Shown: positions 1-58,856 of the stretch, piece after piece
Position numbering within the stretch: position 1 is the stretch's first letter
Layout: the number at the start of each line of letters is the position of its first letter
IMG/VR virus record: IMGVR_UViG_3300030105_003283
Coordinates: 1 to 58,856 of that record
Source: a virus
Lineage: Duplodnaviria; Caudoviricetes
Strand: one strand, 5' to 3'
DNA: 58,856 bases
Notes under the pieces: model-generated
The model's database searches: none
Told to the model about the DNA's origin: nothing
The model's input: the letters and a program-made list of their open reading frames with translations, nothing else
Made by a program: the position numbers and the translations under genes

Positions 1-493
1 TATCTCTGCCCTCATATTGTGCCAGCTTAAACCAATCAACAGCCTCGGCATCATCTGTTAAGATCATACCACCCTTGGCAATTGGGAGTATCTTTCTAAT
101 ATGAAAAGATAAGCACTGGTATGTGTTTGGGATATACATTCCCTTTGTAAATCTTGTGGCGCTGTCTACAACAGGATAGGGGTCTAACGTATAGACTCCT
201 GACCATTCATGATCGACAAATTCCACCTCACATCCGGCATGTATAACGCTTTGTGGGACTGATAGGTATGTCCTCTTAGGTACTTTAACTTTGCCTGTGG
301 CATTAAGGTACTTTAGGCAAAGAAAAAGGCTATTGGTACAGCTATCGGTAGCCACAGCGTATTTACTGCCCGCGTACTTAGCCACCTTGTCTTCAAATAT
401 TTCTACAATGTGCCAAGGATCGCTAACGGTGTAGCCATCTTGTTTTAATGATGAAATCGTTTTTTCTAATGAACTATACATTTTGCCACTCAT
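1..493 (-). CDS. DegT/DnrJ-type PLP sugar aminotransferase-like protein, short form (runs off left edge; not in ORF track)
   Basis: Manual translation from ATG at 493 (or 481): ...FEDKVAKYAGSKYAVATDSCTNSLFLCL...VDSA...CLSFHIRKILPIAKGGMILTDD...; paralog of 5552-6157. Confidence 0.8.
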   Translation of the reverse strand, partial: MSGKMYSSLEKTISSLKQDGYTVSDPWHIVEIFEDKVAKYAGSKYAVATDSCTNSLFLCLKYLNATGKVKVPKRTYLSVPQSVIHAGCEVEFVDHEWSGVYTLDPYPVVDSATRFTKGMYIPNTYQCLSFHIRKILPIAKGGMILTDDAEAVDWFKLAQYEGRD

Positions 494-1154
494 ATAATTT
501 ATAGTAGTCCCCGAGCACAAACTTTCTGCTCGCTGTAGCAGAGCTTTTAGCCGCAGACTCATCGTATTTATCATAAGGCAATACCCTGAAGTCCATACTA
601 ACCCTAGTCTTGCCTGTTTTGTTTTCTTTATTTCCGTGAATACATTTGTTACCATAGAAGATGGCGAAGTTTCCAACACCCATCTCTAGTGGGGCGAAGT
701 CCCCTAAGCCGGGAACCGATTCTAGCCACATTGCATTGGAGTCCCACATTTTAGTGAGGGCAATCTGAAAATTAATCTCCCAGTCTGGATGGTTGTGATC
801 TTCGTCAGAATCGTAATGCCACTTGTGAATGGCCTGATCGTTTGGTATGTGCACCCTGAAACTTGGGAAAGTCTGATAGAAGAATGATCTTCCGAACATT
901 GGGGCAACCGTGTCCTTAATAAACGCCTCGTAGACCGTCTTTATATCGCCCCCCTCGTCAGAATTTAAGGCACCATAGAACGTAGAGTGAAAATCTGTTC
1001 TTGTTTCGTTGTCAAAGTTCAACTTGTCTGGCGGCATTAGCTCACTTCTAAGGTCGTGAAGATTATGTAGCTCGCCCTGTGGTACGTTGAATATCTTTTC
1101 AACCTCTCCACAGAAGTTATAATTACTGGTGTCGTAGGTGCTGATTGCGCTCAT
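474..1154 (-). CDS. StrG-like 2OG-Fe(II) oxygenase-fold protein
   Basis: YQTFPSFRVHIP, WHYD (HxD), CIHGN, RVSMDFR; start moved to ATG 1154 coupled to upstream TAA. Confidence 0.65.
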   Translation of the reverse strand: MSAISTYDTSNYNFCGEVEKIFNVPQGELHNLHDLRSELMPPDKLNFDNETRTDFHSTFYGALNSDEGGDIKTVYEAFIKDTVAPMFGRSFFYQTFPSFRVHIPNDQAIHKWHYDSDEDHNHPDWEINFQIALTKMWDSNAMWLESVPGLGDFAPLEMGVGNFAIFYGNKCIHGNKENKTGKTRVSMDFRVLPYDKYDESAAKSSATASRKFVLGDYYKLYEWQNV

Positions 1155-1729
1155 TATTTTTTCCTCGATAACATGTGACCTTCGATCCATGATGGATCAA
1201 AATCTTTCATACCATATTGGTCTTGAATATCCTTGAATTGGATATTTTCAAAATCCAAACTTTCCATAAGTTCTTCTGATTTAAATCTAGCTACGTTTAG
1301 GTTGTTTCTTCCTAAAAAGTATCCACCCTTTATAATATTCCTAGCTGCCCATTTTTGCCCATAAATTTTTAATTCTGGCGTTGTTGGAAAACTTCCAAGA
1401 TCGTTATGACAGAACGCTATGGGAAAATCATCCAGCTCAGAAAGCGTCATACAATCCTTGACGACAACACGGGGGTGTCTGATTGGATTATGTAAGTCAT
1501 ACCCTATACATCTCTCATAGCCAAAATGATTGCATAGCAGATCAAACGCCACACATCTATTTGTTCCCAAGAGAACTATATACCCGTCTTCGGGAATGTC
1601 TTCAAGTTCAAGGATTACTTTTTCAAATATCTGATAACCATAATAATTCTCTCCATAGTTATCTACGTCGGCATGTTCTTCTGGACTATCGTACCAATAA
1701 TCTTTACTGTAAAAATCTTTTTCTGACAT
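1154..1729 (-). CDS. Putative class I SAM-dependent methyltransferase-like protein
   Basis: IVLLGTNR..CIGYDL..VVVKDC..CHND spacing resembles a Rossmann methyltransferase; weak. Confidence 0.4.
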   Translation of the reverse strand: MSEKDFYSKDYWYDSPEEHADVDNYGENYYGYQIFEKVILELEDIPEDGYIVLLGTNRCVAFDLLCNHFGYERCIGYDLHNPIRHPRVVVKDCMTLSELDDFPIAFCHNDLGSFPTTPELKIYGQKWAARNIIKGGYFLGRNNLNVARFKSEELMESLDFENIQFKDIQDQYGMKDFDPSWIEGHMLSRKK

Positions 1730-1730
1730 T

Positions 1731-2555
1731 CTATCTCTCTTCTATATCTTGTAGGTTTACTAATCGCCACTCGTTATCATACTGTTTTATGTATTTATAT
1801 CGCTCTTCGTCATCAACAAAAAGCGCCACACCCGGACTTTCTATACTCCACTCGTTTCCCCAATGTTCCCCCATTGGAACAGGTACAAAAATCTCAGTAG
1901 CTTCTGATAAAAACGCAGCACACCAAGAGAATGTGCTCTGTGACATTATTATCTTGTTAAAGGATTTTATTGCATTAAAGTCTTCAATGGTTGTGCCGCC
2001 TATTAGTTTAGGATTGTACTCTTTAAAGCTTTCCATATAGTTGTGAAACATGGGGTGTTCTAGTGTCTCTGGATCAGAACAAATATAAAGACTATCGAAA
2101 GACATCAACCCTAGAGCGGTTTTGAAGTACTCGGGCGGCATTACATATGGATGTTCCGAAAGGTCTCCGAGTATGCAGTCGCCAAGTCTTAAGTGTATAA
2201 CGGCATCATTTTCGCTTTGTCCCACATCATAATATTCTGTTCTTAACCATTGTCTAATTTTTTCTTTATATGGCTTGTAATACTCATATCTCTGAAAGAA
2301 TCCCATAGGTCCCAGTATCACCGGAGAGTCCTTTACTACCGTCATTTGATCCATGTCTACAACTTGATTTGTGAGCCGTATTGGCGTTCCATGAGAGATG
2401 TTCTCGCCGTCCACATCCTCGCCGGTTCCTACAAAGCCGTCAATAGCGTGAGCCATAAGCTTAAAGCCCATACGGTCTGCTAAAACCCTACCCATAGAAT
2501 ATTGTAACAGAGTGTTTCCAAGTCCGCCACTATAATTAACTGCTATCAAAGCCAA
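1731..2555 (-). CDS. GT11 alpha-1,2-fucosyltransferase
   Basis: GGLGN at N-terminus, IHLRLGD, SQSTFSW motifs. Confidence 0.85.
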   Translation of the reverse strand: MALIAVNYSGGLGNTLLQYSMGRVLADRMGFKLMAHAIDGFVGTGEDVDGENISHGTPIRLTNQVVDMDQMTVVKDSPVILGPMGFFQRYEYYKPYKEKIRQWLRTEYYDVGQSENDAVIHLRLGDCILGDLSEHPYVMPPEYFKTALGLMSFDSLYICSDPETLEHPMFHNYMESFKEYNPKLIGGTTIEDFNAIKSFNKIIMSQSTFSWCAAFLSEATEIFVPVPMGEHWGNEWSIESPGVALFVDDEERYKYIKQYDNEWRLVNLQDIEER

Positions 2556-3442
2556 TCCTCTATTTTGATTTTAGGTTTCCATTTTAACAACTTCTTAGCC
2601 TTGCTTATATCCGCCAGAGTGACTCTAGACTCCCCAAGCCTGTCTGGAATATGTGTTCGTGGGGCATAGTCATCAACCATGTTGGCAAGATCAATCATAT
2701 TGATATTTGTGCCGGTTCCGATATTAAATGTCTCTCCAAAGATTTTGGGGTTGTCTGAAGTGGCGGCCAAGATGTTTGCATTTACAACATCGCTAACGTG
2801 GGTAAAGTCCCTGCGCTGTAGTCCGTCTCCCACTATCGTCATAGGTTCTTTGTCTTCGACTTGTCTCTGGAAGATTCCAACTACGGGAGCGTACTGTCCC
2901 TGTATCGGCTGTCGCTCTCCATAGACATTAAAGTATCGAAAGATTACTGTATTCAGTTTGAACAGATCGTTATACATTCTACACAAACCCTCTCCGGCAA
3001 CCTTTGTTACGGAATATGGATTTAGACAGTCCGTAGACATGTCCTCGGTGTGTGGGGGATTATTTAGTCCATACGCAGAGGAGGTTGAGGAATATACAAC
3101 CCTAGAAGCTCCCGATTGTCGAGCAGCCTGTAAAACGTTGCACGTACCACACACATTGGTTTGAGCTGCCAGAGTTGGATTTTTTATGGCTGGTTGTATT
3201 CTAGCCTCTGCCGCCAAGTGAAATACAACATCAACACCAGAAAACCACGGAAGTATTTTCTCGTAATCACATATATCTTCTACAACCTTGACGCACTTCG
3301 GATTCCAATAGAACTCCTCGTTTGATGTGGCTGACTCATTGTCTATACATACAACTTCGTGGCCATCTTCTATCAAGGAATCCACAATATGGCTTCCGAT
3401 AAAACCAGCTCCGCCAGTAACTACAGTTTTTATTTTATTCAT
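2546..3442 (-). CDS. NAD-dependent nucleotide-sugar epimerase/dehydratase (extended SDR)
   Basis: TGGAGFIGS, FHLAA, YSVTK (YxxxK), RYFNVYG, GDGLQRRDF; ATGA-coupled start 3442. Confidence 0.9.
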   Translation of the reverse strand: MNKIKTVVTGGAGFIGSHIVDSLIEDGHEVVCIDNESATSNEEFYWNPKCVKVVEDICDYEKILPWFSGVDVVFHLAAEARIQPAIKNPTLAAQTNVCGTCNVLQAARQSGASRVVYSSTSSAYGLNNPPHTEDMSTDCLNPYSVTKVAGEGLCRMYNDLFKLNTVIFRYFNVYGERQPIQGQYAPVVGIFQRQVEDKEPMTIVGDGLQRRDFTHVSDVVNANILAATSDNPKIFGETFNIGTGTNINMIDLANMVDDYAPRTHIPDRLGESRVTLADISKAKKLLKWKPKIKIEDWL

Positions 3443-3903
3443 AATGGTGTCACAATATTTATCAATTCGTCTATATTCCAATTGTCCAGTATGCCATCAA
3501 TCCGTTTGTTGCAGAAGTTATTAATTACTGTGGCGTGCGAGTCACTTCTAGCTATGAGTTTGAGCCTGTCATCAAGAAGTATGTCGCAGGCAGCGCTAAA
3601 GTTTACAGGATGGGTGAGCCATTCTATATCCCAAATGTATAAATACTTATCTGCTGCCGTGTGAGACTTTAATAACATGTCGGCTCCAATTAGGTCGGTC
3701 GCGATGACCACTCCGTCGTATCCGGCTAAAAATGATATATTTGAACAGGCGAAGTGGGGCTTTGTTACTGGCATCGCTGGCCTGCTATAAAAGGCCGATA
3801 TAGAAAAATCTTTAGACATTGCGGCCTTGTTGAATTCCTTTATCATATAAAAGGCTTTCTGAGAAGGGCCCATGTCGTTTACAATGGCTGCTATCTTATT
3901 CAT
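3439..3903 (-). CDS. Hypothetical protein, possibly glycosyltransferase N-domain-like
   Basis: 154-aa coupled ORF within glycan cluster; VVIAT..KYLYIWDIEW. Confidence 0.45.
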   Translation of the reverse strand: MNKIAAIVNDMGPSQKAFYMIKEFNKAAMSKDFSISAFYSRPAMPVTKPHFACSNISFLAGYDGVVIATDLIGADMLLKSHTAADKYLYIWDIEWLTHPVNFSAACDILLDDRLKLIARSDSHATVINNFCNKRIDGILDNWNIDELINIVTPL

Positions 3904-4612
3904 CTTTTGCCGTGCTCCTAAAATCCCCCTGAGTACATAGATAGGGATATGTGTGGTATACGTTTAGTTTGGCCTCGTGAAAGGCGTAGTTCAATTGCCA
4001 ATCAATAGAAAGACAAAAGCTCTCCATGTGTGGAAGTATCTTGGATACGCTTTTCTTTTTATATAATATAGATGATGTTGTGTTTGTGGCTGGGTGAGCA
4101 GCCAACATGTATCCGTCTTTAAACGTTAGAGGCGTTAGTATTCCATGATCAAAAGCGCCACCTAAAAAGATAACATCCCAGTCGCTTGGAGCGTTATCAA
4201 TAATGTCCTCTATTCTAGCTGGGTGATTAATAAACCGACAATCATCTTCTAGGAAAAGTCCAAACTCCTCATTCTGCTTCATAAATCTATTGAAGGCAGA
4301 CAAATGCTTCATGTTTAAGGATATGGATGAGAGCGTCATTTCCTCATAGTTATGATCTAATTTTCCAGCATATCCATGTCCACGCCTAGAGACCTCAGAG
4401 ACTTCCCGATGAAGATCGTGGTCTTTATCGTATCTGGCCAGATCTTCTTCTGTGAGCTCTTCGCGGTCGAATTCGCTTATGAATTCAAAGTCCTTAATTC
4501 CAGCAGCCAGCAGCTGTTCAGTTATAAACTGACGTCTGTCTTGTAGCGGAGTATAGTGCATTACGTATGTTTTATACACTTTGTTTCCCGTAAAAATCTT
4601 GCCAATGCTCAA
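3896..4612 (-). CDS. GT25-family glycosyltransferase
   Basis: YVMHY..DRR, SLNMKH, LFLEDD, WDVIFLG, IDWQL. Confidence 0.75.
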   Translation of the reverse strand: MSIGKIFTGNKVYKTYVMHYTPLQDRRQFITEQLLAAGIKDFEFISEFDREELTEEDLARYDKDHDLHREVSEVSRRGHGYAGKLDHNYEEMTLSSISLNMKHLSAFNRFMKQNEEFGLFLEDDCRFINHPARIEDIIDNAPSDWDVIFLGGAFDHGILTPLTFKDGYMLAAHPATNTTSSILYKKKSVSKILPHMESFCLSIDWQLNYAFHEAKLNVYHTYPYLCTQGDFRSTAKDE

Positions 4613-5555
4613 CCATTTCTTGCATCATAGACTCAAAGGTGTATTCTGGTTCCCATCCAAATGTTTCTTTTGTCTTGGCTGGATCGCCCCTTAAGTATTT
4701 TAACTCTTGGGCACGCATGAATTTAGCGTCTTGCTCTACGTAATCTTTGTAGTCCATGTCGAGACAGCCAAAAACAACTTCACACAACTCTCTGACTGAG
4801 TGCGTCCTACCTGTGGCAACCACAAAATCATCAGGAGTGTCGTGGTTAATGATATCAACCATAGCTCTGACGTAATCTTTGGAATGTCCCCAGTCTCTAT
4901 AGGAGTCCATATTGCCCAAGAACAACTTATCTCTCATTCCTAAAGATATTTCTACGGCAGTTTTGACAACTTTATTTGTTACAAAGTTAGACCCTCGTCT
5001 GGGAGACTCGTGATTAAACAGTATTCCGTTGCAGGCGTGAAGTCCGTAGGCATGTCTATAGTGTCTCACTAAAGAGTATCCCATTAGCTTGGAACATCCA
5101 TAAGGACTCACAGGAGTCATTGGTGTTGTCTCTCTTTGATATTTGTCGTCGTCTACACTATTGCCAAACATTTCGGAAGAACTTGCCTGATAAAACTTCG
5201 CTTCGGGGCAGTAGTTCCTATAGACTTCAAGCAGATTCAAAACACCCTCTGCGTTGGTCTTGATGGTAAAGGAAGGAATGTCTGAGCTTACACGAACATG
5301 ACTCATTGCACCCAAGTTAAAGATGTGCGTGGGATTACATTCTTTTACGATGCGTTCTAGCGAACACCAGTCCATAAGGTCGCCATATCGGGTTTCTATA
5401 CGATCTATAATATGGTCTATTCTAGATTCTTGGCTTTCCGCAACAGACTGTCTACGTATAACACCATGTACTTCATAATCTTGTTCCAGTAGATGTTCAG
5501 CAAGATAGCTACCATCCTGTCCAGAAATTCCAGTAATCAGGGCTACTTTTTTCAT
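4572..5555 (-). CDS. gmd: GDP-mannose 4,6-dehydratase
   Basis: ALITGISGQDGSYLAE, YQASSSEMFG, SPYGCSK, NGILFNHESPRRGSNFVT, RDWGH. Confidence 0.95.
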   Translation of the reverse strand: MKKVALITGISGQDGSYLAEHLLEQDYEVHGVIRRQSVAESQESRIDHIIDRIETRYGDLMDWCSLERIVKECNPTHIFNLGAMSHVRVSSDIPSFTIKTNAEGVLNLLEVYRNYCPEAKFYQASSSEMFGNSVDDDKYQRETTPMTPVSPYGCSKLMGYSLVRHYRHAYGLHACNGILFNHESPRRGSNFVTNKVVKTAVEISLGMRDKLFLGNMDSYRDWGHSKDYVRAMVDIINHDTPDDFVVATGRTHSVRELCEVVFGCLDMDYKDYVEQDAKFMRAQELKYLRGDPAKTKETFGWEPEYTFESMMQEMVEHWQDFYGKQSV

Positions 5556-6157
5556 CTAAAAATCTCCATGTTTCTTAAGTCGGGCCAGTCTTCAATAGAC
5601 CACTGTCGAGGTTGTGTTTTAATTGCATCGGGCAACTTGTCAAGTCCCAAGTCAGCGGTTTCGGGAGTCATATAATAATGATATCCCATGTGTTTTATGT
5701 TTTGTTCTCTCCAAGGCGTAAAGGGCTCTCTTCCATCGTGAGCCATAATTCTCAAGTCCCTCGCTACATGCTCGTCGTCCGTAAGTATCATTCCCCCACG
5801 CCCTAAGCTTAGGTGTTTTTGAAATTGAAAACTGAGGCACATCAAACTTTCTGGTATGTAGCTATCCTCTTTCCACAGAACTGCGGCATCATAAACTGTT
5901 ATGCCGAACAGGGGGCTTCTTCCGACCTCATAGTAGTCTTGCCATCGCTCTTCGCGCCACACAAGCGGTATAGAGAGCTTCTTGGCCAAGAAAGGAATGG
6001 ATGGATATGTTCTGCTAGGAGACTCTACGACGCTTGCGTTTACGTATCGTAGACACAATTCAACTCCGTGAGTACAACAGTCTACCGCAACGGCATAAGG
6101 AGCGCCAAAGAACTCAGCGATCTTTTCTTCAAATAATTTTACACTAGGTATAGTCAT
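5552..6157 (-). CDS. DegT/DnrJ-type PLP sugar aminotransferase-like protein, short form
   Basis: FEEKIAEFFGAPYAVAVDCCT, YDAA, SFQFQKHLSLGRGGMILTDD, GYHYYM; only 201 aa. Confidence 0.8.
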   Translation of the reverse strand: MTIPSVKLFEEKIAEFFGAPYAVAVDCCTHGVELCLRYVNASVVESPSRTYPSIPFLAKKLSIPLVWREERWQDYYEVGRSPLFGITVYDAAVLWKEDSYIPESLMCLSFQFQKHLSLGRGGMILTDDEHVARDLRIMAHDGREPFTPWREQNIKHMGYHYYMTPETADLGLDKLPDAIKTQPRQWSIEDWPDLRNMEIFR

Positions 6158-6705
6158 TTTACACCCTCCACATTTAGGCTGATGAGAGTTCCATTTTCTT
6201 TTTCCATATGTGGTATGTAGGCCTGAGAGTGGTCGTCAAATTCTGAGTGTTCAGTTTGTCTCCAGTCATATTTCTTGACGCTTTCAATCCCCGCAGACTT
6301 CAATACCTCAGAGAGACTATCGAAATCGTATGTTGTCTTATGATAAATAGTCTGACTACCCATTTTCATTCTTCCATACAGAGGGCCCAGAAAATTATCC
6401 AACGAACGTTGGTTAAGTGTGTTTCGTGACATTACATACATAATAGCCATAGCCTCAAAATCTGGCACAGCTATTCTGAGTATTCCTCCCCTTTTTAAGA
6501 CTCTTGTCCATTCTTGCAAGATTGGTAAGACTTCTTCTCTGTCGAAGTATTCTAGTACGTGGGAGGCGTATATAAGGTCTACCGATTCATCGTCTATCGG
6601 GAGTTTTGTAATGTCGTTATGGTCTAGATGATCGTAATCTCCACCATCAACATGAACCCAATCATCACCAAAATCTCTCCATCCACATCCTAAGTGAAGT
6701 TTCAT
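6154..6705 (-). CDS. SAM-dependent methyltransferase (Methyltransf_11-like)
   Basis: KLHLGCG, VDLIYASHVLEY, RVLKRGGILRIAVPD. Confidence 0.85.
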   Translation of the reverse strand: MKLHLGCGWRDFGDDWVHVDGGDYDHLDHNDITKLPIDDESVDLIYASHVLEYFDREEVLPILQEWTRVLKRGGILRIAVPDFEAMAIMYVMSRNTLNQRSLDNFLGPLYGRMKMGSQTIYHKTTYDFDSLSEVLKSAGIESVKKYDWRQTEHSEFDDHSQAYIPHMEKENGTLISLNVEGVK

Positions 6706-7334
6706 AATTGTCTCCATTCTTCGAGAGGTTCGTGGAGGCGCTCCTCAAGAAAAGCTATTTGTATACCTGTTAAAGTTTTCTTATAATTAAATGGCTCTGG
6801 CGTTGCTATGTGGTTTCCGTGCACCCTTGTCTTCTCGTCAACGTCGTTAAAATCCTTCAGGGCTCTCTGTATCTTTTTAGTGTTTTTGATTCCGCAGATT
6901 TTCTTTATATTGGCTCTTTTCTCTTTTGAAATTTCGACGCAATTGCGATATTTAAATCCTAATGCGTTGTTGAAAAAATTTTCCAGCTCATCAAAAACAT
7001 AGTCATAATTATTCCAGAACTTTTCGTATTTTAGTTTTAGTTTAGCGCCTTTGTTTTTTGACATGTCGTAGGCGTATTGTCTGTACTGCCATTCAAGCGG
7101 CGGTAGATAATGATTCAGAGTGCTGTCGTCTATTTTTGAGGCGCCACCAGTTCGAGCAATAGAAACAAAAACATCTAGTGGGTGTCGGCAAGATATTATT
7201 AGAGCGTCCAAGCTGGAATAATGTCCCGGCGGATGCTGTGAAGGCTGTTCGTATTCGGGGAAAACACCATACAGAATTCTACGAATAAGTGTAGACCCTG
7301 TCCTCGGCATACTATACTGCACAAGGTCACGCAT
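6702..7334 (-). CDS. PAPS-dependent sulfotransferase
   Basis: 5'-PSB motif MPRTGST, 3'-PB motif RHPLDVFVS, LKYE; start refined to ATG 7334. Confidence 0.75.
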   Translation of the reverse strand: MRDLVQYSMPRTGSTLIRRILYGVFPEYEQPSQHPPGHYSSLDALIISCRHPLDVFVSIARTGGASKIDDSTLNHYLPPLEWQYRQYAYDMSKNKGAKLKLKYEKFWNNYDYVFDELENFFNNALGFKYRNCVEISKEKRANIKKICGIKNTKKIQRALKDFNDVDEKTRVHGNHIATPEPFNYKKTLTGIQIAFLEERLHEPLEEWRQL

Positions 7335-7731
7335 TAAAAACAACCTTATCCGCATCCTTCCCAAAGTATGGGCCACTCTTGAATTCATATACCACGGTGC
7401 CATCTTCTAGACACTCGTACTTATGTCCGCCCCAGAAGCTTATCGTGCAGCCACCAGCCGAAACCACTGCCGATCCCATCGGATTCTGGTCTTCGTCATA
7501 ATACGTAATCCTTATCTTTCCCTTTAGAACAACCCACGCCTCTTGTGTTGTATCAGTTGTTCTTTCACAGGGAATGTGGACATGTGGATCAAACTCTTTT
7601 CCATCGTCCATATTTATAATGGCACACTGTAGATACTCTCCAGCATCAGTTGCGTCGAATCTTCCCTCTGGATATTCGTCTACATTAAAGTAACAATGAT
7701 AGAGCTTCTCGCCCTTATATATTTTGTGCAT
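7327..7731 (-). CDS. Cupin-fold protein (WbuC-like)
   Basis: PHVH..QEAWVVLKG..GGHKY..YEFKSGPY. Confidence 0.75.
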   Translation of the reverse strand: MHKIYKGEKLYHCYFNVDEYPEGRFDATDAGEYLQCAIINMDDGKEFDPHVHIPCERTTDTTQEAWVVLKGKIRITYYDEDQNPMGSAVVSAGGCTISFWGGHKYECLEDGTVVYEFKSGPYFGKDADKVVFNA

Positions 7732-8299
7732 CTTTTATCTCCTTATACAGTGTTATATCCTCTTTATAGAGATTTGCCACTATATTTTTAGTTTCTTCGG
7801 TATAATATTCTTCAAAATGTTGATGTTTACTTTTATTGATAATCGGCACCTCAATAAGGTCTTGATTATGTATAATAGAGTATAATTTTCTAGTCTCCTC
7901 TTCCAAATTTTCAAAAAGTCCAATATGGTCAAAGTTTTCTCTCTTGCCAATTCTACGCATCATGGGCATTACATGTTGCTGTTCCAGATAGTATTCCGGA
8001 TCTTCGCTTGCCAGCTTAACCCAGTCTGAAAAACTGTTCTGGGTTACGCCATACTTCATAGCGTCGTTGGCATCTCCAGACCAACACCCGCCAGACTTAA
8101 GGTAGCAAAAACAGCTTACTAGTCTGTCGAAGGGGTTTCTTATCACTGTGAAGGAATAACCCTCTGGCTTGGACTCTACAAAGCCGTGTCCAGAAGTTAG
8201 CCCAATGCCACTAAAAAGATGTTCCCACATTTTACCACCAGTCTTTGGTATGTGCAAGAAAAAATAGTTGTTTCCATTATGGGAAAATTCTCCAGCCAC
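7715..8299 (-). CDS. Sulfotransferase family 2 (carbohydrate sulfotransferase-like)
   Basis: FLHIPKTGG, RNPFDRLVSCF, IGLFENL, YKEDI. Confidence 0.85.
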   Translation of the reverse strand: MAGEFSHNGNNYFFLHIPKTGGKMWEHLFSGIGLTSGHGFVESKPEGYSFTVIRNPFDRLVSCFCYLKSGGCWSGDANDAMKYGVTQNSFSDWVKLASEDPEYYLEQQHVMPMMRRIGKRENFDHIGLFENLEEETRKLYSIIHNQDLIEVPIINKSKHQHFEEYYTEETKNIVANLYKEDITLYKEIKDAQNI

Positions 8300-8829
8300 T
8301 ATTTAACCCTTATACAAAATTGAGAGCCTTGTAAATTTATTTCCGCCTCTAGGCCGGTTTCCTCTGTGAACTCCCGTACCGCCCTCTCCGGGCCGCCGTT
8401 AGAGTACGGGTCGCTATCGTTGCTTCCGTAGTCGTCTCCACAGAGAAGCCCTCCGGTCTTTACGAATGGCAAATAGTGCCTCAAGTCCTCTAGTACGTTC
8501 TCGTAGCTGTGGTTGCCGTCTATATAAACCCAGTCAAAGTACTTTTCTGAGAACATCGCCTTCGCAGAAAACTCTCTATGTATCTCCACTGTCTCGTTTC
8601 CAGCAAACCTGTCCACTACATCGTCATATATTCTGTCCATTTCTTCTTGCCCACAACAATAAATTCTTAGCTCGTTGGGGTCATCTACTGGAAAATCTTG
8701 GTGAACCCAAGGATCTATAAGGTGCAGCTTTGAGGGTTGTTGATTCAGTATATGTTCTGAAAATTCACCCTTCCACACACCAACCTCAGCACAAACATCT
8801 CCCGGCTTCACTCTATTCAATTCTCTCAT
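8299..8829 (-). CDS. SAM-dependent methyltransferase (Methyltransf_24-like)
   Basis: AEVGVWKG, LIDPW, DWVYIDGNHSYE, GGLLCGDDY. Confidence 0.85.
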   Translation of the reverse strand: MRELNRVKPGDVCAEVGVWKGEFSEHILNQQPSKLHLIDPWVHQDFPVDDPNELRIYCCGQEEMDRIYDDVVDRFAGNETVEIHREFSAKAMFSEKYFDWVYIDGNHSYENVLEDLRHYLPFVKTGGLLCGDDYGSNDSDPYSNGGPERAVREFTEETGLEAEINLQGSQFCIRVK

Positions 8830-8836
8830 TAAAATC

Positions 8837-9619
8837 CTAACTCGTTAAGCAAAAATTATAGTACTCTTCATCTATTAAATCCAGATCTCTTAGTGCAAGC
8901 AAACACTCATAGTCTTTTTTTAGATATCTTTTTAAATTGTTTACCGCCTTGTCAGACATGGTGTCGTCGTATGGTTTTCCCCAGTTGTCGTGGAGGGTGT
9001 GACTATTGCGACGCTCTTTACACTCAAATCCCAAAACACTCAACACATCTCCGTGTATATGTTCGCACCTAATAACGCCAACAATTGATTCTGGTTGATT
9101 TTTTATTAGGTCTTCGATGTACCAAGCTATGTTCATCCCCAAATGGTTGTCCATATGCTGATTGGTTTCAACACCCTCGTCGTTTACCAAGTCCATTATT
9201 GTGTGGGTTTTTATTAGGGTTTTTGTTGTTCCAGAATCTGCCTTTATATAAATGCCAACCGATGGTAAATCATCCCTTGTGATTAAATGGTGAGCGTCTA
9301 TGTTTAACTTTCCCCCTTCATCATATATTGCCTCAGCAAGCCCGTTGGCCGTTTTGTAAAGATTAAACCTTTGTGTATTTTTCTCTATGTGGTTTAGCGC
9401 TTCCTGATTTACTGTGTCACAGACCGAATAGGCGGAATACATATGATAGAACGCAGACACAAATCTGTCTATTGGATTTCTTATTACTACTACATATTTG
9501 CCATTTTGACCTAGGGCCGGTCTTGTTGCGTGTAGGGTTTTATAGGTATCGGGAAGAACCGACTTAACGCTAGATCCACCACACTTTCCAACGTGGATAA
9601 TTATTGGCGTGCCGATCAT
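8837..9619 (-). CDS. Sulfotransferase family 2-like protein
   Basis: IHVGKCGGSSV, RNPIDRFVSAFY, YLKKDY. Confidence 0.75.
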   Translation of the reverse strand: MIGTPIIIHVGKCGGSSVKSVLPDTYKTLHATRPALGQNGKYVVVIRNPIDRFVSAFYHMYSAYSVCDTVNQEALNHIEKNTQRFNLYKTANGLAEAIYDEGGKLNIDAHHLITRDDLPSVGIYIKADSGTTKTLIKTHTIMDLVNDEGVETNQHMDNHLGMNIAWYIEDLIKNQPESIVGVIRCEHIHGDVLSVLGFECKERRNSHTLHDNWGKPYDDTMSDKAVNNLKRYLKKDYECLLALRDLDLIDEEYYNFCLTS

Positions 9620-10494
9620 ATTCCCACCTTTTCAAAAAATTCTGACAATGATTCTGGCGTTGCGTGATGTGGGACTTTCCCATCCTTGAAAACGGGTTGC
9701 TGTAAATAGCTTAGAAGTTTTGATTCATCAGATAACACTTCCTGTATCTGGTCGATAGCCTCTTCGTCAGAACTAAAGTCACTTATGTCAATAAAGGCTT
9801 TTTTATTAAAGTCTTCTCCTACATTCTTTGGCCCCCAGTATATGGGTAGACATCCGGCGTAGAAAGCGTGAAGTATTTTTTCGCAAACATATCCATCTCT
9901 AGGGTCGTTCTCAAAGCATAGATTAGACTTGAAGTTTGATATAAACTCTATCTTTTCTAGGTAGTCGCTGTTTCCTGATTTTTCAACCATCTCGGCTGTG
10001 TTTCTAAGGAAGTCTCCACCGTGCGCAACATCAATCCGTTGTGAGATCGCGGGATAGAAGTCGGCGCGTTTACCAAGAGTCCCAGAAGCTACGGAGCAGC
10101 ATGGCTTTTCTCTGTGAGATATCTCTCTGCTACAGAGCTTTTCTAGAGAGACGTAATATGTTGGCCCACGATTTATGTCGTGTGCAGGAGCGTTATTCCA
10201 ATTAATTTGCGTTGCCCAGAAAGGAATCCTGTAATTTCTCTCGTCGTCTAGATTGCAGCTATTAAAAGAGTAGTCACAGTTGTCATAATTGGGTTCGCCA
10301 ATCCTGTTCATAGACTCTATAAACCAAGATATTGTTACGGCGTTGTTGTCCTTGTGAGGTCTGGGCCCCTGACAAACTATTATGTCCGCACCATCATTAA
10401 CAATTTCCACACGATGTCTTAACTTAAGAGCCACCGTTATGATATTGTCGTGGACTGGAAAACCTCCCCAGAAATTCTCGAACTTAATTCTCAT
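9616..10494 (-). CDS. GT10 alpha-1,3/4-fucosyltransferase
   Basis: FENFW at N-terminus; KIEFISNFKSNLCFEN..GYVCEKILHAFYAGCLPIYWG signature. Confidence 0.9.
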   Translation of the reverse strand: MRIKFENFWGGFPVHDNIITVALKLRHRVEIVNDGADIIVCQGPRPHKDNNAVTISWFIESMNRIGEPNYDNCDYSFNSCNLDDERNYRIPFWATQINWNNAPAHDINRGPTYYVSLEKLCSREISHREKPCCSVASGTLGKRADFYPAISQRIDVAHGGDFLRNTAEMVEKSGNSDYLEKIEFISNFKSNLCFENDPRDGYVCEKILHAFYAGCLPIYWGPKNVGEDFNKKAFIDISDFSSDEEAIDQIQEVLSDESKLLSYLQQPVFKDGKVPHHATPESLSEFFEKVGI

Positions 10495-11297
10495 TAATAG
10501 TGTCCTATTTTATTTAACTCTTTTGTTATGTATTTACCCACAGCTTCAGGGGAACACTTTTCTTTCCACCATTTTTTGGTTCGTTCATGGTAATCTCTGA
10601 GCAGCTCTTGGTTCTCTAGTATTGATGGAAGCATATTTGATAGATCGAGCCAATCATTAATCTCTATGTGTGGAGCGTCCTTATAAAACCACACATCGGG
10701 TTTTGGTTCACTAATTATTACACAGCCAGCCCTAGCGGCTTCAAAATACCTAAAGGTCTCACTGCTTGTATATCCTTTGGGACATAACGCCACTTTGCTG
10801 TTATACATGACCTTAGCATATTCAGGAATACTCAAACCCTTTGCCCACCCCTCATAGAACAGAACAAACCTCTGATGTTCATCTGAGGGTAAACGGTCTA
10901 TAGAAAACTTTAAAGCGTGCCTAGTGGCCTCACAGGGAGCCTCTGGGAGCGTTCCGCTAAAGCTATAGGCGTATTCCCTATCTTCAAATGTCACATCCTC
11001 ATGCTCAAACCCCTGAAGGTATCCAAGCGGCAAAGCTTTTACTTTTGGGTGTTGTTGTTCTGGTAGATAATTTCTAAATGTCAGTAGTACGTTTGGATGA
11101 TTGGTGAACTTCTCATGATATTTGTGATGTTCATCTGACGTGACAAGAAGTATGCATTTATTTTTAGTCTTTGGAATATCCTGATCCCACTTCATGAAAA
11201 CAATATCTAAATCGTCTATAATGTTGACGTGTTTGGTTATCAGGTTGAAGTAGTCATACTCCCACTTTCCATCTAGTTGTTCTATTAATGTTTTCAT
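10494..11297 (-). CDS. Exostosin/GT47-like glycosyltransferase
   Basis: LPLGY, FSG, YAKVMYNSKVALCPKG..ETFRYFEAARAGCV. Confidence 0.75.
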   Translation of the reverse strand: MKTLIEQLDGKWEYDYFNLITKHVNIIDDLDIVFMKWDQDIPKTKNKCILLVTSDEHHKYHEKFTNHPNVLLTFRNYLPEQQHPKVKALPLGYLQGFEHEDVTFEDREYAYSFSGTLPEAPCEATRHALKFSIDRLPSDEHQRFVLFYEGWAKGLSIPEYAKVMYNSKVALCPKGYTSSETFRYFEAARAGCVIISEPKPDVWFYKDAPHIEINDWLDLSNMLPSILENQELLRDYHERTKKWWKEKCSPEAVGKYITKELNKIGHY

Positions 11298-11932
11298 TTT
11301 ACTTTTTCATACAAGGCTAGACCCACAGAATTTTCCGACTCTTCGTTTGGCCATTCTCCCATTACTCCAGAAAGACATTCTATTTCCTTCCAGCTTTCGC
11401 TATTTTCAAGGTATGGTCTTAACGCGGCGTTCTTGATAGAGAATCCACCCTCTATTCTTTCTTCTACTTCCCAGTCGTGAGACGCAAACATGGTTCCTAC
11501 AGGAACAACCTCTTCAAGCATCTTAAAGTCTTCTAAGTTTAATTCTGGATGCTCTGGCCCATCAAAGAATATAAAGTCTGGAATTATGTTGCTGGAAATC
11601 AACCTAGTTAAAAACTCGGTAGAATAGTCACACGACACTCTGACAAAATCTTTGTAGTCTGGATGGCTAGAAAAATAGGGTTTCGATTTGTCAATTTCCA
11701 CTGGGTCAGCATCACAAGTATAGAATTTTGTATCGACACACTCGCCATCATCTTTTAGCGTCTTTAAAGCGTGTGCTATTTGGATGGTAGATCCACCACC
11801 CTCGCCGCCGCCAACCTCAAATATAACAGATGGCTTTTTTTTGCACACCCACTCATGCAGTTTGTCTCTTTCAAAGAAGTGCATCTGACCGCTCAAGTCC
11901 TCTAGTTCTGGGTGATTATATTTATTAGACAT
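11294..11932 (-). CDS. Class I SAM-dependent methyltransferase
   Basis: IFEVGGGEGGGST, DFIFFDG, FASHDW. Confidence 0.7.
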   Translation of the reverse strand: MSNKYNHPELEDLSGQMHFFERDKLHEWVCKKKPSVIFEVGGGEGGGSTIQIAHALKTLKDDGECVDTKFYTCDADPVEIDKSKPYFSSHPDYKDFVRVSCDYSTEFLTRLISSNIIPDFIFFDGPEHPELNLEDFKMLEEVVPVGTMFASHDWEVEERIEGGFSIKNAALRPYLENSESWKEIECLSGVMGEWPNEESENSVGLALYEKVK

Positions 11933-12767
11933 CTACAAACTCCTTTAGGTTCTTGCTGTGTATATGTAGGTTGAATATCTTGACTCCGTTTACCGATGGT
12001 TGGCCGTCAAACTCCACGCTTAGGCTTTCGTTGTCAATGAGCTGACCTATGAAGTGTTGAGGATCTGTGAATCCTGATGAGTGACCGTTGTTCGTGCCGC
12101 CCAAAAACTGACCATAAGATCCGGGATCAAAAACCATTTCGCGGCTCTGTGTTGGTAGCGTGGGAAACGCAGCTACAATATGCTCTCTGAAGGCCATATG
12201 TAATAAAGACATTTCACTAACATGATCGCGAAGATGTTGCGACAACCTAGTTTCACCATAGGAAGACATCAGCCAATTGAAATACTTGCACACCTTTTGC
12301 AGGTGGTCAAATTCTGGTATGTGGGAAAACGCAAACGTGGCCTTGTTGTGAGACATCGGAAGTATCATTGCCACCTCGTCAAGAACCGGAACTGTCGACA
12401 GGTCACCGTACAGCAAAACGTCGTTCTCAAAATGGAAAACGTTTTTGAGGTCGTTTTGAGATATGTAGGCTTCTAGGTAATAAATTCTCTCTGCCGTGCG
12501 ATGCCAGAACAACTCTGGGCTTGGATGGGTTGTGTTGGGTGTGCCATGTCTCTTAAACCAGCAGCACTCATTAAATTCTCTCAATAAGTCGCTATCTATA
12601 GACCCTTGGGAAACCCACTTTATATCCAGCTCATCGAATATGTCCTGATTGTCCGCACATATAAATCTAATGTCGGCATCTGGATTGGTTTTACGGGCTT
12701 GTCGCAGAGATATCTTTGTGTACTCTGGAATGTCGCCGCCGTCAGATATAAAGGTATTTATAATCAT
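11925..12767 (-). CDS. Putative GT-A glycosyltransferase-like protein
   Basis: FWHRTAER, FHFENDVLLY, FDPGSYGQFLGG, IFNLHIHSK; cluster context. Confidence 0.55.
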   Translation of the reverse strand: MIINTFISDGGDIPEYTKISLRQARKTNPDADIRFICADNQDIFDELDIKWVSQGSIDSDLLREFNECCWFKRHGTPNTTHPSPELFWHRTAERIYYLEAYISQNDLKNVFHFENDVLLYGDLSTVPVLDEVAMILPMSHNKATFAFSHIPEFDHLQKVCKYFNWLMSSYGETRLSQHLRDHVSEMSLLHMAFREHIVAAFPTLPTQSREMVFDPGSYGQFLGGTNNGHSSGFTDPQHFIGQLIDNESLSVEFDGQPSVNGVKIFNLHIHSKNLKEFVDV

Positions 12768-12768
12768 G

Positions 12769-13491
12769 TTAAGTCCAGCTATGTATCGTGAACAGATCTA
12801 TATCTTTCTCGGAATTTATTTTTACCAAGTTGTTGATTTCTTCTTTAGACCAAGAGTGGTTCGCCATCTTGCCATTGAGTTGAGTCTTGGTCTTTTGTAT
12901 ATTATATACATGTGGGTGATGTTTTGTCACATAATTTCCATACAGCTCAAATTCTGACAGCAGGCAATCGTCTGAAACATTGTCATTGCAGAAATCCAAA
13001 AATTCATTGACGTCTGGTACAATTTTTCTACAAATGGTTTTGTCAAGCATCATAAAATCGTTAATAAAAGTGAAGTCTACTTGTCTGCTTAGACCATAAG
13101 CCTTTTCCATAAAGTGGAAATAAGCGTCATGCTTTTGGTCTCTGTCGCTAATGAAAAATTTAGGCTTTTCTTCATCAAAAAGATTGATGGCTCTATTGAA
13201 TATTAAATCGCTATCGACACATAAATAGTGGTTGTTTTTGGTAAAGTCTTGACACAACTTAATAAATTGCTGATATATCCAGTTTGGCCTGCGGTAGTTT
13301 ATATCGCCTTTTTTAATTGCTATAGCTTCGTCGTCATGAACGTGAATCAAGCCATCCGACTCAACCCTGTCTGGCGACACTATGTATATACCTTCCGGCT
13401 TTGGGTTAAAAAACTCAAGACAGGAGTTTATACAAAACCCAAGCTTAACATAATCTTTTGGATGGCACAAAACCACTAAATCATAGTTCAT
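12769..13491 (-). CDS. Putative nucleotide-diphospho-sugar transferase (DUF6492-like)
   Basis: WIYQQFIKL, YLCVDSD (DxD), SEFELYGNY. Confidence 0.65.
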   Translation of the reverse strand: MNYDLVVLCHPKDYVKLGFCINSCLEFFNPKPEGIYIVSPDRVESDGLIHVHDDEAIAIKKGDINYRRPNWIYQQFIKLCQDFTKNNHYLCVDSDLIFNRAINLFDEEKPKFFISDRDQKHDAYFHFMEKAYGLSRQVDFTFINDFMMLDKTICRKIVPDVNEFLDFCNDNVSDDCLLSEFELYGNYVTKHHPHVYNIQKTKTQLNGKMANHSWSKEEINNLVKINSEKDIDLFTIHSWT

Positions 13492-14281
13492 TGTTGATCC
13501 TTTTGCTCCAGTAAGACATTTTTAGCAGATCGGAATCAAATAGAGATCCGTCAACATATTTATAGGCTTGCTCAAGAAAGTCTTTGGTGATGTCTTCCCA
13601 CCGATTCACAAAAAGAATAGGAAGGTCTTTGTTAAACTTGTGAGCAGCATAAAGTTTACATATTGGAACACACCCCATATATAAGGCCTCCCAAAGTCGA
13701 TGGGTGTCAACTCCATTTCCTCTTGGGCACAAACAAAAAGCGTATTTTGCCAAGTTGTTGCAAAACAGACTGTGCTGAGATCTGTCCCCGTTGGCTCCAG
13801 TATATGTGTCGTATGTGTCCGGACGCAGGACGCTTAAGGCGTGGTTTCTTTCTGGGTGAGTGGCCGGATTAAACTGCACAAAGGCTTTGGCAGTTCGTGG
13901 CTCTTTAGGTTTTGTTTCTAGCATTATCTGCTGCTTGTAAGGAAACCAATACTCATTTTCTAACCCTATTGGCAGAGAGTATACGCCGTCCCGATCAATT
14001 CCTCTGTTTTGCGCGAACCATCTATGAAGGTTAGCGGGTACGTCGCCACATTCCGCCAACAGGTCACTATTATGAGTGACGAGCGTAAATAGATTGTCTG
14101 GATTGGCCCGAATAACACCCATTGCTGCTGAGAGATTTTCTGTTTTTGCGTATATGCTAACATGTTCTTTGTCAGGAACCTCAAGCTGTTCTGTGTAGGG
14201 TAGGTTTCCCTCTGTCCCCACACGCATGTCGCACACATGAGGAAAATATTCTCCTCTTATAAACTCTTCTGGATCTATCAT
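13481..14281 (-). CDS. Exostosin/GT47-like glycosyltransferase
   Basis: THNSD, WFAQN, LPIGLEN, FCLCPRGNGVDTHRLWEALYMGCVPI. Confidence 0.75.
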   Translation of the reverse strand: MIDPEEFIRGEYFPHVCDMRVGTEGNLPYTEQLEVPDKEHVSIYAKTENLSAAMGVIRANPDNLFTLVTHNSDLLAECGDVPANLHRWFAQNRGIDRDGVYSLPIGLENEYWFPYKQQIMLETKPKEPRTAKAFVQFNPATHPERNHALSVLRPDTYDTYTGANGDRSQHSLFCNNLAKYAFCLCPRGNGVDTHRLWEALYMGCVPICKLYAAHKFNKDLPILFVNRWEDITKDFLEQAYKYVDGSLFDSDLLKMSYWSKRINNEL

Positions 14282-15162
14282 TCTAGTCCCTCAAGTATGT
14301 CTATTTCTTGATGTGGGCAAACGATATCGCTAAAGTCAATCTTGTCAACATTTAATCTCTTGCCGGACATATAGAGATGATTTAGCTCGGAGGGTGTATA
14401 GCTAAATTGGTCACCAGACCTATTTTCCGCACATGACTGAACTCTGTTATTGGGGCTATTTACAACACAGCTTTGTTCCAAGGCGTACATCATTACCGGG
14501 AGATCAAAATAGAATCTTTGTAGCTTGGATTCAAACTCGTTTGGGGTTTGGCTCCAGCACCAGTTTTCTCTTGGGATACCTCTGTGCTGATAATGTTTAT
14601 TTAGAACTTCAAGCTCTATGCAGAATTCTAACATTGTCTCTCTTTTAAATATGTGACCGTCTACTGAGAGCGGATATGCCCAGTAGCCACATGTGGGTAT
14701 ACTTGTTCTGTTCCACACTATGAATGGCGGATCGCTAAAAACCTCTCCGGGAATGTTGTCATTCCTAAGCGTTCCGTCGCCGTAGTCTCTTTGTGTTGTA
14801 TTGACGCCCATCCTAAGACTAAAGCACGAGGCTCCGGAATTAAAAACATGATTTAGCTGGAGATTGTTTATGGACACTTTGCGGTAAACAATATTGTCAT
14901 CAGTAAAGAAACATACATAGTTAGATGCGGCTCCGCTAACGATCCCCAATATATCTACGAATAAGGAGTGTGACTGCTCATAAAACGAAACGTTGGGGTG
15001 TTCCGCCTTGAGATTTTCATAGGATTCTTTATACTGCCGTTCTGACGTTTTGTATATAACTATCACATCGTCACAGAGATCAAAGTTTTTCCCAATCGTT
15101 TTCAGCGTTAAGTCAAGCTGTAACGCCCTATCCTTACTGAATATTATTGAAGTAATCAACAA
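14278..15162 (-). CDS. GT-A (GT2-like) glycosyltransferase
   Basis: IIFSKDRALQL, FFTDD, FSLRMG, YPLSVDGH, PNEFE. Confidence 0.65.
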   Translation of the reverse strand: MLITSIIFSKDRALQLDLTLKTIGKNFDLCDDVIVIYKTSERQYKESYENLKAEHPNVSFYEQSHSLFVDILGIVSGAASNYVCFFTDDNIVYRKVSINNLQLNHVFNSGASCFSLRMGVNTTQRDYGDGTLRNDNIPGEVFSDPPFIVWNRTSIPTCGYWAYPLSVDGHIFKRETMLEFCIELEVLNKHYQHRGIPRENWCWSQTPNEFESKLQRFYFDLPVMMYALEQSCVVNSPNNRVQSCAENRSGDQFSYTPSELNHLYMSGKRLNVDKIDFSDIVCPHQEIDILEGLE

Positions 15163-16099
15163 ATTTTTCCTTGTTTTTATAGAACCAGCTCACTGTTTCT
15201 TTTAGCCCTTTGTAGAGCTCTGTCTTGGCTTGGAAGCCAAGCACCTTGTAAGCCCTACTTGTATCGAGACATCTTCGGGGCTGTCCGTCCGGATAATCGG
15301 AATTAAATTTTATTTTGCCTTCATACCCCATAATTTCTGATAGGGTTTCTGCTAATTTTCTGATTGTTATCTCGCTACACGTTCCAATGTTTATGGGGTG
15401 AGGAGTTGTGTCTCTTTCTAAACATAGGGAAATGGCGGATGCGCAATCGTCCACATATAGAAATTCACGACTAGCCGAGCCCGTTCCCCACAACTCCACA
15501 CTTGAATCATTATCTTCGATAGCTTTTGCAAACTTTAAGATAAGAGCTGGTATAACATGACTCTTTACTGGATCAAAATTATCATTCGGCCCGTACATAT
15601 TAACTGGTATTAGATTGGTGCAGTTGAAGTCATACTGTTTGTTATAGGCTATTAAAAGCTCCATCAGTGTTTTTTTTGCAATTCCGTATGGAGCGTTGGT
15701 TTCTTCAGGATATCCATTCCAAATGTCCTCCTCTTTAAAGGGTACAGGAGTGAACTTGGGATATGCGCAAACAGTTCCCACCATTACAAACTTTTTAAGC
15801 TTGCCATATTTTCTACATGACTCGATTAGGTTCATGCCCATTGATAGATTGTCGTACATATAGAGTCCCGGATTTTCTCTGTTCGCACCTATACCTCCGC
15901 ACGTTGCCGCCAAGTGCACTACGACGTCCGGACTGAATTCGCTTAGAGCATAATCAACATATTTTTGCTTAGTTAGGTCCCATTGAGCCTTTCCGGATAA
16001 TGGAATAACTTCATACGCTTTATTTTTTTTAATTTGGCGACACACAGACTTTCCTAAAAACCCGTTTGCTCCCGTTACCAATATTTTTTCTTTTTTCAT
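15134..16099 (-). CDS. fcl: GDP-L-fucose synthase
   Basis: VTGANGFLG, HLAATCGGIGAN, GTVCAYPK, PYGIAK, NMYGPNDNF, SHVIPALI, WGTGSASREFLYVDD. Confidence 0.93.
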   Translation of the reverse strand: MKKEKILVTGANGFLGKSVCRQIKKNKAYEVIPLSGKAQWDLTKQKYVDYALSEFSPDVVVHLAATCGGIGANRENPGLYMYDNLSMGMNLIESCRKYGKLKKFVMVGTVCAYPKFTPVPFKEEDIWNGYPEETNAPYGIAKKTLMELLIAYNKQYDFNCTNLIPVNMYGPNDNFDPVKSHVIPALILKFAKAIEDNDSSVELWGTGSASREFLYVDDCASAISLCLERDTTPHPINIGTCSEITIRKLAETLSEIMGYEGKIKFNSDYPDGQPRRCLDTSRAYKVLGFQAKTELYKGLKETVSWFYKNKEKFVDYFNNIQ

Positions 16100-17128
16100 T
16101 TAAAGACTCCTTGCTACTTCAATCATTTGTTTAGATAGATCATCAAATCCACACTCTTCTAATATCGTAGCACACCTATGAAAACCTGTATGGTTCTCTT
16201 TGACGTACCTATGTCCCCTTTTAGCTATGGCTTCACGTTCTTCCGGAGCGTCTAGGTAATGGTTTATTTTTTTCTCAAAGTCTTCTGGAGAGTTGGCGAT
16301 AACGATTCCATCGCCAAACATCTTATAAGAACTAACCTTGTCGGAAATACAGAACCCTCCTGAATATAAGATCTTAAAGATTCTTTCGTTTACATCTATT
16401 CCAAACTCGTGAGCATGGGGCTCGCTTAGATTTGGACATATTTTTGCAGAAACAAATAAATTCTTAACGTCAGAGTCGCTTATAGCTCCACAATACTGGT
16501 TAACCTTCCAAGGCTGATTCCCGAAAATCTTGACTTTGTGTTTACCCACGGGATCTAGTAGCGGGAACAGATACTTGTCTATAATTAGACCTTTGTGTGG
16601 CCAGTAGCCACCCACGAAGCCAATGTCACATTTTAATTTTTCGTCTACTACCGCTCCCGAATACATAATGGTGTCGGCACACATCATCAGGGAAACTGGC
16701 TTGATGCCTATTGTTTCATAGTGATTGTGAGTTACCTTCATGGCCTGCCCGCCGTAGTGTATATGAACAAAGTCGGGCTTCCCGGTTTCTTCTTTAAGTT
16801 TTTCCAAGACCTGTTTCTCTTGCTCAGAGCAAAACAGTATATTGTATTTCTGCTTATCTACTATTGGTTCGTGATCGCCCCAGTCGCCAGCCCTTAAGCC
16901 AACCTTGAGGTGCGGCCTTTCCTTGATACACTTTATCGTGGCGTCATCTAGATTGTACGACTGTCCCATAAAAATGTCCGGCTCGAACATATCAAACGCA
17001 TCAAAAGCTGATACGGATTTATAGTCCCAAAGCTCGGCCTCGATGCCACAGGCGTCAAAGGCGTGCTTCCAAGCGACTCTCTGAAAAAAGTGCGCGTGGG
17101 TTCCGTCACTAGATATCATTACCTTCAT
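16100..17128 (-). CDS. GT-B glycosyltransferase (CgeB / Glyco_trans_1_2-like)
   Basis: DIGFVGG, SAKICPN, NERIFK..GGFCISD, REAIAKRG..HT..HR. Confidence 0.75.
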   Translation of the reverse strand: MKVMISSDGTHAHFFQRVAWKHAFDACGIEAELWDYKSVSAFDAFDMFEPDIFMGQSYNLDDATIKCIKERPHLKVGLRAGDWGDHEPIVDKQKYNILFCSEQEKQVLEKLKEETGKPDFVHIHYGGQAMKVTHNHYETIGIKPVSLMMCADTIMYSGAVVDEKLKCDIGFVGGYWPHKGLIIDKYLFPLLDPVGKHKVKIFGNQPWKVNQYCGAISDSDVKNLFVSAKICPNLSEPHAHEFGIDVNERIFKILYSGGFCISDKVSSYKMFGDGIVIANSPEDFEKKINHYLDAPEEREAIAKRGHRYVKENHTGFHRCATILEECGFDDLSKQMIEVARSL

Positions 17129-17844
17129 TACTTTAAGTCCTTTATTCGATCTATTTCAAGTATGGACATACCTGCTGGCTCATAGCATTTAAATTTTGCT
17201 CCCATAGATATCATCTTGTTTAGGATTTCAAATGACAACATTTTCTTGTGCGTGTGATCAAACTTGTTAAATATATTCTTTAGTATCTTCATTTCTTTTC
17301 CGGTAACGTATGCCATCTGACACCACTTTGTTGAAAGTCCATAAGAGAAGATTGTCGCGGTATCCTCGAAAACGGTGAGGCCAACCTCCTTATTTAAGAT
17401 CATGTCCTTATTATCAACTATAACAAAAGATTTGGAATAGTCAACATTTTTCAGCGTAGATGTGTTAAAATATAAATCACCATGCATAAATAGAAAGTTT
17501 TTCTTTAGGCCGTTGTTGAATGCGAGACGTATACTTTCTGAGGTGTTTGTTTCGTCGTGAATTTGGTTTTCAACTATTCTAACGTCTCCTCTCATCTTTT
17601 TTATAATCTTTTCAGCCTTGCATCCGACTACGGCGATTATATCCGGAGACTCAAAACAATCTCTTATTGTCGACAGTTGATGCTCTATTAGAGTTTTGTT
17701 TCCTATCTTTATTAGACTTCTTGGTTCGTGAGACTTAATCCTAGAACCTGATCCAGCACTAAGTATGGCAATTGTCGTATCCGACATATTGTTATAAGAT
17801 TTGTGCTTGCTGTTTGTTATTTTTGTGGTAAATCTACCGCTCAT
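17128..17844 (-). CDS. Sugar/phosphocholine nucleotidyltransferase-like (NTP_transf)
   Basis: AILSAGSGSRI..PRSLIKI, TNTSESI, FMHGDLYF, EID. Confidence 0.7.
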   Translation of the reverse strand: MSGRFTTKITNSKHKSYNNMSDTTIAILSAGSGSRIKSHEPRSLIKIGNKTLIEHQLSTIRDCFESPDIIAVVGCKAEKIIKKMRGDVRIVENQIHDETNTSESIRLAFNNGLKKNFLFMHGDLYFNTSTLKNVDYSKSFVIVDNKDMILNKEVGLTVFEDTATIFSYGLSTKWCQMAYVTGKEMKILKNIFNKFDHTHKKMLSFEILNKMISMGAKFKCYEPAGMSILEIDRIKDLK

Positions 17845-18593
17845 TACCTACTGCCTAAAATCTGAGCATGTTTTTGAAAGATCTCGCCTGTCATTTTTAG
17901 TGACTGGTTGTTCCCGTGTTCGTTTGCTCTAGCCAAACACTCTGGAACATGTGTAATCATACATATTTTTGATAACCTTATCCACAGGTCATAGTCCTCG
18001 GTACATCCTATAAATCCTTGGCTTGCCGGACCATGCAGCCTGCTGTCAAAAAATTCTCCGTTGGGAAGCCTAACGGCTTCTAGGTACTCTTTTTTGATAA
18101 GTGAATTGCTATGGACTATACACCTCTGTAATAATACCTGTCTATCGTATGGTGGCTTTAGCTCTTGCTTTGAGTATACTGGAGTCCTTATGTCGTAGTC
18201 AGCGTAAGCAACTCCGACCTCTGGGTATTCAACCAGCTTGGCAACAAGCTTCTCAACCTTTTTAGGATAGTACTCATCATCAGAGTCTAGTATGCCGAAG
18301 ATGTCAGCCCATTCTAAAGCCGCCTCAATAGCTACGTTTCTAGCAACACTAGCTCCCGAGTTTTCTATCCTCATGAAGTTGTATTTGTCTTCTTCGCTTA
18401 TAAGAGAAGCGTGTTCGCCTTTTTCCTTTTTATATTCCGAAAGCTTCTCCCAAGAGTCGTCCGATGAGCCATCATCTACTAAGAAAATTTTGATTGGACC
18501 ATCGTAGGTTTGGTTTTCTATGCTTTTTATTGCATTAATAACATAATCGCCATAGTTATAGTTGGCTATAATAATTGCCACTTTAGGATTCAT
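17844..18593 (-). CDS. GT2 glycosyltransferase
   Basis: IIIANYN, VDDGSSD, NSGASVARN, LDSDD, EDYDLW. Confidence 0.9.
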   Translation of the reverse strand: MNPKVAIIIANYNYGDYVINAIKSIENQTYDGPIKIFLVDDGSSDDSWEKLSEYKKEKGEHASLISEEDKYNFMRIENSGASVARNVAIEAALEWADIFGILDSDDEYYPKKVEKLVAKLVEYPEVGVAYADYDIRTPVYSKQELKPPYDRQVLLQRCIVHSNSLIKKEYLEAVRLPNGEFFDSRLHGPASQGFIGCTEDYDLWIRLSKICMITHVPECLARANEHGNNQSLKMTGEIFQKHAQILGSR

Positions 18594-19377
18594 TAAATTC
18601 GCTCCAGTCAATAAGTGTTTGATCGTCGCTTTCTATCGCCGCCTCTTCAACCTTCTCTAAAAACGGCCTGTTGTCCACAATCTCGTCCTGAAAGAGTTTT
18701 GGCTTGTTTCCATTTACGAACTTAAATAGCGCGGTTTGAAACAGCAATCCATTAACTCCGGAATACGGCTTAACCACCATGAGTTTTTTTATATCTAAAT
18801 TCACACGCTTGTGGATTCTGTATATCAGATCCCTCGGAATACTTTCTCCGGCAGAGGTCACATAAACATATCCGTTTTTCGCGTGCTTGAACGCCTCATC
18901 TATAGTCCTAATTGGGTCTTCTATTTTAACTTCTAGCTGCAATATGTGATATTCTGTTTCATCGAAGTCAAACATGGGCTGGAGAATCTCAAAGATTCCT
19001 TCGTTATATTGCACCTTGTCATTGATTACCACAACATATCTTGGGGCAATTGATTCCTGCCCTTTAATGTCTTCCAGCGTTTTTGCAAGATCATCTATGG
19101 CGTCTTCCTTGCTAGTATCTAACAATACAAAAAATCCAACACGAGGACTAATCTCCTTTAGTGCGGTCTCTTTAATGTCCTTTGATTCAGCTAGAGAAAG
19201 GTCGTTTAGCCATTCTTTTGGTCTGTAGGTGGTGCAAAATCTAGACAAAACAAAGAAGTTTTCATCATCTTTTTCTTGGATTCCCAGCTTAGACGCTCTG
19301 TCTAGCTTACAAGACAGCTGTTCTGTTTCGTTTACGTCTGCAAAAACACAACCTCTGCAACTGCTTTGTACACTCAT
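18583..19377 (-). CDS. Hypothetical protein (N-terminal Cys motif plus degenerate GT-A-like region)
   Basis: CRGCVF..C..FC motif; coupled ORF in glycan cluster. Confidence 0.45.
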   Translation of the reverse strand: MSVQSSCRGCVFADVNETEQLSCKLDRASKLGIQEKDDENFFVLSRFCTTYRPKEWLNDLSLAESKDIKETALKEISPRVGFFVLLDTSKEDAIDDLAKTLEDIKGQESIAPRYVVVINDKVQYNEGIFEILQPMFDFDETEYHILQLEVKIEDPIRTIDEAFKHAKNGYVYVTSAGESIPRDLIYRIHKRVNLDIKKLMVVKPYSGVNGLLFQTALFKFVNGNKPKLFQDEIVDNRPFLEKVEEAAIESDDQTLIDWSEFNES

Positions 19378-19796
19378 TGAGCTCTCCTTGCTTTGATCAC
19401 TATGTTCGATGTGGCTACATCAAAATGTTTCTCTGTAATTTGAAGGTTGTCGGGAATTAGTGATTGTATTGTTTCGGTGGAACATAGACTCTTAACACCT
19501 TCGCCCCTGAATAAAATACTGTTTAGAGACTTCTCATCTATTTCCTCCCTAGAAAGCTTTTGGGACAGGATGATGATGTCTGGTTGCACTATTGTAAGTT
19601 CTGACTTTAGCCTCATCTTAGATGCGATAATTTTCATCACTTCTGGAATTTCGTCATAGGAAAAAGAAGAAAGGAAATGATCACAAATTATAGATGTTGC
19701 TTCTCTGTCCTGAACCATATCATTAAACGATACAATATTGGAAGCCCATTTATATGACTTATCTACTGGCCCTGATGAAGAAAGGTGGATTCTCAT
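19374..19796 (-). CDS. Hypothetical protein, degenerate methyltransferase-like
   Basis: SIICDHFLSSF..KMRLKSELTIVQPD resembles Methyltransf_11 C-terminal half. Confidence 0.4.
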   Translation of the reverse strand: MRIHLSSSGPVDKSYKWASNIVSFNDMVQDREATSIICDHFLSSFSYDEIPEVMKIIASKMRLKSELTIVQPDIIILSQKLSREEIDEKSLNSILFRGEGVKSLCSTETIQSLIPDNLQITEKHFDVATSNIVIKARRAQ

Positions 19797-19798
19797 TT

Positions 19799-20815
19799 TT
19801 ATTCCTTATATTTTTCTATGGTTGAATAAAACAAATTATTCCAGTTTTCAGTAAACTGTGTTATGTTATATTTTTCACGTATGGTCTCTTGAGCCTTTTG
19901 TCCCAAGCTGTGCGCCATGTCAGGATCTTCCAGCAGCATTTTCAACATTGATCTTAGGGTCTCGGGATCATTGGACATTAGTCCGTTTTTTCCGTGTTCG
20001 ATTATTTCTGGAATCATACACGTCTCTGTTGAAACTATGGCACAGCCACACGCCATAGCTTCCATCAGCACTGTGGGAACTGGTGAGTGTAGGGACGTGT
20101 TGTAGAATATTCTGGAAGAGTGATATATCTCTCTCAGGTGCTCGATAGACGACGCAGGTTCTGACAATCCGGGGCTTTTTCCAAACACGCGAACGGGTAG
20201 TTCTTGGGTGGTTCCCTTCCACAATTCCCATCCACAACACCAATCTCTATTTGGCCAGTCATTGACCACAGATAAACAGGCGTTGTCTCTCTCCACTTCT
20301 TCGGGCTCCATCCAAAAGTTGCAGTCTATTCCGTGTTCGATATATTCAGCGTTTGACTCATTACAACCCCATGCGTCCCTGTTGAATTCGGATATAAATG
20401 ACCTCTGATCTACCCAAGACGACACCTCCTGAAGCTGCTGTATCTGCAAGGATGTATCTGTTCGTATGTCTGGCAATACGTGATTATGTAGTATAACGGG
20501 CACATTCAGGTCTTGCTTTATTCTCTGAGAAATTGCAAGCCTTTCGCACGGAGTGTGACACAGAACCAAGTCTATGTCAACGTAGGGCGGCGGAACACTA
20601 TCTATCTCAGAATAGTTTTCTGGGATTTCCCCATAGTCCTTATCCCATTTTTTACCATGACTTATTGCATAAAAATTATGTCCAGTTTTACATAGTTGCT
20701 GTTCATATCTTTCATGGGTGCAAAAGGTTAGTATGTTTAGCTTTTCACGAGAGTCTAAAACGTGCTGTCTTCTCATGATGGCCCTTACGGCTTCAGGTGT
20801 TGCTCTACTAGTCAT
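19799..20815 (-). CDS. GT4 glycosyltransferase
   Basis: IEHGID, PTVLMEAMACGCAIVS, EIIEHGKNG. Confidence 0.85.
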   Translation of the reverse strand: MTSRATPEAVRAIMRRQHVLDSREKLNILTFCTHERYEQQLCKTGHNFYAISHGKKWDKDYGEIPENYSEIDSVPPPYVDIDLVLCHTPCERLAISQRIKQDLNVPVILHNHVLPDIRTDTSLQIQQLQEVSSWVDQRSFISEFNRDAWGCNESNAEYIEHGIDCNFWMEPEEVERDNACLSVVNDWPNRDWCCGWELWKGTTQELPVRVFGKSPGLSEPASSIEHLREIYHSSRIFYNTSLHSPVPTVLMEAMACGCAIVSTETCMIPEIIEHGKNGLMSNDPETLRSMLKMLLEDPDMAHSLGQKAQETIREKYNITQFTENWNNLFYSTIEKYKE

Positions 20816-21890
20816 TCAACAGCTCCTTTAGTTGTTTGCCAACGTTGGCATGGTCGTACCCAGAGGCGTGAACTTTAACCTTCTCACTATCTTCCTGCGA
20901 CTCTTGCGAATTCCACTTTTGATAAGCTTCCCGCATAGCCGAGCATAGTTTTTTGATGTTAATTTCTTGCCATTCACTTCTGGCCGTATCGAGATTCGAT
21001 ATTGTTGAAACAGCGCCCAAGCACGGAACGGAGGAGGATTCGACCGCGGCCCCAATGCAGAAGTCGTCCATTCCCGTGTTGGCGGTGTGGATAACAGGAA
21101 TTCCTAGAGACATTGCCTCTAGGGCCGGAATACAGAACGCCTCTCCCCTGCTAGGCATCACAAAAGAGTGGCACTGACCCAGAACCGATACATAGTCTTT
21201 CTCTTCCAGTCTTCCAGCTATTATGATCTCTTCTCTATATCTACTACGTATCTTTAGGCCAGACTTAACATGTTTTATATAGTCTTGAATTTGCGGCAGC
21301 TCTACCTTTGAGGTTTTTATGAGTAGGTTTACAGGTTCCTGAAAATCAAACTCTAGATGAAAAGCTCGTATGAGAGCCTGTAGATTCTTCCTCTCTATAA
21401 ACTCTCCAATAAATGCAAAATTAAAAGTTGGTAGCATTTCCTCTATTTTGTTTCCACCATTTTCTTTTTGATACTTTGAAATATCTAGTGAGTGTGGTGC
21501 CACCTTAATTGGTATCTTCACGTCGCTATTCTCACAAGAGACTTTAGCGGAGTTACTGGGAACCCACAGCTCATCCATCAGGTTTATATTGTGCTGCCAT
21601 CCGGTATCCTTAAAGTGGCTACTCTCAACAGCCAAAAACCCTATATTCTTATATCTTGAGTCATAGGAATACAGGTGTGGAAGGGTGTGTTGTATACATA
21701 CGTCGCATCCCTTAGTAGAGGCCGATTCCAATATCTTTATTTTGCCGGGATAGTTTTGTTGCTGCGATTCAAACGTTATTGCTCGTGGAACAACATCAAC
21801 TCCGGCACTGTCTAAGGCCAAGATATTATTAATACAGGCATTAGCCCATCCCGTACCATCTCTATAATTTCCTATATAGAGTACTTTCAT
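20808..21890 (-). CDS. GT4 glycosyltransferase
   Basis: ELWVPS, ERKN, FVMPSRGEAFCIPALEAMSLG. Confidence 0.85.
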   Translation of the reverse strand: MKVLYIGNYRDGTGWANACINNILALDSAGVDVVPRAITFESQQQNYPGKIKILESASTKGCDVCIQHTLPHLYSYDSRYKNIGFLAVESSHFKDTGWQHNINLMDELWVPSNSAKVSCENSDVKIPIKVAPHSLDISKYQKENGGNKIEEMLPTFNFAFIGEFIERKNLQALIRAFHLEFDFQEPVNLLIKTSKVELPQIQDYIKHVKSGLKIRSRYREEIIIAGRLEEKDYVSVLGQCHSFVMPSRGEAFCIPALEAMSLGIPVIHTANTGMDDFCIGAAVESSSVPCLGAVSTISNLDTARSEWQEINIKKLCSAMREAYQKWNSQESQEDSEKVKVHASGYDHANVGKQLKELLND

Positions 21891-22471
21891 TATATGTGCC
21901 TCATGTCAATAGTTATCATTCCGTCATTACCAAATCCATGATGTGTCTCGAATTTAATTTTCTTAGACTTTAAGTATTTTACAAGACTGACGGCTTTGCT
22001 TTTTATATCGTCGATCAAGACAACAGATTTTGTGTTTTCTATTTTCTTGAATTGATCCAGCGTTTGCTTGTCTCCTATGTCTCCGTCTGCGCCGTCTAGA
22101 TAATATATATCGTAATCCTCTGAGATGCTCTCTATAGCGTCTCCCAATTCAAGGCTGGTATTATATCCCAGTCTCTCAGCCATAAACGAAGAATTTGCTA
22201 AGTGGTCTAGGTCCACATCGGCAATAGTTAACGATCCTCCAAGCTCTTTTATGTAGGCTCCAAATATTGTGTCGCTCCATCCAGAGCCCCAGCGAAACTG
22301 AGTCTGTAGCGATTCTATTCCCCCTACCTGAAATATTTTTACAGGAGAGCCGTCAAACAGTTCCAAAACATATCGTATAACTGGATCTCTCAGTTTTACA
22401 TCAGTATTCAGTGTTATGTCTGTCTGTCCGGCCAATAAGGCTAAGGCAAAGCTAAAGTCCATATCAATCAA
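21890..22471 (-). CDS. Methyltransferase-like protein
   Basis: IFQVGG, LTIADVD, GDAIE, DIYYLDG, VLIDD. Confidence 0.6.
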   Translation of the reverse strand: MIDMDFSFALALLAGQTDITLNTDVKLRDPVIRYVLELFDGSPVKIFQVGGIESLQTQFRWGSGWSDTIFGAYIKELGGSLTIADVDLDHLANSSFMAERLGYNTSLELGDAIESISEDYDIYYLDGADGDIGDKQTLDQFKKIENTKSVVLIDDIKSKAVSLVKYLKSKKIKFETHHGFGNDGMITIDMRHI

Positions 22472-24108
22472 CCCCTTGGCTTAATGTTGCGTCTTACGTT
22501 TTCCCAGCTGTTTATTTGGTTTCTAAAGTTAACCATCTCATTGCAGGCCTCGTCAAAAGAAAACTGCTTGTTTCCCTGCATTGACTGCTTGTGAGATTCA
22601 TTAAAATAAAAATCCTTATCTACGTTTTCACACCTGTATCCAAAAGTGCAGTCCTTTAAAACCTTTTTCCACAAATAGCTTCCAACCCACTCCGGCTTGT
22701 GTAGTATGTTGGTAAATATAAAGTTTACCTTTTCGATACTCGACTGTAGGTGGGATGGTATGCTTTTGGCTGGCTCAAATATTCTCGGTGGAGACAGCCA
22801 TGTTTCACGAGGGTCTTTAGGCTGCACAGTGCTTAGGTGTTGAGCCCAAACATCTGCGGCCTTATCCCAGCTATAATGATCTATGGCTCTCTTGCGAACG
22901 TCTGCACCAATTTGTGGTATTTTGTCTTTTTTTGAATGAAGGTCTATCAACTTAGAAACAAAGTTGTCGTTGTCTGGAATAGCTCTGTTGCATCCGGTTT
23001 CACATTCCAAGTAATAGGACAGAGGCTCTAGTGGCACGCCGCCAATGTTGTCGATAACAGATTCCATAGCGGAGTAGTAAGTAGACATGACCGGAACTCC
23101 GCAATGGGCCGCTTCTAGCTGAGGCATTCCGAAACCTTCACTATTGGCATATTGTACATATATGTCAAACATGTTGTATATTTTAGATAGGTCTTGCTCG
23201 CTAATGCTATTGCTAATGCCAACCAAGATGCTTGAGAAATTTCCACAATGAGAACATGACTGCATCGTGTCTTGAAAGAAGTTTACAGATATATCTTGAC
23301 AACTTTTACACTTATATGTGAATAGCGCCCTGCTTGATAAGCCATAACGATCTAGAAGTCTAGGTATGTCCCAACCAACGTCTGGGTAGTATGTGTGGCA
23401 ATAAAGAAAGCTATTACTGTCTTCGGTGGAGTCTAGGAACTTTCTGAAAGACTTAAACAGGTCTGGGTATAGTTTTCTTTTCTGGTTACGCATAACGGTG
23501 CCAACAATAAAGGCGTCTGGAGAGACGCCCATGTCCATTTTATGTTTGCGTTTGTCATCCACCGGGGAAAACGATTGGCTTGCAGCCGGTGAGGCTATGC
23601 CAACAAAGTTGATGTCGTCGCATTGTTCTAGTAGGGTTTTTTTACCAAACTCAGAATATGCCAATACCGCATCTGCTGAGGCGTAAGTGTTTATCCACTG
23701 AACGTCTTGTGGTTTTGCATCCACCGTTGGCATTATTGCCCAGTGAAAGAAATCACGAAACGGCGATCTTTGCTCAAACTCAATCATCCACCAGTCACGT
23801 ATATCCATTACAACATCCGGCTGAAAATCCAGTAGGACATTGTTAAACGAGTGGTCTCCAAACTGAGCGCTCGCATTGCCGCTGTAAGCCCCGAACAGAC
23901 TATCTTCTGGGAGTGGCTTGTTTGGGTAAACCTTCCACGGGACAGACTTTATCATTGGATTATTAGCGTCAGCGTAACAGGCTAGCTCCGCCACCTCTAG
24001 GTCATCTATTTGATTTAGTCTCGTGAGAACCTCTTTGGTGTATACCGAATATCCAGTAGGTAACCAAGAAGCTTCTGAGCAAAAAAGAACTCTCTTCTTT
24101 CTGTTCAT
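22468..24108 (-). CDS. GT4 glycosyltransferase with inserted Zn-ribbon
   Basis: PTGYS, VMRNQKRK, CKSC..CSHC insert, SEGFGMPQLEAAHCG. Confidence 0.85.
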   Translation of the reverse strand: MNRKKRVLFCSEASWLPTGYSVYTKEVLTRLNQIDDLEVAELACYADANNPMIKSVPWKVYPNKPLPEDSLFGAYSGNASAQFGDHSFNNVLLDFQPDVVMDIRDWWMIEFEQRSPFRDFFHWAIMPTVDAKPQDVQWINTYASADAVLAYSEFGKKTLLEQCDDINFVGIASPAASQSFSPVDDKRKHKMDMGVSPDAFIVGTVMRNQKRKLYPDLFKSFRKFLDSTEDSNSFLYCHTYYPDVGWDIPRLLDRYGLSSRALFTYKCKSCQDISVNFFQDTMQSCSHCGNFSSILVGISNSISEQDLSKIYNMFDIYVQYANSEGFGMPQLEAAHCGVPVMSTYYSAMESVIDNIGGVPLEPLSYYLECETGCNRAIPDNDNFVSKLIDLHSKKDKIPQIGADVRKRAIDHYSWDKAADVWAQHLSTVQPKDPRETWLSPPRIFEPAKSIPSHLQSSIEKVNFIFTNILHKPEWVGSYLWKKVLKDCTFGYRCENVDKDFYFNESHKQSMQGNKQFSFDEACNEMVNFRNQINSWENVRRNIKPRG

Positions 24109-24111
24109 GTT

Positions 24112-24426
24112 TTACTTAGAGCCTTTGTTGGGGAGGATTTTAAAATTGGTAACCCTAAATATCACAGCTTCTGGATCTTTGGATGGTTGGTTTCTAGCTA
24201 TAGCCTCAACCGCCATGATGTCATCCTTGTACGCATACTTTTCAATTGTTTTGGCTGCGCTATCCCAAGCCTCAAATTTCAAAAGATCGGTTCTTCGTTT
24301 TTTAACGCCTCCCTTATCTCTTCTGTATTCCTCTACCTCTAGTGTAAAACCTACGGAAACACTGCTGTGAGATTCCCACAGGGTGGGGTCGTCCGTTAAC
24401 TTTCCCAAAAAATGAGATCTATTCAT
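24112..24426 (-). CDS. Short SSB/PriB-like OB-fold protein lacking acidic tail
   Basis: MNRSHFLGKLTDDP..FTLEVE..TDLLKFEAW..A..I..Y..KDD. Confidence 0.7.
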   Translation of the reverse strand: MNRSHFLGKLTDDPTLWESHSSVSVGFTLEVEEYRRDKGGVKKRRTDLLKFEAWDSAAKTIEKYAYKDDIMAVEAIARNQPSKDPEAVIFRVTNFKILPNKGSK

Positions 24427-24436
24427 ACGTCACCTT

Positions 24437-25990
24437 TCAAAGCTGAGAAACCTTGTCCACAATAAGGGAAGTGTTTTCTCTTTTAGATATTTCACCGGTC
24501 ATCAAGACGGTGTTTCCTTCAACAAGCACATCCTTATGCTTGCTATAACATTCTGGAAAAACGGTTATAGAATCCAGTTCGCCACTACCGTCCTCCGCAG
24601 TAACGAACGCCATTAACTGGCCCGGATTCTTACCCTTTTTGGTTTTATACAGCCTGATTGTACTAATTTGCGCGGCAAGTCTTGTCTTACCTGTTATAGT
24701 ACCTTTAGCTATCTCCCTGCACAAAGAACTTGCAAAATTTATGTTAAAGGCGTCGGTCTTGCTGCAACTTAGTGAAAAACTTAAATATTCTGTTTCACTT
24801 TGCGCTAAAAATGGTATGTTATCTTTTAGGTCGTGAGGAGGATTGTCTAGTATCTTCTTAATGTCTAGAACTGTTGTTATTCTTCTACTGTTTATTTTTG
24901 TGGTATTTATCATTTGAGATATGCTCTCAGAAAGAGTCTGACCCTTATCAAAACTGTCTGATAAATCCACTATCCCCTGTTGTTCCCTAGACGTTAAGTC
25001 TCTCCAGCTATCGTACTCATATAGCATCTTCTGTCTATCTCTTTTGTTATTTTCTCCATTAAAAGCCCCAACGGATATGAGGGCCGTTACAGACCTTTTG
25101 TTGAGTCTTCCTCTGTGTATAACTTTCGTCAACACGTCCATCCACGAGTAGCCAGATATGTCGTTTTTATCGCATATTTCCTCTATCTTTTTACACTCGT
25201 TTCTACCAACGTGTTTAATGTGATTTAGTCCGAAGTAGATACAGTTTTCTTTTGAAATAAAACTTGTGTGAAGATGGTTTAGTCGCGGAGGATAGACTTC
25301 AATATCTGAAAACTTAGCGTCAACAATCAGCTCTTTCAATTCCCTCTGGGAATCTGGTTTCCTCTCTGAATGATTCAAATACGACACATAGAAAGATATG
25401 GGTCTGTAGAGCTTACAGTACGCGCTCCAATATGCATTAATTGCATACGAGACAGCATGAGATTTGTTAAAAGCGTACCTGTTGGACTTTTCAATCCAAG
25501 AGAAAATTTCTTCAGCGACCTCAGTGCTTACAATAGCCCGTTCTTTAGCTCCCTCTAGGAAGTTCTTCTTGACCTCTTCCATAAGTCCAGCCTTCTTTTT
25601 ACCAATGGCCTTACGTAGGGCGTCAGCCTCCTTCAGGTCGAAACCAGCGAGCCTCTGGGCTATTTTCATGGACTGTTCTTGGTATACAAGAACTCCATAA
25701 GTCTCCGAGAGAGATTCCTTTAAGGCTTCGTCAGGATAAGTCACAGGTTCCTTGTTAGACTTTCTGTCCACATAAACCTGTGTCATGCTTTTTCCATTAG
25801 CATCCTTGGCCTTGAGACAGCCCGGTCGAATCAAACTGATTAGAGCGGCCAACTCTTTGATGCTTCTAGGCCTAACCTGCTTAGACCAGTGTCTACCCAA
25901 GCTTGACTCTAGCTGGAAAACGCCCTTGGTACGTCCGTCGCAAATCAAATCCCAAACATCTTCATCTTCAAAATTATTAATATCAAACAT
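24437..25990 (-). CDS. dnaE: DNA polymerase III alpha, C-terminal half (fingers, HhH, OB)
   Basis: GVFQLES, RPG, TYGVLVYQEQ, LRKAIGKKK, YAFNKSHAVSY, FGLNHIKHVG, MAFVTAED. Confidence 0.92.
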   Translation of the reverse strand: MFDINNFEDEDVWDLICDGRTKGVFQLESSLGRHWSKQVRPRSIKELAALISLIRPGCLKAKDANGKSMTQVYVDRKSNKEPVTYPDEALKESLSETYGVLVYQEQSMKIAQRLAGFDLKEADALRKAIGKKKAGLMEEVKKNFLEGAKERAIVSTEVAEEIFSWIEKSNRYAFNKSHAVSYAINAYWSAYCKLYRPISFYVSYLNHSERKPDSQRELKELIVDAKFSDIEVYPPRLNHLHTSFISKENCIYFGLNHIKHVGRNECKKIEEICDKNDISGYSWMDVLTKVIHRGRLNKRSVTALISVGAFNGENNKRDRQKMLYEYDSWRDLTSREQQGIVDLSDSFDKGQTLSESISQMINTTKINSRRITTVLDIKKILDNPPHDLKDNIPFLAQSETEYLSFSLSCSKTDAFNINFASSLCREIAKGTITGKTRLAAQISTIRLYKTKKGKNPGQLMAFVTAEDGSGELDSITVFPECYSKHKDVLVEGNTVLMTGEISKRENTSLIVDKVSQL

Positions 25991-26345
25991 TATCTTTCCT
26001 CAAATAATCAATTGCTCTCTGTAGCCCGCTAATGTTGTCTCCTAGCTTACCTATTCCTTGATTGCAGTTTCTGCACAACCAGCCCCGAAACTCTCCCGTT
26101 TCGTGATCGTGGTCTAGAACAAAATGGTCTGTTATCTTATAACAACACTGGCAATGCTCAGGTTTTGGTGGAGCGTCTTTTCTTGCTTGGGCTAGCTGCC
26201 TAGAGGCTAGCTTTTCACAAGTCTTACATTCCGATCTTACATATTCGCCACTGGAGGTGTTTTTGTAGAGTCTGCAAACTCGAAAGCTAGATATATGTTT
26301 TTCTCGTTTACACTTAGCGCAAATTTTATACGTACACGTTTCCAT
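25983..26345 (-). CDS. Endonuclease VII-type HNH (putative homing) endonuclease
   Basis: CAKC..CKTC Zn finger then CQCC..LDHDHETGEFRGWLCRNCNQGIG. Confidence 0.85.
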   Translation of the reverse strand: METCTYKICAKCKREKHISSFRVCRLYKNTSSGEYVRSECKTCEKLASRQLAQARKDAPPKPEHCQCCYKITDHFVLDHDHETGEFRGWLCRNCNQGIGKLGDNISGLQRAIDYLRKDNV

Positions 26346-27021
26346 CTGCAAATGCCTTTTCAAATTTTACTTTTTTCAATAAGCTTCTCTGTAACTTTAG
26401 GAACTTAATCATAAGATTTGCAGTATCCTTAACGTCTTGCAGTGCGTCGTGAGCATTGTCCTTGCTAGACTGATCCATTCCAAAGTAGTCACGCATGTAA
26501 TCCATACTATAGCCCTTGACGTCCTGATTGTTCTCAAACCAACAATATATATGTTGCATGACATCAATTGTAAAAATGGGATTAAAGATTTTTTGCCGAC
26601 CTTTTTTTTCATCAATGGGTCCGTACTGTTGACACATTCGCTCAACGATTGGCATATCAAATCCGTTGATATTGTAACCGGCCGCAATTGGTGCGTAATA
26701 GGAAGTATGCTTCCAGTTGTATTTATCACAAAACCCTGCAAACTTTTTCCACACTGTTTTAGGAAGGGGAGCCTTGGCAAGCTCTTTTCTAGTCTTTCTT
26801 GTTATCTCTAACGCCTTCTCCTCTAGCGGTCCAACGCCAGCCGCGATAGCTTTGTCGTCATCAATGATTGGTCTAATTTCACTATTGAACATCCCGCCGG
26901 GCTGAATCTCAAGCTTTCTTGCGTGAATAGCCACTGCTGCTATTTGGGTTGGTTGACATGTGTATGGATTCGCTCCACCAGTTTCAAAGTCAAATACAAT
27001 AATATCTCTAAAGTTTGCCAT
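26326..27021 (-). CDS. DEDDh 3'-5' exonuclease (DnaQ/epsilon-like)
   Basis: ExoI VFDFETGG, ExoII GYNINGFD, ExoIII HDALQD. Confidence 0.88.
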   Translation of the reverse strand: MANFRDIIVFDFETGGANPYTCQPTQIAAVAIHARKLEIQPGGMFNSEIRPIIDDDKAIAAGVGPLEEKALEITRKTRKELAKAPLPKTVWKKFAGFCDKYNWKHTSYYAPIAAGYNINGFDMPIVERMCQQYGPIDEKKGRQKIFNPIFTIDVMQHIYCWFENNQDVKGYSMDYMRDYFGMDQSSKDNAHDALQDVKDTANLMIKFLKLQRSLLKKVKFEKAFADGNVYV

Positions 27022-27022
27022 T

Positions 27023-27262
27023 TCAATAACCTCTATTTCTAAGTTCCAAAAATTTATTTACCGCGTCATCTATGTTATGGTACGTCTCGTAAATCCTATG
27101 TTTATCAGACCAGACCTGATATCTGGCAGCCCGAACAACAGCCCCACTTGTGTAGTTATTCAGGTTGCATATAGATATACCATTTGATTCTATTGAGCAC
27201 CCAGAAAAGATTACAGACTTGTAGTCTTCTTTTGTTTCCGATGTTTTATTATTCATATGCAA
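27023..27262 (-). CDS. Hypothetical protein
   Basis: 79-aa coupled ORF between dnaE-N and the exonuclease. Confidence 0.55.
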   Translation of the reverse strand: MHMNNKTSETKEDYKSVIFSGCSIESNGISICNLNNYTSGAVVRAARYQVWSDKHRIYETYHNIDDAVNKFLELRNRGY

Positions 27263-28844
27263 TGTCCATTATTTTACTAAGTAAGTCGATACCAAGAACA
27301 TCAAACTTTACATGTCCCTGAGTTTCAAGAGCCGTCATCTCGAAGGCTACAATAGGGTCTCCGGTCTTGTCTATTGTCATTGGACAGGTATCAGCGAGTA
27401 TGTGTTTAGAAATAATAACCCCCGCAGGATGCTTACCCTGTGATTTGTTCGTGCCTTCTATTTTGATAGCCTGCTCAAACATATGGGCAAGAGATCCTAC
27501 AAGGTTTCCATCTTCGTCTATTGAGCACCAGTTCTTGAGTTCGTCGGGCTCATTTTCCAATGTCCACCTAATAATTGATTTGTCTTCCATGAGCTCAAGC
27601 TGGTCGGAAATAACCGCTTCATCGGGTATGCCTTCTGTTATTGCGTTCATCTCCATAAACGAGACGGCATCATTGATTCTTAACACCTCTTTTAACGCAG
27701 CTCTGCCCTGAAGTCTACCAAACGTTATCATCTGTCCAACCTTATTTGACCCATATTTTTCTTTAATATAGTCAATTACTTCGTCTCTATGTTCGGATGG
27801 AATGTCCATGTCTATATCTGGTAGGGACGTATAGTCTTCTGTGTTTCTTCCCTCGTTATAAAACCGTTCAAAAATTAGGTCATATTCTATGGGATCTACC
27901 TCAGTGACACCAATAAGATACGACACTAAACATCCAGCAGCAGAGCCTCTCCCCGGCCCAGCCAGCCATCCCCTTTCCTTAACACTATTGATGATGTCTT
28001 GAACAATCAGAAAATACCCAGAAAGACTCGCCTTAAATATAACATCAAGCTCCTTTTTAATCCTGTCAAGATATTCTTGCTTCTTATCCGGGTCGGCAAT
28101 CTTGCCCTGTGGAATAAGCCTGCTTTTCCAGCCCTCTCGGCAAAGATTTGTTAGGTGTTCGTCCTCATCAACTCCTTCTGGACATTGAAATTTTGGGAGC
28201 ATGGGTTTGGCTGCTATCTCATAACTCTCGCACATGTCGCAGATTTTGTTTAAGAGTTGGATTTCCTCGTCTGAATCTTTAACCTCATCGGGTTCCGGCA
28301 GGTAGAAATCATCGCTAGTGAAGAACTCTTTGTTTTTCACCTCTTCGCCACTGTTCATTAACGACTGTATCTTGGGCAGTGTTGTCTTCATTCCGGAACA
28401 CAGAAGAACCCTGTGGGCCTCCGCCTCGTCTTTTGTAACGTAGTAGACGCCACGATCTTTGTAGCCGTAAGAGAAATAATTTTTACCAAATGTTTTCTTG
28501 TATCCGGCCTGATGTTCATTCGTTATACATATCAGATTTCCTCTTTTGGCAAGATCCTGAAACAACGCAAGGCCACCATGCGACACTATTTTAATCAGGT
28601 CAAACCAGCCGTCCTTATTCTTTGCTATAAGGAGGTGTGTCCCAAAATCACAACCCAAGATAGGCTTGACGCCATGCTTGTGACAGGACTCGTGAAAATT
28701 TACAGCTCCAGACAGGCACTCCATGTCAGTAATCACACAGGCGCGATATCCGTACTCCTTACACTTCGCAGCAAGTTTATCACACTTTGAAAACGCTTTT
28801 AACAGACTAAAGTGTGTCTTGCAGTTAAATGGTATCCATTTCAT
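27249..28844 (-). CDS. dnaE: DNA polymerase III alpha, N-terminal half (reduced PHP, palm/thumb)
   Basis: THFSLL, GPGRGSAAGCLVSYLIGVTEVDP, FERF, LPDIDMD, GKHPAGVII, KFDVLG. Confidence 0.92.
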   Translation of the reverse strand: MKWIPFNCKTHFSLLKAFSKCDKLAAKCKEYGYRACVITDMECLSGAVNFHESCHKHGVKPILGCDFGTHLLIAKNKDGWFDLIKIVSHGGLALFQDLAKRGNLICITNEHQAGYKKTFGKNYFSYGYKDRGVYYVTKDEAEAHRVLLCSGMKTTLPKIQSLMNSGEEVKNKEFFTSDDFYLPEPDEVKDSDEEIQLLNKICDMCESYEIAAKPMLPKFQCPEGVDEDEHLTNLCREGWKSRLIPQGKIADPDKKQEYLDRIKKELDVIFKASLSGYFLIVQDIINSVKERGWLAGPGRGSAAGCLVSYLIGVTEVDPIEYDLIFERFYNEGRNTEDYTSLPDIDMDIPSEHRDEVIDYIKEKYGSNKVGQMITFGRLQGRAALKEVLRINDAVSFMEMNAITEGIPDEAVISDQLELMEDKSIIRWTLENEPDELKNWCSIDEDGNLVGSLAHMFEQAIKIEGTNKSQGKHPAGVIISKHILADTCPMTIDKTGDPIVAFEMTALETQGHVKFDVLGIDLLSKIMDIAYE

Positions 28845-29739
28845 TCAATGATCTCCTAATCGCTTCAAGTTGTTTTTTGTTTGATTTCAAATTTGTTTTA
28901 GCCACTTCAACTTTTGACTTGAGGTGTTCTGCTAGATTTTGTGGACTGAGAGTGTTATTACAATAGTCGGCAATCTCATATAGAAACTTGCGACACTTTG
29001 GCGTCTGTAAAAAGTTTAGCACCTGACACATGGTTCTGTCTAAGTCTCTCCATTTGGTTTTAAAGTGTGGTGCAGCCTCGTAATACCAAAGGCGAGGAAG
29101 GCTCTCTACGAGGGGAACAGCCCCCATAAGTATTGACTCAAAGAATCTAAACGTCTCATCGCTGTGAGCCCCCTGTGGACACAGAGAGACCCTTGACTCA
29201 GAAAGTATGTCTGCATACTCTTCAGCCGCGAGACCCTGTGAAAAGCCGTCTGTGTACTTTACAAAGAACTTAAACTTACCACTAGACTCAGACTTTTCAG
29301 CCATCTCGTCCAAGTGTCTCTTGAAGCAGTCTCTCGTGCCAGTGTCTGGTATTTGTCCCACAAAAGAAAAGTCGTATTTTCTTTCCGACAAAGGTTTTAC
29401 GATGGTTGGACTAATGTCTCTAAATGTACCAAGAGGAAGAGGGTAGACGAGAGGATTGTGTCTTGGGTATCCCCATTCATCTAGCATAAAGTAGTGTTGG
29501 AATATTAAAAACACATCATTTCTATGAAACTCATTTGGAGTGTCGTGCGTTTCTCTAGAAGTTGCGAACACTATATTTAATTTGTCGTCATTGTATTTTG
29601 GCATATCGCGACCAAGATCATATTTCACTATAATCCTGTACTCATCGCTCAGTAGAAATGCCAGCCTTTTCACCACCTCTAGCGTAAAGCCATTTCCTAA
29701 ATGAAACTCTTTATTTAAATCTACTACTTCTGCGGACAT
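28825..29739 (-). CDS. Exostosin/GT47-like glycosyltransferase
   Basis: LPLG, YDFSFVG, YADILSESRVSLCPQG..ETFRFFESILMGAVP; paralog of 10494-11297. Confidence 0.75.
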   Translation of the reverse strand: MSAEVVDLNKEFHLGNGFTLEVVKRLAFLLSDEYRIIVKYDLGRDMPKYNDDKLNIVFATSRETHDTPNEFHRNDVFLIFQHYFMLDEWGYPRHNPLVYPLPLGTFRDISPTIVKPLSERKYDFSFVGQIPDTGTRDCFKRHLDEMAEKSESSGKFKFFVKYTDGFSQGLAAEEYADILSESRVSLCPQGAHSDETFRFFESILMGAVPLVESLPRLWYYEAAPHFKTKWRDLDRTMCQVLNFLQTPKCRKFLYEIADYCNNTLSPQNLAEHLKSKVEVAKTNLKSNKKQLEAIRRSLNEMDTI

Positions 29740-30224
29740 AAGTCTTCCAATGTTTGAAGTTTTTTAATTTCCATATTGTAACAATCCGCTCTCACATAAA
29801 AGCCGTTGCTGCCATCTTTTTGGCCCTTCTTTAAGAACCTAGCGCCATCAAAATAGTCTTCCTTGGATAGACCTCCAAGAACCCACGCTCTTGTCCATAC
29901 TCGGTTTATATTCTCTATTCTAACAAAAACATAATAGTCACATTTCTGCTTGGTGTTAAACGCGGCGACAGAACATTCGTAGTAGGGTTTTGGCTCGCTG
30001 GTACACCGTTTCGTTTTAACGTCGTATGTAACATCGTCACTTATAATATCATAGTCATATGTGTTGTTTATATCACCTTTAATTATATGATTAGCGACTT
30101 CTTCCCCTAAGAATCCGGCAATATTTCCATCACCCTTTGTAATAGAGTTATTTATTTCGCCCATCTCGCGAGCCTTTCTCCAAGCCCTCTTCTTCATGTC
30201 TTCAGTTATTTTTATTTCAATCAT
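29724..30224 (-). CDS. Putative PD-(D/E)XK-fold nuclease-like protein
   Basis: GFLGEE, YDII..YDVKTK, CDYYVF. Confidence 0.5.
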   Translation of the reverse strand: MIEIKITEDMKKRAWRKAREMGEINNSITKGDGNIAGFLGEEVANHIIKGDINNTYDYDIISDDVTYDVKTKRCTSEPKPYYECSVAAFNTKQKCDYYVFVRIENINRVWTRAWVLGGLSKEDYFDGARFLKKGQKDGSNGFYVRADCYNMEIKKLQTLEDLCPQK

Positions 30225-31240
30225 CCCGGTGCCTCATAATAGCCTATTTCAAATCCGTCTTTTGTACATCTTTCCACGGTGTCATCGTGTCCGAAAGCTT
30301 TTAGATGTTCCTCAACATGCTCACATATCGAGATATTGGTTCCGGGCCAGTTGTTCTTGTAGAAATGGCACAGCTTTGTACACTTAAAGTGTGACCTTCT
30401 TTGCGATATGGGCCTAGGAAACTCGTTGTGTTTTATTTGCTTGAACCTTTTCTCCAACATACCCAAGAACTTCTCTTGATCGGACTTGTCAAAACACATA
30501 CTGAATGGGCCACCATCCTTAATATAATATATCGTCATAATGGCCTGTTTGTATTCTGGAAAGAGTTTACATATAGCATAATTATACAATAAGAGTTGCG
30601 GATCTTCAAGTAATTTCTCGTAAGTTTTTTTCTCTCCGGTCGCCCAGTTTAGTCTTCGTCCCGTTTTCCAGTCAACAACCTCTATTACGCCATCTTCAAC
30701 TTCGGTAACTAAGTCTATGGTTCCCTTGATTGCAAGCTGTCCCTCAACCACTTCCCCGTTAGGCATTTTGTATTTATACTTTGCCCAATCTTCTTCTATA
30801 GGAATGTCAAACTGCGGCTCTGAGGCAACCACGTTTCTATTTCTGGGATCAAACTGACCATCGTTATACTCCAGCGCATCATCAACACATTTTTTGCAGA
30901 ACTTCATGTCTGCTGCGGTATAGCTATGGGTGCAGTTCTTGGTGTAATATTCATAGCTTCTATCAAGCATCTCCTTTACAAACTTCTTTGTATACAGAGT
31001 CCGCTTTGAGAATTCAATATCACCTATTCCGTCGTCAGTGATAGATAGTCCTGTCTTCTTGCCTTCCTGTAGCTTTTTTTTACAAGAGCCTAAGCACTCC
31101 ATGACCTTGTGAACTATCGTTCCCAGTTGCGCCTTTTTGCCAGAAATAGACTGGTGTCCAAGCGCGTATGTTATAAAGTACTGCATTTGACAGTAGTCAT
31201 AGTTGTTGTATGACGAGCTTCTTACATAGGTGACTATCAT
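30221..31240 (-). CDS. Cas4/RecB-like PD-(D/E)XK exonuclease
   Basis: GTIVHKVME, IKGTIDLV, VVDWKTG, QLLLY; N-terminal Cys plus C-terminal CTKLC..C. Confidence 0.85.
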   Translation of the reverse strand: MIVTYVRSSSYNNYDYCQMQYFITYALGHQSISGKKAQLGTIVHKVMECLGSCKKKLQEGKKTGLSITDDGIGDIEFSKRTLYTKKFVKEMLDRSYEYYTKNCTHSYTAADMKFCKKCVDDALEYNDGQFDPRNRNVVASEPQFDIPIEEDWAKYKYKMPNGEVVEGQLAIKGTIDLVTEVEDGVIEVVDWKTGRRLNWATGEKKTYEKLLEDPQLLLYNYAICKLFPEYKQAIMTIYYIKDGGPFSMCFDKSDQEKFLGMLEKRFKQIKHNEFPRPISQRRSHFKCTKLCHFYKNNWPGTNISICEHVEEHLKAFGHDDTVERCTKDGFEIGYYEAPG

Positions 31241-32145
31241 TAGTTATCCTCTTTAAATTTGTGGATGCCGCCAACCAGTGTTGGCTCTGGGATTTTTTCC
31301 TCTGGTTCCGGATCGGGAGCAATCTCTGCTCCTAACCATCCCCATTCATTCAAAAGTTTTATCAACTCAACGTTTGTTTCGTGTATAGACAGGTTGGCGT
31401 TATCTATAACACCATCAAAGTTGTCGTAAGACGACAGGGATTGCTCGCTTGCATGGGAGTCTTTAAATATGTTTCTTGTTAGTCGAATCACCTTACCATT
31501 AGATTCTTGAATGGCTGTAGCCTCATTTGGAAAACGACAGTCGTCAATAACGGCTATGAGGGGCTCTTCAGCCAGAACGTCTTTAATGAGTTTAGATTGC
31601 CAAACGTCTTCATAAACTTTTCGACAAAGGTCAGTACCAAAGAATTGTAAGAATTCTCGCGCGCTCATCCTGCCCGGTTTATGATATCTCAAAACTCCGG
31701 TATCTATGAGCTTTTTTATGTCCTTTTGTTTTGCTAGCTTTTCGTCCGTGATGACCGCAGGCATTTCTTCCCATCTGAATATGGTGGCGCTGTTTTTTTG
31801 ATTGTCTTTTCCATATACTTGGTCTGATCCCAATTCAAACAGGGCGGTAGATATTTGCTTAAGGGGTGCGGCAAACGAATAGCTCTTGATGTAAGGCCAC
31901 ATGTTATAGGATGCCCATTCTGCGAATTCAGGATCAGAACTACCAACATCTAGAAAAGCCTTTCCCGCTTCAGCTTTTCCGTCAGCATTTATAATCTTGG
32001 TGCCTATAACAAGGTCTCCATCACCAGTTATGCCAAAATCATCTATAACCCTATGGGAACGTAGCTGATATCCGTGTAGGAAATTTGTACAAGTGTTTTT
32101 TCCAGACTGTTTGCTTCCGGCAAACGCCAATATTCTACTCTTCAT
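31240..32145 (-). CDS. Deoxynucleoside monophosphate kinase (T4 gp1-like)
   Basis: GSKQSGKNT, SFAAPLK, REFLQFFGT, DDCRFPNE, HASE. Confidence 0.85.
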   Translation of the reverse strand: MKSRILAFAGSKQSGKNTCTNFLHGYQLRSHRVIDDFGITGDGDLVIGTKIINADGKAEAGKAFLDVGSSDPEFAEWASYNMWPYIKSYSFAAPLKQISTALFELGSDQVYGKDNQKNSATIFRWEEMPAVITDEKLAKQKDIKKLIDTGVLRYHKPGRMSAREFLQFFGTDLCRKVYEDVWQSKLIKDVLAEEPLIAVIDDCRFPNEATAIQESNGKVIRLTRNIFKDSHASEQSLSSYDNFDGVIDNANLSIHETNVELIKLLNEWGWLGAEIAPDPEPEEKIPEPTLVGGIHKFKEDN

Positions 32146-33181
32146 TGAATAAACCTTTCAATTGGGGATACAGTTCTTCTTTAATTTGCTCTATGGACAT
32201 TTCCCCCACATCCTTCGTTGAGATGTCGGGTCTGTAGTAATTAAATCTTCGTCCGCATTTTTTTATTATTTGTTCGCAAGCCTTTGTTCCGGCCTCGTCT
32301 GAGTCTGTAAGTATAATAACGTTTAATGCGCCGCTTTGCTCTAACAATAATAGCTGGTCTTCATTGATGCTAGATCCAAAAATCCCAACACAGTTCTTGA
32401 GTCCGGCCTCATGCATCCTCCAGACATCCCCTTGTCCCTCTACCAATATGACAGAGCCGCTTTCTTTTATATGTTTTGAGGCTATGTTTAAGCCATACAG
32501 GATTGATTTCCGGAATCCCTTGCTATGTAGCCACTTTGGGTTCATGTTTCCGTTTGTAGCTCTTCCAACACAGCCTATATAATTATAGCCTTCATCGTAG
32601 ATTGGGACAACAACTCTTCCCGACATTGGGCGATTTTTTTCTAAACAAAACCCCACATCGAACATGTCAAGGGTTTCTGGCTGATATCCTCTTCCTATAT
32701 AATATTCTGATGGTATCTGTATCTTTGACCTAATTTCATCCCTAGATATGTTTAAGATGTTTCGATCTATCTTTTTGCTAAAAATATCTAAGACGTTTAG
32801 TGTTCTACGTTGCCGCTCTTCTATGTTGTCCAACTCCTCAATACTTATATTGAAGAAGTTTGCACAGTAGGCAGCAGCTTCGTTTAATGAAACCTTGCGG
32901 TCTCTGTTTTGGGAAAGTGAACCTCTCACGAAGCCAAGAAGACTATTGGTAAAATCGTCTTCGCAGTGATTTGTCCAACATTGCCAATTTCCCTTTGAGG
33001 TTAATCCGTCCGTGAACACGCTACATCCTTCTGGATTGTCTCCTCCGTGTACAGGACACGCAAAAGAAAACCTATTGGGATATTCTACATAATCTATGTC
33101 AAGTGATCTGAGGAGGTCTGGAAGCCTCTCAAACAGATTCTCACAGATCTGAAATATCTGATTCTTCGTTAATGTTTTCAT
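32135..33181 (-). CDS. dnaG: DNA primase (Zn finger plus TOPRIM)
   Basis: CPVH..CWTNHC, RVVVPI, GR, PKW, LVEGQGD, DSDEAG. Confidence 0.88.
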   Translation of the reverse strand: MKTLTKNQIFQICENLFERLPDLLRSLDIDYVEYPNRFSFACPVHGGDNPEGCSVFTDGLTSKGNWQCWTNHCEDDFTNSLLGFVRGSLSQNRDRKVSLNEAAAYCANFFNISIEELDNIEERQRRTLNVLDIFSKKIDRNILNISRDEIRSKIQIPSEYYIGRGYQPETLDMFDVGFCLEKNRPMSGRVVVPIYDEGYNYIGCVGRATNGNMNPKWLHSKGFRKSILYGLNIASKHIKESGSVILVEGQGDVWRMHEAGLKNCVGIFGSSINEDQLLLLEQSGALNVIILTDSDEAGTKACEQIIKKCGRRFNYYRPDISTKDVGEMSIEQIKEELYPQLKGLFNEE

Positions 33182-34619
33182 CTACTTCAAAACCTTCGTT
33201 TCTCGATCTGTTCTCAATATGTATTTCATTTCTAGTCATACCTTCGTCAATTCTTCCGTATTTGCCAAACATCTTCATGCTGATATAGTCTCCGTCACTA
33301 AGACCTTCTCCGTGTCTAGCAACAACCGGCACCAATTTTCTGTTGCCATGATCTACCCCGTCATCGGCAGTTTCTTCATCAGACTTTAGTTTAAATATAG
33401 AAAAACTTGTACACAACCATATAAGCCTATCTGATCCGGAAACCACATCAGTAGACTCCTTGGTTATACCGTCCCTGTTTAGCTGAACAAAAGCCAAGCA
33501 TGGAGCATCATATTTAACCATAAAGTTATGAAGTTTTGTTATTTGAAAACCAAGCACTTGGTATTCCTGCATTGAGGATGTAATGCCCTCGGAACCCATC
33601 AGTTTAAGATAGTCATATACAATTAGACAATCTTTTGTTTGTCCGTCATCATCAAAGCCTACGTGTTGATATATCCATTTACGCATCTGGCTTAATATAT
33701 TTTCAAACGACTCTCCCGCGATACTGATATAGTGATAAGGTATTTCTTTTAGCCTATCTCTAGCGGCTAAAACCTTTTCTTTATCGATTTCGCTTTCGGC
33801 AAATTTTCCTGTTGTTATCTTGTTGATCTCTACACTAGACAGACATGCGAGCATCCGGTTGTGGTGATCCTTTTTGGACATTTCTGTATCAAGAACCAAG
33901 ACTGGTATATTTAGCTCGCCGCTAACATGCATGGCAACAGCGTCTCCAAACATAGACTTACCAACCTTTGGACGAGCAGCAACCAAATCAACGCACTTCC
34001 TTCTTAATCCGCCACCAATCGCCACATCATACCTAGTGAACCCACTAGGAATACCAGCGAAGTCGCACGGATTGTCTATCAGGTACTGCACATACTCGTC
34101 AAGGTCTTCACCAATCAGCTCTGTCTGTTTGCTAGATCCCCTATATATGTCTCCGGTGGCGTCTAGGATGGGTTCTTCAACCTTAGATATTACATCCATA
34201 ATATCTTCATCGCCAGTAACTGAATCTAGATGTTTCTCACAGGCTTTTAGTGTACGCTTGAGATCCCTAGCTAATTTAAGTTTGGCCAGTTTAGAGGCGT
34301 GTGTCCCTAGATTATCTTTAAGGATTGGAAAGTTAAATAGAGATCTAATAAACCCTATTTCATCTTTCGTATTGATTTGGTCGTAAACCCCAAGATCATT
34401 TGCGGCAGACAGGATTGAAGAAAGCTCTACCTTTGAAGTGTCTGATATTGACTTCTGGACACAGCTAAAGATAAGCTGATTCATATCATTGGTAAAATGA
34501 TCAGCCTCAATAAAGTCTATCTCTAGATAAGCATCAAGACCGTATTGGCAAAGTGCTGCTATCACAGCTCTTTCAGCGGCCAGATCTTCAAGCGTTTTTT
34601 TTGTTATTTTCCTAGACAT
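33141..34619 (-). CDS. dnaB: Replicative DnaB-like helicase
   Basis: AERAVIAAL, GIPSGF, AARPKVGKS, TEM, VYDYLKLM, QLNR. Confidence 0.92.
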   Translation of the reverse strand: MSRKITKKTLEDLAAERAVIAALCQYGLDAYLEIDFIEADHFTNDMNQLIFSCVQKSISDTSKVELSSILSAANDLGVYDQINTKDEIGFIRSLFNFPILKDNLGTHASKLAKLKLARDLKRTLKACEKHLDSVTGDEDIMDVISKVEEPILDATGDIYRGSSKQTELIGEDLDEYVQYLIDNPCDFAGIPSGFTRYDVAIGGGLRRKCVDLVAARPKVGKSMFGDAVAMHVSGELNIPVLVLDTEMSKKDHHNRMLACLSSVEINKITTGKFAESEIDKEKVLAARDRLKEIPYHYISIAGESFENILSQMRKWIYQHVGFDDDGQTKDCLIVYDYLKLMGSEGITSSMQEYQVLGFQITKLHNFMVKYDAPCLAFVQLNRDGITKESTDVVSGSDRLIWLCTSFSIFKLKSDEETADDGVDHGNRKLVPVVARHGEGLSDGDYISMKMFGKYGRIDEGMTRNEIHIENRSRNEGFEVDENINEESDISDL

Positions 34620-35029
34620 TTGTCACACGTATAAAATTCTCTTGCATGGGTTGGATGTATTGAAAACTCTTTGTTACATCTTTGGCAGCTTTGCTCGACG
34701 TACTTCACTGTTGATCTTCCTCGTTCTACTGGTTGAAAATCTGGAGTTGTAATATCTTTAGAGTCTACTCCATTATCAACGAAAGAGTTTGATCTACCCT
34801 TTACCTCGTTGACTGGAACGCCACCCTTTCTGGTTTCAATTGTGTCGGTGGCAACTATCGGGGAAAGAAATTCAGACTCATCTTTGTTGGCCGTAGGAGC
34901 TGATACTTTTTCAGCTTTGGCGGGAGTCATCTCTTGCTCTAGTAGATTGTTGGCCAGCGATATTAGTTCCGCATCGTTTGTAGCGATGGCGTTTTTTAAC
35001 AGCCTCTTAGCTTGTTCAAGTCTGTCCAT
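34604..35029 (-). CDS. Hypothetical protein with C-terminal Zn ribbon
   Basis: CQRC..CDKC. Confidence 0.6.
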   Translation of the reverse strand: MDRLEQAKRLLKNAIATNDAELISLANNLLEQEMTPAKAEKVSAPTANKDESEFLSPIVATDTIETRKGGVPVNEVKGRSNSFVDNGVDSKDITTPDFQPVERGRSTVKYVEQSCQRCNKEFSIHPTHAREFYTCDKCLGK

Positions 35030-35031
35030 GC

Positions 35032-35496
35032 TTATCTCCTTCTAGATAAATTTGTTAAAACGTTTGCCATGTTTTGTATTCTGTCCGCCTTGCCACTCAA
35101 TATCTTAACCCGAGCCTCTGCATGGTTTTTAACCTTTAGTATCTCGGAAGCAAGAGGATTTTCTTTTATGGCAGAGTAATATTTTTCTTGCCACTTGGTG
35201 TATTGCGTTCCATAGTTTTGCATCACTGTAGATATTATATACCAAATGCTAGAATCTGCCCATTCTAAAATTGCATTTTCTTTTGATCTAACTGATTCTA
35301 AATATTCGCCGTAGTTATGAAGCTCATAAGCATAAGACAAACACTCTTCCGCAGTCAAGATTTTTAGAGTCTCCGAGGTGAATCCTAAAACTCTAGAGAG
35401 GTTCTTGTTTGGCTCCTTTGGACTTATGACACTTTTGCAAGAAATCCAATCTTCTATAGCCTGCACGAACTCATTTAATTTTTCTTCGCCAGTCAT
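35032..35496 (-). CDS. Helical hypothetical protein, possible UvsY-like recombination mediator
   Basis: About 150 aa, helical pattern, near recA; resemblance only. Confidence 0.35.
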   Translation of the reverse strand: MTGEEKLNEFVQAIEDWISCKSVISPKEPNKNLSRVLGFTSETLKILTAEECLSYAYELHNYGEYLESVRSKENAILEWADSSIWYIISTVMQNYGTQYTKWQEKYYSAIKENPLASEILKVKNHAEARVKILSGKADRIQNMANVLTNLSRRR

Positions 35497-35878
35497 CTAC
35501 ATCCTCGTTGTAATTAAACTCTATTAACGTAATGTCGTTTAGGTTGCACCACTCTTTTTTTTCGGAGTCTCTAGCTTTTGCCCTATAGAAGGATAGTTTG
35601 TCCTTGTAGAAGAACTTGTTAAACTTATAGTGCTGCTCGCCATGAACTTCGATTAACAGATTTCTGTTTGGTATAAAAAGATCGGCCCTTAAGGTGCCGC
35701 TCCGTCTCTCTGTTTTACTTCCGACTAGTGAAACCTCTTCCAGTATTCTATCATACGGAAAGAGTTTGTCAAGTAAAATTTTGGCTTTTATATGTAAAGA
35801 AGATAGTTTAGGTGAATTTGCCTGACTGGCAGACGGATTCCAGCTGTATTCTTTTCCATCAAGACCCTGTATAATCAT
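35471..35878 (-). CDS. Vsr/DUF559-like endonuclease
   Basis: LRADLFIP..LIEVHGEQHY..RDSEKKEWC. Confidence 0.75.
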   Translation of the reverse strand: MIIQGLDGKEYSWNPSASQANSPKLSSLHIKAKILLDKLFPYDRILEEVSLVGSKTERRSGTLRADLFIPNRNLLIEVHGEQHYKFNKFFYKDKLSFYRAKARDSEKKEWCNLNDITLIEFNYNEDVDDWRRKIK

Positions 35879-36575
35879 TGTATTTATCCCTTAGTATCTT
35901 ATATGACTCTTCCCATCTGGAAACATGGTAGCAGACATCAGACTTAGAAGATATGGGAAAATCGTTCCCGCTAGGCTCACACCTATCTCCAAAGAATACG
36001 GTTTTTCCTGTCATGTCGAGAAGGGCTTGTGATTTATTTTTTCCTTTTGGATAGATGTCTATGCTTATCTCGCCACCAACTGAAAACTCTAACTTGGGAT
36101 ACAACATAGACAATCGCTCTACAATACTTCTTCGCTCGCCAATTGCTTTATCCCACTTGCAGTATACTTGGCGCTGTCTCTTTGTTGCACTTCTACCTAG
36201 AGTGGTAATATTCACCATTCCAATGCGTTCTTCTATATTGTTTTCAGCTTTTCCAAACCAAGGACTCTTTTCCAATAAGATGTGTAAGTCTAGGCGAAGA
36301 TGAGCAGACATTTGCCACTTCGATTCTTTTACCAGCCGCCCTTGTTTATAGAGCTGATTGCCACAACATTGATAAGAGCCGTTAACACATCTCCAGAGAG
36401 GGGTTCCAATTTGTTGTATTGTTTTTTCTCTATCTGATCCGGTTACAAAAAAAACCTTGTCCCCATACCAGCCCTGCCTGAAAACAGTCCACTGTCCAAA
36501 AAACCGTTTGAAATTCTTATCCATACTACGCCTAGGTTGCGTAAGCGTTCCGTCTATGTCAAATAGAAAGTTCAT
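35859..36575 (-). CDS. HAD-IIB phosphomannomutase (PMM2/Sec53-type)
   Basis: FDIDGTLT, VTGSD, IEERIGMVNITTLGR, SVGGEISIDIYPKG, FFGDRCEPSGND. Confidence 0.85.
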   Translation of the reverse strand: MNFLFDIDGTLTQPRRSMDKNFKRFFGQWTVFRQGWYGDKVFFVTGSDREKTIQQIGTPLWRCVNGSYQCCGNQLYKQGRLVKESKWQMSAHLRLDLHILLEKSPWFGKAENNIEERIGMVNITTLGRSATKRQRQVYCKWDKAIGERRSIVERLSMLYPKLEFSVGGEISIDIYPKGKNKSQALLDMTGKTVFFGDRCEPSGNDFPISSKSDVCYHVSRWEESYKILRDKYNDYTGS

Positions 36576-36587
36576 TTAAACCCTGCG

Positions 36588-37427
36588 TTATACCACAGCC
36601 CTCCCTTTTAACTTTTCCCAGTCTTTGTCGGGCCTAACTTCTAGATTGGTCTCCCAAGCCCCACGAAGCGTGTGACATGTCGTCCCTAGCTTTTCTGCAA
36701 GGGTTATGATCGAGTTCAGATCTTTAGGAAAACAGCTCCCGCCAAACCCCTTCTTGCCGTCTGGCCCCGGAACAACCCAGTGCGTATCTCCCAGCCTAGG
36801 GTCAAAGTTGGCGTATTCTGCGATCTTGTCATAATCAACGCCACTAGCCTCACACAGTTTAGCAAATTCATTAGCAACCGAAACCTTTACTGCCAAGAAG
36901 CAGTTAGATAGATATTTTACATATTCAGCAACTGTGGACTCTGTTTTTACAACCTTTACATTTGGAAACACATGTGAGTAAAACTGTTTTAGGGATGTGG
37001 TAGCAGATATGTCGCCACCCAGTATTACCCTACTAGTATTCTTAAAATCTCTAGCTGCAAATCTTTCGGTTAAAAATTCGGGATTAAAAACAATTTTATC
37101 TGTTCCGAGCTTACAGTTTAGGTAGTCTGTGGTTCCCGGAGTAACGGTAGATTTTATAACAACAAAATGGTCATCTCCCGCAGCAACCACATCAGAACAA
37201 ACCTGCTCCACTACCGAGATGTCACAGGAGCCATCTTTTCTCATTGGTGTCGGTACGCAAACGAATACAACGTCTGACGCATTACAAAGGTTTACTATTG
37301 AATCGTGCGTGCAAGATCCATCTAAAAACTTATCATATGTGTTTACCGTATAATATTGTGAGAATTCTTCTTTTAGAGCCCGACCAACAAAACCCTGTCC
37401 AATCACACCAACAGTTTTAATTATCAT
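36588..37427 (-). CDS. UDP-glucose/GDP-mannose dehydrogenase family protein (no C-terminal domain)
   Basis: GQGFVG, CVPTP, KSTVTPGTT, FNPEFL, GFGGSCFPKD. Confidence 0.85.
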   Translation of the reverse strand: MIIKTVGVIGQGFVGRALKEEFSQYYTVNTYDKFLDGSCTHDSIVNLCNASDVVFVCVPTPMRKDGSCDISVVEQVCSDVVAAGDDHFVVIKSTVTPGTTDYLNCKLGTDKIVFNPEFLTERFAARDFKNTSRVILGGDISATTSLKQFYSHVFPNVKVVKTESTVAEYVKYLSNCFLAVKVSVANEFAKLCEASGVDYDKIAEYANFDPRLGDTHWVVPGPDGKKGFGGSCFPKDLNSIITLAEKLGTTCHTLRGAWETNLEVRPDKDWEKLKGRAVV

Positions 37428-37680
37428 CTAAACATCCTTCCATATAAATTGGAGTATTTTCCCCGACGTAAGCTCCGAACGTATTATACTCAAGCCATTC
37501 TTGAGATTCATCATAGCTAATCTCACGTTCCCTTACGTCACTCTCTATCATTTTTTGCACATCATAAATAACTCTCTCACTGTCAAATCCAATAGCCACC
37601 CCAATAATAGCAGAGTCATAACCATCGGCAAACAAAAGAGCATCGCCGTAACGTTCACTAAGATCTTCACGAATTCCCAT
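37417..37680 (-). CDS. Phage-type hypothetical protein
   Basis: ADGYDSAIIG..RVIYD..YNTFGAYVGENTPI; start refined to ATG 37680. Confidence 0.65.
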   Translation of the reverse strand: MGIREDLSERYGDALLFADGYDSAIIGVAIGFDSERVIYDVQKMIESDVREREISYDESQEWLEYNTFGAYVGENTPIYMEGCLDDN

Positions 37681-37846
37681 GTTCTTTGAATCCTTTTTTC
37701 CATGTCCTCTTATCCTTGTCCCACCACTTACGATACTTTTCAATTACCGCCTTAACTTTTCCCTCTATCATGTCTGAATGTTTTTTTAGCCTTTGAAGCT
37801 CTTTCTCATCCATGTCAGTGGATTTGTATGGTTTCTTTTTAGCCAT
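37667..37846 (-). CDS. Small basic hypothetical protein (59 aa, not in ORF track)
   Basis: MAKKKPYKSTDMDEKELQRLKKHSDM...WWDKDKRTWKKGFKEHGNS*; fills the gap after recA, GGAG upstream, overlaps both neighbours. Confidence 0.6.
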   Translation of the reverse strand: MAKKKPYKSTDMDEKELQRLKKHSDMIEGKVKAVIEKYRKWWDKDKRTWKKGFKEHGNS

Positions 37847-38930
37847 TGAGCATCTCCTTGATAGAAGATTCTAGGAATTTGACCAGCTCGGGTTTTTCTG
37901 CCAAGAAGTTGTAAAGATTATCCTGACCCTGAAACTTAAAAGCCTTCCCTAAAGCCTCTTCATCGTCAACATTTACCTCTGGCTTTATCTTCTTTGCCAT
38001 TTTTTTACAATCACTCATAAATACGCAGTTAAACCAAGCTCCTGCCTTTTGTATTAATCCTAAGTCACAAGCAAGCATTAGTGTTTCTTGAGTCTTGTCT
38101 ATACCATGACCATATCTAATATAGCTCTGAACCTGCCCGCCCGGAGGCCCCATAGAGGAACAGATTATTTTCCAGTTTATTACCTGTCCTATTCTATCAC
38201 CACCCGCGCTTGTCCAAGGTGAAACCGCAGACACTCTCTCTCCGCCGCCAGAAATCTCCATTCTTGTGTCTGCTTGATACTGAATCTTATTGCCTCCGTC
38301 AGACATCTTATGCTTACCAAAACCAGCCGTATTTGCAATGTAGTGAGTTACGGCAATGATCAGCCCTCGCTGTCTTGGAAGAAGTTGTCCTATCTTCTTG
38401 GTGAAGATTGAGAGAACCTTTGGAAGGCCTGCCCGTCCCGGAGTCATATCTCCATCTAGCTCTTTTGCCGGAATAAGAGATGAGATAGAGTCAATTATAA
38501 GAACTCCTCCATAGTAGTCGGGGTGGCTCATTAGCTTATGCGCCACGTCCAAGAAGTCTTCTGCTGGAAGAGGCGTGTCTTCTGGGTGTACAATCTTCAT
38601 CTTGCTTGGGTCAAGATCATGCACTTCAAAGTTCATATCCTTTAATCTACCCTCTACATCTAGGTAGATAATAGGCCTTCCTTCCTTCTGGCAGTTGGCA
38701 GCTATTTGCATAGCGGTAGTTGTTTTTCCACTCTTAGGATCTCCTGTGAGTGTTAGCCAAGAACCCTCCTTTATACCTCCACCTAGAGCAATATCAATTG
38801 CTGGGCTAATAGAGATAGTCTTGTAGTTCTTTTTTTCCTCTAGGACGTCAAGACCATTAGATATTATATTGCCGTACTCTTTGAAGATTTTAGCTAGGTA
38901 TTCAGGTTTCTTCTCTGTCGTTTTTGCCAT
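37839..38930 (-). CDS. recA: RecA/UvsX-like recombinase
   Basis: IDIALGGGI, GDPKSGKTT, YLDVE, IIDSISSL, GGNKIQY, YGHGID, KAGAWF. Confidence 0.88.
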   Translation of the reverse strand: MAKTTEKKPEYLAKIFKEYGNIISNGLDVLEEKKNYKTISISPAIDIALGGGIKEGSWLTLTGDPKSGKTTTAMQIAANCQKEGRPIIYLDVEGRLKDMNFEVHDLDPSKMKIVHPEDTPLPAEDFLDVAHKLMSHPDYYGGVLIIDSISSLIPAKELDGDMTPGRAGLPKVLSIFTKKIGQLLPRQRGLIIAVTHYIANTAGFGKHKMSDGGNKIQYQADTRMEISGGGERVSAVSPWTSAGGDRIGQVINWKIICSSMGPPGGQVQSYIRYGHGIDKTQETLMLACDLGLIQKAGAWFNCVFMSDCKKMAKKIKPEVNVDDEEALGKAFKFQGQDNLYNFLAEKPELVKFLESSIKEMLNG

Positions 38931-39396
38931 TCTCTATGTTCCTAATTTTTGAAAATAATGTATTTGTCTTTTGTGGCGTCCTAGCTTTGTACTGAGTGTT
39001 TTCCGGCAGCTCCAACACCTCCTTCGTCTTGGCCTTTTCTTTTTCTAATTCTTCAACAGCCTTAGACACACCCCTTTCTACAAAATTAAGAGGCAAAACA
39101 AATTTGCCAGAGCCATGCAGAAACCCCAGCGAATATACTTTTCTTGCGCCGGGGCTATTGATGTAGCGTATAAGAGCCTCTTCTCCGAACTTCTTTATGA
39201 GCTTATGAGCAACCCGTACCTGAGTTTGATACTCATCGGTATGAGACTTGCTCCAAAACTTATATTCTAAACTGCCTCGGTTTTCTTTTTCGCTTCTACG
39301 TATACAAACCTTTTCAGCGGCATACTGAGCAGAACTACATTCCTGTCCGGTTGAGGCACTCTTGAACTTTCGGGTTGTTTCTTTTTTTTGATTCAT
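38902..39396 (-). CDS. Hypothetical protein
   Basis: 164-aa coupled ORF. Confidence 0.6.
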   Translation of the reverse strand: MNQKKETTRKFKSASTGQECSSAQYAAEKVCIRRSEKENRGSLEYKFWSKSHTDEYQTQVRVAHKLIKKFGEEALIRYINSPGARKVYSLGFLHGSGKFVLPLNFVERGVSKAVEELEKEKAKTKEVLELPENTQYKARTPQKTNTLFSKIRNIENGKNDREET

Positions 39397-39850
39397 TTTT
39401 AAAAATCATTCTTTTCAAATTTTCTTTAGATAACTTTCTAGTAGAAACGCGTTGTTCAAACTCGTTATGAGGCCAAACGTATTTGCGTACATCTATTTCA
39501 GAACAGTCATCTTTCAACAGGCATACCGTCAGCGTTTGGTATGATTTAGAATAGGAGCCGTCAATAGCTTGATCTTGAGCCACGCCTCTTACTACGGAGA
39601 TTCCATCGAGACCCGAGGAGTCCTCAAAAAACACTTCCTGCGTGGCGCCAAACATATAGAGTTGAACCTTAGACGGAAGAACTTTATTTTCTTCACAATA
39701 TTTTTTTAACCTTGTCCAAGGATTGTCAAAACCATTCCGTTCGTAATCGCCATATACAGTGGTTCCATCTGTAAGTGTTATCTGCCAGCTAATCATTAGC
39801 TCGTGATGACAGAGGGTCTTCATGTAACCATCAAATTCAGTGCAGAGCAT
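39335..39850 (-). CDS. Hypothetical protein
   Basis: Start refined to ATG 39850 just after upstream stop. Confidence 0.6.
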   Translation of the reverse strand: MLCTEFDGYMKTLCHHELMISWQITLTDGTTVYGDYERNGFDNPWTRLKKYCEENKVLPSKVQLYMFGATQEVFFEDSSGLDGISVVRGVAQDQAIDGSYSKSYQTLTVCLLKDDCSEIDVRKYVWPHNEFEQRVSTRKLSKENLKRMIFKNESKKRNNPKVQECLNRTGM

Positions 39851-39851
39851 A

Positions 39852-40157
39852 TTAGTCTTCCTTAATCTTGTGAATAACCCCTTCATATCTTTTTGGATTT
39901 GGAGACTCTGCTTTTCTCCGACTCTTATTGTCATCTCCTGCCGTGGAAGCCGCTTCAGTCATTACCGTAACGCCGCGATCTTCTTTTCTTGCAAAAAGTT
40001 CTGATGTACGAGTGGGATTTTCCTGATCGTTAATCTCAACGTAGCGAGAAACAACCTTTACGGATCTCTCAAGCTTGTTAGCGATATCCTCTGTACTCAT
40101 AGACTTGTTGCTATCAATAAAGTCTTTCTCTTTTTTAGAGAGTGGTCCCTTTTTCAT
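39852..40157 (-). CDS. Small HTH-like DNA-binding protein
   Basis: LSKKEKDFI..MSTEDIANKLERSVKVV. Confidence 0.55.
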   Translation of the reverse strand: MKKGPLSKKEKDFIDSNKSMSTEDIANKLERSVKVVSRYVEINDQENPTRTSELFARKEDRGVTVMTEAASTAGDDNKSRRKAESPNPKRYEGVIHKIKED

Positions 40158-40158
40158 C

Positions 40159-40506
40159 TTAGGTCTCCATTAAAAATCTTCTAGCTTTGGTAAAATACAA
40201 TCTGTTTTTGCTCTCAAGGTACTTAGTATAACTTTCAAAGGTTTTTTGTGACACCTTTTTAAACTTATACATATGGGACTGTCTGCGGGAGGAGGCGTAT
40301 GACGAATCCGCCTGATGTGGGTCTAGAAGCTCATTTCTTCCGTACTTAATATAGAAGGAGGTAGATCCGCTTGAGGACTCAACCATCTTCGCTACAGCCT
40401 TCTCTTCTGATACGTCTTTGCCATTTAGGTCGACAAACTTTGTCTCAATCTTTTCTGGATCCGGTATGTTCATCCCAGTAACATCTTCATTCTCCCATCT
40501 AGCCAT
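40159..40506 (-). CDS. Hypothetical protein
   Basis: 115-aa coupled ORF. Confidence 0.6.
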   Translation of the reverse strand: MARWENEDVTGMNIPDPEKIETKFVDLNGKDVSEEKAVAKMVESSSGSTSFYIKYGRNELLDPHQADSSYASSRRQSHMYKFKKVSQKTFESYTKYLESKNRLYFTKARRFLMET

Positions 40507-40729
40507 TGAGTTTCTCCAATTTTTCTTTTACTATTTTTATACAGTCGGCCTCAGTGGGACCGCTTACGCAAATCTGGGCTTTTGTAGACATATTATATTT
40601 AGAAAGTAATGAATTTCCCATAACCATTGGGTCTAGACTTCCGTCTTTATTCATCTTTCTTATATCAATCTTGAGCGTTATTGTCGCGTGGTGTGGCCAC
40701 GACCGCCTTTCTAAACCATTAGTCTCCAT
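40499..40729 (-). CDS. Hypothetical protein
   Basis: 76-aa coupled ORF. Confidence 0.55.
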   Translation of the reverse strand: METNGLERRSWPHHATITLKIDIRKMNKDGSLDPMVMGNSLLSKYNMSTKAQICVSGPTEADCIKIVKEKLEKLNG

Positions 40730-41060
40730 TGCGTATCCACTTCAGTTTTTGCGTTTCGGTCATTGTGTTTATCTTTCTATGCATACTTCGTGTTTTTTGA
40801 CCCTCTCTGCTTTTGTTTATACCGTCTTTTTCTTTTTTGTCCGACATTTCATAGCTACCCATTTTTTCAGTGTTTCTATCTGCAAGCTGTCCTATAGTGG
40901 TGGGTTCACCCCTAACAAACATCGCGGGAGCATTTATGTAGATTTTAACTAGAGTGTTTTTCTCACAGTGCGGACACTCGTGAGACTCTGGATCATTGTG
41001 TCTTTGAAATATTTCTGTGTAGTACGCGCACGCCTGACACTCGAAGTCGTAGGTTGGCAT
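40719..41060 (-). CDS. FmdB-family zinc-ribbon protein
   Basis: MPTYDFECQAC..E..CPHC; GGAG RBS and own promoter. Confidence 0.8.
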   Translation of the reverse strand: MPTYDFECQACAYYTEIFQRHNDPESHECPHCEKNTLVKIYINAPAMFVRGEPTTIGQLADRNTEKMGSYEMSDKKEKDGINKSREGQKTRSMHRKINTMTETQKLKWIRNGD

Positions 41061-41074
41061 CTCTATCTCCTTTT

Positions 41075-41103
41075 ATTCTACAATATTATAAGCTGTTAGT
41101 CAA
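41075..41103 (-). promoter_or_regulatory. sigma70-type promoter
   Basis: TTGACT-17 nt-TAGAAT upstream of the FmdB-family gene. Confidence 0.7.
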
Positions 41104-41112
41104 GGAAACTAC

Positions 41113-41790
41113 TCATAATTTACAAAGTATTTTTGAGATAATTTTATTTCTAACAATATCACTTGAATCTAGCTCACAAATAGACACTCCTTCAACATCG
41201 TTTAACCTGTCCATGCACACATCCAAGCCTCCATCAGAGCGATAGTCTAGGTCTGTCTGATCAATGTCTCCATTGATTACAACTTTTGAACCAAGACCTA
41301 TTCTGGTTATAAACATTTTTATTTGTTCATAGGTAGCGTTTTGAGCTTCGTCAAGAATCATAAATGAGTCATGAAAGTTTCTCCCACGCATGTATTCCAG
41401 TGGACACAACTCAATAGAGTTATTGGATCTGGCAGAGTTGTATGTTTCCGTGCCTAGATATAGCTTCATTTCTTCGACTACGGGAACTAGGTATGGTTGT
41501 ATTTTTTCGGTAAGACTTCCGGGCAAAAAGCCAAGACCTCTACCAGCTTCAACAACAGGCCTTGTTATAATAATTTTCTGAACCCTGCTATCTAGAAAAT
41601 GTTGACATGCTAAACCTACCGCAACGGCGGTTTTTCCTGAGCCAGCGGGACCAGAGCAAAACGTAACATCGCTTTCTGCCATACATCTAATATAGTCCGC
41701 TTGATTTTCTGATTTGGCTATTAATTCTTTTCTACGCGGTTGAATTCTTTGCTTGTCTTTACGAGGCTTCTGATTTCTACGCTTGGGCAA
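41113..41790 (-). CDS. phoH: PhoH-family ATPase
   Basis: GPAGSGKT, ITRPVVE, LGFLPG, YMRGRNF, ILDEAQN, GDIDQTD. Confidence 0.93.
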   Translation of the reverse strand: MPKRRNQKPRKDKQRIQPRRKELIAKSENQADYIRCMAESDVTFCSGPAGSGKTAVAVGLACQHFLDSRVQKIIITRPVVEAGRGLGFLPGSLTEKIQPYLVPVVEEMKLYLGTETYNSARSNNSIELCPLEYMRGRNFHDSFMILDEAQNATYEQIKMFITRIGLGSKVVINGDIDQTDLDYRSDGGLDVCMDRLNDVEGVSICELDSSDIVRNKIISKILCKL

Positions 41791-41802
41791 TTTTAATAAC
41801 TC

Positions 41803-43089
41803 CTAATAAGGGTTTGTCGGGGCAGGAAGATCTCTAACTACGGTGTCTCTAACCAATACTATGTCGCTTGTGTCATTTTGATAGGATATTGTCCCCTCTA
41901 GGTTTCCACCTTGGGTATCGCCTCCGGAATAACTAAAGCCAGTTAAATAGTTTTTCTTGCCGAGATCCCACACAAAAAAATTGGGGGTTGCGGTAAATTT
42001 CTTAGCTACTAGTTTTATTTCTCTATTTACGTATTGCCAGTCTTTAGAGCTAGTGCTTCCATCCGCCGCTGAAAATGTGGTGTCTGTGTTTGGCAGGTAT
42101 GAAGCAGGGGAACTTCTTCTTGGGAATGGCTGCCTTAATACACCTGTAAAGGATGCCGAAACCTGTATGGGCAACACGACGTGTCTCCAGAGATTTTGCA
42201 ACCCCTGATCAATAGAGCCTCGCCATTTTCCAATATCTGCCACTTCTGAATAGTCTATGGAGACGTCTACACTTATGGAGCTTAACCCAAGTATGTCCTG
42301 CAACGTTCCCGGAGCGCCTTCGCTCTGAGTATCGCCGGTGTCGTTTTGAGCCTTAAACATTCTTGTAACCTCTTCCGGAAGAACAGAATATCTTGTGCCC
42401 CAGTCGGGGCCGGTGTTTAAAAGATCTAGATCGCGAGACTTTAAAACGTTTCCCGACTGTACGCCGGTTGGAAGGGTGTACGCGGAAGTGGTTATGTTCT
42501 CATTGTAGGTAGCTCCCCTAGTTGTAAACGTAATCACTTCCATTATCGAACCCCCTATTGCCATGCTATAGCTAATAGAAGTCGCTAGGCAATTTCTATA
42601 GGTGGCTTGAAACACTTTTGTGTTATCGTCGAGTCTGTTCTTGGTGTCCTCGCCATAGAGTATTGTTATGTCAAAATTTCTTATGGATTTTGAATTAGGG
42701 TTTGTTGACCCCTGACATCCGATGTTGTCGTCTTTAAGTATGTGACAATCTTTGTATCCCACGTCACTAGCGATATAGCTAGAAGCGTTAGCGTGATAGA
42801 AAAAGTTGTCCGTTTCCGTTATTACTCTCTCAATAGTTACCTCAAACTGCTGTTGTGAATAGTAGTGGTATTTTTTCTGGAACCTACCCACATCCATTAG
42901 CGATGAAGATGGGTTATCAGAACTAACCCCAACACTCTGTACGCCAGTAAGAAAGGTGGAATCTGTAGGGTCTGCATCGCCCGTCTGGGTTAATCTGCCC
43001 CAGCGGTCTCCCGTTTTGTTTACAAGAACCCCCATGCACGCATAAAACATGCGTCCGTTAAATTCACTAAATGGATATACATCAGCCAT
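41803..43089 (-). CDS. Putative virion structural protein (tail-tube-like, internally duplicated)
   Basis: T/S/G/N-rich beta character; two similar segments GVQSVGVSSD..MDVG and GLSSISVDVSID..ADIG. Confidence 0.5.
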   Translation of the reverse strand: MADVYPFSEFNGRMFYACMGVLVNKTGDRWGRLTQTGDADPTDSTFLTGVQSVGVSSDNPSSSLMDVGRFQKKYHYYSQQQFEVTIERVITETDNFFYHANASSYIASDVGYKDCHILKDDNIGCQGSTNPNSKSIRNFDITILYGEDTKNRLDDNTKVFQATYRNCLATSISYSMAIGGSIMEVITFTTRGATYNENITTSAYTLPTGVQSGNVLKSRDLDLLNTGPDWGTRYSVLPEEVTRMFKAQNDTGDTQSEGAPGTLQDILGLSSISVDVSIDYSEVADIGKWRGSIDQGLQNLWRHVVLPIQVSASFTGVLRQPFPRRSSPASYLPNTDTTFSAADGSTSSKDWQYVNREIKLVAKKFTATPNFFVWDLGKKNYLTGFSYSGGDTQGGNLEGTISYQNDTSDIVLVRDTVVRDLPAPTNPY

Positions 43090-43091
43090 AA

Positions 43092-43520
43092 CTAAACCCC
43101 GCTACTTCCAAAACCGCTATCGCCCCTGATTGAGTCGTCTAGACTGTCAACCTCTAGCATTTCGGTTTGTGGAAGCTTATGAAAAATAATTTGAGCAATT
43201 CTGTCTCCCTTGTTGATTTCAAAATTAATTCCTGAAGAGTTATATAGACAGACCTTTATTTCCCCTCTGTATCCCGAGTCGATAACTCCCGCAAAAACGT
43301 CTATTCCTTTTTTTGCCGCGAGGCCAGATCTAGGCCAGATAAGTCCAACATGACCATCTGGAATTACTAGAGATATGGCCGTTGAAACAAGTTTTCTCTT
43401 TGAAGAAATTACAAAGGTCTGCTCAGATGAATACAGATCCCATCCAGCATCATGCTCATGTGCCCTTGTTGGGACACTGGCAATATCTAAGAGCTTTTTA
43501 CATTTTATATTTATTGTCAT
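43092..43520 (-). CDS. dut: dUTPase (trimeric)
   Basis: AGWDL, PRSGLA, GVIDSGYRGEI, GDRIAQ, RGDSGFGSSG. Confidence 0.95.
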   Translation of the reverse strand: MTINIKCKKLLDIASVPTRAHEHDAGWDLYSSEQTFVISSKRKLVSTAISLVIPDGHVGLIWPRSGLAAKKGIDVFAGVIDSGYRGEIKVCLYNSSGINFEINKGDRIAQIIFHKLPQTEMLEVDSLDDSIRGDSGFGSSGV

Positions 43521-43534
43521 AATTCCGTTTCCTT

Positions 43535-45736
43535 TTATACCACTTCACAGCTTCCACCACTACAGGCCCATTCTTGTTCTGGCTTTACATTGTTTTCTTC
43601 TTCGATAACATGTGTAAAGTCAACATCTTGATATTCTCTTTTCATATCAACCCACTCCTTCCAATTATACACATCCTTCATGCAATAGGTCAACCTTCTT
43701 ATGTCTCCCTCAAAATATCTGTCTGCAAACTTCTTACACCTGTCCGCCCATTCCCTTTTACCATTTCCCTTTATCTTCTCACCCACGCCCAGTACGGAGT
43801 CACAGGCAGCCCATAGATTGTCTTCCCACAGATTCAAGGCCACCTCTATTAATCCGCTCACAAACAAGGATGCGTCCCCATAATGAGAAACTTGCTCAGT
43901 GGGTAGGTAAATGGTAGTAAATGGAGCTTGGGGATAGTCTTTGTCTCCTGTTATTGGCAGAAGAGAAATTCCACAAAAGTATTTTCTATTTTTATAAATA
44001 TACGATTCAACCTCGTCCCACTCGTCGGGCTTTACATTGATTGTGTTCGACACGTTGTGAACGAGCCAAGGCTGTGTACAAAGCTTCTTGTTGGTTCCGG
44101 GAATTACCCAGCTTTGTTGAGTGCTTTTGACGTAATTTAACAGATCCAATGCTCCCACTTGGTTTTTAGTCTTGGAACCAGCGGGAACCTCTACACAGAA
44201 TCCTACCACGTCATCGCTTTCATTGTTTGACCAAACGGATTCCTCACAAGCTCTAGGGTTGACCCCTTTAAAATAGTTATAAATAGGCTCCATCTTATTT
44301 GCCTGTACTCGCCTTATATATCTTTTGGCGTGATGGGGATGTATACCACTAGAAGTTCCCAGTATACAGCTCGATGTTCCTTCTGGTTTGATACAGGTGG
44401 TTCGAGCGGCTTGATTTACTCCTATCTTTTTTGCCAATGATGCGTTTTCCTTCTTTACTATGCTGGCTCCCTTTTTCTGGGTATCGGGATCTAAACAGAT
44501 GTCGGGACTCTCCATCATTCCGGTCATTGAAACACCAAGAAGGGCTTCTCTCCTGATGATGTTCTCAGAGGTCTCTCCTAGATATTCAAAAGTGTCAAAC
44601 CCAGCCTGAAGTGTTCCTATAATTGACGCCGCCTTACACGCATCATAAAAGTCTTCTTCTGTTTTTATTTTTGAACAGTTTATTGTGCTTAAATTACAGG
44701 CTTGCCAGCCGCTTTTACCAGTGGTCTCGTCTACTGGCCACATTCCAATCTCAACGCATGGATTAACTATTAGTTCAGTAGAGTCAGACCACACAAAGCC
44801 GGGCTCGCCAAAGTCCTTGACTGAACTCATAAGTTCTGAGAACTGTTTCTTGGTGGTTTCATTTCTTAATAATAGGGCTGAATTGTTCGATCTGCCTCGC
44901 TGAGGATTTTCAATAAACCAGTTGCCCGTTTTAGCCTTGGCCATATCTTCGTCATCGGGACTGAATAAACATATGGTTGCGCTTCTTCTGACGCCACCAC
45001 TAATCACAGCGTCTGCCGCGTGCATTACTATGTCGTATGCCTGAATTGGCGATAGTTTTCTTATAGAGCCTTGGCAGAATTCTAAGTCTATGATAGCCTT
45101 ATCCAAAAGCTTTTTTATGTTTGATAGTGCATTCTTAAGGGGTTCTGGGCCCGGAGCTTTACCTCCACTTGACTTAAGAACAGATCCGGCAGGCCTGATT
45201 TCAGAATAGTCAAAGGTTACATTCTTAGCATTGTATTCTGGAAATAGGTCAGCTTGATCGAAATAACTCGAAACCAAAACTCCCACAGCATCTGACCATC
45301 CCTCTATAGAGTCTGGAATAACAAACTTCTTTGTTCCGTTCTTGTTTTTAACCAGAGGAGGGAGTTTGTCCATGTGGTGCTTTTGAACAGAAAAGCCTGT
45401 GCCACACCCACACAGAAGAAGGTACATACACTCTTGGAAAAACCTCACCCTGTCAGTAAAGGAGGTAATGCAGTTATAGATTCTTGCATTGTGCTTAAGA
45501 ATGGGAGAGCCTCCAAATTGTAGCGCCCTCTGGCTTCCCAGTATCTGTTTCTTGAGCATTTTTTCATACGCCCATTCAATATCTTCTAGCACGTCTTCGT
45601 GCGAAGAGTATTTATCAAGCATCATTTTCTTAACTCTGTCAACAGCCTCTGCCCAAGTTTCCCTTCTCTTTTTTTCTGGTATCCATCTTGCATACTTAGA
45701 AACGAAGGTGTAATTCATGAGCGACTTTATAGACAT
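43535..45736 (-). CDS. nrdJ: Class II (adenosylcobalamin) ribonucleotide reductase, monomeric-type
   Basis: RRETW, YNC, GCGTGFSV, GGVRRSA, NPCVEI, CNL, TTCIKPEGTSS, C-terminal CSGGSC; no nrdB in window. Confidence 0.88.
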   Translation of the reverse strand: MSIKSLMNYTFVSKYARWIPEKKRRETWAEAVDRVKKMMLDKYSSHEDVLEDIEWAYEKMLKKQILGSQRALQFGGSPILKHNARIYNCITSFTDRVRFFQECMYLLLCGCGTGFSVQKHHMDKLPPLVKNKNGTKKFVIPDSIEGWSDAVGVLVSSYFDQADLFPEYNAKNVTFDYSEIRPAGSVLKSSGGKAPGPEPLKNALSNIKKLLDKAIIDLEFCQGSIRKLSPIQAYDIVMHAADAVISGGVRRSATICLFSPDDEDMAKAKTGNWFIENPQRGRSNNSALLLRNETTKKQFSELMSSVKDFGEPGFVWSDSTELIVNPCVEIGMWPVDETTGKSGWQACNLSTINCSKIKTEEDFYDACKAASIIGTLQAGFDTFEYLGETSENIIRREALLGVSMTGMMESPDICLDPDTQKKGASIVKKENASLAKKIGVNQAARTTCIKPEGTSSCILGTSSGIHPHHAKRYIRRVQANKMEPIYNYFKGVNPRACEESVWSNNESDDVVGFCVEVPAGSKTKNQVGALDLLNYVKSTQQSWVIPGTNKKLCTQPWLVHNVSNTINVKPDEWDEVESYIYKNRKYFCGISLLPITGDKDYPQAPFTTIYLPTEQVSHYGDASLFVSGLIEVALNLWEDNLWAACDSVLGVGEKIKGNGKREWADRCKKFADRYFEGDIRRLTYCMKDVYNWKEWVDMKREYQDVDFTHVIEEENNVKPEQEWACSGGSCEVV

Positions 45737-45817
45737 ATATATATCCTGTTCCTTATATCAATTATTTGTTTACTTGCAACACTGGGGTCTCTTTGACTTA
45801 AGCTTCCCTCTATCAAT

Positions 45818-45846
45818 ATTATATACTATAGATTGCCTTTTGTCAA
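45818..45846 (-). promoter_or_regulatory. Consensus sigma70 promoter for nrdJ
   Basis: TTGACA-17 nt-TATAAT. Confidence 0.85.
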
Positions 45847-45911
45847 ATTTTTCTCGTATAATTCCTCAACTATACTACAATCCATTCTATCGTCATAAAC
45901 ATTAAGGCTTA

Positions 45912-46208
45912 TTACCTGTCCAGCTTGGAGATTAGAACGTCAAACTTTTCGTTGAGCTTATCGTTGATTGCCAGCTTGCAGTCTACGACACTTTCTTCGA
46001 GAGAGTCTATTTTTGTTTCTATTTTCACCTCAAGACTTACTACTTTGTCTTCTATCGAGGTCATTCTACGGTTTAATGCATCGTTCACTTTTTCCTCCAA
46101 TAGAATAATTTGTTTACTATGGCTAATCATCGTAAGTAAAACCCAACCCAAGAGGGGTAGAGCCACCAACTGAATGAAACTGCTTATCATTTCCCATGAG
46201 TCTGGCAT
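45912..46208 (-). CDS. Membrane protein with coiled coil (holin-like)
   Basis: One N-terminal TM (FIQLVALPLLGWVLLTMI) followed by heptad repeat; GGAG RBS before ATG 46208. Confidence 0.5.
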   Translation of the reverse strand: MPDSWEMISSFIQLVALPLLGWVLLTMISHSKQIILLEEKVNDALNRRMTSIEDKVVSLEVKIETKIDSLEESVVDCKLAINDKLNEKFDVLISKLDR

Positions 46209-46228
46209 AATTGTTCTCCAATGAATAT

Positions 46229-46264
46229 AAAAAAAGAGGGGTGAAAGAGTATCCCCCACCCCTC
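46229..46264 (-). terminator. Intrinsic terminator
   Basis: GAGGGGTGGGGGA-TAC-TCTTTCACCCCTC followed by T7, just after the 224-aa gene. Confidence 0.8.
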
Positions 46265-46282
46265 ATTTTAAAACCTGTCTTA

Positions 46283-46957
46283 CTACATACCAGTAATGGC
46301 TTTGTAATTGAAGAAGTCTCCACCACTAGCGACAGTGAGCGTCACGAAGTCAACCTTCATAACTAACTCACCCGGAATTGCCCGAGTTGGATTAGCAGCC
46401 GAGTCGGTGCGTTGATTAGTCGAGTTACCAGCAACTGGGTCCCAAGGGTTGTTGCCCGTGAGAGTGGTAGGTTTAGCAACCGCAGTACCGGCAGCATTGA
46501 GCCACAAGTATCGCGAATTAACCTTGTTACCGTTGTTGAAGAACCCAACGCGAGCAAATCGGTTCTTTCTCATCAGGCTCGTAGTGTCGGCACCAAAATC
46601 ATGCTCAAACTGATGAATAGCGTCTACTACGCTACCTTGACCAGTGATAAGAATGTTGGTCTTAGCAACGCCAGAAAGTGTAGAGCTGCTTGCGGCAATA
46701 ACGTATTTACCAGCGGCCTCATAGCCAAATGTGCCAGCGGACAGAAGCTTGAAATTGGAACTTAAGCCATCAGCAATTTCTTTTGGCCTTGTGCCATCAG
46801 CGAAGTCGGTAGCATTATCTTTTAATGCCAAAGCTTTGGTAATTACCGTTCCGGTGGTTACATTACTTAAAATAGTGCCACCCTCAGTAGCTTCACCGGG
46901 AAAGGCTCCCCCAGTAGTGTTTACCAAGTAGGCGGCCTGATTAGCAGGAACTGCCAT
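46283..46957 (-). CDS. Putative abundant virion protein
   Basis: A/G/T/N-rich, strong AAGGAG RBS, own terminator. Confidence 0.5.
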   Translation of the reverse strand: MAVPANQAAYLVNTTGGAFPGEATEGGTILSNVTTGTVITKALALKDNATDFADGTRPKEIADGLSSNFKLLSAGTFGYEAAGKYVIAASSSTLSGVAKTNILITGQGSVVDAIHQFEHDFGADTTSLMRKNRFARVGFFNNGNKVNSRYLWLNAAGTAVAKPTTLTGNNPWDPVAGNSTNQRTDSAANPTRAIPGELVMKVDFVTLTVASGGDFFNYKAITGM

Positions 46958-47049
46958 AATAGATCTCCTTTGAAAAATTAGTTAAACTTAATACTATATC
47001 TTGTCCCAATTATCCAAAAAAAATCCAGTTCCACCCTAGTATACACAAA

Positions 47050-47532
47050 TTATACCAACTGGCCGTTACTTTTTCTACAAATTTTTATAGCCCTTTTTAA
47101 TCTTCTTCTAGCCGTTTCTCTGCTATATCCATTGGCCTTCGCTATTTCTACCATAGTCATGTTACCAATATATCTTTGTTTTAAGATATCGGAAACATCT
47201 CTCGGTAGTCCAGAAAGCACATCCATAAATTCCCCTGAAGAATCTCTGTAAACAGAGTCGGATTTGATAAAGTCTAGCTGAAGACTGTCGAGATATAACA
47301 TCTGCTTCTTCTTTTTTAGTTCATTCTTGTAGGCAAAAGAAAGCTGCTGATATAGATAGGAGGTGAACTTTGCACCTCTAGAAGCATCGTACTTATCTAT
47401 ACACTTCCACAGAGTGATCATCTTTATAGAATCTATCTCATCTCTGTCAATGGAGCGATTGTACCTATTAGATACAGCGTTCATTATGTTTACAATATTA
47501 GGGTCTTTCAAAAGTTTGTCAATTTTATCCAT
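47050..47532 (-). CDS. Phage sigma70-family sigma factor (regions 2 and 4)
   Basis: LWKCIDKYDASRGAKFTSYLY (region 2) and MTMVEIAKANGYSRETARRRLKRA (region 4 HTH). Confidence 0.85.
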   Translation of the reverse strand: MDKIDKLLKDPNIVNIMNAVSNRYNRSIDRDEIDSIKMITLWKCIDKYDASRGAKFTSYLYQQLSFAYKNELKKKKQMLYLDSLQLDFIKSDSVYRDSSGEFMDVLSGLPRDVSDILKQRYIGNMTMVEIAKANGYSRETARRRLKRAIKICRKSNGQLV

Positions 47533-48163
47533 CGTTTCCTCTCAATATTATCCCACCACGGGATTTTTTAAGTTCAAGTAATCCACTCAGACCCTCAAGA
47601 TAACCTTTATCCATCTTGTCTGAAACAATATATTCAACCTCACCTTCCGGTGACACCAACATAGACCAATATTTTTCAGTCTTTAGTTGTTTTTTCACTA
47701 GGTCTACCGTAGCCTGAGTATTTTCATTTGAAAATATCTCCTGCTCAGTGTAAACGCACAATTCTTTTTCTATGTCTGTTCTCACATCCTTAATATCAAA
47801 AAGTTTTCCAACGCCTATAAAGAATGAGTATCTTCCCATAATTTTCAAGGCTTCTATTCCATTCACTAGTTCTATTTTGTCTGTTATCTCATTAGTTATG
47901 CTAAAATTACTGTGGCCCATCCAGCAGTCCCATCTGTCAGAAGGTTTCATACGCGAATCTTCTGGATATGTCCCGAGTGGGGTGGATATGAAACTTTGTT
48001 GAGGGATAAATATTTCGGGAGATAGGAATTCTGGGGGTATTTCGATTTCACTATATGTCGATTCGTCCCCATTGATTTCTGGCACGATTATGTCTTTTGA
48101 TAGCATCATCTCCTCTACTATAGCGTTCCAGCTCTCCCAAGCTATTTGTTTAGGTTTGGACAT
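47525..48163 (-). CDS. Hypothetical protein
   Basis: GGAGG RBS before ATG 48163; WDCWMGHSNF. Confidence 0.6.
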   Translation of the reverse strand: MSKPKQIAWESWNAIVEEMMLSKDIIVPEINGDESTYSEIEIPPEFLSPEIFIPQQSFISTPLGTYPEDSRMKPSDRWDCWMGHSNFSITNEITDKIELVNGIEALKIMGRYSFFIGVGKLFDIKDVRTDIEKELCVYTEQEIFSNENTQATVDLVKKQLKTEKYWSMLVSPEGEVEYIVSDKMDKGYLEGLSGLLELKKSRGGIILRGNDG

Positions 48164-48182
48164 AGAAACCTCCGTTGAGCGA

Positions 48183-48551
48183 TTATAATTTAAATACGTC
48201 ACGAGGTGAGACTGCTACAGACTCACCTGAAATGCCTCCTGAAGTACCATCTTTAATATTACCCGCTGACAACAAAAACCCCTTTATGGTTTGGACTATG
48301 GTTAAAAAGTCCTCTTCGTTACCTTCTAATACACATTGTTCCCTAAGTCCGTTTAATATTTTTTCTATTAGATCGTCATATCCTATGCCATAAAATATTG
48401 AAGCGAGTGCGCCCGTTCCGCTCTTGGTAGAGTCCCAGTCGCAAGTATAGCCAAATTCCCCATTTTTATCTATGGTTATGGTTAGCTGGGCCAGTAGGTC
48501 TTCGCTAGAACTGGGAAGATCTTCTTGATATAAGTGGTTCGTAGTATTCAT
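48183..48551 (-). CDS. Hypothetical protein
   Basis: 122-aa ORF in packed array. Confidence 0.55.
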   Translation of the reverse strand: MNTTNHLYQEDLPSSSEDLLAQLTITIDKNGEFGYTCDWDSTKSGTGALASIFYGIGYDDLIEKILNGLREQCVLEGNEEDFLTIVQTIKGFLLSAGNIKDGTSGGISGESVAVSPRDVFKL

Positions 48552-48885
48552 CTATTTTTATATCCAATCCTTGTATTTCTCTGTAGGGGAAAAAATTTCC
48601 AGACTTATTGCTCCCCGACATATCTGGCATAATAATCGTATAAACGACTTCAGCGTCTGAACCATTGACCCTTCTGAAACCCGTCACCTCCACGTTTAAC
48701 CAAGTGGGATCTATGTGGAAATATTTTAAAATTATATCGTTGACGGTTTCTTTTTCATCTTTTGTAGACATATACCCTTGCGGAAGACTCATGTCGTCAC
48801 ACAGATATAGCTGAAAATACCTAGGATCAGAAATGTGAAGGGTTTTTACAGTCTTTCCAATCAGGAGCGTTACTTTAATCTTCAT
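48505..48885 (-). CDS. Hypothetical protein (possibly degenerate NUDIX fold)
   Basis: LPQGYM..E.ET resembles a decayed Nudix box. Confidence 0.45.
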   Translation of the reverse strand: MKIKVTLLIGKTVKTLHISDPRYFQLYLCDDMSLPQGYMSTKDEKETVNDIILKYFHIDPTWLNVEVTGFRRVNGSDAEVVYTIIMPDMSGSNKSGNFFPYREIQGLDIKIDEYYEPLISRRSSQF

Positions 48886-49102
48886 CCGGCTCTTCTTCGG
48901 TCGGGGGACTGGTGGAAATTTGATCTTTTACCTTTTGTAGAATCTCAAACTGGGCAGCCGCCCTCTGGTAATTGTTTAGGTGTTTTAGGAGCTTATCTAC
49001 CCCTCCCTCAGAGGCCTGATTTTGCATGATCGCGTTTATTTCAAACGCACACCTGTCCATGCGTGCTTTTATGTCGCTTTCTGTAGCATCTATTATATTC
49101 AT
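48875..49102 (-). CDS. Small helical hypothetical protein
   Basis: 75-aa ORF with AGGA RBS. Confidence 0.55.
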   Translation of the reverse strand: MNIIDATESDIKARMDRCAFEINAIMQNQASEGGVDKLLKHLNNYQRAAAQFEILQKVKDQISTSPPTEEEPDED

Positions 49103-49125
49103 TATTGTTTATCCTGTAGATATAG

Positions 49126-49208
49126 GAGATCTGTGGTGGCGAGGGTTGCAGAATCACTGAAGAATGAAAAACATATGAAACAACAGCACCCCACCACCAA
49201 GAGATCTC
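49126..49208 (-). other. Long imperfect intergenic hairpin
   Basis: GAGATCT..TGGTGGTGGGGTGC pairs with GCAACCCTCGCCACCA.AGATCTC around a U-rich loop. Confidence 0.6.
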
Positions 49209-49213
49209 TCTAT

Positions 49214-49390
49214 TTATTCAGCAACTCGAATGGTGTCGCCTATGACCCAAGCTGTGACGATGGTAATAACACCGACAATTTGATCGGTGTCAAGCGTAAA
49301 TCCAAAAAGTTCAGAAGATACGACGGCAGCCAACCCGACAGCCGATACCCAAAATCTACGCGACTTCAAAAGTGATTTCACTTTATCCAT
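49214..49390 (-). CDS. Holin-like two-TM protein (58 aa, not in ORF track)
   Basis: MDKVKSLLKSRRFWVSAVGLAAVVSSELFGFTLDTDQIVGVITIVTAWVIGDTIRVAE*; KSRxFW plus two hydrophobic helices; GGAG RBS. Confidence 0.7.
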   Translation of the reverse strand: MDKVKSLLKSRRFWVSAVGLAAVVSSELFGFTLDTDQIVGVITIVTAWVIGDTIRVAE

Positions 49391-49462
49391 TTTAAATCTC
49401 CAATTAAAAATTAGTTACAGTTCACCTTATTCCAAAAATTAAAATCCTTTTAGTTTAGCATA

Positions 49463-49554
49463 AACGTCTTCCATGAGCTTCAGTACGGGTGCAATAGGTG
49501 TTTTGCTCGCAATATCTGAGGTTCATACCTCAACCCACCCTTTAGGGTGACGTT
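49463..49554 (-). ncRNA. Candidate structured leader RNA / small ncRNA
   Basis: Nested stems directly downstream of a consensus promoter; no family recognised. Confidence 0.35.
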
Positions 49555-49566
49555 GTCTTCTCGTTC

Positions 49567-49595
49567 ATTATAGTGTATACCTCGTCATTTGTCAA
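49567..49595 (-). promoter_or_regulatory. Consensus sigma70 promoter
   Basis: TTGACA-17 nt-TATAAT. Confidence 0.85.
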
Positions 49596-49640
49596 ACTAT
49601 TTCTTGAGTGTTATTCAATTTTTATTGAAAAAGAGAGACT

Positions 49641-50699
49641 CTAAAGTCCATTGACGATCTCTTTGGCGGAATTATCCCATGAAAAGCGTGTTCCAGTGTT
49701 TGTGCCAGCTTCATTTAATTCTAGGTTATTTTGTTTTTTATCGCTGTGAACCGCCCTCATATGGCAAACCATCTGTTCCTTTTCTGACTCTCCTATGTTT
49801 GCCCATAGTCCACGAGAACCATCAAAGAAAACACCGTCATGAGCCGTTTCTAAATTCTCTATGTCTACTAGAAGCGAGTTCTCGCTGTTGCAAAACTCTG
49901 TATGCGCTGAGTAGTTTGTAGCTATGACCTGTTTTCCACAGGCCATCATCTCAAGAAGCTCTAGGTTCCAACCCTCGGCCCGCGATGGAAATATCCCGCA
50001 GTCAGCCTGCTTCATTACATTATATACGTCTTGGTGTGTTTTCTGTCTTGGAATCATTCTTATCTTATCGCCAAGAGGAGATGACTTGTATAGGTTTTGC
50101 CAGTCTTGATTGCCTTGACCTATAAAGGGATTGTCACACATCATCCATAATTCAACATCATCAGCCTGAGTGAAGGCGCTACTAAAGCACTCAAGCAAAA
50201 CGTCGTGACCTTTTCTTTTTTCCCATTTTCCGCAGTTTAAAAAGACTGTAGGTATTCTGCCAGACTTGACAGGAGTAAATAGTTCCGCATCAACTCCCAG
50301 AGGGACTACATGAACGTCTTGGTCTGAGAACCTATGTGACATCTGGTCTAGAATTATCTGCTTTGCCCATTTTGAGCAGACAAATATTTTATCGCAGTGA
50401 TTGAGGCTGCTCTTTTCTTCATCATTAAATTCAGTGAGTTCAAAGATGGGGAAGCCTATGTGTTTGCCTTTACCGACAAATTCGTATAGATCGTTCTGAT
50501 GCCATATCTTTACACAGTCGTTGCTACTATTGTCACGGCTTCTGTTGTCCAATCCGGATTGTATAGCTGCGTCAACGAACTCTGGTCTTGAAATAGGGTA
50601 TAGGGCGCTGGTGGGATCTAACCCGTATAAGCTTTTAAAAATATTATATCCAGCAACCCCATAACCTAAATTGTTTATGGGAGCAATTAAGTTAATCAT
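49641..50699 (-). CDS. GT4 glycosyltransferase
   Basis: LGYG, VPLGVD, GKWEKRKG, PSRAEGWNLELLEMMACG. Confidence 0.85.
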   Translation of the reverse strand: MINLIAPINNLGYGVAGYNIFKSLYGLDPTSALYPISRPEFVDAAIQSGLDNRSRDNSSNDCVKIWHQNDLYEFVGKGKHIGFPIFELTEFNDEEKSSLNHCDKIFVCSKWAKQIILDQMSHRFSDQDVHVVPLGVDAELFTPVKSGRIPTVFLNCGKWEKRKGHDVLLECFSSAFTQADDVELWMMCDNPFIGQGNQDWQNLYKSSPLGDKIRMIPRQKTHQDVYNVMKQADCGIFPSRAEGWNLELLEMMACGKQVIATNYSAHTEFCNSENSLLVDIENLETAHDGVFFDGSRGLWANIGESEKEQMVCHMRAVHSDKKQNNLELNEAGTNTGTRFSWDNSAKEIVNGL

Positions 50700-50712
50700 T
50701 CAACCCTTAAAT

Positions 50713-50988
50713 TTATAGTTCTGTTATTTTAAGTTCGGTTTCACACATGGGACACAAATCTATAACTGTACCCTCGTGGACGCCATTCTTGTGCTGTCCT
50801 ATCAGGAGAACCTGCATAATCATGCTTTCTCTCGACTTGGAGTCCTCAATGAGTTGATTAAGAGCAGGAACGCTAATCGTTGGGACGGGTTTTTCCTTGG
50901 TCATTTCTTTGTGCAGAAGGACTTGAAGCACTATGTTGATCATACATAGAACCATCACGAAGTGTCCTATTGGTTTAATATCGCTCAT
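50713..50988 (-). CDS. Small membrane-anchored hypothetical protein
   Basis: N-terminal hydrophobic helix; H..H..CPMC near C-terminus. Confidence 0.55.
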   Translation of the reverse strand: MSDIKPIGHFVMVLCMINIVLQVLLHKEMTKEKPVPTISVPALNQLIEDSKSRESMIMQVLLIGQHKNGVHEGTVIDLCPMCETELKITEL

Positions 50989-50989
50989 A

Positions 50990-51373
50990 TTATTTGCTCC
51001 CTATTGCTTGATACTTGCCAGTGGAAAAGTTAAATATATATACTGCCCCGATGCTCATATTTGAGTAAGAAATACCTACTCTGACATATCTTCGATCTGG
51101 AGAAACTATAACGGGCCCTGCCGTCATCATGTTTCCTTGAGGGAGGATAGATATAATTGGATGATAACCAACAGCTCTATTCTTTTGAGGCAAAAACATA
51201 CCTGCTAAAGACGCTTTTCTTCTATCTCTTGCTAATTCTTTAACCGCAGAAGTATAAGTGAGGCTGTTTAGTTTTTCTCTAAGGGACAACTCTCTTTGTG
51301 GCCGCTGTGCCATAACAAGGGTTGGCAATACAACCATAACCACAACGAGTAAAGATTTCTTAATGACATTCAT
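50990..51373 (-). CDS. Secreted protein with planctomycete secretin-like C-terminal motif
   Basis: Sec signal ending VMA-Q; AVGYHPIISILPQG..VIVSPDRRYVRVGIS. Confidence 0.6.
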   Translation of the reverse strand: MNVIKKSLLVVVMVVLPTLVMAQRPQRELSLREKLNSLTYTSAVKELARDRRKASLAGMFLPQKNRAVGYHPIISILPQGNMMTAGPVIVSPDRRYVRVGISYSNMSIGAVYIFNFSTGKYQAIGSK

Positions 51374-52587
51374 TATACAAACAATTCCTTTATAACTTTT
51401 CCGGAGTTGGCGATTTTCATAGGTCTTCCGCTATTGCTAGTGAAGGTTGTGCTCAAAGAAATTCCTAACGCCTTACAAACAGATGCCATAACATCCTGAG
51501 ATGTATAAGGGTCTGTTATAACCTTAGTGCCGTCATCGCTTGTTGCCCCTACCGCGATACCACCATTCATGCCTGCTCCACCAACCACGACGCTCCAACT
51601 ACGAGCCCAGTGATCGCGACCAGCGTTTCCGTTGATGCGAGGAGTACGGCTGAATTCACCCATCCAAATAATGGCGGTGTCTTTTAATAGCTCTCTTTGC
51701 TCAAGGTCTTCAACCAATGCACTCATTCCTTGATCAAGCACGGGCAGCTTATTATCTTTTAGTGTCGGATGGATATTTTGGTGATTATCCCACCCTCCTA
51801 AATTAACCTCAATAAAGGGAACTCCGACTTCGACAAGTCTTCTTGCCATTAGGCAACCTTTACCAAACCCATTATCTCCGTATCTTTCTTTAACGGGTTC
51901 AGGTTCGCCCGCGATCTTAAAGGCCTCCATCTGTTCGCTTGTAAGAAGGTTGAACGTTTGCTTTAATACTGACTGGTGATCCTTAGCGAGAGAACCTCTT
52001 CTCTGATTAATAAAATTAGTCTCTAAGAAATCAAGAGCATAGGCTCTTTGAATGAGCCTTTCGTCTACCTTCATGTCTAGGTTTCTTATTCTTCCGTCGC
52101 TATTGACAGAAAAAGGATTATACTGAGCTCCGAGAAAACCTGCCCCCATGCTCCCGCCGCCGACAGTAACAAACTGGGGTATTTCAATGTCGTCTCGTCG
52201 GAGTTGATGAGATAGGACAGAGCCATAGCTGGGGTGTTCCATTGACGGACTAGGAACATAGCCCGTATGCATATAGTAACGTCCACGCATGTGGTCAGCT
52301 TCACGAGTACTCATTGATCTAATGATAGCCATGTTGTGCATCTGCTTGGCCATTAACGGCATATGTTCACAAATCTGGACATCTCCCGTTGTGCCAATTG
52401 GCTTAAATGGCCCACCAGTTGCGGCGTCCGGTTTAAGATCCCAGATATCCATAGTGGACGGACCACCGCCCATCCATAGCAGGATGGCGGATTTCCCATT
52501 CTTCTTTATCTCTTCCTGATTGGCTTTTAGGGTTTGAAGAAGCCCAAGAACACCAGCAGTACTCGTTAAAAATTCTCTTCTTTTCAT
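51373..52587 (-). CDS. DUF1501-family protein with Tat signal
   Basis: KRREFL, WMGGGPSTMDIWD, HMRG, HPSYGS, ARRLVEVG, GGWDNH, GEFSRTP, GRDHW. Confidence 0.9.
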   Translation of the reverse strand: MKRREFLTSTAGVLGLLQTLKANQEEIKKNGKSAILLWMGGGPSTMDIWDLKPDAATGGPFKPIGTTGDVQICEHMPLMAKQMHNMAIIRSMSTREADHMRGRYYMHTGYVPSPSMEHPSYGSVLSHQLRRDDIEIPQFVTVGGGSMGAGFLGAQYNPFSVNSDGRIRNLDMKVDERLIQRAYALDFLETNFINQRRGSLAKDHQSVLKQTFNLLTSEQMEAFKIAGEPEPVKERYGDNGFGKGCLMARRLVEVGVPFIEVNLGGWDNHQNIHPTLKDNKLPVLDQGMSALVEDLEQRELLKDTAIIWMGEFSRTPRINGNAGRDHWARSWSVVVGGAGMNGGIAVGATSDDGTKVITDPYTSQDVMASVCKALGISLSTTFTSNSGRPMKIANSGKVIKELFV

Positions 52588-53875
52588 TCTAATTCTTCCT
52601 TTAAACTAAATAATTAATTCTTGTCTTACTTTGCCGCCGTCTATGATTTCAATAGGCCTATCTCCGGGAGCCATCAGCTCTTTATCTGCAACAATACCTA
52701 GTTGATTATATATAGTTGCGGCCCAGTCTTTAACGGTTAGAGCGTCTTCTTCTGGCTCACTAGCCGTGGCATTAGATTTACCGTAGACTATACCTCTCTT
52801 GACTCCTCCTCCGGCCATAACAACACTAAACACTTTAGGCCAATGGTCACGACCCGCAGTAGCATTAATCTTAGGTGTTCGACCAAATTCAGAAGCCATA
52901 CAAACAAGTGTTGAGTCAAGCATACCTCTATCGTCTAGGTCTGAAATAAGAGCAGCGAAGCCTTGGTCAAGGGCTGGAACCTGTCTTTTAATTCCTGCCT
53001 CAATACCATCATGCATATCCCACCCGCCGTAGGTTAGTGTAACAAACCGAGTGCCAGCTTCAACTAAACGTCTCGCAAGTAACATTCTTGCTCCCGCAGT
53101 ATTGCGTCCATATTTGTCACGAGTAGCAGCGTCTTCTTTATTGATGTCAAATGCTTCTCTAGCCTTCTGGCTATTAATTAAGTTATATGCCCTATCATAG
53201 AATGTATCGACGGCATCGAGTGAGTCTGAATTTTCTTTATTAGTAAAGCGATCATTGACAGTAGCTAGAACCTTCTGCCTCTTGATAAACCGATCATCAT
53301 TTACTCCGTCGGGCAGGTTTAGATCACGTACCCTGAATCCCTCGCTGGCTGGATCTGCCCCAAGGCCAAACCCAGAATATGAACTGCTTAAATAACCAGT
53401 TCCAGCGTATTCATTAGGAGGGCTAGGAATACAAACATAAGGAGGAAGGTTTTTTCGTGGGCCAAATTCATGTGATACTACAGAACCTATGCTTGGATAC
53501 TGGAGGGCTGGACTAGGACGATAACCAGTAAACATATTGTGCGTCCCTCTTTCGTGAGCCGCTTCACCGTGAGTCATTGATCGGCAAATCGCAATCTTAT
53601 CAGCTATCTTTGACGTGTTTACCATCATCTCATTAAGTCTTACTCCGGCAACATTAGTTTGAATGCTACCCATCGGTCCACGATACTCAATGGGAGCAAA
53701 GGGCTTAGGGTCCCAAGTTTCTTGGTGAGCAGATCCGCCGGGAAGGTAGATAAATATGACGCTTTTTGCTGGCCCTTCCTTGCTCTCATAGAACTTCTGG
53801 TCGCCACAAACCTCTAGGGTTTGTAGAAGACCTAAAATGCCAGCGGTACTCGTTAAAAATTCTCTTCTTTTCATT
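52559..53875 (-). repeat. 30-bp identical direct repeat (52559-52588 and 53846-53875) at the 5' ends of two DUF1501 genes
   Basis: gtactcgttaaaaattctcttcttttcatt present twice, inside a roughly 60-bp near-identical block. Confidence 0.9.
52606..53874 (-). CDS. DUF1501-family protein with Tat signal
   Basis: KRREFL, GGSAHQETWDPKP, HERG, YPSIGS, ARRLVEAG, GGWDMH, SEFGRTP, GRDHW. Confidence 0.9.
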   Translation of the reverse strand: MKRREFLTSTAGILGLLQTLEVCGDQKFYESKEGPAKSVIFIYLPGGSAHQETWDPKPFAPIEYRGPMGSIQTNVAGVRLNEMMVNTSKIADKIAICRSMTHGEAAHERGTHNMFTGYRPSPALQYPSIGSVVSHEFGPRKNLPPYVCIPSPPNEYAGTGYLSSSYSGFGLGADPASEGFRVRDLNLPDGVNDDRFIKRQKVLATVNDRFTNKENSDSLDAVDTFYDRAYNLINSQKAREAFDINKEDAATRDKYGRNTAGARMLLARRLVEAGTRFVTLTYGGWDMHDGIEAGIKRQVPALDQGFAALISDLDDRGMLDSTLVCMASEFGRTPKINATAGRDHWPKVFSVVMAGGGVKRGIVYGKSNATASEPEEDALTVKDWAATIYNQLGIVADKELMAPGDRPIEIIDGGKVRQELII

Positions 53876-53891
53876 ATAGTAACCCTCTATC

Positions 53892-54368
53892 TTAAGATCT
53901 TCGTTTCTGGATATACTTCTTAAGTGCTTCTTTTTCCTGCCCATCAAGCTTGCCGTCCTTATTTTTATCAAACTTTTTCATCACCTCTTTATATCGAGAG
54001 TGTCTATCAGAAGAAGGTCTACTTTGAGGAGGTCTACCTTGAGGAGGTCTATCTTGAGGAGATCTACTACGTGACGGAGGCCCGAAGCTGGGGGTTCTTC
54101 CGTCAAAGCCACGAGTAGGCTTGCTGTGCGGAGGTTGAAAGTTAGGAGTTTTTCCGTCAAAGCCACGAGGAGGTGATGGGCGTTCTGCTTTACAGCATCC
54201 GGGTTTACATTTACACTTCTTTTTACAGTTACAATTACATGTGGGGCCACATTTATTGCAATGCGGGTAGGATGGCTTTGGAGACCCCTTTATCATTGCT
54301 GCCGACGCCAATTCACAAGGGATAATTATAACCCCTACCAATAATGCTAGTACGCTTCTTCTATTCAT
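53892..54368 (-). CDS. Exported Cys-rich (metallothionein-like) / Pro-rich / EF-hand protein
   Basis: MNRRSVL plus hydrophobic signal; CNKCGPTCNCNCKKKCKCKPGCC; PQxRP repeats; DKNKDGKLDGQE. Confidence 0.7.
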   Translation of the reverse strand: MNRRSVLALLVGVIIIPCELASAAMIKGSPKPSYPHCNKCGPTCNCNCKKKCKCKPGCCKAERPSPPRGFDGKTPNFQPPHSKPTRGFDGRTPSFGPPSRSRSPQDRPPQGRPPQSRPSSDRHSRYKEVMKKFDKNKDGKLDGQEKEALKKYIQKRRS

Positions 54369-54402
54369 ATCATTCTCCGTTTCTTTATTATCTGCTAATT
54401 AT

Positions 54403-54777
54403 TTAAGCTGGGATTAACACTCTTCCATTCTTTGTGTATACGCCTTTTCTGGCAAACTCATAAATTTCGCCGGTAACTGGGTCTTTGTACTTATATCCCG
54501 CAACACTTTCCCCGTTTACAGGAATACACTTGCCGTCTTTTTCTACGTACCCCTCATTACAATTGGGTGGGTATCCGGCCTTTTCATCAGACTCAGAATT
54601 ATGTTTGATTTGAAAGTCTACCGCAGCAATACTACTAAGACCTTCTATAGCCTTACCGACACAAACGGCATATCTCTGCTGACCCTCGGGATATTCTTTA
54701 TTCATAACATCGTCACCCATACAGCGTGACATGAACTTATTTTTATCTTCGCCTTCTTTTTTAGATGGTATTGGCAT
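54403..54777 (-). CDS. Modular phage hypothetical protein
   Basis: MPIP..E...FMSRCM..QRYAVC module; CNEGYVEKDGKC module. Confidence 0.6.
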   Translation of the reverse strand: MPIPSKKEGEDKNKFMSRCMGDDVMNKEYPEGQQRYAVCVGKAIEGLSSIAAVDFQIKHNSESDEKAGYPPNCNEGYVEKDGKCIPVNGESVAGYKYKDPVTGEIYEFARKGVYTKNGRVLIPA

Positions 54778-54793
54778 CGGTGTCTCCTATGGT

Positions 54794-55117
54794 TTATGCC
54801 TGAAAGCTACTTCCACAGCCGCAAGACTTAACTGCATTAGGGTTACTAAAAGTAAACCCTCTCTGTGAAATGTCATTATAGTAATCTAGAACAGTGCCAT
54901 CTAAATATAGGTCACTCTTCCTGTCTACAATAACGTCAACACCATGCTGACTAGATAGAGTATCTTTTTCTTCATCGTATTCATGGCTTACTGTGATGTT
55001 ATATTCAAATCCAGAACATCCACCACCCTTCACGCCAACTCTTAGGTATTTTTCTTTATTGTCTTCAATATAGGTTTTGGCTTCGACTGCTGCCGCTTCT
55101 GTTAATTTAATTGTCAT
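54794..55117 (-). CDS. iscA: A-type Fe-S cluster carrier (IscA/ErpA/HesB family)
   Basis: IKLTEAA, LRVGVKGGGCSGFEY, LDGTVLDY, NPNAVKSCGCGSSF. Confidence 0.93.
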   Translation of the reverse strand: MTIKLTEAAAVEAKTYIEDNKEKYLRVGVKGGGCSGFEYNITVSHEYDEEKDTLSSQHGVDVIVDRKSDLYLDGTVLDYYNDISQRGFTFSNPNAVKSCGCGSSFQA

Positions 55118-55122
55118 AGTAT

Positions 55123-55389
55123 TTACTTTTCCTCGCCCTTAAGCTCTGTTGATAAATGATACTTTTCCCTAGTCTTCTCAATCCACGCCTGTTCTTCTTC
55201 CCTGCCTTCTCTAAGCCTAATGTTCAGAAGTATGTCTATCTGACCCGCTTGGTGGATATGAAGAGTATATATCTCGTGTATTTCTTTTTTTAGCTCATTT
55301 ACACTATGGGCTAGAGCACACATTCCAACAGTAACAGTAACCAAAAATACTGAGTATACATAAGGGGCTATTGATTTTAGTAACTTCAT
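55123..55389 (-). CDS. Small membrane-anchored hypothetical protein
   Basis: N-terminal TM then charged helix. Confidence 0.55.
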   Translation of the reverse strand: MKLLKSIAPYVYSVFLVTVTVGMCALAHSVNELKKEIHEIYTLHIHQAGQIDILLNIRLREGREEEQAWIEKTREKYHLSTELKGEEK

Positions 55390-55438
55390 ATACTCAACTC
55401 CTGCGTTATGTTAAAATGCTTGACTGTAGCCACCACCC

Positions 55439-56686
55439 TTATAGTATTGACTTTGCCTCGCCTTCTAATAAGTATCTTGGGCGACCACCATTGTCCGTTC
55501 TCATGGTCTCTGTGCTTATTCCAAAGTGATCAAACAGAGTTGCTTGAAGATCAAGTGGCCCAACAGGATTTGCTATTGGGCTGTATGACCTGTCTGCCTC
55601 GCCAATTGTTCTACCTGACTGATATTCCCCGCCAGCCATAAGCATTGGAGTAATTGAGGGCCAGTGGTCTCTTCCAGAGTTTCCGTTAATTTTAGTTCTT
55701 CCAAACTCACCAGTAACAACAAGAATAATTTTCTCGTTTAGTCCGCGATCCCAAACGTCCTGTAGAAATCCGGATATGGCCTTATCAACAGGGGGAACTT
55801 TAGTTTTCATAGCTTGAGATATATCACTATGCATGTCCCAGCCGCCATATGTAAGTGTCACAAAGCGTGTTCCATATTCTGCAAGCCTTCTAGCAAGAAG
55901 TAGCTGCGTTCCTATGGTGTCGGAGCCATAAAGAGCTTTTGTCTTTTCATCTTCTTTATCTAGATTAAAAGCGTCCTTGGCAGACCCAAGAATTACATCA
56001 TAGGCTTGTCCCTTATAGAACTCTGAGGACTTTGCTCCGTTACCAGAAATTCCAGTTGCGTCCAGAGCGTTTAACAGTCCTTTTCTATTGGTAAACCTGT
56101 CGATTTCTATTCTAGGGGTAAGATTGTCTTTGTTGGATGGGTCAAACGGTTTATACGCACCCCCAAGCCAAGATCCCTCATCCCCCTCTATTTTACCCTG
56201 TTTTACATAGGAGGGCATACCATTTTCTGGATGGTTAGTTCCATAGGAAGCAGACACGATAGACCCAAAGGATGGATGCTCTGTCATAGAGGTAGTAGTT
56301 CTGTCCGTGTTGTAATGTCCAGTCATCATAAAATGAGTTCCCTGTCTGTGGGAAGAGTCTTTATGACTGAAAGAGTTTACTACGTTTAGCTTGCTCGTAT
56401 GCTTGGAAAGCTCTTTCCAATCAGCGCCAAGAGAGATGTTAGTTTTTGAATCATATATTCTACCGTTTGCTGGCTGCCATTCTGAGGGAGTGTTATCTAG
56501 TGGAGCATGAAATGTCTCAAATTGAGATGGGCCTCCTCCAAGCCATAGCCAGACCACTGTCTTGTCTTTGTATGCGACGGCCCCATCTTGAGAAAAGGCT
56601 CGGTCAGAAAGACCTATGGCGCTCATTCCGGCCCCTATGCCGCCAACCCTTAGAAAGTCTCTCCTGTTAAAGCTGATATCTAACAT
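55439..56686 (-). CDS. DUF1501-family protein with Tat signal
   Basis: NRRDFLRVG, WLGGGPSQFETF, HRQG, HPSFGS, ARRLAEYG, GGWDMH, GEFGRT, GRDHW. Confidence 0.9.
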   Translation of the reverse strand: MLDISFNRRDFLRVGGIGAGMSAIGLSDRAFSQDGAVAYKDKTVVWLWLGGGPSQFETFHAPLDNTPSEWQPANGRIYDSKTNISLGADWKELSKHTSKLNVVNSFSHKDSSHRQGTHFMMTGHYNTDRTTTSMTEHPSFGSIVSASYGTNHPENGMPSYVKQGKIEGDEGSWLGGAYKPFDPSNKDNLTPRIEIDRFTNRKGLLNALDATGISGNGAKSSEFYKGQAYDVILGSAKDAFNLDKEDEKTKALYGSDTIGTQLLLARRLAEYGTRFVTLTYGGWDMHSDISQAMKTKVPPVDKAISGFLQDVWDRGLNEKIILVVTGEFGRTKINGNSGRDHWPSITPMLMAGGEYQSGRTIGEADRSYSPIANPVGPLDLQATLFDHFGISTETMRTDNGGRPRYLLEGEAKSIL

Positions 56687-56723
56687 GTCATTCTCCCGAG
56701 ATTGTTGTTTTATAATACGTCTT

Positions 56724-57188
56724 TTATGATATACACATAAAACAGTCTTTTATCAGAGATTCTGCGGAGTCGTATTTTGTTTTAGATGACAGACTCTTGA
56801 CTAGCTTAGACGCATCCCTCTTTTTATAGCCCATGTTGCACAGACCAGAGATGGCTTCCGCCTCAATAACTTGACTCGTTGGGGGAGCTACGGCTTGGGG
56901 TGAGGCTTTCTTCTTTGGTTTAGTCGCCCTCTTCTGTTTGGGGGGTTTGCTGATTTTAACGACAGACTCTTCCCAAGTCTCGCTGGGTGTAAAGCCAACG
57001 TCTTTTGGTGGATTGTAGGTATTTTTTGCTGGAGTCCTTTTAGGGGGCGCGTATACTATTATCGGTCTCGCGGCAGCGGCAGCTATTGCCTCAAAAAACG
57101 CTCTTAAAAAGTACAAACTAATAGGAAGTATTAAACATCCTAAAAATAAAATTGCTAAATCCGAGTCCCAAGTTCCTACGTTTCTCAT
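56724..57188 (-). CDS. Membrane-anchored protein with RuvA C-terminal (domain III)-like domain
   Basis: N-terminal TM, P/K-rich linker, EAISGLCNMGYKKRDASKLV..AESLIKDCF. Confidence 0.65.
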   Translation of the reverse strand: MRNVGTWDSDLAILFLGCLILPISLYFLRAFFEAIAAAAARPIIVYAPPKRTPAKNTYNPPKDVGFTPSETWEESVVKISKPPKQKRATKPKKKASPQAVAPPTSQVIEAEAISGLCNMGYKKRDASKLVKSLSSKTKYDSAESLIKDCFMCIS

Positions 57189-57189
57189 A

Positions 57190-57432
57190 CTATTGCTCCT
57201 TAAAATTTCTTATTTGACACGCTCTGTTTTGTAACGACTCCACCTCTCTCTTCAAGAAATAAGTTTCCCTTTCGAGCTTCCTTTCCTCTCTCCTCACCGC
57301 TTGTCTTTTGAGTTTTACTTTTGCAAAATTCTTTTTCTTTTCCTTTGTGCTTACGCTCCTCTTTTTATTTCGTTTTTGATTTTTAACTTCTTTGGATTTG
57401 TTTTTCTTTTTCATAGGGTATTCACTATTCAA
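57190..57432 (-). CDS. Highly basic hypothetical protein
   Basis: 80 aa, K/R-rich. Confidence 0.5.
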   Translation of the reverse strand: MNSEYPMKKKNKSKEVKNQKRNKKRSVSTKEKKKNFAKVKLKRQAVRREERKLERETYFLKREVESLQNRACQIRNFKEQ

Positions 57433-57601
57433 CCTTTAGTCGCCTTGCCAGCTTTCTTTTTGTCTTGTTGAGCTTCTTTTTTTTCTTAGAAAGCTCTCTC
57501 TGGTCAGATGGAGAAACGTCTGGGCTATACTCCCTGTCTGAGAGGGTAGATATTTGGTCTTCTATTTTTTGTATTCGAGATAATATGTTGTTTTTGTTCA
57601 T
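57425..57601 (-). CDS. Small basic coiled-coil protein
   Basis: MNKNNILSRIQKIEDQI..KKKKKLNKTKRKLARR. Confidence 0.5.
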   Translation of the reverse strand: MNKNNILSRIQKIEDQISTLSDREYSPDVSPSDQRELSKKKKKLNKTKRKLARRLKVE

Positions 57602-57616
57602 AGTTTTACGTAGTGT

Positions 57617-57666
57617 AAAAAACCGTCCCACCCCGAAAAACGTGAAAAAATCCGGGGCGGGGACGG
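57617..57666 (-). terminator. Intrinsic terminator after ssb
   Basis: CCGTCCCCGCCCCGG..CGGGGTGGGACGG stem followed by T6. Confidence 0.75.
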
Positions 57667-57680
57667 CTACACAACCCCTA

Positions 57681-58058
57681 CTAGAAGGGTTCTTTCTCCG
57701 AGTCTTCAGAGGCGGACACGGCTGAAGCCTTTTTCATATTGGTGGGTTTTACCACCTTTGAAAAACTACTAGGAAGAACGCTGTAGGAAGTCCTACTGTT
57801 TCCATTTTTATCTTCCCAGTCCCGCTGTCGAATTCGACCATCCACAATTACTCGATCACCCTTTTCAAGGCCAACATTTTCGGAATAAGCCGCATGGCTA
57901 CCCCATCCGTCAACATCTAAATAGATGGTTTCCTCTTTGCCGTTTCCGATTGACTCGTTTACGGCGATACGAAATGTAACCAGTTCTTTTTCAGAAATGG
58001 TTTTATATTCGGGATCTTTTGTAAGATTTCCCTTAAGAACAATACGATTATTATACAT
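57681..58058 (-). CDS. ssb: Single-stranded DNA-binding protein
   Basis: NRIVLKGNLTKDPE, FRIAVN, KGDRVIVDGRI..WEDKNG; acidic tail ending PF. Confidence 0.92.
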   Translation of the reverse strand: MYNNRIVLKGNLTKDPEYKTISEKELVTFRIAVNESIGNGKEETIYLDVDGWGSHAAYSENVGLEKGDRVIVDGRIRQRDWEDKNGNSRTSYSVLPSSFSKVVKPTNMKKASAVSASEDSEKEPF

Positions 58059-58082
58059 ATTTAAACTCCCAAAAATTTTTAA

Positions 58083-58298
58083 CTAAACAGATAAACGACG
58101 AGATAAAGCTTTGCGAGCCAACACGCGGGCCTGCTTGACACCATGATCTCTCAACAGACCTCTAACAACACCACCACTGGAAGTACCAGAGAAAGTGGAA
58201 TAAAAATCTCGGCCAGACATTTGGCCATTTGCAAAACTAGAAACAGTACTAATATTACGCTTCGTACTTAGAAGCGACGTCCAATTTGTAGTCATCAA
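58083..58298 (-). CDS. Hypothetical protein
   Basis: 71-aa ORF, ATGA-coupled. Confidence 0.6.
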   Translation of the reverse strand: MMTTNWTSLLSTKRNISTVSSFANGQMSGRDFYSTFSGTSSGGVVRGLLRDHGVKQARVLARKALSRRLSV

Positions 58299-58705
58299 GA
58301 CTCTCCTTTTCTTTTCAAAGAAACAATAGCTAACTTATGTGGACTATTATAAACGCTGTCCATCAATCGCGACTTTCTCTCACTGCCCATGTATAGGAAC
58401 TCGAACCCGTGTGCATTTCTACCGTGTCCCACAACCAATAGGCCATCTTTTATTACTCTTCTTACTTTGTATATACCGGCGTCTGTAAAATAAATACGCT
58501 CACCGCTATCTTTAATATAATAGTCTCCAGACCTACCAATGACACGTATATATTCTCCAATATCTAGAGATTTCCAATCTTCAATAAATCGGCTTTTCTT
58601 TTTATAGAAAACAAATCCGCAATCTTTGCAGGAAGACAGTCTTGCGTGACACTGCTCTTGACAGTCTGGGCAAACTTTAACTGGGGCTTTTCTTTTATTT
58701 TTCAT
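58295..58705 (-). CDS. Hypothetical protein with N-terminal Zn ribbon
   Basis: CPDC..CKDCG; GAGG RBS; follows consensus promoter. Confidence 0.65.
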   Translation of the reverse strand: MKNKRKAPVKVCPDCQEQCHARLSSCKDCGFVFYKKKSRFIEDWKSLDIGEYIRVIGRSGDYYIKDSGERIYFTDAGIYKVRRVIKDGLLVVGHGRNAHGFEFLYMGSERKSRLMDSVYNSPHKLAIVSLKRKGES

Positions 58706-58736
58706 TCCTCAATCCTTTATGCTAATGACTAACACC

Positions 58737-58765
58737 ATTATATCATATAGCGTCCCATTTGTCAA
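58737..58765 (-). promoter_or_regulatory. Consensus sigma70 promoter
   Basis: TTGACA-17 nt-TATAAT with A-rich upstream tract. Confidence 0.85.
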
Positions 58766-58856
58766 ATCTTTTTTTTATTTTTTTTATCAAATCCCATAGA
58801 GTCGTGTATGCCGTGTCGCCGGTTGTAGCATTGTTCGACTATGTGTTCCTGAATAT

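Follow-up and report, generated by a model that had tools for sequence, protein, structure and literature searches.

Three host-derived DUF1501 genes form a mobile cassette in a tailed phage

Why should a tailed phage carry, side by side, three different members of one of the largest unexplained gene families of Planctomycetota, and what might their products do during infection? The question is raised by a viral sequence of 58,856 nucleotides (IMG/VR record IMGVR_UViG_3300030105_003283), called here the window. The original prediction, made from the sequence and its reading frames, was of a periplasmic module in which three Tat-exported DUF1501 proteins act together with an Fe-S carrier, a metal-binding protein and a secretin-motif protein. 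At the centre of the finding are three host-derived DUF1501 genes, A, B and C, that form a mobile cassette in the phage and offer a small handle on this family; the six other genes of the block are variable passengers (Table 1).

The window is part of a genuine tailed phage genome. It is classed as viral in IMG/VR, with a completeness of about 40%, and CheckV completeness estimates place the full genome at ~150-160 kb. It encodes a split DnaE, primase, DnaB, RecA/UvsX, class II RNR, dUTPase, PhoH and SSB, while a relative with the same cassette (G007, 105.8 kb) carries terminase, head protease, virion and tape-measure-like genes. The phage is large, uncultured and marine, with planctomycete bacteria as its probable hosts. 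The window also includes a 24-kb block of glycan genes and codes for many glycosyltransferases, a GDP-mannose dehydratase, a fucosyltransferase-like protein and two sulfotransferase-family proteins.

Records of this kind can include host fragments, and B shares 84% identity with proteins of the host, as would be expected if host DNA had been mis-joined to that of the phage or a host island had wrongly been called viral. Such an artefact is extremely improbable. The cassette is flanked by phage genes on both sides in the window and is accompanied by window-like phage genes in 54 of 80 independent viral contigs with related loci, and its gene junctions are bridged by contigs of three other metagenome studies; the block is not chimeric. 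A, B and C have a phage-like codon composition: GC3, at 0.34 for the phage B gene compared with 0.45-0.48 for its host counterparts, matches phage and not host, and synonymous sites are saturated between phage and host (pS 0.84). The partner genes of the host are also absent. A slight hint of expression comes from C, on which four contigs from a single RNA library lie at 99-100% identity; they cover nothing else and may be DNA carry-over.

A, B and C are full-length DUF1501 members: each spans PF07394 from position 1-2 to position 383-390 of the 390 in the profile, with scores (Table 1) to be read against a gathering cut-off of 27 bits. Pairwise protein identity is only 34-37%. GGPS is present in the translations of A and C and GGSA in that of B, whose GGWDxH, EFxRT and GRDHW also occur in the other two. 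An alignment of 53 sequences has 22 invariant columns, and A, B and C retain every one of them, including H107, T116, D286, H288, D303, R332, T333, R342 and H344 (B numbering). The genes are thus intact, with all four motifs, as originally proposed, and their conserved residues have not decayed. The twin-arginine signals also attributed to them are upheld at the level of the motif: A has FNRRDFL, B and C have MKRREFL, and in each RR-x-F-L is followed by a hydrophobic stretch. The twin-arginine HMM TIGR01409, for its part, gives A 15.1 bits, under its cut-off of 16.7, and does not match B or C. Tat export is therefore putative and rests on the RR motif and the leaders of host orthologues.

Table 1. 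Genes and leader-coding segments of the DUF1501 cassette and the neighbouring glycosyltransferase (positions in the window)
Feature	Position	Strand	Characteristics
Glycosyltransferase	49641-50699		abuts the DUF1501 cassette
91-aa small membrane protein	50713..50988	-	one N-terminal hydrophobic helix (by eye)
127-aa protein	50990..51373	-	signal-peptide-like N-terminus, predicted exported
DUF1501 C	51373..52587	-	404 aa; PF07394 345 bits; host-cluster orthologue (PSCyt2/PSD1-DUF1501-ECF sigma-PSCyt2/PSD1)
Leader-coding segment of C	52528..52587	-	likely donor of the leader of B
DUF1501 B	52606..53874	-	422 aa; PF07394 383.5 bits; host-module orthologue (DUF1501-PPC-PSCyt2/PSD1-PSCyt1/WD40)
Leader-coding segment of B	53815..53874	-	common to C
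158-aa Cys-rich, Pro-rich protein	53892..54368	-	hydrophobic N-terminal leader, predicted exported; one EF-hand-like loop
124-aa protein	54403..54777	-	two short modules recurring in phage proteins of 64-524 aa
IscA/HesB A-type Fe-S carrier	54794..55117	-	PF01521, TIGR00049
88-aa small protein	55123..55389	-	one N-terminal hydrophobic helix (by eye)
DUF1501 A	55439..56686	-	415 aa; PF07394 225.2 bits; RR leader; phage-only clade

The relationships of B and C indicate that both were captured from marine Planctomycetota (Pirellulaceae-like). The proteins 84% identical to B are from Pirellulaceae and Rhodopirellula MAGs, and its orthologues were found in 80 host loci (59-84% identity). In the tree, the 8 phage B rows form one clade and this is sister to marine Planctomycetota MAGs (L022-L026), with SH-aLRT 100 each. 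C is 68-78% identical to a single gene in four of five host genomes, where the next paralogue reaches at most 40%. B and C are orthologues of the DUF1501 members of two different conserved host modules, both including PSCyt2/PSD1 haem-motif proteins. Two large genes lie downstream of the B orthologue in 12/12 host loci. The genes that follow it encode a PPC protein in all six loci scanned, PSCyt2+PSD1 in five of the six and PSCyt1-WD40 in three of three; a PSCyt2/PSD1 orthologue with an invariant C-A-Q-C-H motif is found downstream in 40 of the 80. At the host C locus, PSCyt2/PSD1 lies upstream and an ECF sigma gene downstream (4/4 loci), and the cluster includes a second PSCyt2/PSD1. C, A, IscA or the small cassette genes occur beside the B orthologue in none of the 80 host loci, so that the cassette is not a captured operon.

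A has a different history and is an old, phage-only branch of DUF1501. Its homologues at 58-89% identity are confined to contigs of up to 153,746 bp, its best match in cells is 39-40% identical (5 + 151 genomes), and in the tree the 17 viral A rows group as a single clade whose sister is a small clade of cell sequences. Within that sister clade, one member sits in a PSCyt2/PSD1-type module.

B and C have one leader in common. The two genes agree at 53 of their first 60 coding bases and at 19 of the first 20 residues, compared with 37% identity between the whole proteins. C has this leader in all five lineage-1 rows shown, and B has the C-type leader in the window and five loci and a host-like leader in four others. 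This pattern indicates that the leader of B was replaced by that of C, C being the likely donor.

The cassette recurs widely. Relatives of B are present in 18 of 24 pattern stretches in IMG/VR and, by family profile, in 559 of 597. Among the 80 related viral loci, B is present in 77, A in 46 and C in 41, and 31 have all three together. The cassette lies at three different genome positions in relatives, beside a nuclease, PhoH or DnaE, and its gene order is shuffled. Between the window and G007, eight phage core genes show 57-70% protein identity and pS of 0.77-0.86, whereas for A, B and C protein identity rises to 88, 97 and 98% and pS falls to 0.55, 0.31 and 0.44, values which may partly reflect recent transfer and not constraint alone. 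Since conservation of the cassette far exceeds that of the phage core genes and its position varies, it moves between phages, and it has been exchanged between diverged ones. All three genes are under strong purifying selection (dN/dS of 0.047-0.082 for A, 0.035-0.063 for B and 0.018-0.027 for C).

The genes between and beside A, B and C behave differently. That one of them is iscA was correctly recognised: it scores 70 bits with PF01521 and 115.2 with TIGR00049 (cut-off 58.8) and matches phrog_17776 (1.2e-30). The protein has no leader; it has one Cys in G-G-G-C-S-G and two in a C-terminal C-G-C, the three conserved Cys of A-type carriers. The 158-aa protein, described as an exported Cys-rich/EF-hand protein, does have a leader, a Cys-rich stretch and a 12-residue EF-hand-like loop, DKNKDGKLDGQE, which fits the canonical pattern, but its EF-hand_1 (PF00036) score of 22.1 bits is under the cut-off of 25.4. 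It evolves fast (dN/dS 0.19-0.39), with relatives 34-92% identical. In each of the two proposed small membrane proteins, one N-terminal hydrophobic helix is seen by eye. The 91-aa protein, with 19 distinct relatives (22-76% identical) and a presence in 25 of the 80 loci, is often found just downstream of C in related phages, directly or after the 127-aa gene. In the 124-aa protein, residues 1-56 and about 90-124 give separate matches, to proteins that vary widely in length, and some match occurs in 35 of the 80 loci. None of the 88-, 91- and 124-aa proteins belongs to a family in Pfam, PHROGs or NCBIfam.

The secretin-motif protein of the original prediction does not stand. The 127-aa protein has no Pfam match at E<=0.01, no PHROGs family and no secretin among NCBIfam matches at E<=1; as a secretin (PF00263) candidate it gives E 5.8 by BLASTP against a host secretin, and its look-alikes are only viral hypothetical proteins.

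Could the DUF1501, IscA, Cys-rich/EF-hand, small membrane and secretin-like proteins nevertheless remodel the periplasm jointly, as an integrated machine? In the window their genes follow one another in the same orientation, separated by short gaps, IscA is itself under purifying selection (dN/dS 0.04-0.08), and Tat substrates often carry cofactors. The cofactor argument is also made in the account of the planctomycete modules by Kamneva et al. (2012, PMC3542564). This joint machine is nonetheless very improbable and is largely refuted by the gene-content counts: of the 80 loci, 77 have B, but 5 have IscA, 10 the Cys-rich protein, 7 the 127-aa protein and 4 the 88-aa protein. These figures do not support a fixed association of DUF1501 with an Fe-S carrier, a metal-binding protein and a secretin-motif protein. 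The shuffled gene order, the leaderless IscA and the lack of secretin similarity point the same way, and the 53-sequence alignment of DUF1501 has no invariant Cys able to bind an Fe-S cluster.

What A, B and C might do is suggested by their predicted fold. The model of B (pLDDT 89.2) has the fold of the alkaline phosphatase superfamily, nearest to NPP/PafA phosphoesterases and sulfatases. Over residues about 30-422 it gives Z scores of 15-19.9 to superfamily members among the matches listed (50): 19.9-19.3 to NPP-family enzymes and PafA (ENPP7 at 19.9 with an rmsd of 2.9 Å over 240 aligned residues; PafA at 19.3) and up to 18.1 to sulfatases. Foldseek likewise matches sulfatases and alkaline phosphatases with probability 1.00. 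Sequence identity to these structures is only 8-17%; a single-sequence PDB search detected no solved DUF1501 structure, and the literature searched describes no characterised member. The DUF1501 profile matches solved sulfatases weakly (E 0.07-2), over a single short stretch in which the D-H pair of the sulfatases aligns to E-F of EFxRT, and hhalign of DUF1501 against a host NPP gives a probability of 4.9%; for these reasons ordinary hydrolase chemistry is not assured. The Cys/Ser-x-Pro-x-Arg motif of sulfatases is not seen in the A, B and C translations. Hydrolysis of phospho- or sulfo-esters by the three proteins is, on the strength of the model, plausible.

Such enzymes might work alone, without PSCyt2/PSD1, on the envelope or on glycans made by the phage, for example by trimming sulfated or phosphorylated sugars from the products of the 24-kb block. 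The fold is common to sulfatases, the window is rich in glycosyltransferases, one of which abuts the cassette, and has two sulfotransferase-family proteins, A is without a host-module orthologue, and some host DUF1501 genes are described as having no PSCyt neighbours (PMC3542564). We nevertheless regard stand-alone activity as rather unlikely, given that B and C are orthologous to subunits of host modules tightly conserved across two phyla and that the position of the cassette in relatives is not tied to that of the glycan block.

We favour, with moderate confidence, a reading in which the cassette supplies auxiliary periplasmic enzymes that dock on partners of the host and keep an ester-processing step running during infection. 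A, B and C would fold in the cytoplasm, leave it by the host Tat pathway and, once in the periplasm, dock on the PSCyt2/PSD1 (and PPC) partners that the host itself provides. The docked phage protein would replace or add to the host subunit, and the step that continues, most likely the cleavage of phospho- or sulfo-esters, would feed nutrient supply. The phage itself, as first noted, has no DUF1549/1553 partner in the window, and PF07583 and PF07587 (PSCyt2/PSD1, DUF1549/1553) are absent from four records of 58.9-105.8 kb (the window, G000, with G006, G007 and G008); these are only 34-66% complete, so that a partner gene of its own may exist elsewhere in the phage genome. DUF1800 has no match in the window and is absent from 5/5 records. 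In other phage lineages (G009 and 4 of the 80 loci) PSCyt2/PSD1 does adjoin DUF1501. Of the earlier idea that the phage remodels the periplasm or envelope of its host, a periplasmic role comes naturally from the RR leaders, and the suggested action on host DUF1549/1553 partners gains weight since B (84%) and C (78%) are orthologous to members of partner-containing host modules. Because A is without a close cell orthologue, subunit replacement cannot simply be extended to it.

The same partner-less orthology of B and C would be expected if the phage copies instead bound host PSCyt2/PSD1 in a dominant-negative manner, blocking or redirecting a host process; titration of this kind could serve to keep out superinfecting phages or to switch off a function of the envelope or of signalling. 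The host C module, with its ECF sigma and second PSCyt2/PSD1, resembles a signalling unit, and a related ECF sigma is reported to be stress-induced in Rhodopirellula baltica (PMC2754498). A blocker, however, needs no active-site residues, yet A, B and C keep all 22 invariant columns, and a dN/dS of 0.02-0.08 along the entire protein is easier to reconcile with an active enzyme than with one that only binds. Titration seems distinctly improbable.

More speculatively, and in our view doubtful, the cassette would be a portable kit of catalytic subunits, made by the phage family out of a two-part periplasmic system of the host: orphan DUF1501 proteins, exchanged between phages as a set and provided with a common phage leader, would plug into host haem-motif PSCyt2/PSD1 scaffolds and re-aim them in the course of infection. 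A would represent a specificity evolved in the virus, its target possibly being the glycan, sulfated or fucosylated, that the sugar block of the phage would make. If true, this would be the first virus found to hijack PVC-specific machinery and would give the first functional handle on that machinery.

How, then, does the cassette compare with known systems? Kamneva et al. (2012, PMC3542564) present DUF1501 with PSCyt1/PSCyt2/PSD1 as a conserved genetic module of Planctomycetes, Verrucomicrobia and Lentisphaerae, the most complex cluster in their account consisting of DUF1501, a PPC protein, a PSCyt/PSD1 protein and a PSCyt1-WD40 protein. Measured against that account, B (59-84%) is orthologous to the DUF1501 of the four-gene cluster and C belongs to a second module type; the putative twin-arginine leaders and the family motifs are the same as in the phage proteins. 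Unlike the module as described there, the phage has the DUF1501 member only, with no adjacent PSCyt2/PSD1, it sets three members of different modules side by side, of which A is phage-only, and its leaders are shortened and exchanged. A viral DUF1501 module is not described in the literature searched, which agrees with the original view that none has been characterised; the genes reported here are phage-borne, intact and partner-less. With NPP, PafA and type I sulfatases the likeness is one of predicted fold, extending over the whole mature protein in the B model; the differences are the 8-17% identity, the lack of Cys/Ser-x-Pro-x-Arg and the alignment of D-H to E-F in DUF1501.

Cyanophages carry psbA, pstS and phoA, auxiliary genes which duplicate a host subunit or a nutrient-acquisition enzyme. 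Like these, the cassette genes are host-derived, lie between phage genes in a genome of lytic type, are under purifying selection and have phage codon usage, and their products likely work with host components left behind. They differ in belonging to a family of unknown function, in their predicted Tat export, in the occurrence of three to four paralogues together and in the planctomycete host. Phage-flanked, recurrent and under purifying selection, A, B and C are probable auxiliary genes of host origin.

Nine open reading frames lie between positions 50713 and 56686 of the window. Three of these, referred to here as A, B and C and collectively as the cassette, match the DUF1501 family (PF07394) from end to end with scores far above the Pfam cut-off of 27 bits, as expected from the original prediction of three full-length genes. 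They are 34–37% identical to one another and retain all 22 invariant columns of an alignment of 53 DUF1501 sequences, with no sign of decayed residues. The four motifs initially listed are found in the translations of all three, and each begins with the predicted twin-arginine motif followed by a hydrophobic stretch. The PHROGs collection provided no family for A, B or C and NCBIfam none for B or C. A reading of B as a lipoprotein was rejected, the cysteine after its leader being arginine in nine relatives.

Six other genes lie between and after A, B and C. They include an IscA-type Fe-S carrier (TIGR00049, 115.2 bits for a cut-off of 58.8), an exported Cys- and Pro-rich protein of 158 aa with one EF-hand-like loop whose Pfam score falls under the cut-off, a 124-aa protein, an exported 127-aa protein and two proteins of 88 and 91 aa with one hydrophobic helix each. 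The secretin motif attributed to the 127-aa protein found no support in Pfam, NCBIfam, a comparison with a host secretin or look-alikes. Atlas look-ups with the 127-aa and 91-aa proteins returned only unnamed, mostly viral, clusters.

Positions of the cassette genes and of other features of the window and of related phage loci
Feature	Position	Remarks
A, DUF1501	55439-56686 (- strand)	End-to-end PF07394 match, 225 bits
B, DUF1501	52606-53874 (- strand)	End-to-end PF07394 match, 383.5 bits
C, DUF1501	51373-52587 (- strand)	End-to-end PF07394 match, 345 bits
Glycan block	1-24108	About 24 kb
Examples of glycan block genes	2546-3481, 4572-5555, 7715-8299, 8837-9619, 9616-10494	
First SSB gene	24112-24426	
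Split DnaE-type polymerase	24437-28844	Two genes
DnaE half	24437-25990	Finger, HhH and OB domains
Endonuclease VII gene	25983-26363	Between DnaE halves
RNase T-like exonuclease	26326-27021	Between DnaE halves
DnaE half	27249-28844	PHP and NTPase
Phosphomannomutase and UDP-glucose dehydrogenase	35859-37427	
Small sigma-70-family factor	47050-47532	
Second SSB gene	57681-58058	
DnaE split, second phage lineage	L020 17018-20913	
DUF1501 loci, T4-like lineage	L021 5066-11260; L019 336-11260	IMG/VR; gp32, gp59

The virus record, 58,856 bases without end repeats and of an estimated 40% completeness, carries nearly all its long open reading frames on the minus strand. Its replication and nucleotide genes specify a split DnaE-type polymerase, a primase, a DnaB helicase, RecA/UvsX, a class II ribonucleotide reductase, a dUTPase, PhoH, a dNMP kinase and two SSBs from separate genes, and it also includes a sigma factor and a 24-kb region of genes for sugar nucleotides and glycosyltransferases. 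The cassette recurs in a related record, G007 (105.8 kb, 65% complete), which encodes a large terminase, a head maturation protease, and virion and tape-measure-like proteins. The glycan block contains many glycosyltransferases, a GDP-mannose 4,6-dehydratase, epimerases, a GT10 fucosyltransferase-like protein, methyltransferases and two proteins of the sulfotransferase family (PF03567), while a phosphomannomutase and a UDP-glucose dehydrogenase are located further along the window; judged from these genes, a sulfated glycan of the fucose type is a possible product of the phage. The split of the polymerase is shared with a second phage lineage (L020), in which the exonuclease is present and no endonuclease VII was seen between the halves. 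No tRNA was found in a tRNA scan, so tRNAs yield no clue to the host. Between 49400 and 57400 neither promoter-like sites (12, compared with 15.5±3.9 in shuffled sequences) nor terminator-like sites (10, compared with 6.9±2.6) gave a signal.

Chimerism with host DNA had been raised as a possible source of the block. The cassette lies among phage genes, with a glycosyltransferase gene at one end and genes for a RuvA_C-like protein and an SSB at the other, and phage genes flank it in its relatives too. The gene junctions of the block are bridged by contigs from three other metagenome studies, and the stretch recurs almost unchanged in metagenomes from marine, sediment and sponge samples; 20 runs from 10 studies contain it in whole or in part. 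GC3 of the phage B gene is 0.34 compared with 0.45–0.48 for its closest host counterparts, and the comparison with the host is saturated at synonymous sites (pS 0.84). Together, the phage flanks, the bridging contigs, the phage-like GC3 and the saturation make mis-assembly with host DNA very unlikely, and we attach almost no probability to an artefact as the explanation of the block.

Which of the nine genes belong together was addressed from their recurrence. The family profile detected DUF1501 relatives in 559 of 597 IMG/VR pattern stretches, and gene content was counted in the best 80 of these 559 viral loci with 6 kb on either side, many being cut by contig ends. Of the 80, 77 contain B, 46 A, 41 C and 31 the full trio; a distant fourth DUF1501 paralogue occurs in 16, and phage genes like those of the window in 54. 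Modules of the 124-aa protein, a mosaic of two short modules recurring in proteins of 64–524 aa, are found in 35 of these loci, and the 91-aa membrane protein, which has 19 distinct relatives and whose gene closely follows C in the gene orders examined, in 25. The remaining genes are rare: of the 80 loci, 10 encode the Cys-rich protein, 7 the 127-aa protein, 5 IscA and 4 the 88-aa protein. These low counts indicate that the Fe-S carrier, the metal-binding protein and the supposed secretin are not conserved partners. The original proposal to check whether the cluster recurs with iscA in phage contigs thus has a clear outcome: the DUF1501 genes recur in phages, mostly without IscA. The DUF1501 alignment also lacks any invariant cysteine for an Fe-S cluster. 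An integrated periplasmic system with Fe-S, metal-binding and secretin partners, as first envisaged, is thus highly improbable.

The DUF1501 genes are of host origin. B shares 84% identity with proteins from Pirellulaceae and Rhodopirellula MAGs. Its relatives are encoded in 152 of 207 pattern stretches from one-genome-per-species contigs, and the best 80 of these 152, from Planctomycetota and Verrucomicrobiota, are 59–84% identical. In a tree of 93 rows, the eight phage copies of this lineage form one clade whose sister group is composed of five marine Planctomycetota MAGs (SH-aLRT 100% for both), and two other phage lineages branch apart. In the host, the B orthologue heads a conserved cluster, with two large genes behind it in 12 of 12 loci: a PPC-domain protein gene (6/6 scanned), a PSCyt2 and PSD1 (DUF1549/DUF1553) gene (5/6) and then a PSCyt1-WD40 gene (3/3). 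The PSCyt2/PSD1 orthologue, which has an invariant C-A-Q-C-H haem-type motif, is downstream of B in 40 of the best 80 host loci. The cluster corresponds to the "most complex" four-gene cluster of Kamneva et al. 2012 (PMC3542564). A C-type, A-type, IscA or small cassette gene adjoins the B orthologue in none of the best 80 of 152 host loci.

C has one clear orthologue (68–78% identity) in four of five host genomes, the next paralogue being at most 40% identical. In all four host loci this orthologue has PSCyt2/PSD1 on one side and the gene of an ECF sigma factor on the other, with a further PSCyt2/PSD1 gene after the sigma factor that is clear in three of the four. The order PSCyt2/PSD1, DUF1501, ECF sigma, PSCyt2/PSD1 is kept (L118-L121, from the host genomes G001-G004), with MatE in 3/3 scanned, and looks like a signalling unit. 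In Rhodopirellula baltica, a similar pair of sigma and PSD1/PSCyt2 genes is reported to be induced by three stresses (PMC2754498). The phage sigma factor shows no specific kinship with the host ECF sigma factor beside the C orthologue (23% identity, E 0.007 as a single comparison).

A is more distant. All of its best 120 database relatives (58–89% identity) come from contigs no longer than 153,746 bases, and the sole organism name among them belongs to a 10-kb contig. The best cell matches, in five plus 151 Planctomycetota genomes, are 39–40% identical. A tree of 41 rows groups 17 A-type sequences in a single clade on a long stem, with three cell genes as sister, one of which is located in a WD40-DUF1501-PSCyt2/PSD1-PPC cluster. 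These matches and the tree show A to be an old capture which has since evolved within phages. On the evidence of these gene neighbourhoods, the trio was evidently put together by phages from separate host sites and is not a captured operon.

Purifying selection, initially left as a point to check, is evident within the lineage, with dN/dS of 0.035–0.063 for B, 0.018–0.027 for C and 0.047–0.082 for A; values for the 127-aa and Cys-rich proteins are 0.11–0.39. Eight core genes are 57–70% identical in protein to those of G007 with saturated synonymous sites (pS 0.77–0.86), while A, B and C reach 88, 97 and 98% (pS 0.55, 0.31 and 0.44). The longest well-conserved DNA between the window and G007 (3,257 bases, 86.7% identity) runs from the 127-aa gene through C and B into the 3′ part of the Cys-rich gene. 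The cassette occupies different sites according to the phage: after a PD-(D/E)XK nuclease gene, before PhoH or, in the window, between the RuvA_C-like and glycosyltransferase genes. Better conservation than the core together with varied sites indicates that the cassette is exchanged between diverged phages.

Recombination has probably also occurred inside a phage genome. The leaders of B and C in the window agree at 19 of 20 residues and at 53 of their initial 60 coding bases, in proteins that are 37% identical overall. Four relatives retain a longer, host-like B leader, and the short leader is present on C in all five rows of lineage 1 shown. This suggests replacement of the leader of B by that of C. 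Separately, a 151-base contig from a seawater RNA library connects the sequence just 5′ of B with the beginning of C (52593 / 53886), leaving out the 1,292 bases of B and carrying six other letters at the join; it may represent a B-less variant arising by recombination across the leader repeat or an effect of the assembly or its graph. In RNA library X20 contigs cover C only, and contigs cannot show absence elsewhere.

No solved structure was found for B by sequence alone. Its AlphaFold2 model has a mean pLDDT of 89.2, with residues 1–24 disordered as expected for a leader. Among 48,161 PDB representatives, where rows less than one Z unit apart are tied, the nearest fold is ENPP7 (Z 19.9, rmsd 2.9 Å, 240 aligned residues), together with ENPP4 (Z 19.8), a bacterial NPP (Z 19.7), ENPP6 (Z 19.5) and the PafA phosphatase (Z 19.3). 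Many sulfatases also match (Z up to 18.1), and sulfatases and alkaline phosphatases occupy the top Foldseek ranks. The family profile gave only weak matches to sulfatases, LtaS and ENPP4 (E 0.07–2), in which the sulfatase D-H pair aligns with the E-F of the EFxRT motif; hhalign of the profile with a host NPP enzyme (44 columns, 4.9% probability) was too weak for placing active-site residues. By fold, B is a distant member of the alkaline-phosphatase superfamily. The only near match in BFVD (16% identity) comes from an uncultured phage and owes its name, "DUF1501 domain-containing protein", to automatic annotation; among 50,697 GenBank phage records no match to B was found at E<=1e-10. For the host partner PSCyt2/PSD1 protein (model pLDDT 76.9), a wide structural search matched only an Ig-like Big_2 domain (residues ~220-310) and barely probed the helical PSCyt2/PSD1 part.

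A profile search confirmed that the window has no DUF1549/DUF1553 partner gene. PSCyt2 and PSD1 are equally absent from the related records G006, G007 and G008, in all cases fragments (34–66% complete) from which whole genomes may differ; among the five phage records, similarly fragmentary, PSCyt2/PSD1 occurs only in G009, of a T4-like lineage, and DUF1800 in none. A PSCyt2/PSD1 gene lies near DUF1501 in four of the best 80 of 559 viral loci. Two loci of a different, T4-like lineage (L021, L019) have a full PSCyt2/PSD1 gene adjoining two DUF1501 genes, a type I signal peptidase gene and a MotA/ExbB-like gene, and L019 has an additional DUF1501 gene plus a PSCyt1/PSCyt2/PSD1 pair. The partner too is therefore carried by some phages.

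We propose that A, B and C would be exported by the host Tat system and, once in the periplasm, would associate with the PSCyt2/PSD1 and PPC proteins of the host, either in place of its DUF1501 subunit or in addition to it. Such pairing would sustain or increase an ester-processing step from which the phage benefits, most plausibly release of phosphate or sulfate or the handling of organic esters. Taken jointly, export, pairing and a maintained or boosted ester step have in our view about an even chance of being correct. The phage copies could instead titrate the host partners, which we consider unlikely; stand-alone action on the envelope or on phage-made glycans is slightly less so.

DUF1501 proteins and their PSCyt/PSD partners belong to the largest gene families in Planctomycetota and Verrucomicrobiota, and a single DUF1501 query (E<=1e-30) matched 26–100 places per genome in five genomes. 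Three or four such genes, under strong selection and passed on as a cassette, indicate which paralogues matter most in infection and provide a minimal set for the biochemistry and genetics of DUF1501. The cassette also links an abundant family of large marine phages, without a cultured member, to its probable hosts, marine Pirellulaceae-like planctomycetes. In the literature searched we found no description of viral DUF1501 genes, and supplementary tables may contain PF07394 entries for viruses; the sole mention of a phage alongside DUF1501 there is a weak CDD match of a 61-aa Pseudomonas phage protein, and the searched papers give no function for DUF1501 with PSCyt/PSD partners.

Among known systems, the DUF1501-PSCyt-PSD1 module of PVC bacteria comes closest; PMC3542564 and PMC5615132 assign it no function. 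Because a partner gene is missing from the window, its genes are members of DUF1501 but do not constitute the complete module. The cassette is the same kind of phenomenon as known host-derived auxiliary gene sets of phages. It differs from the usual sets in drawing on an orphan family, in its predicted Tat-exported products, in combining subunits from different modules and in including one clade found only in phages.
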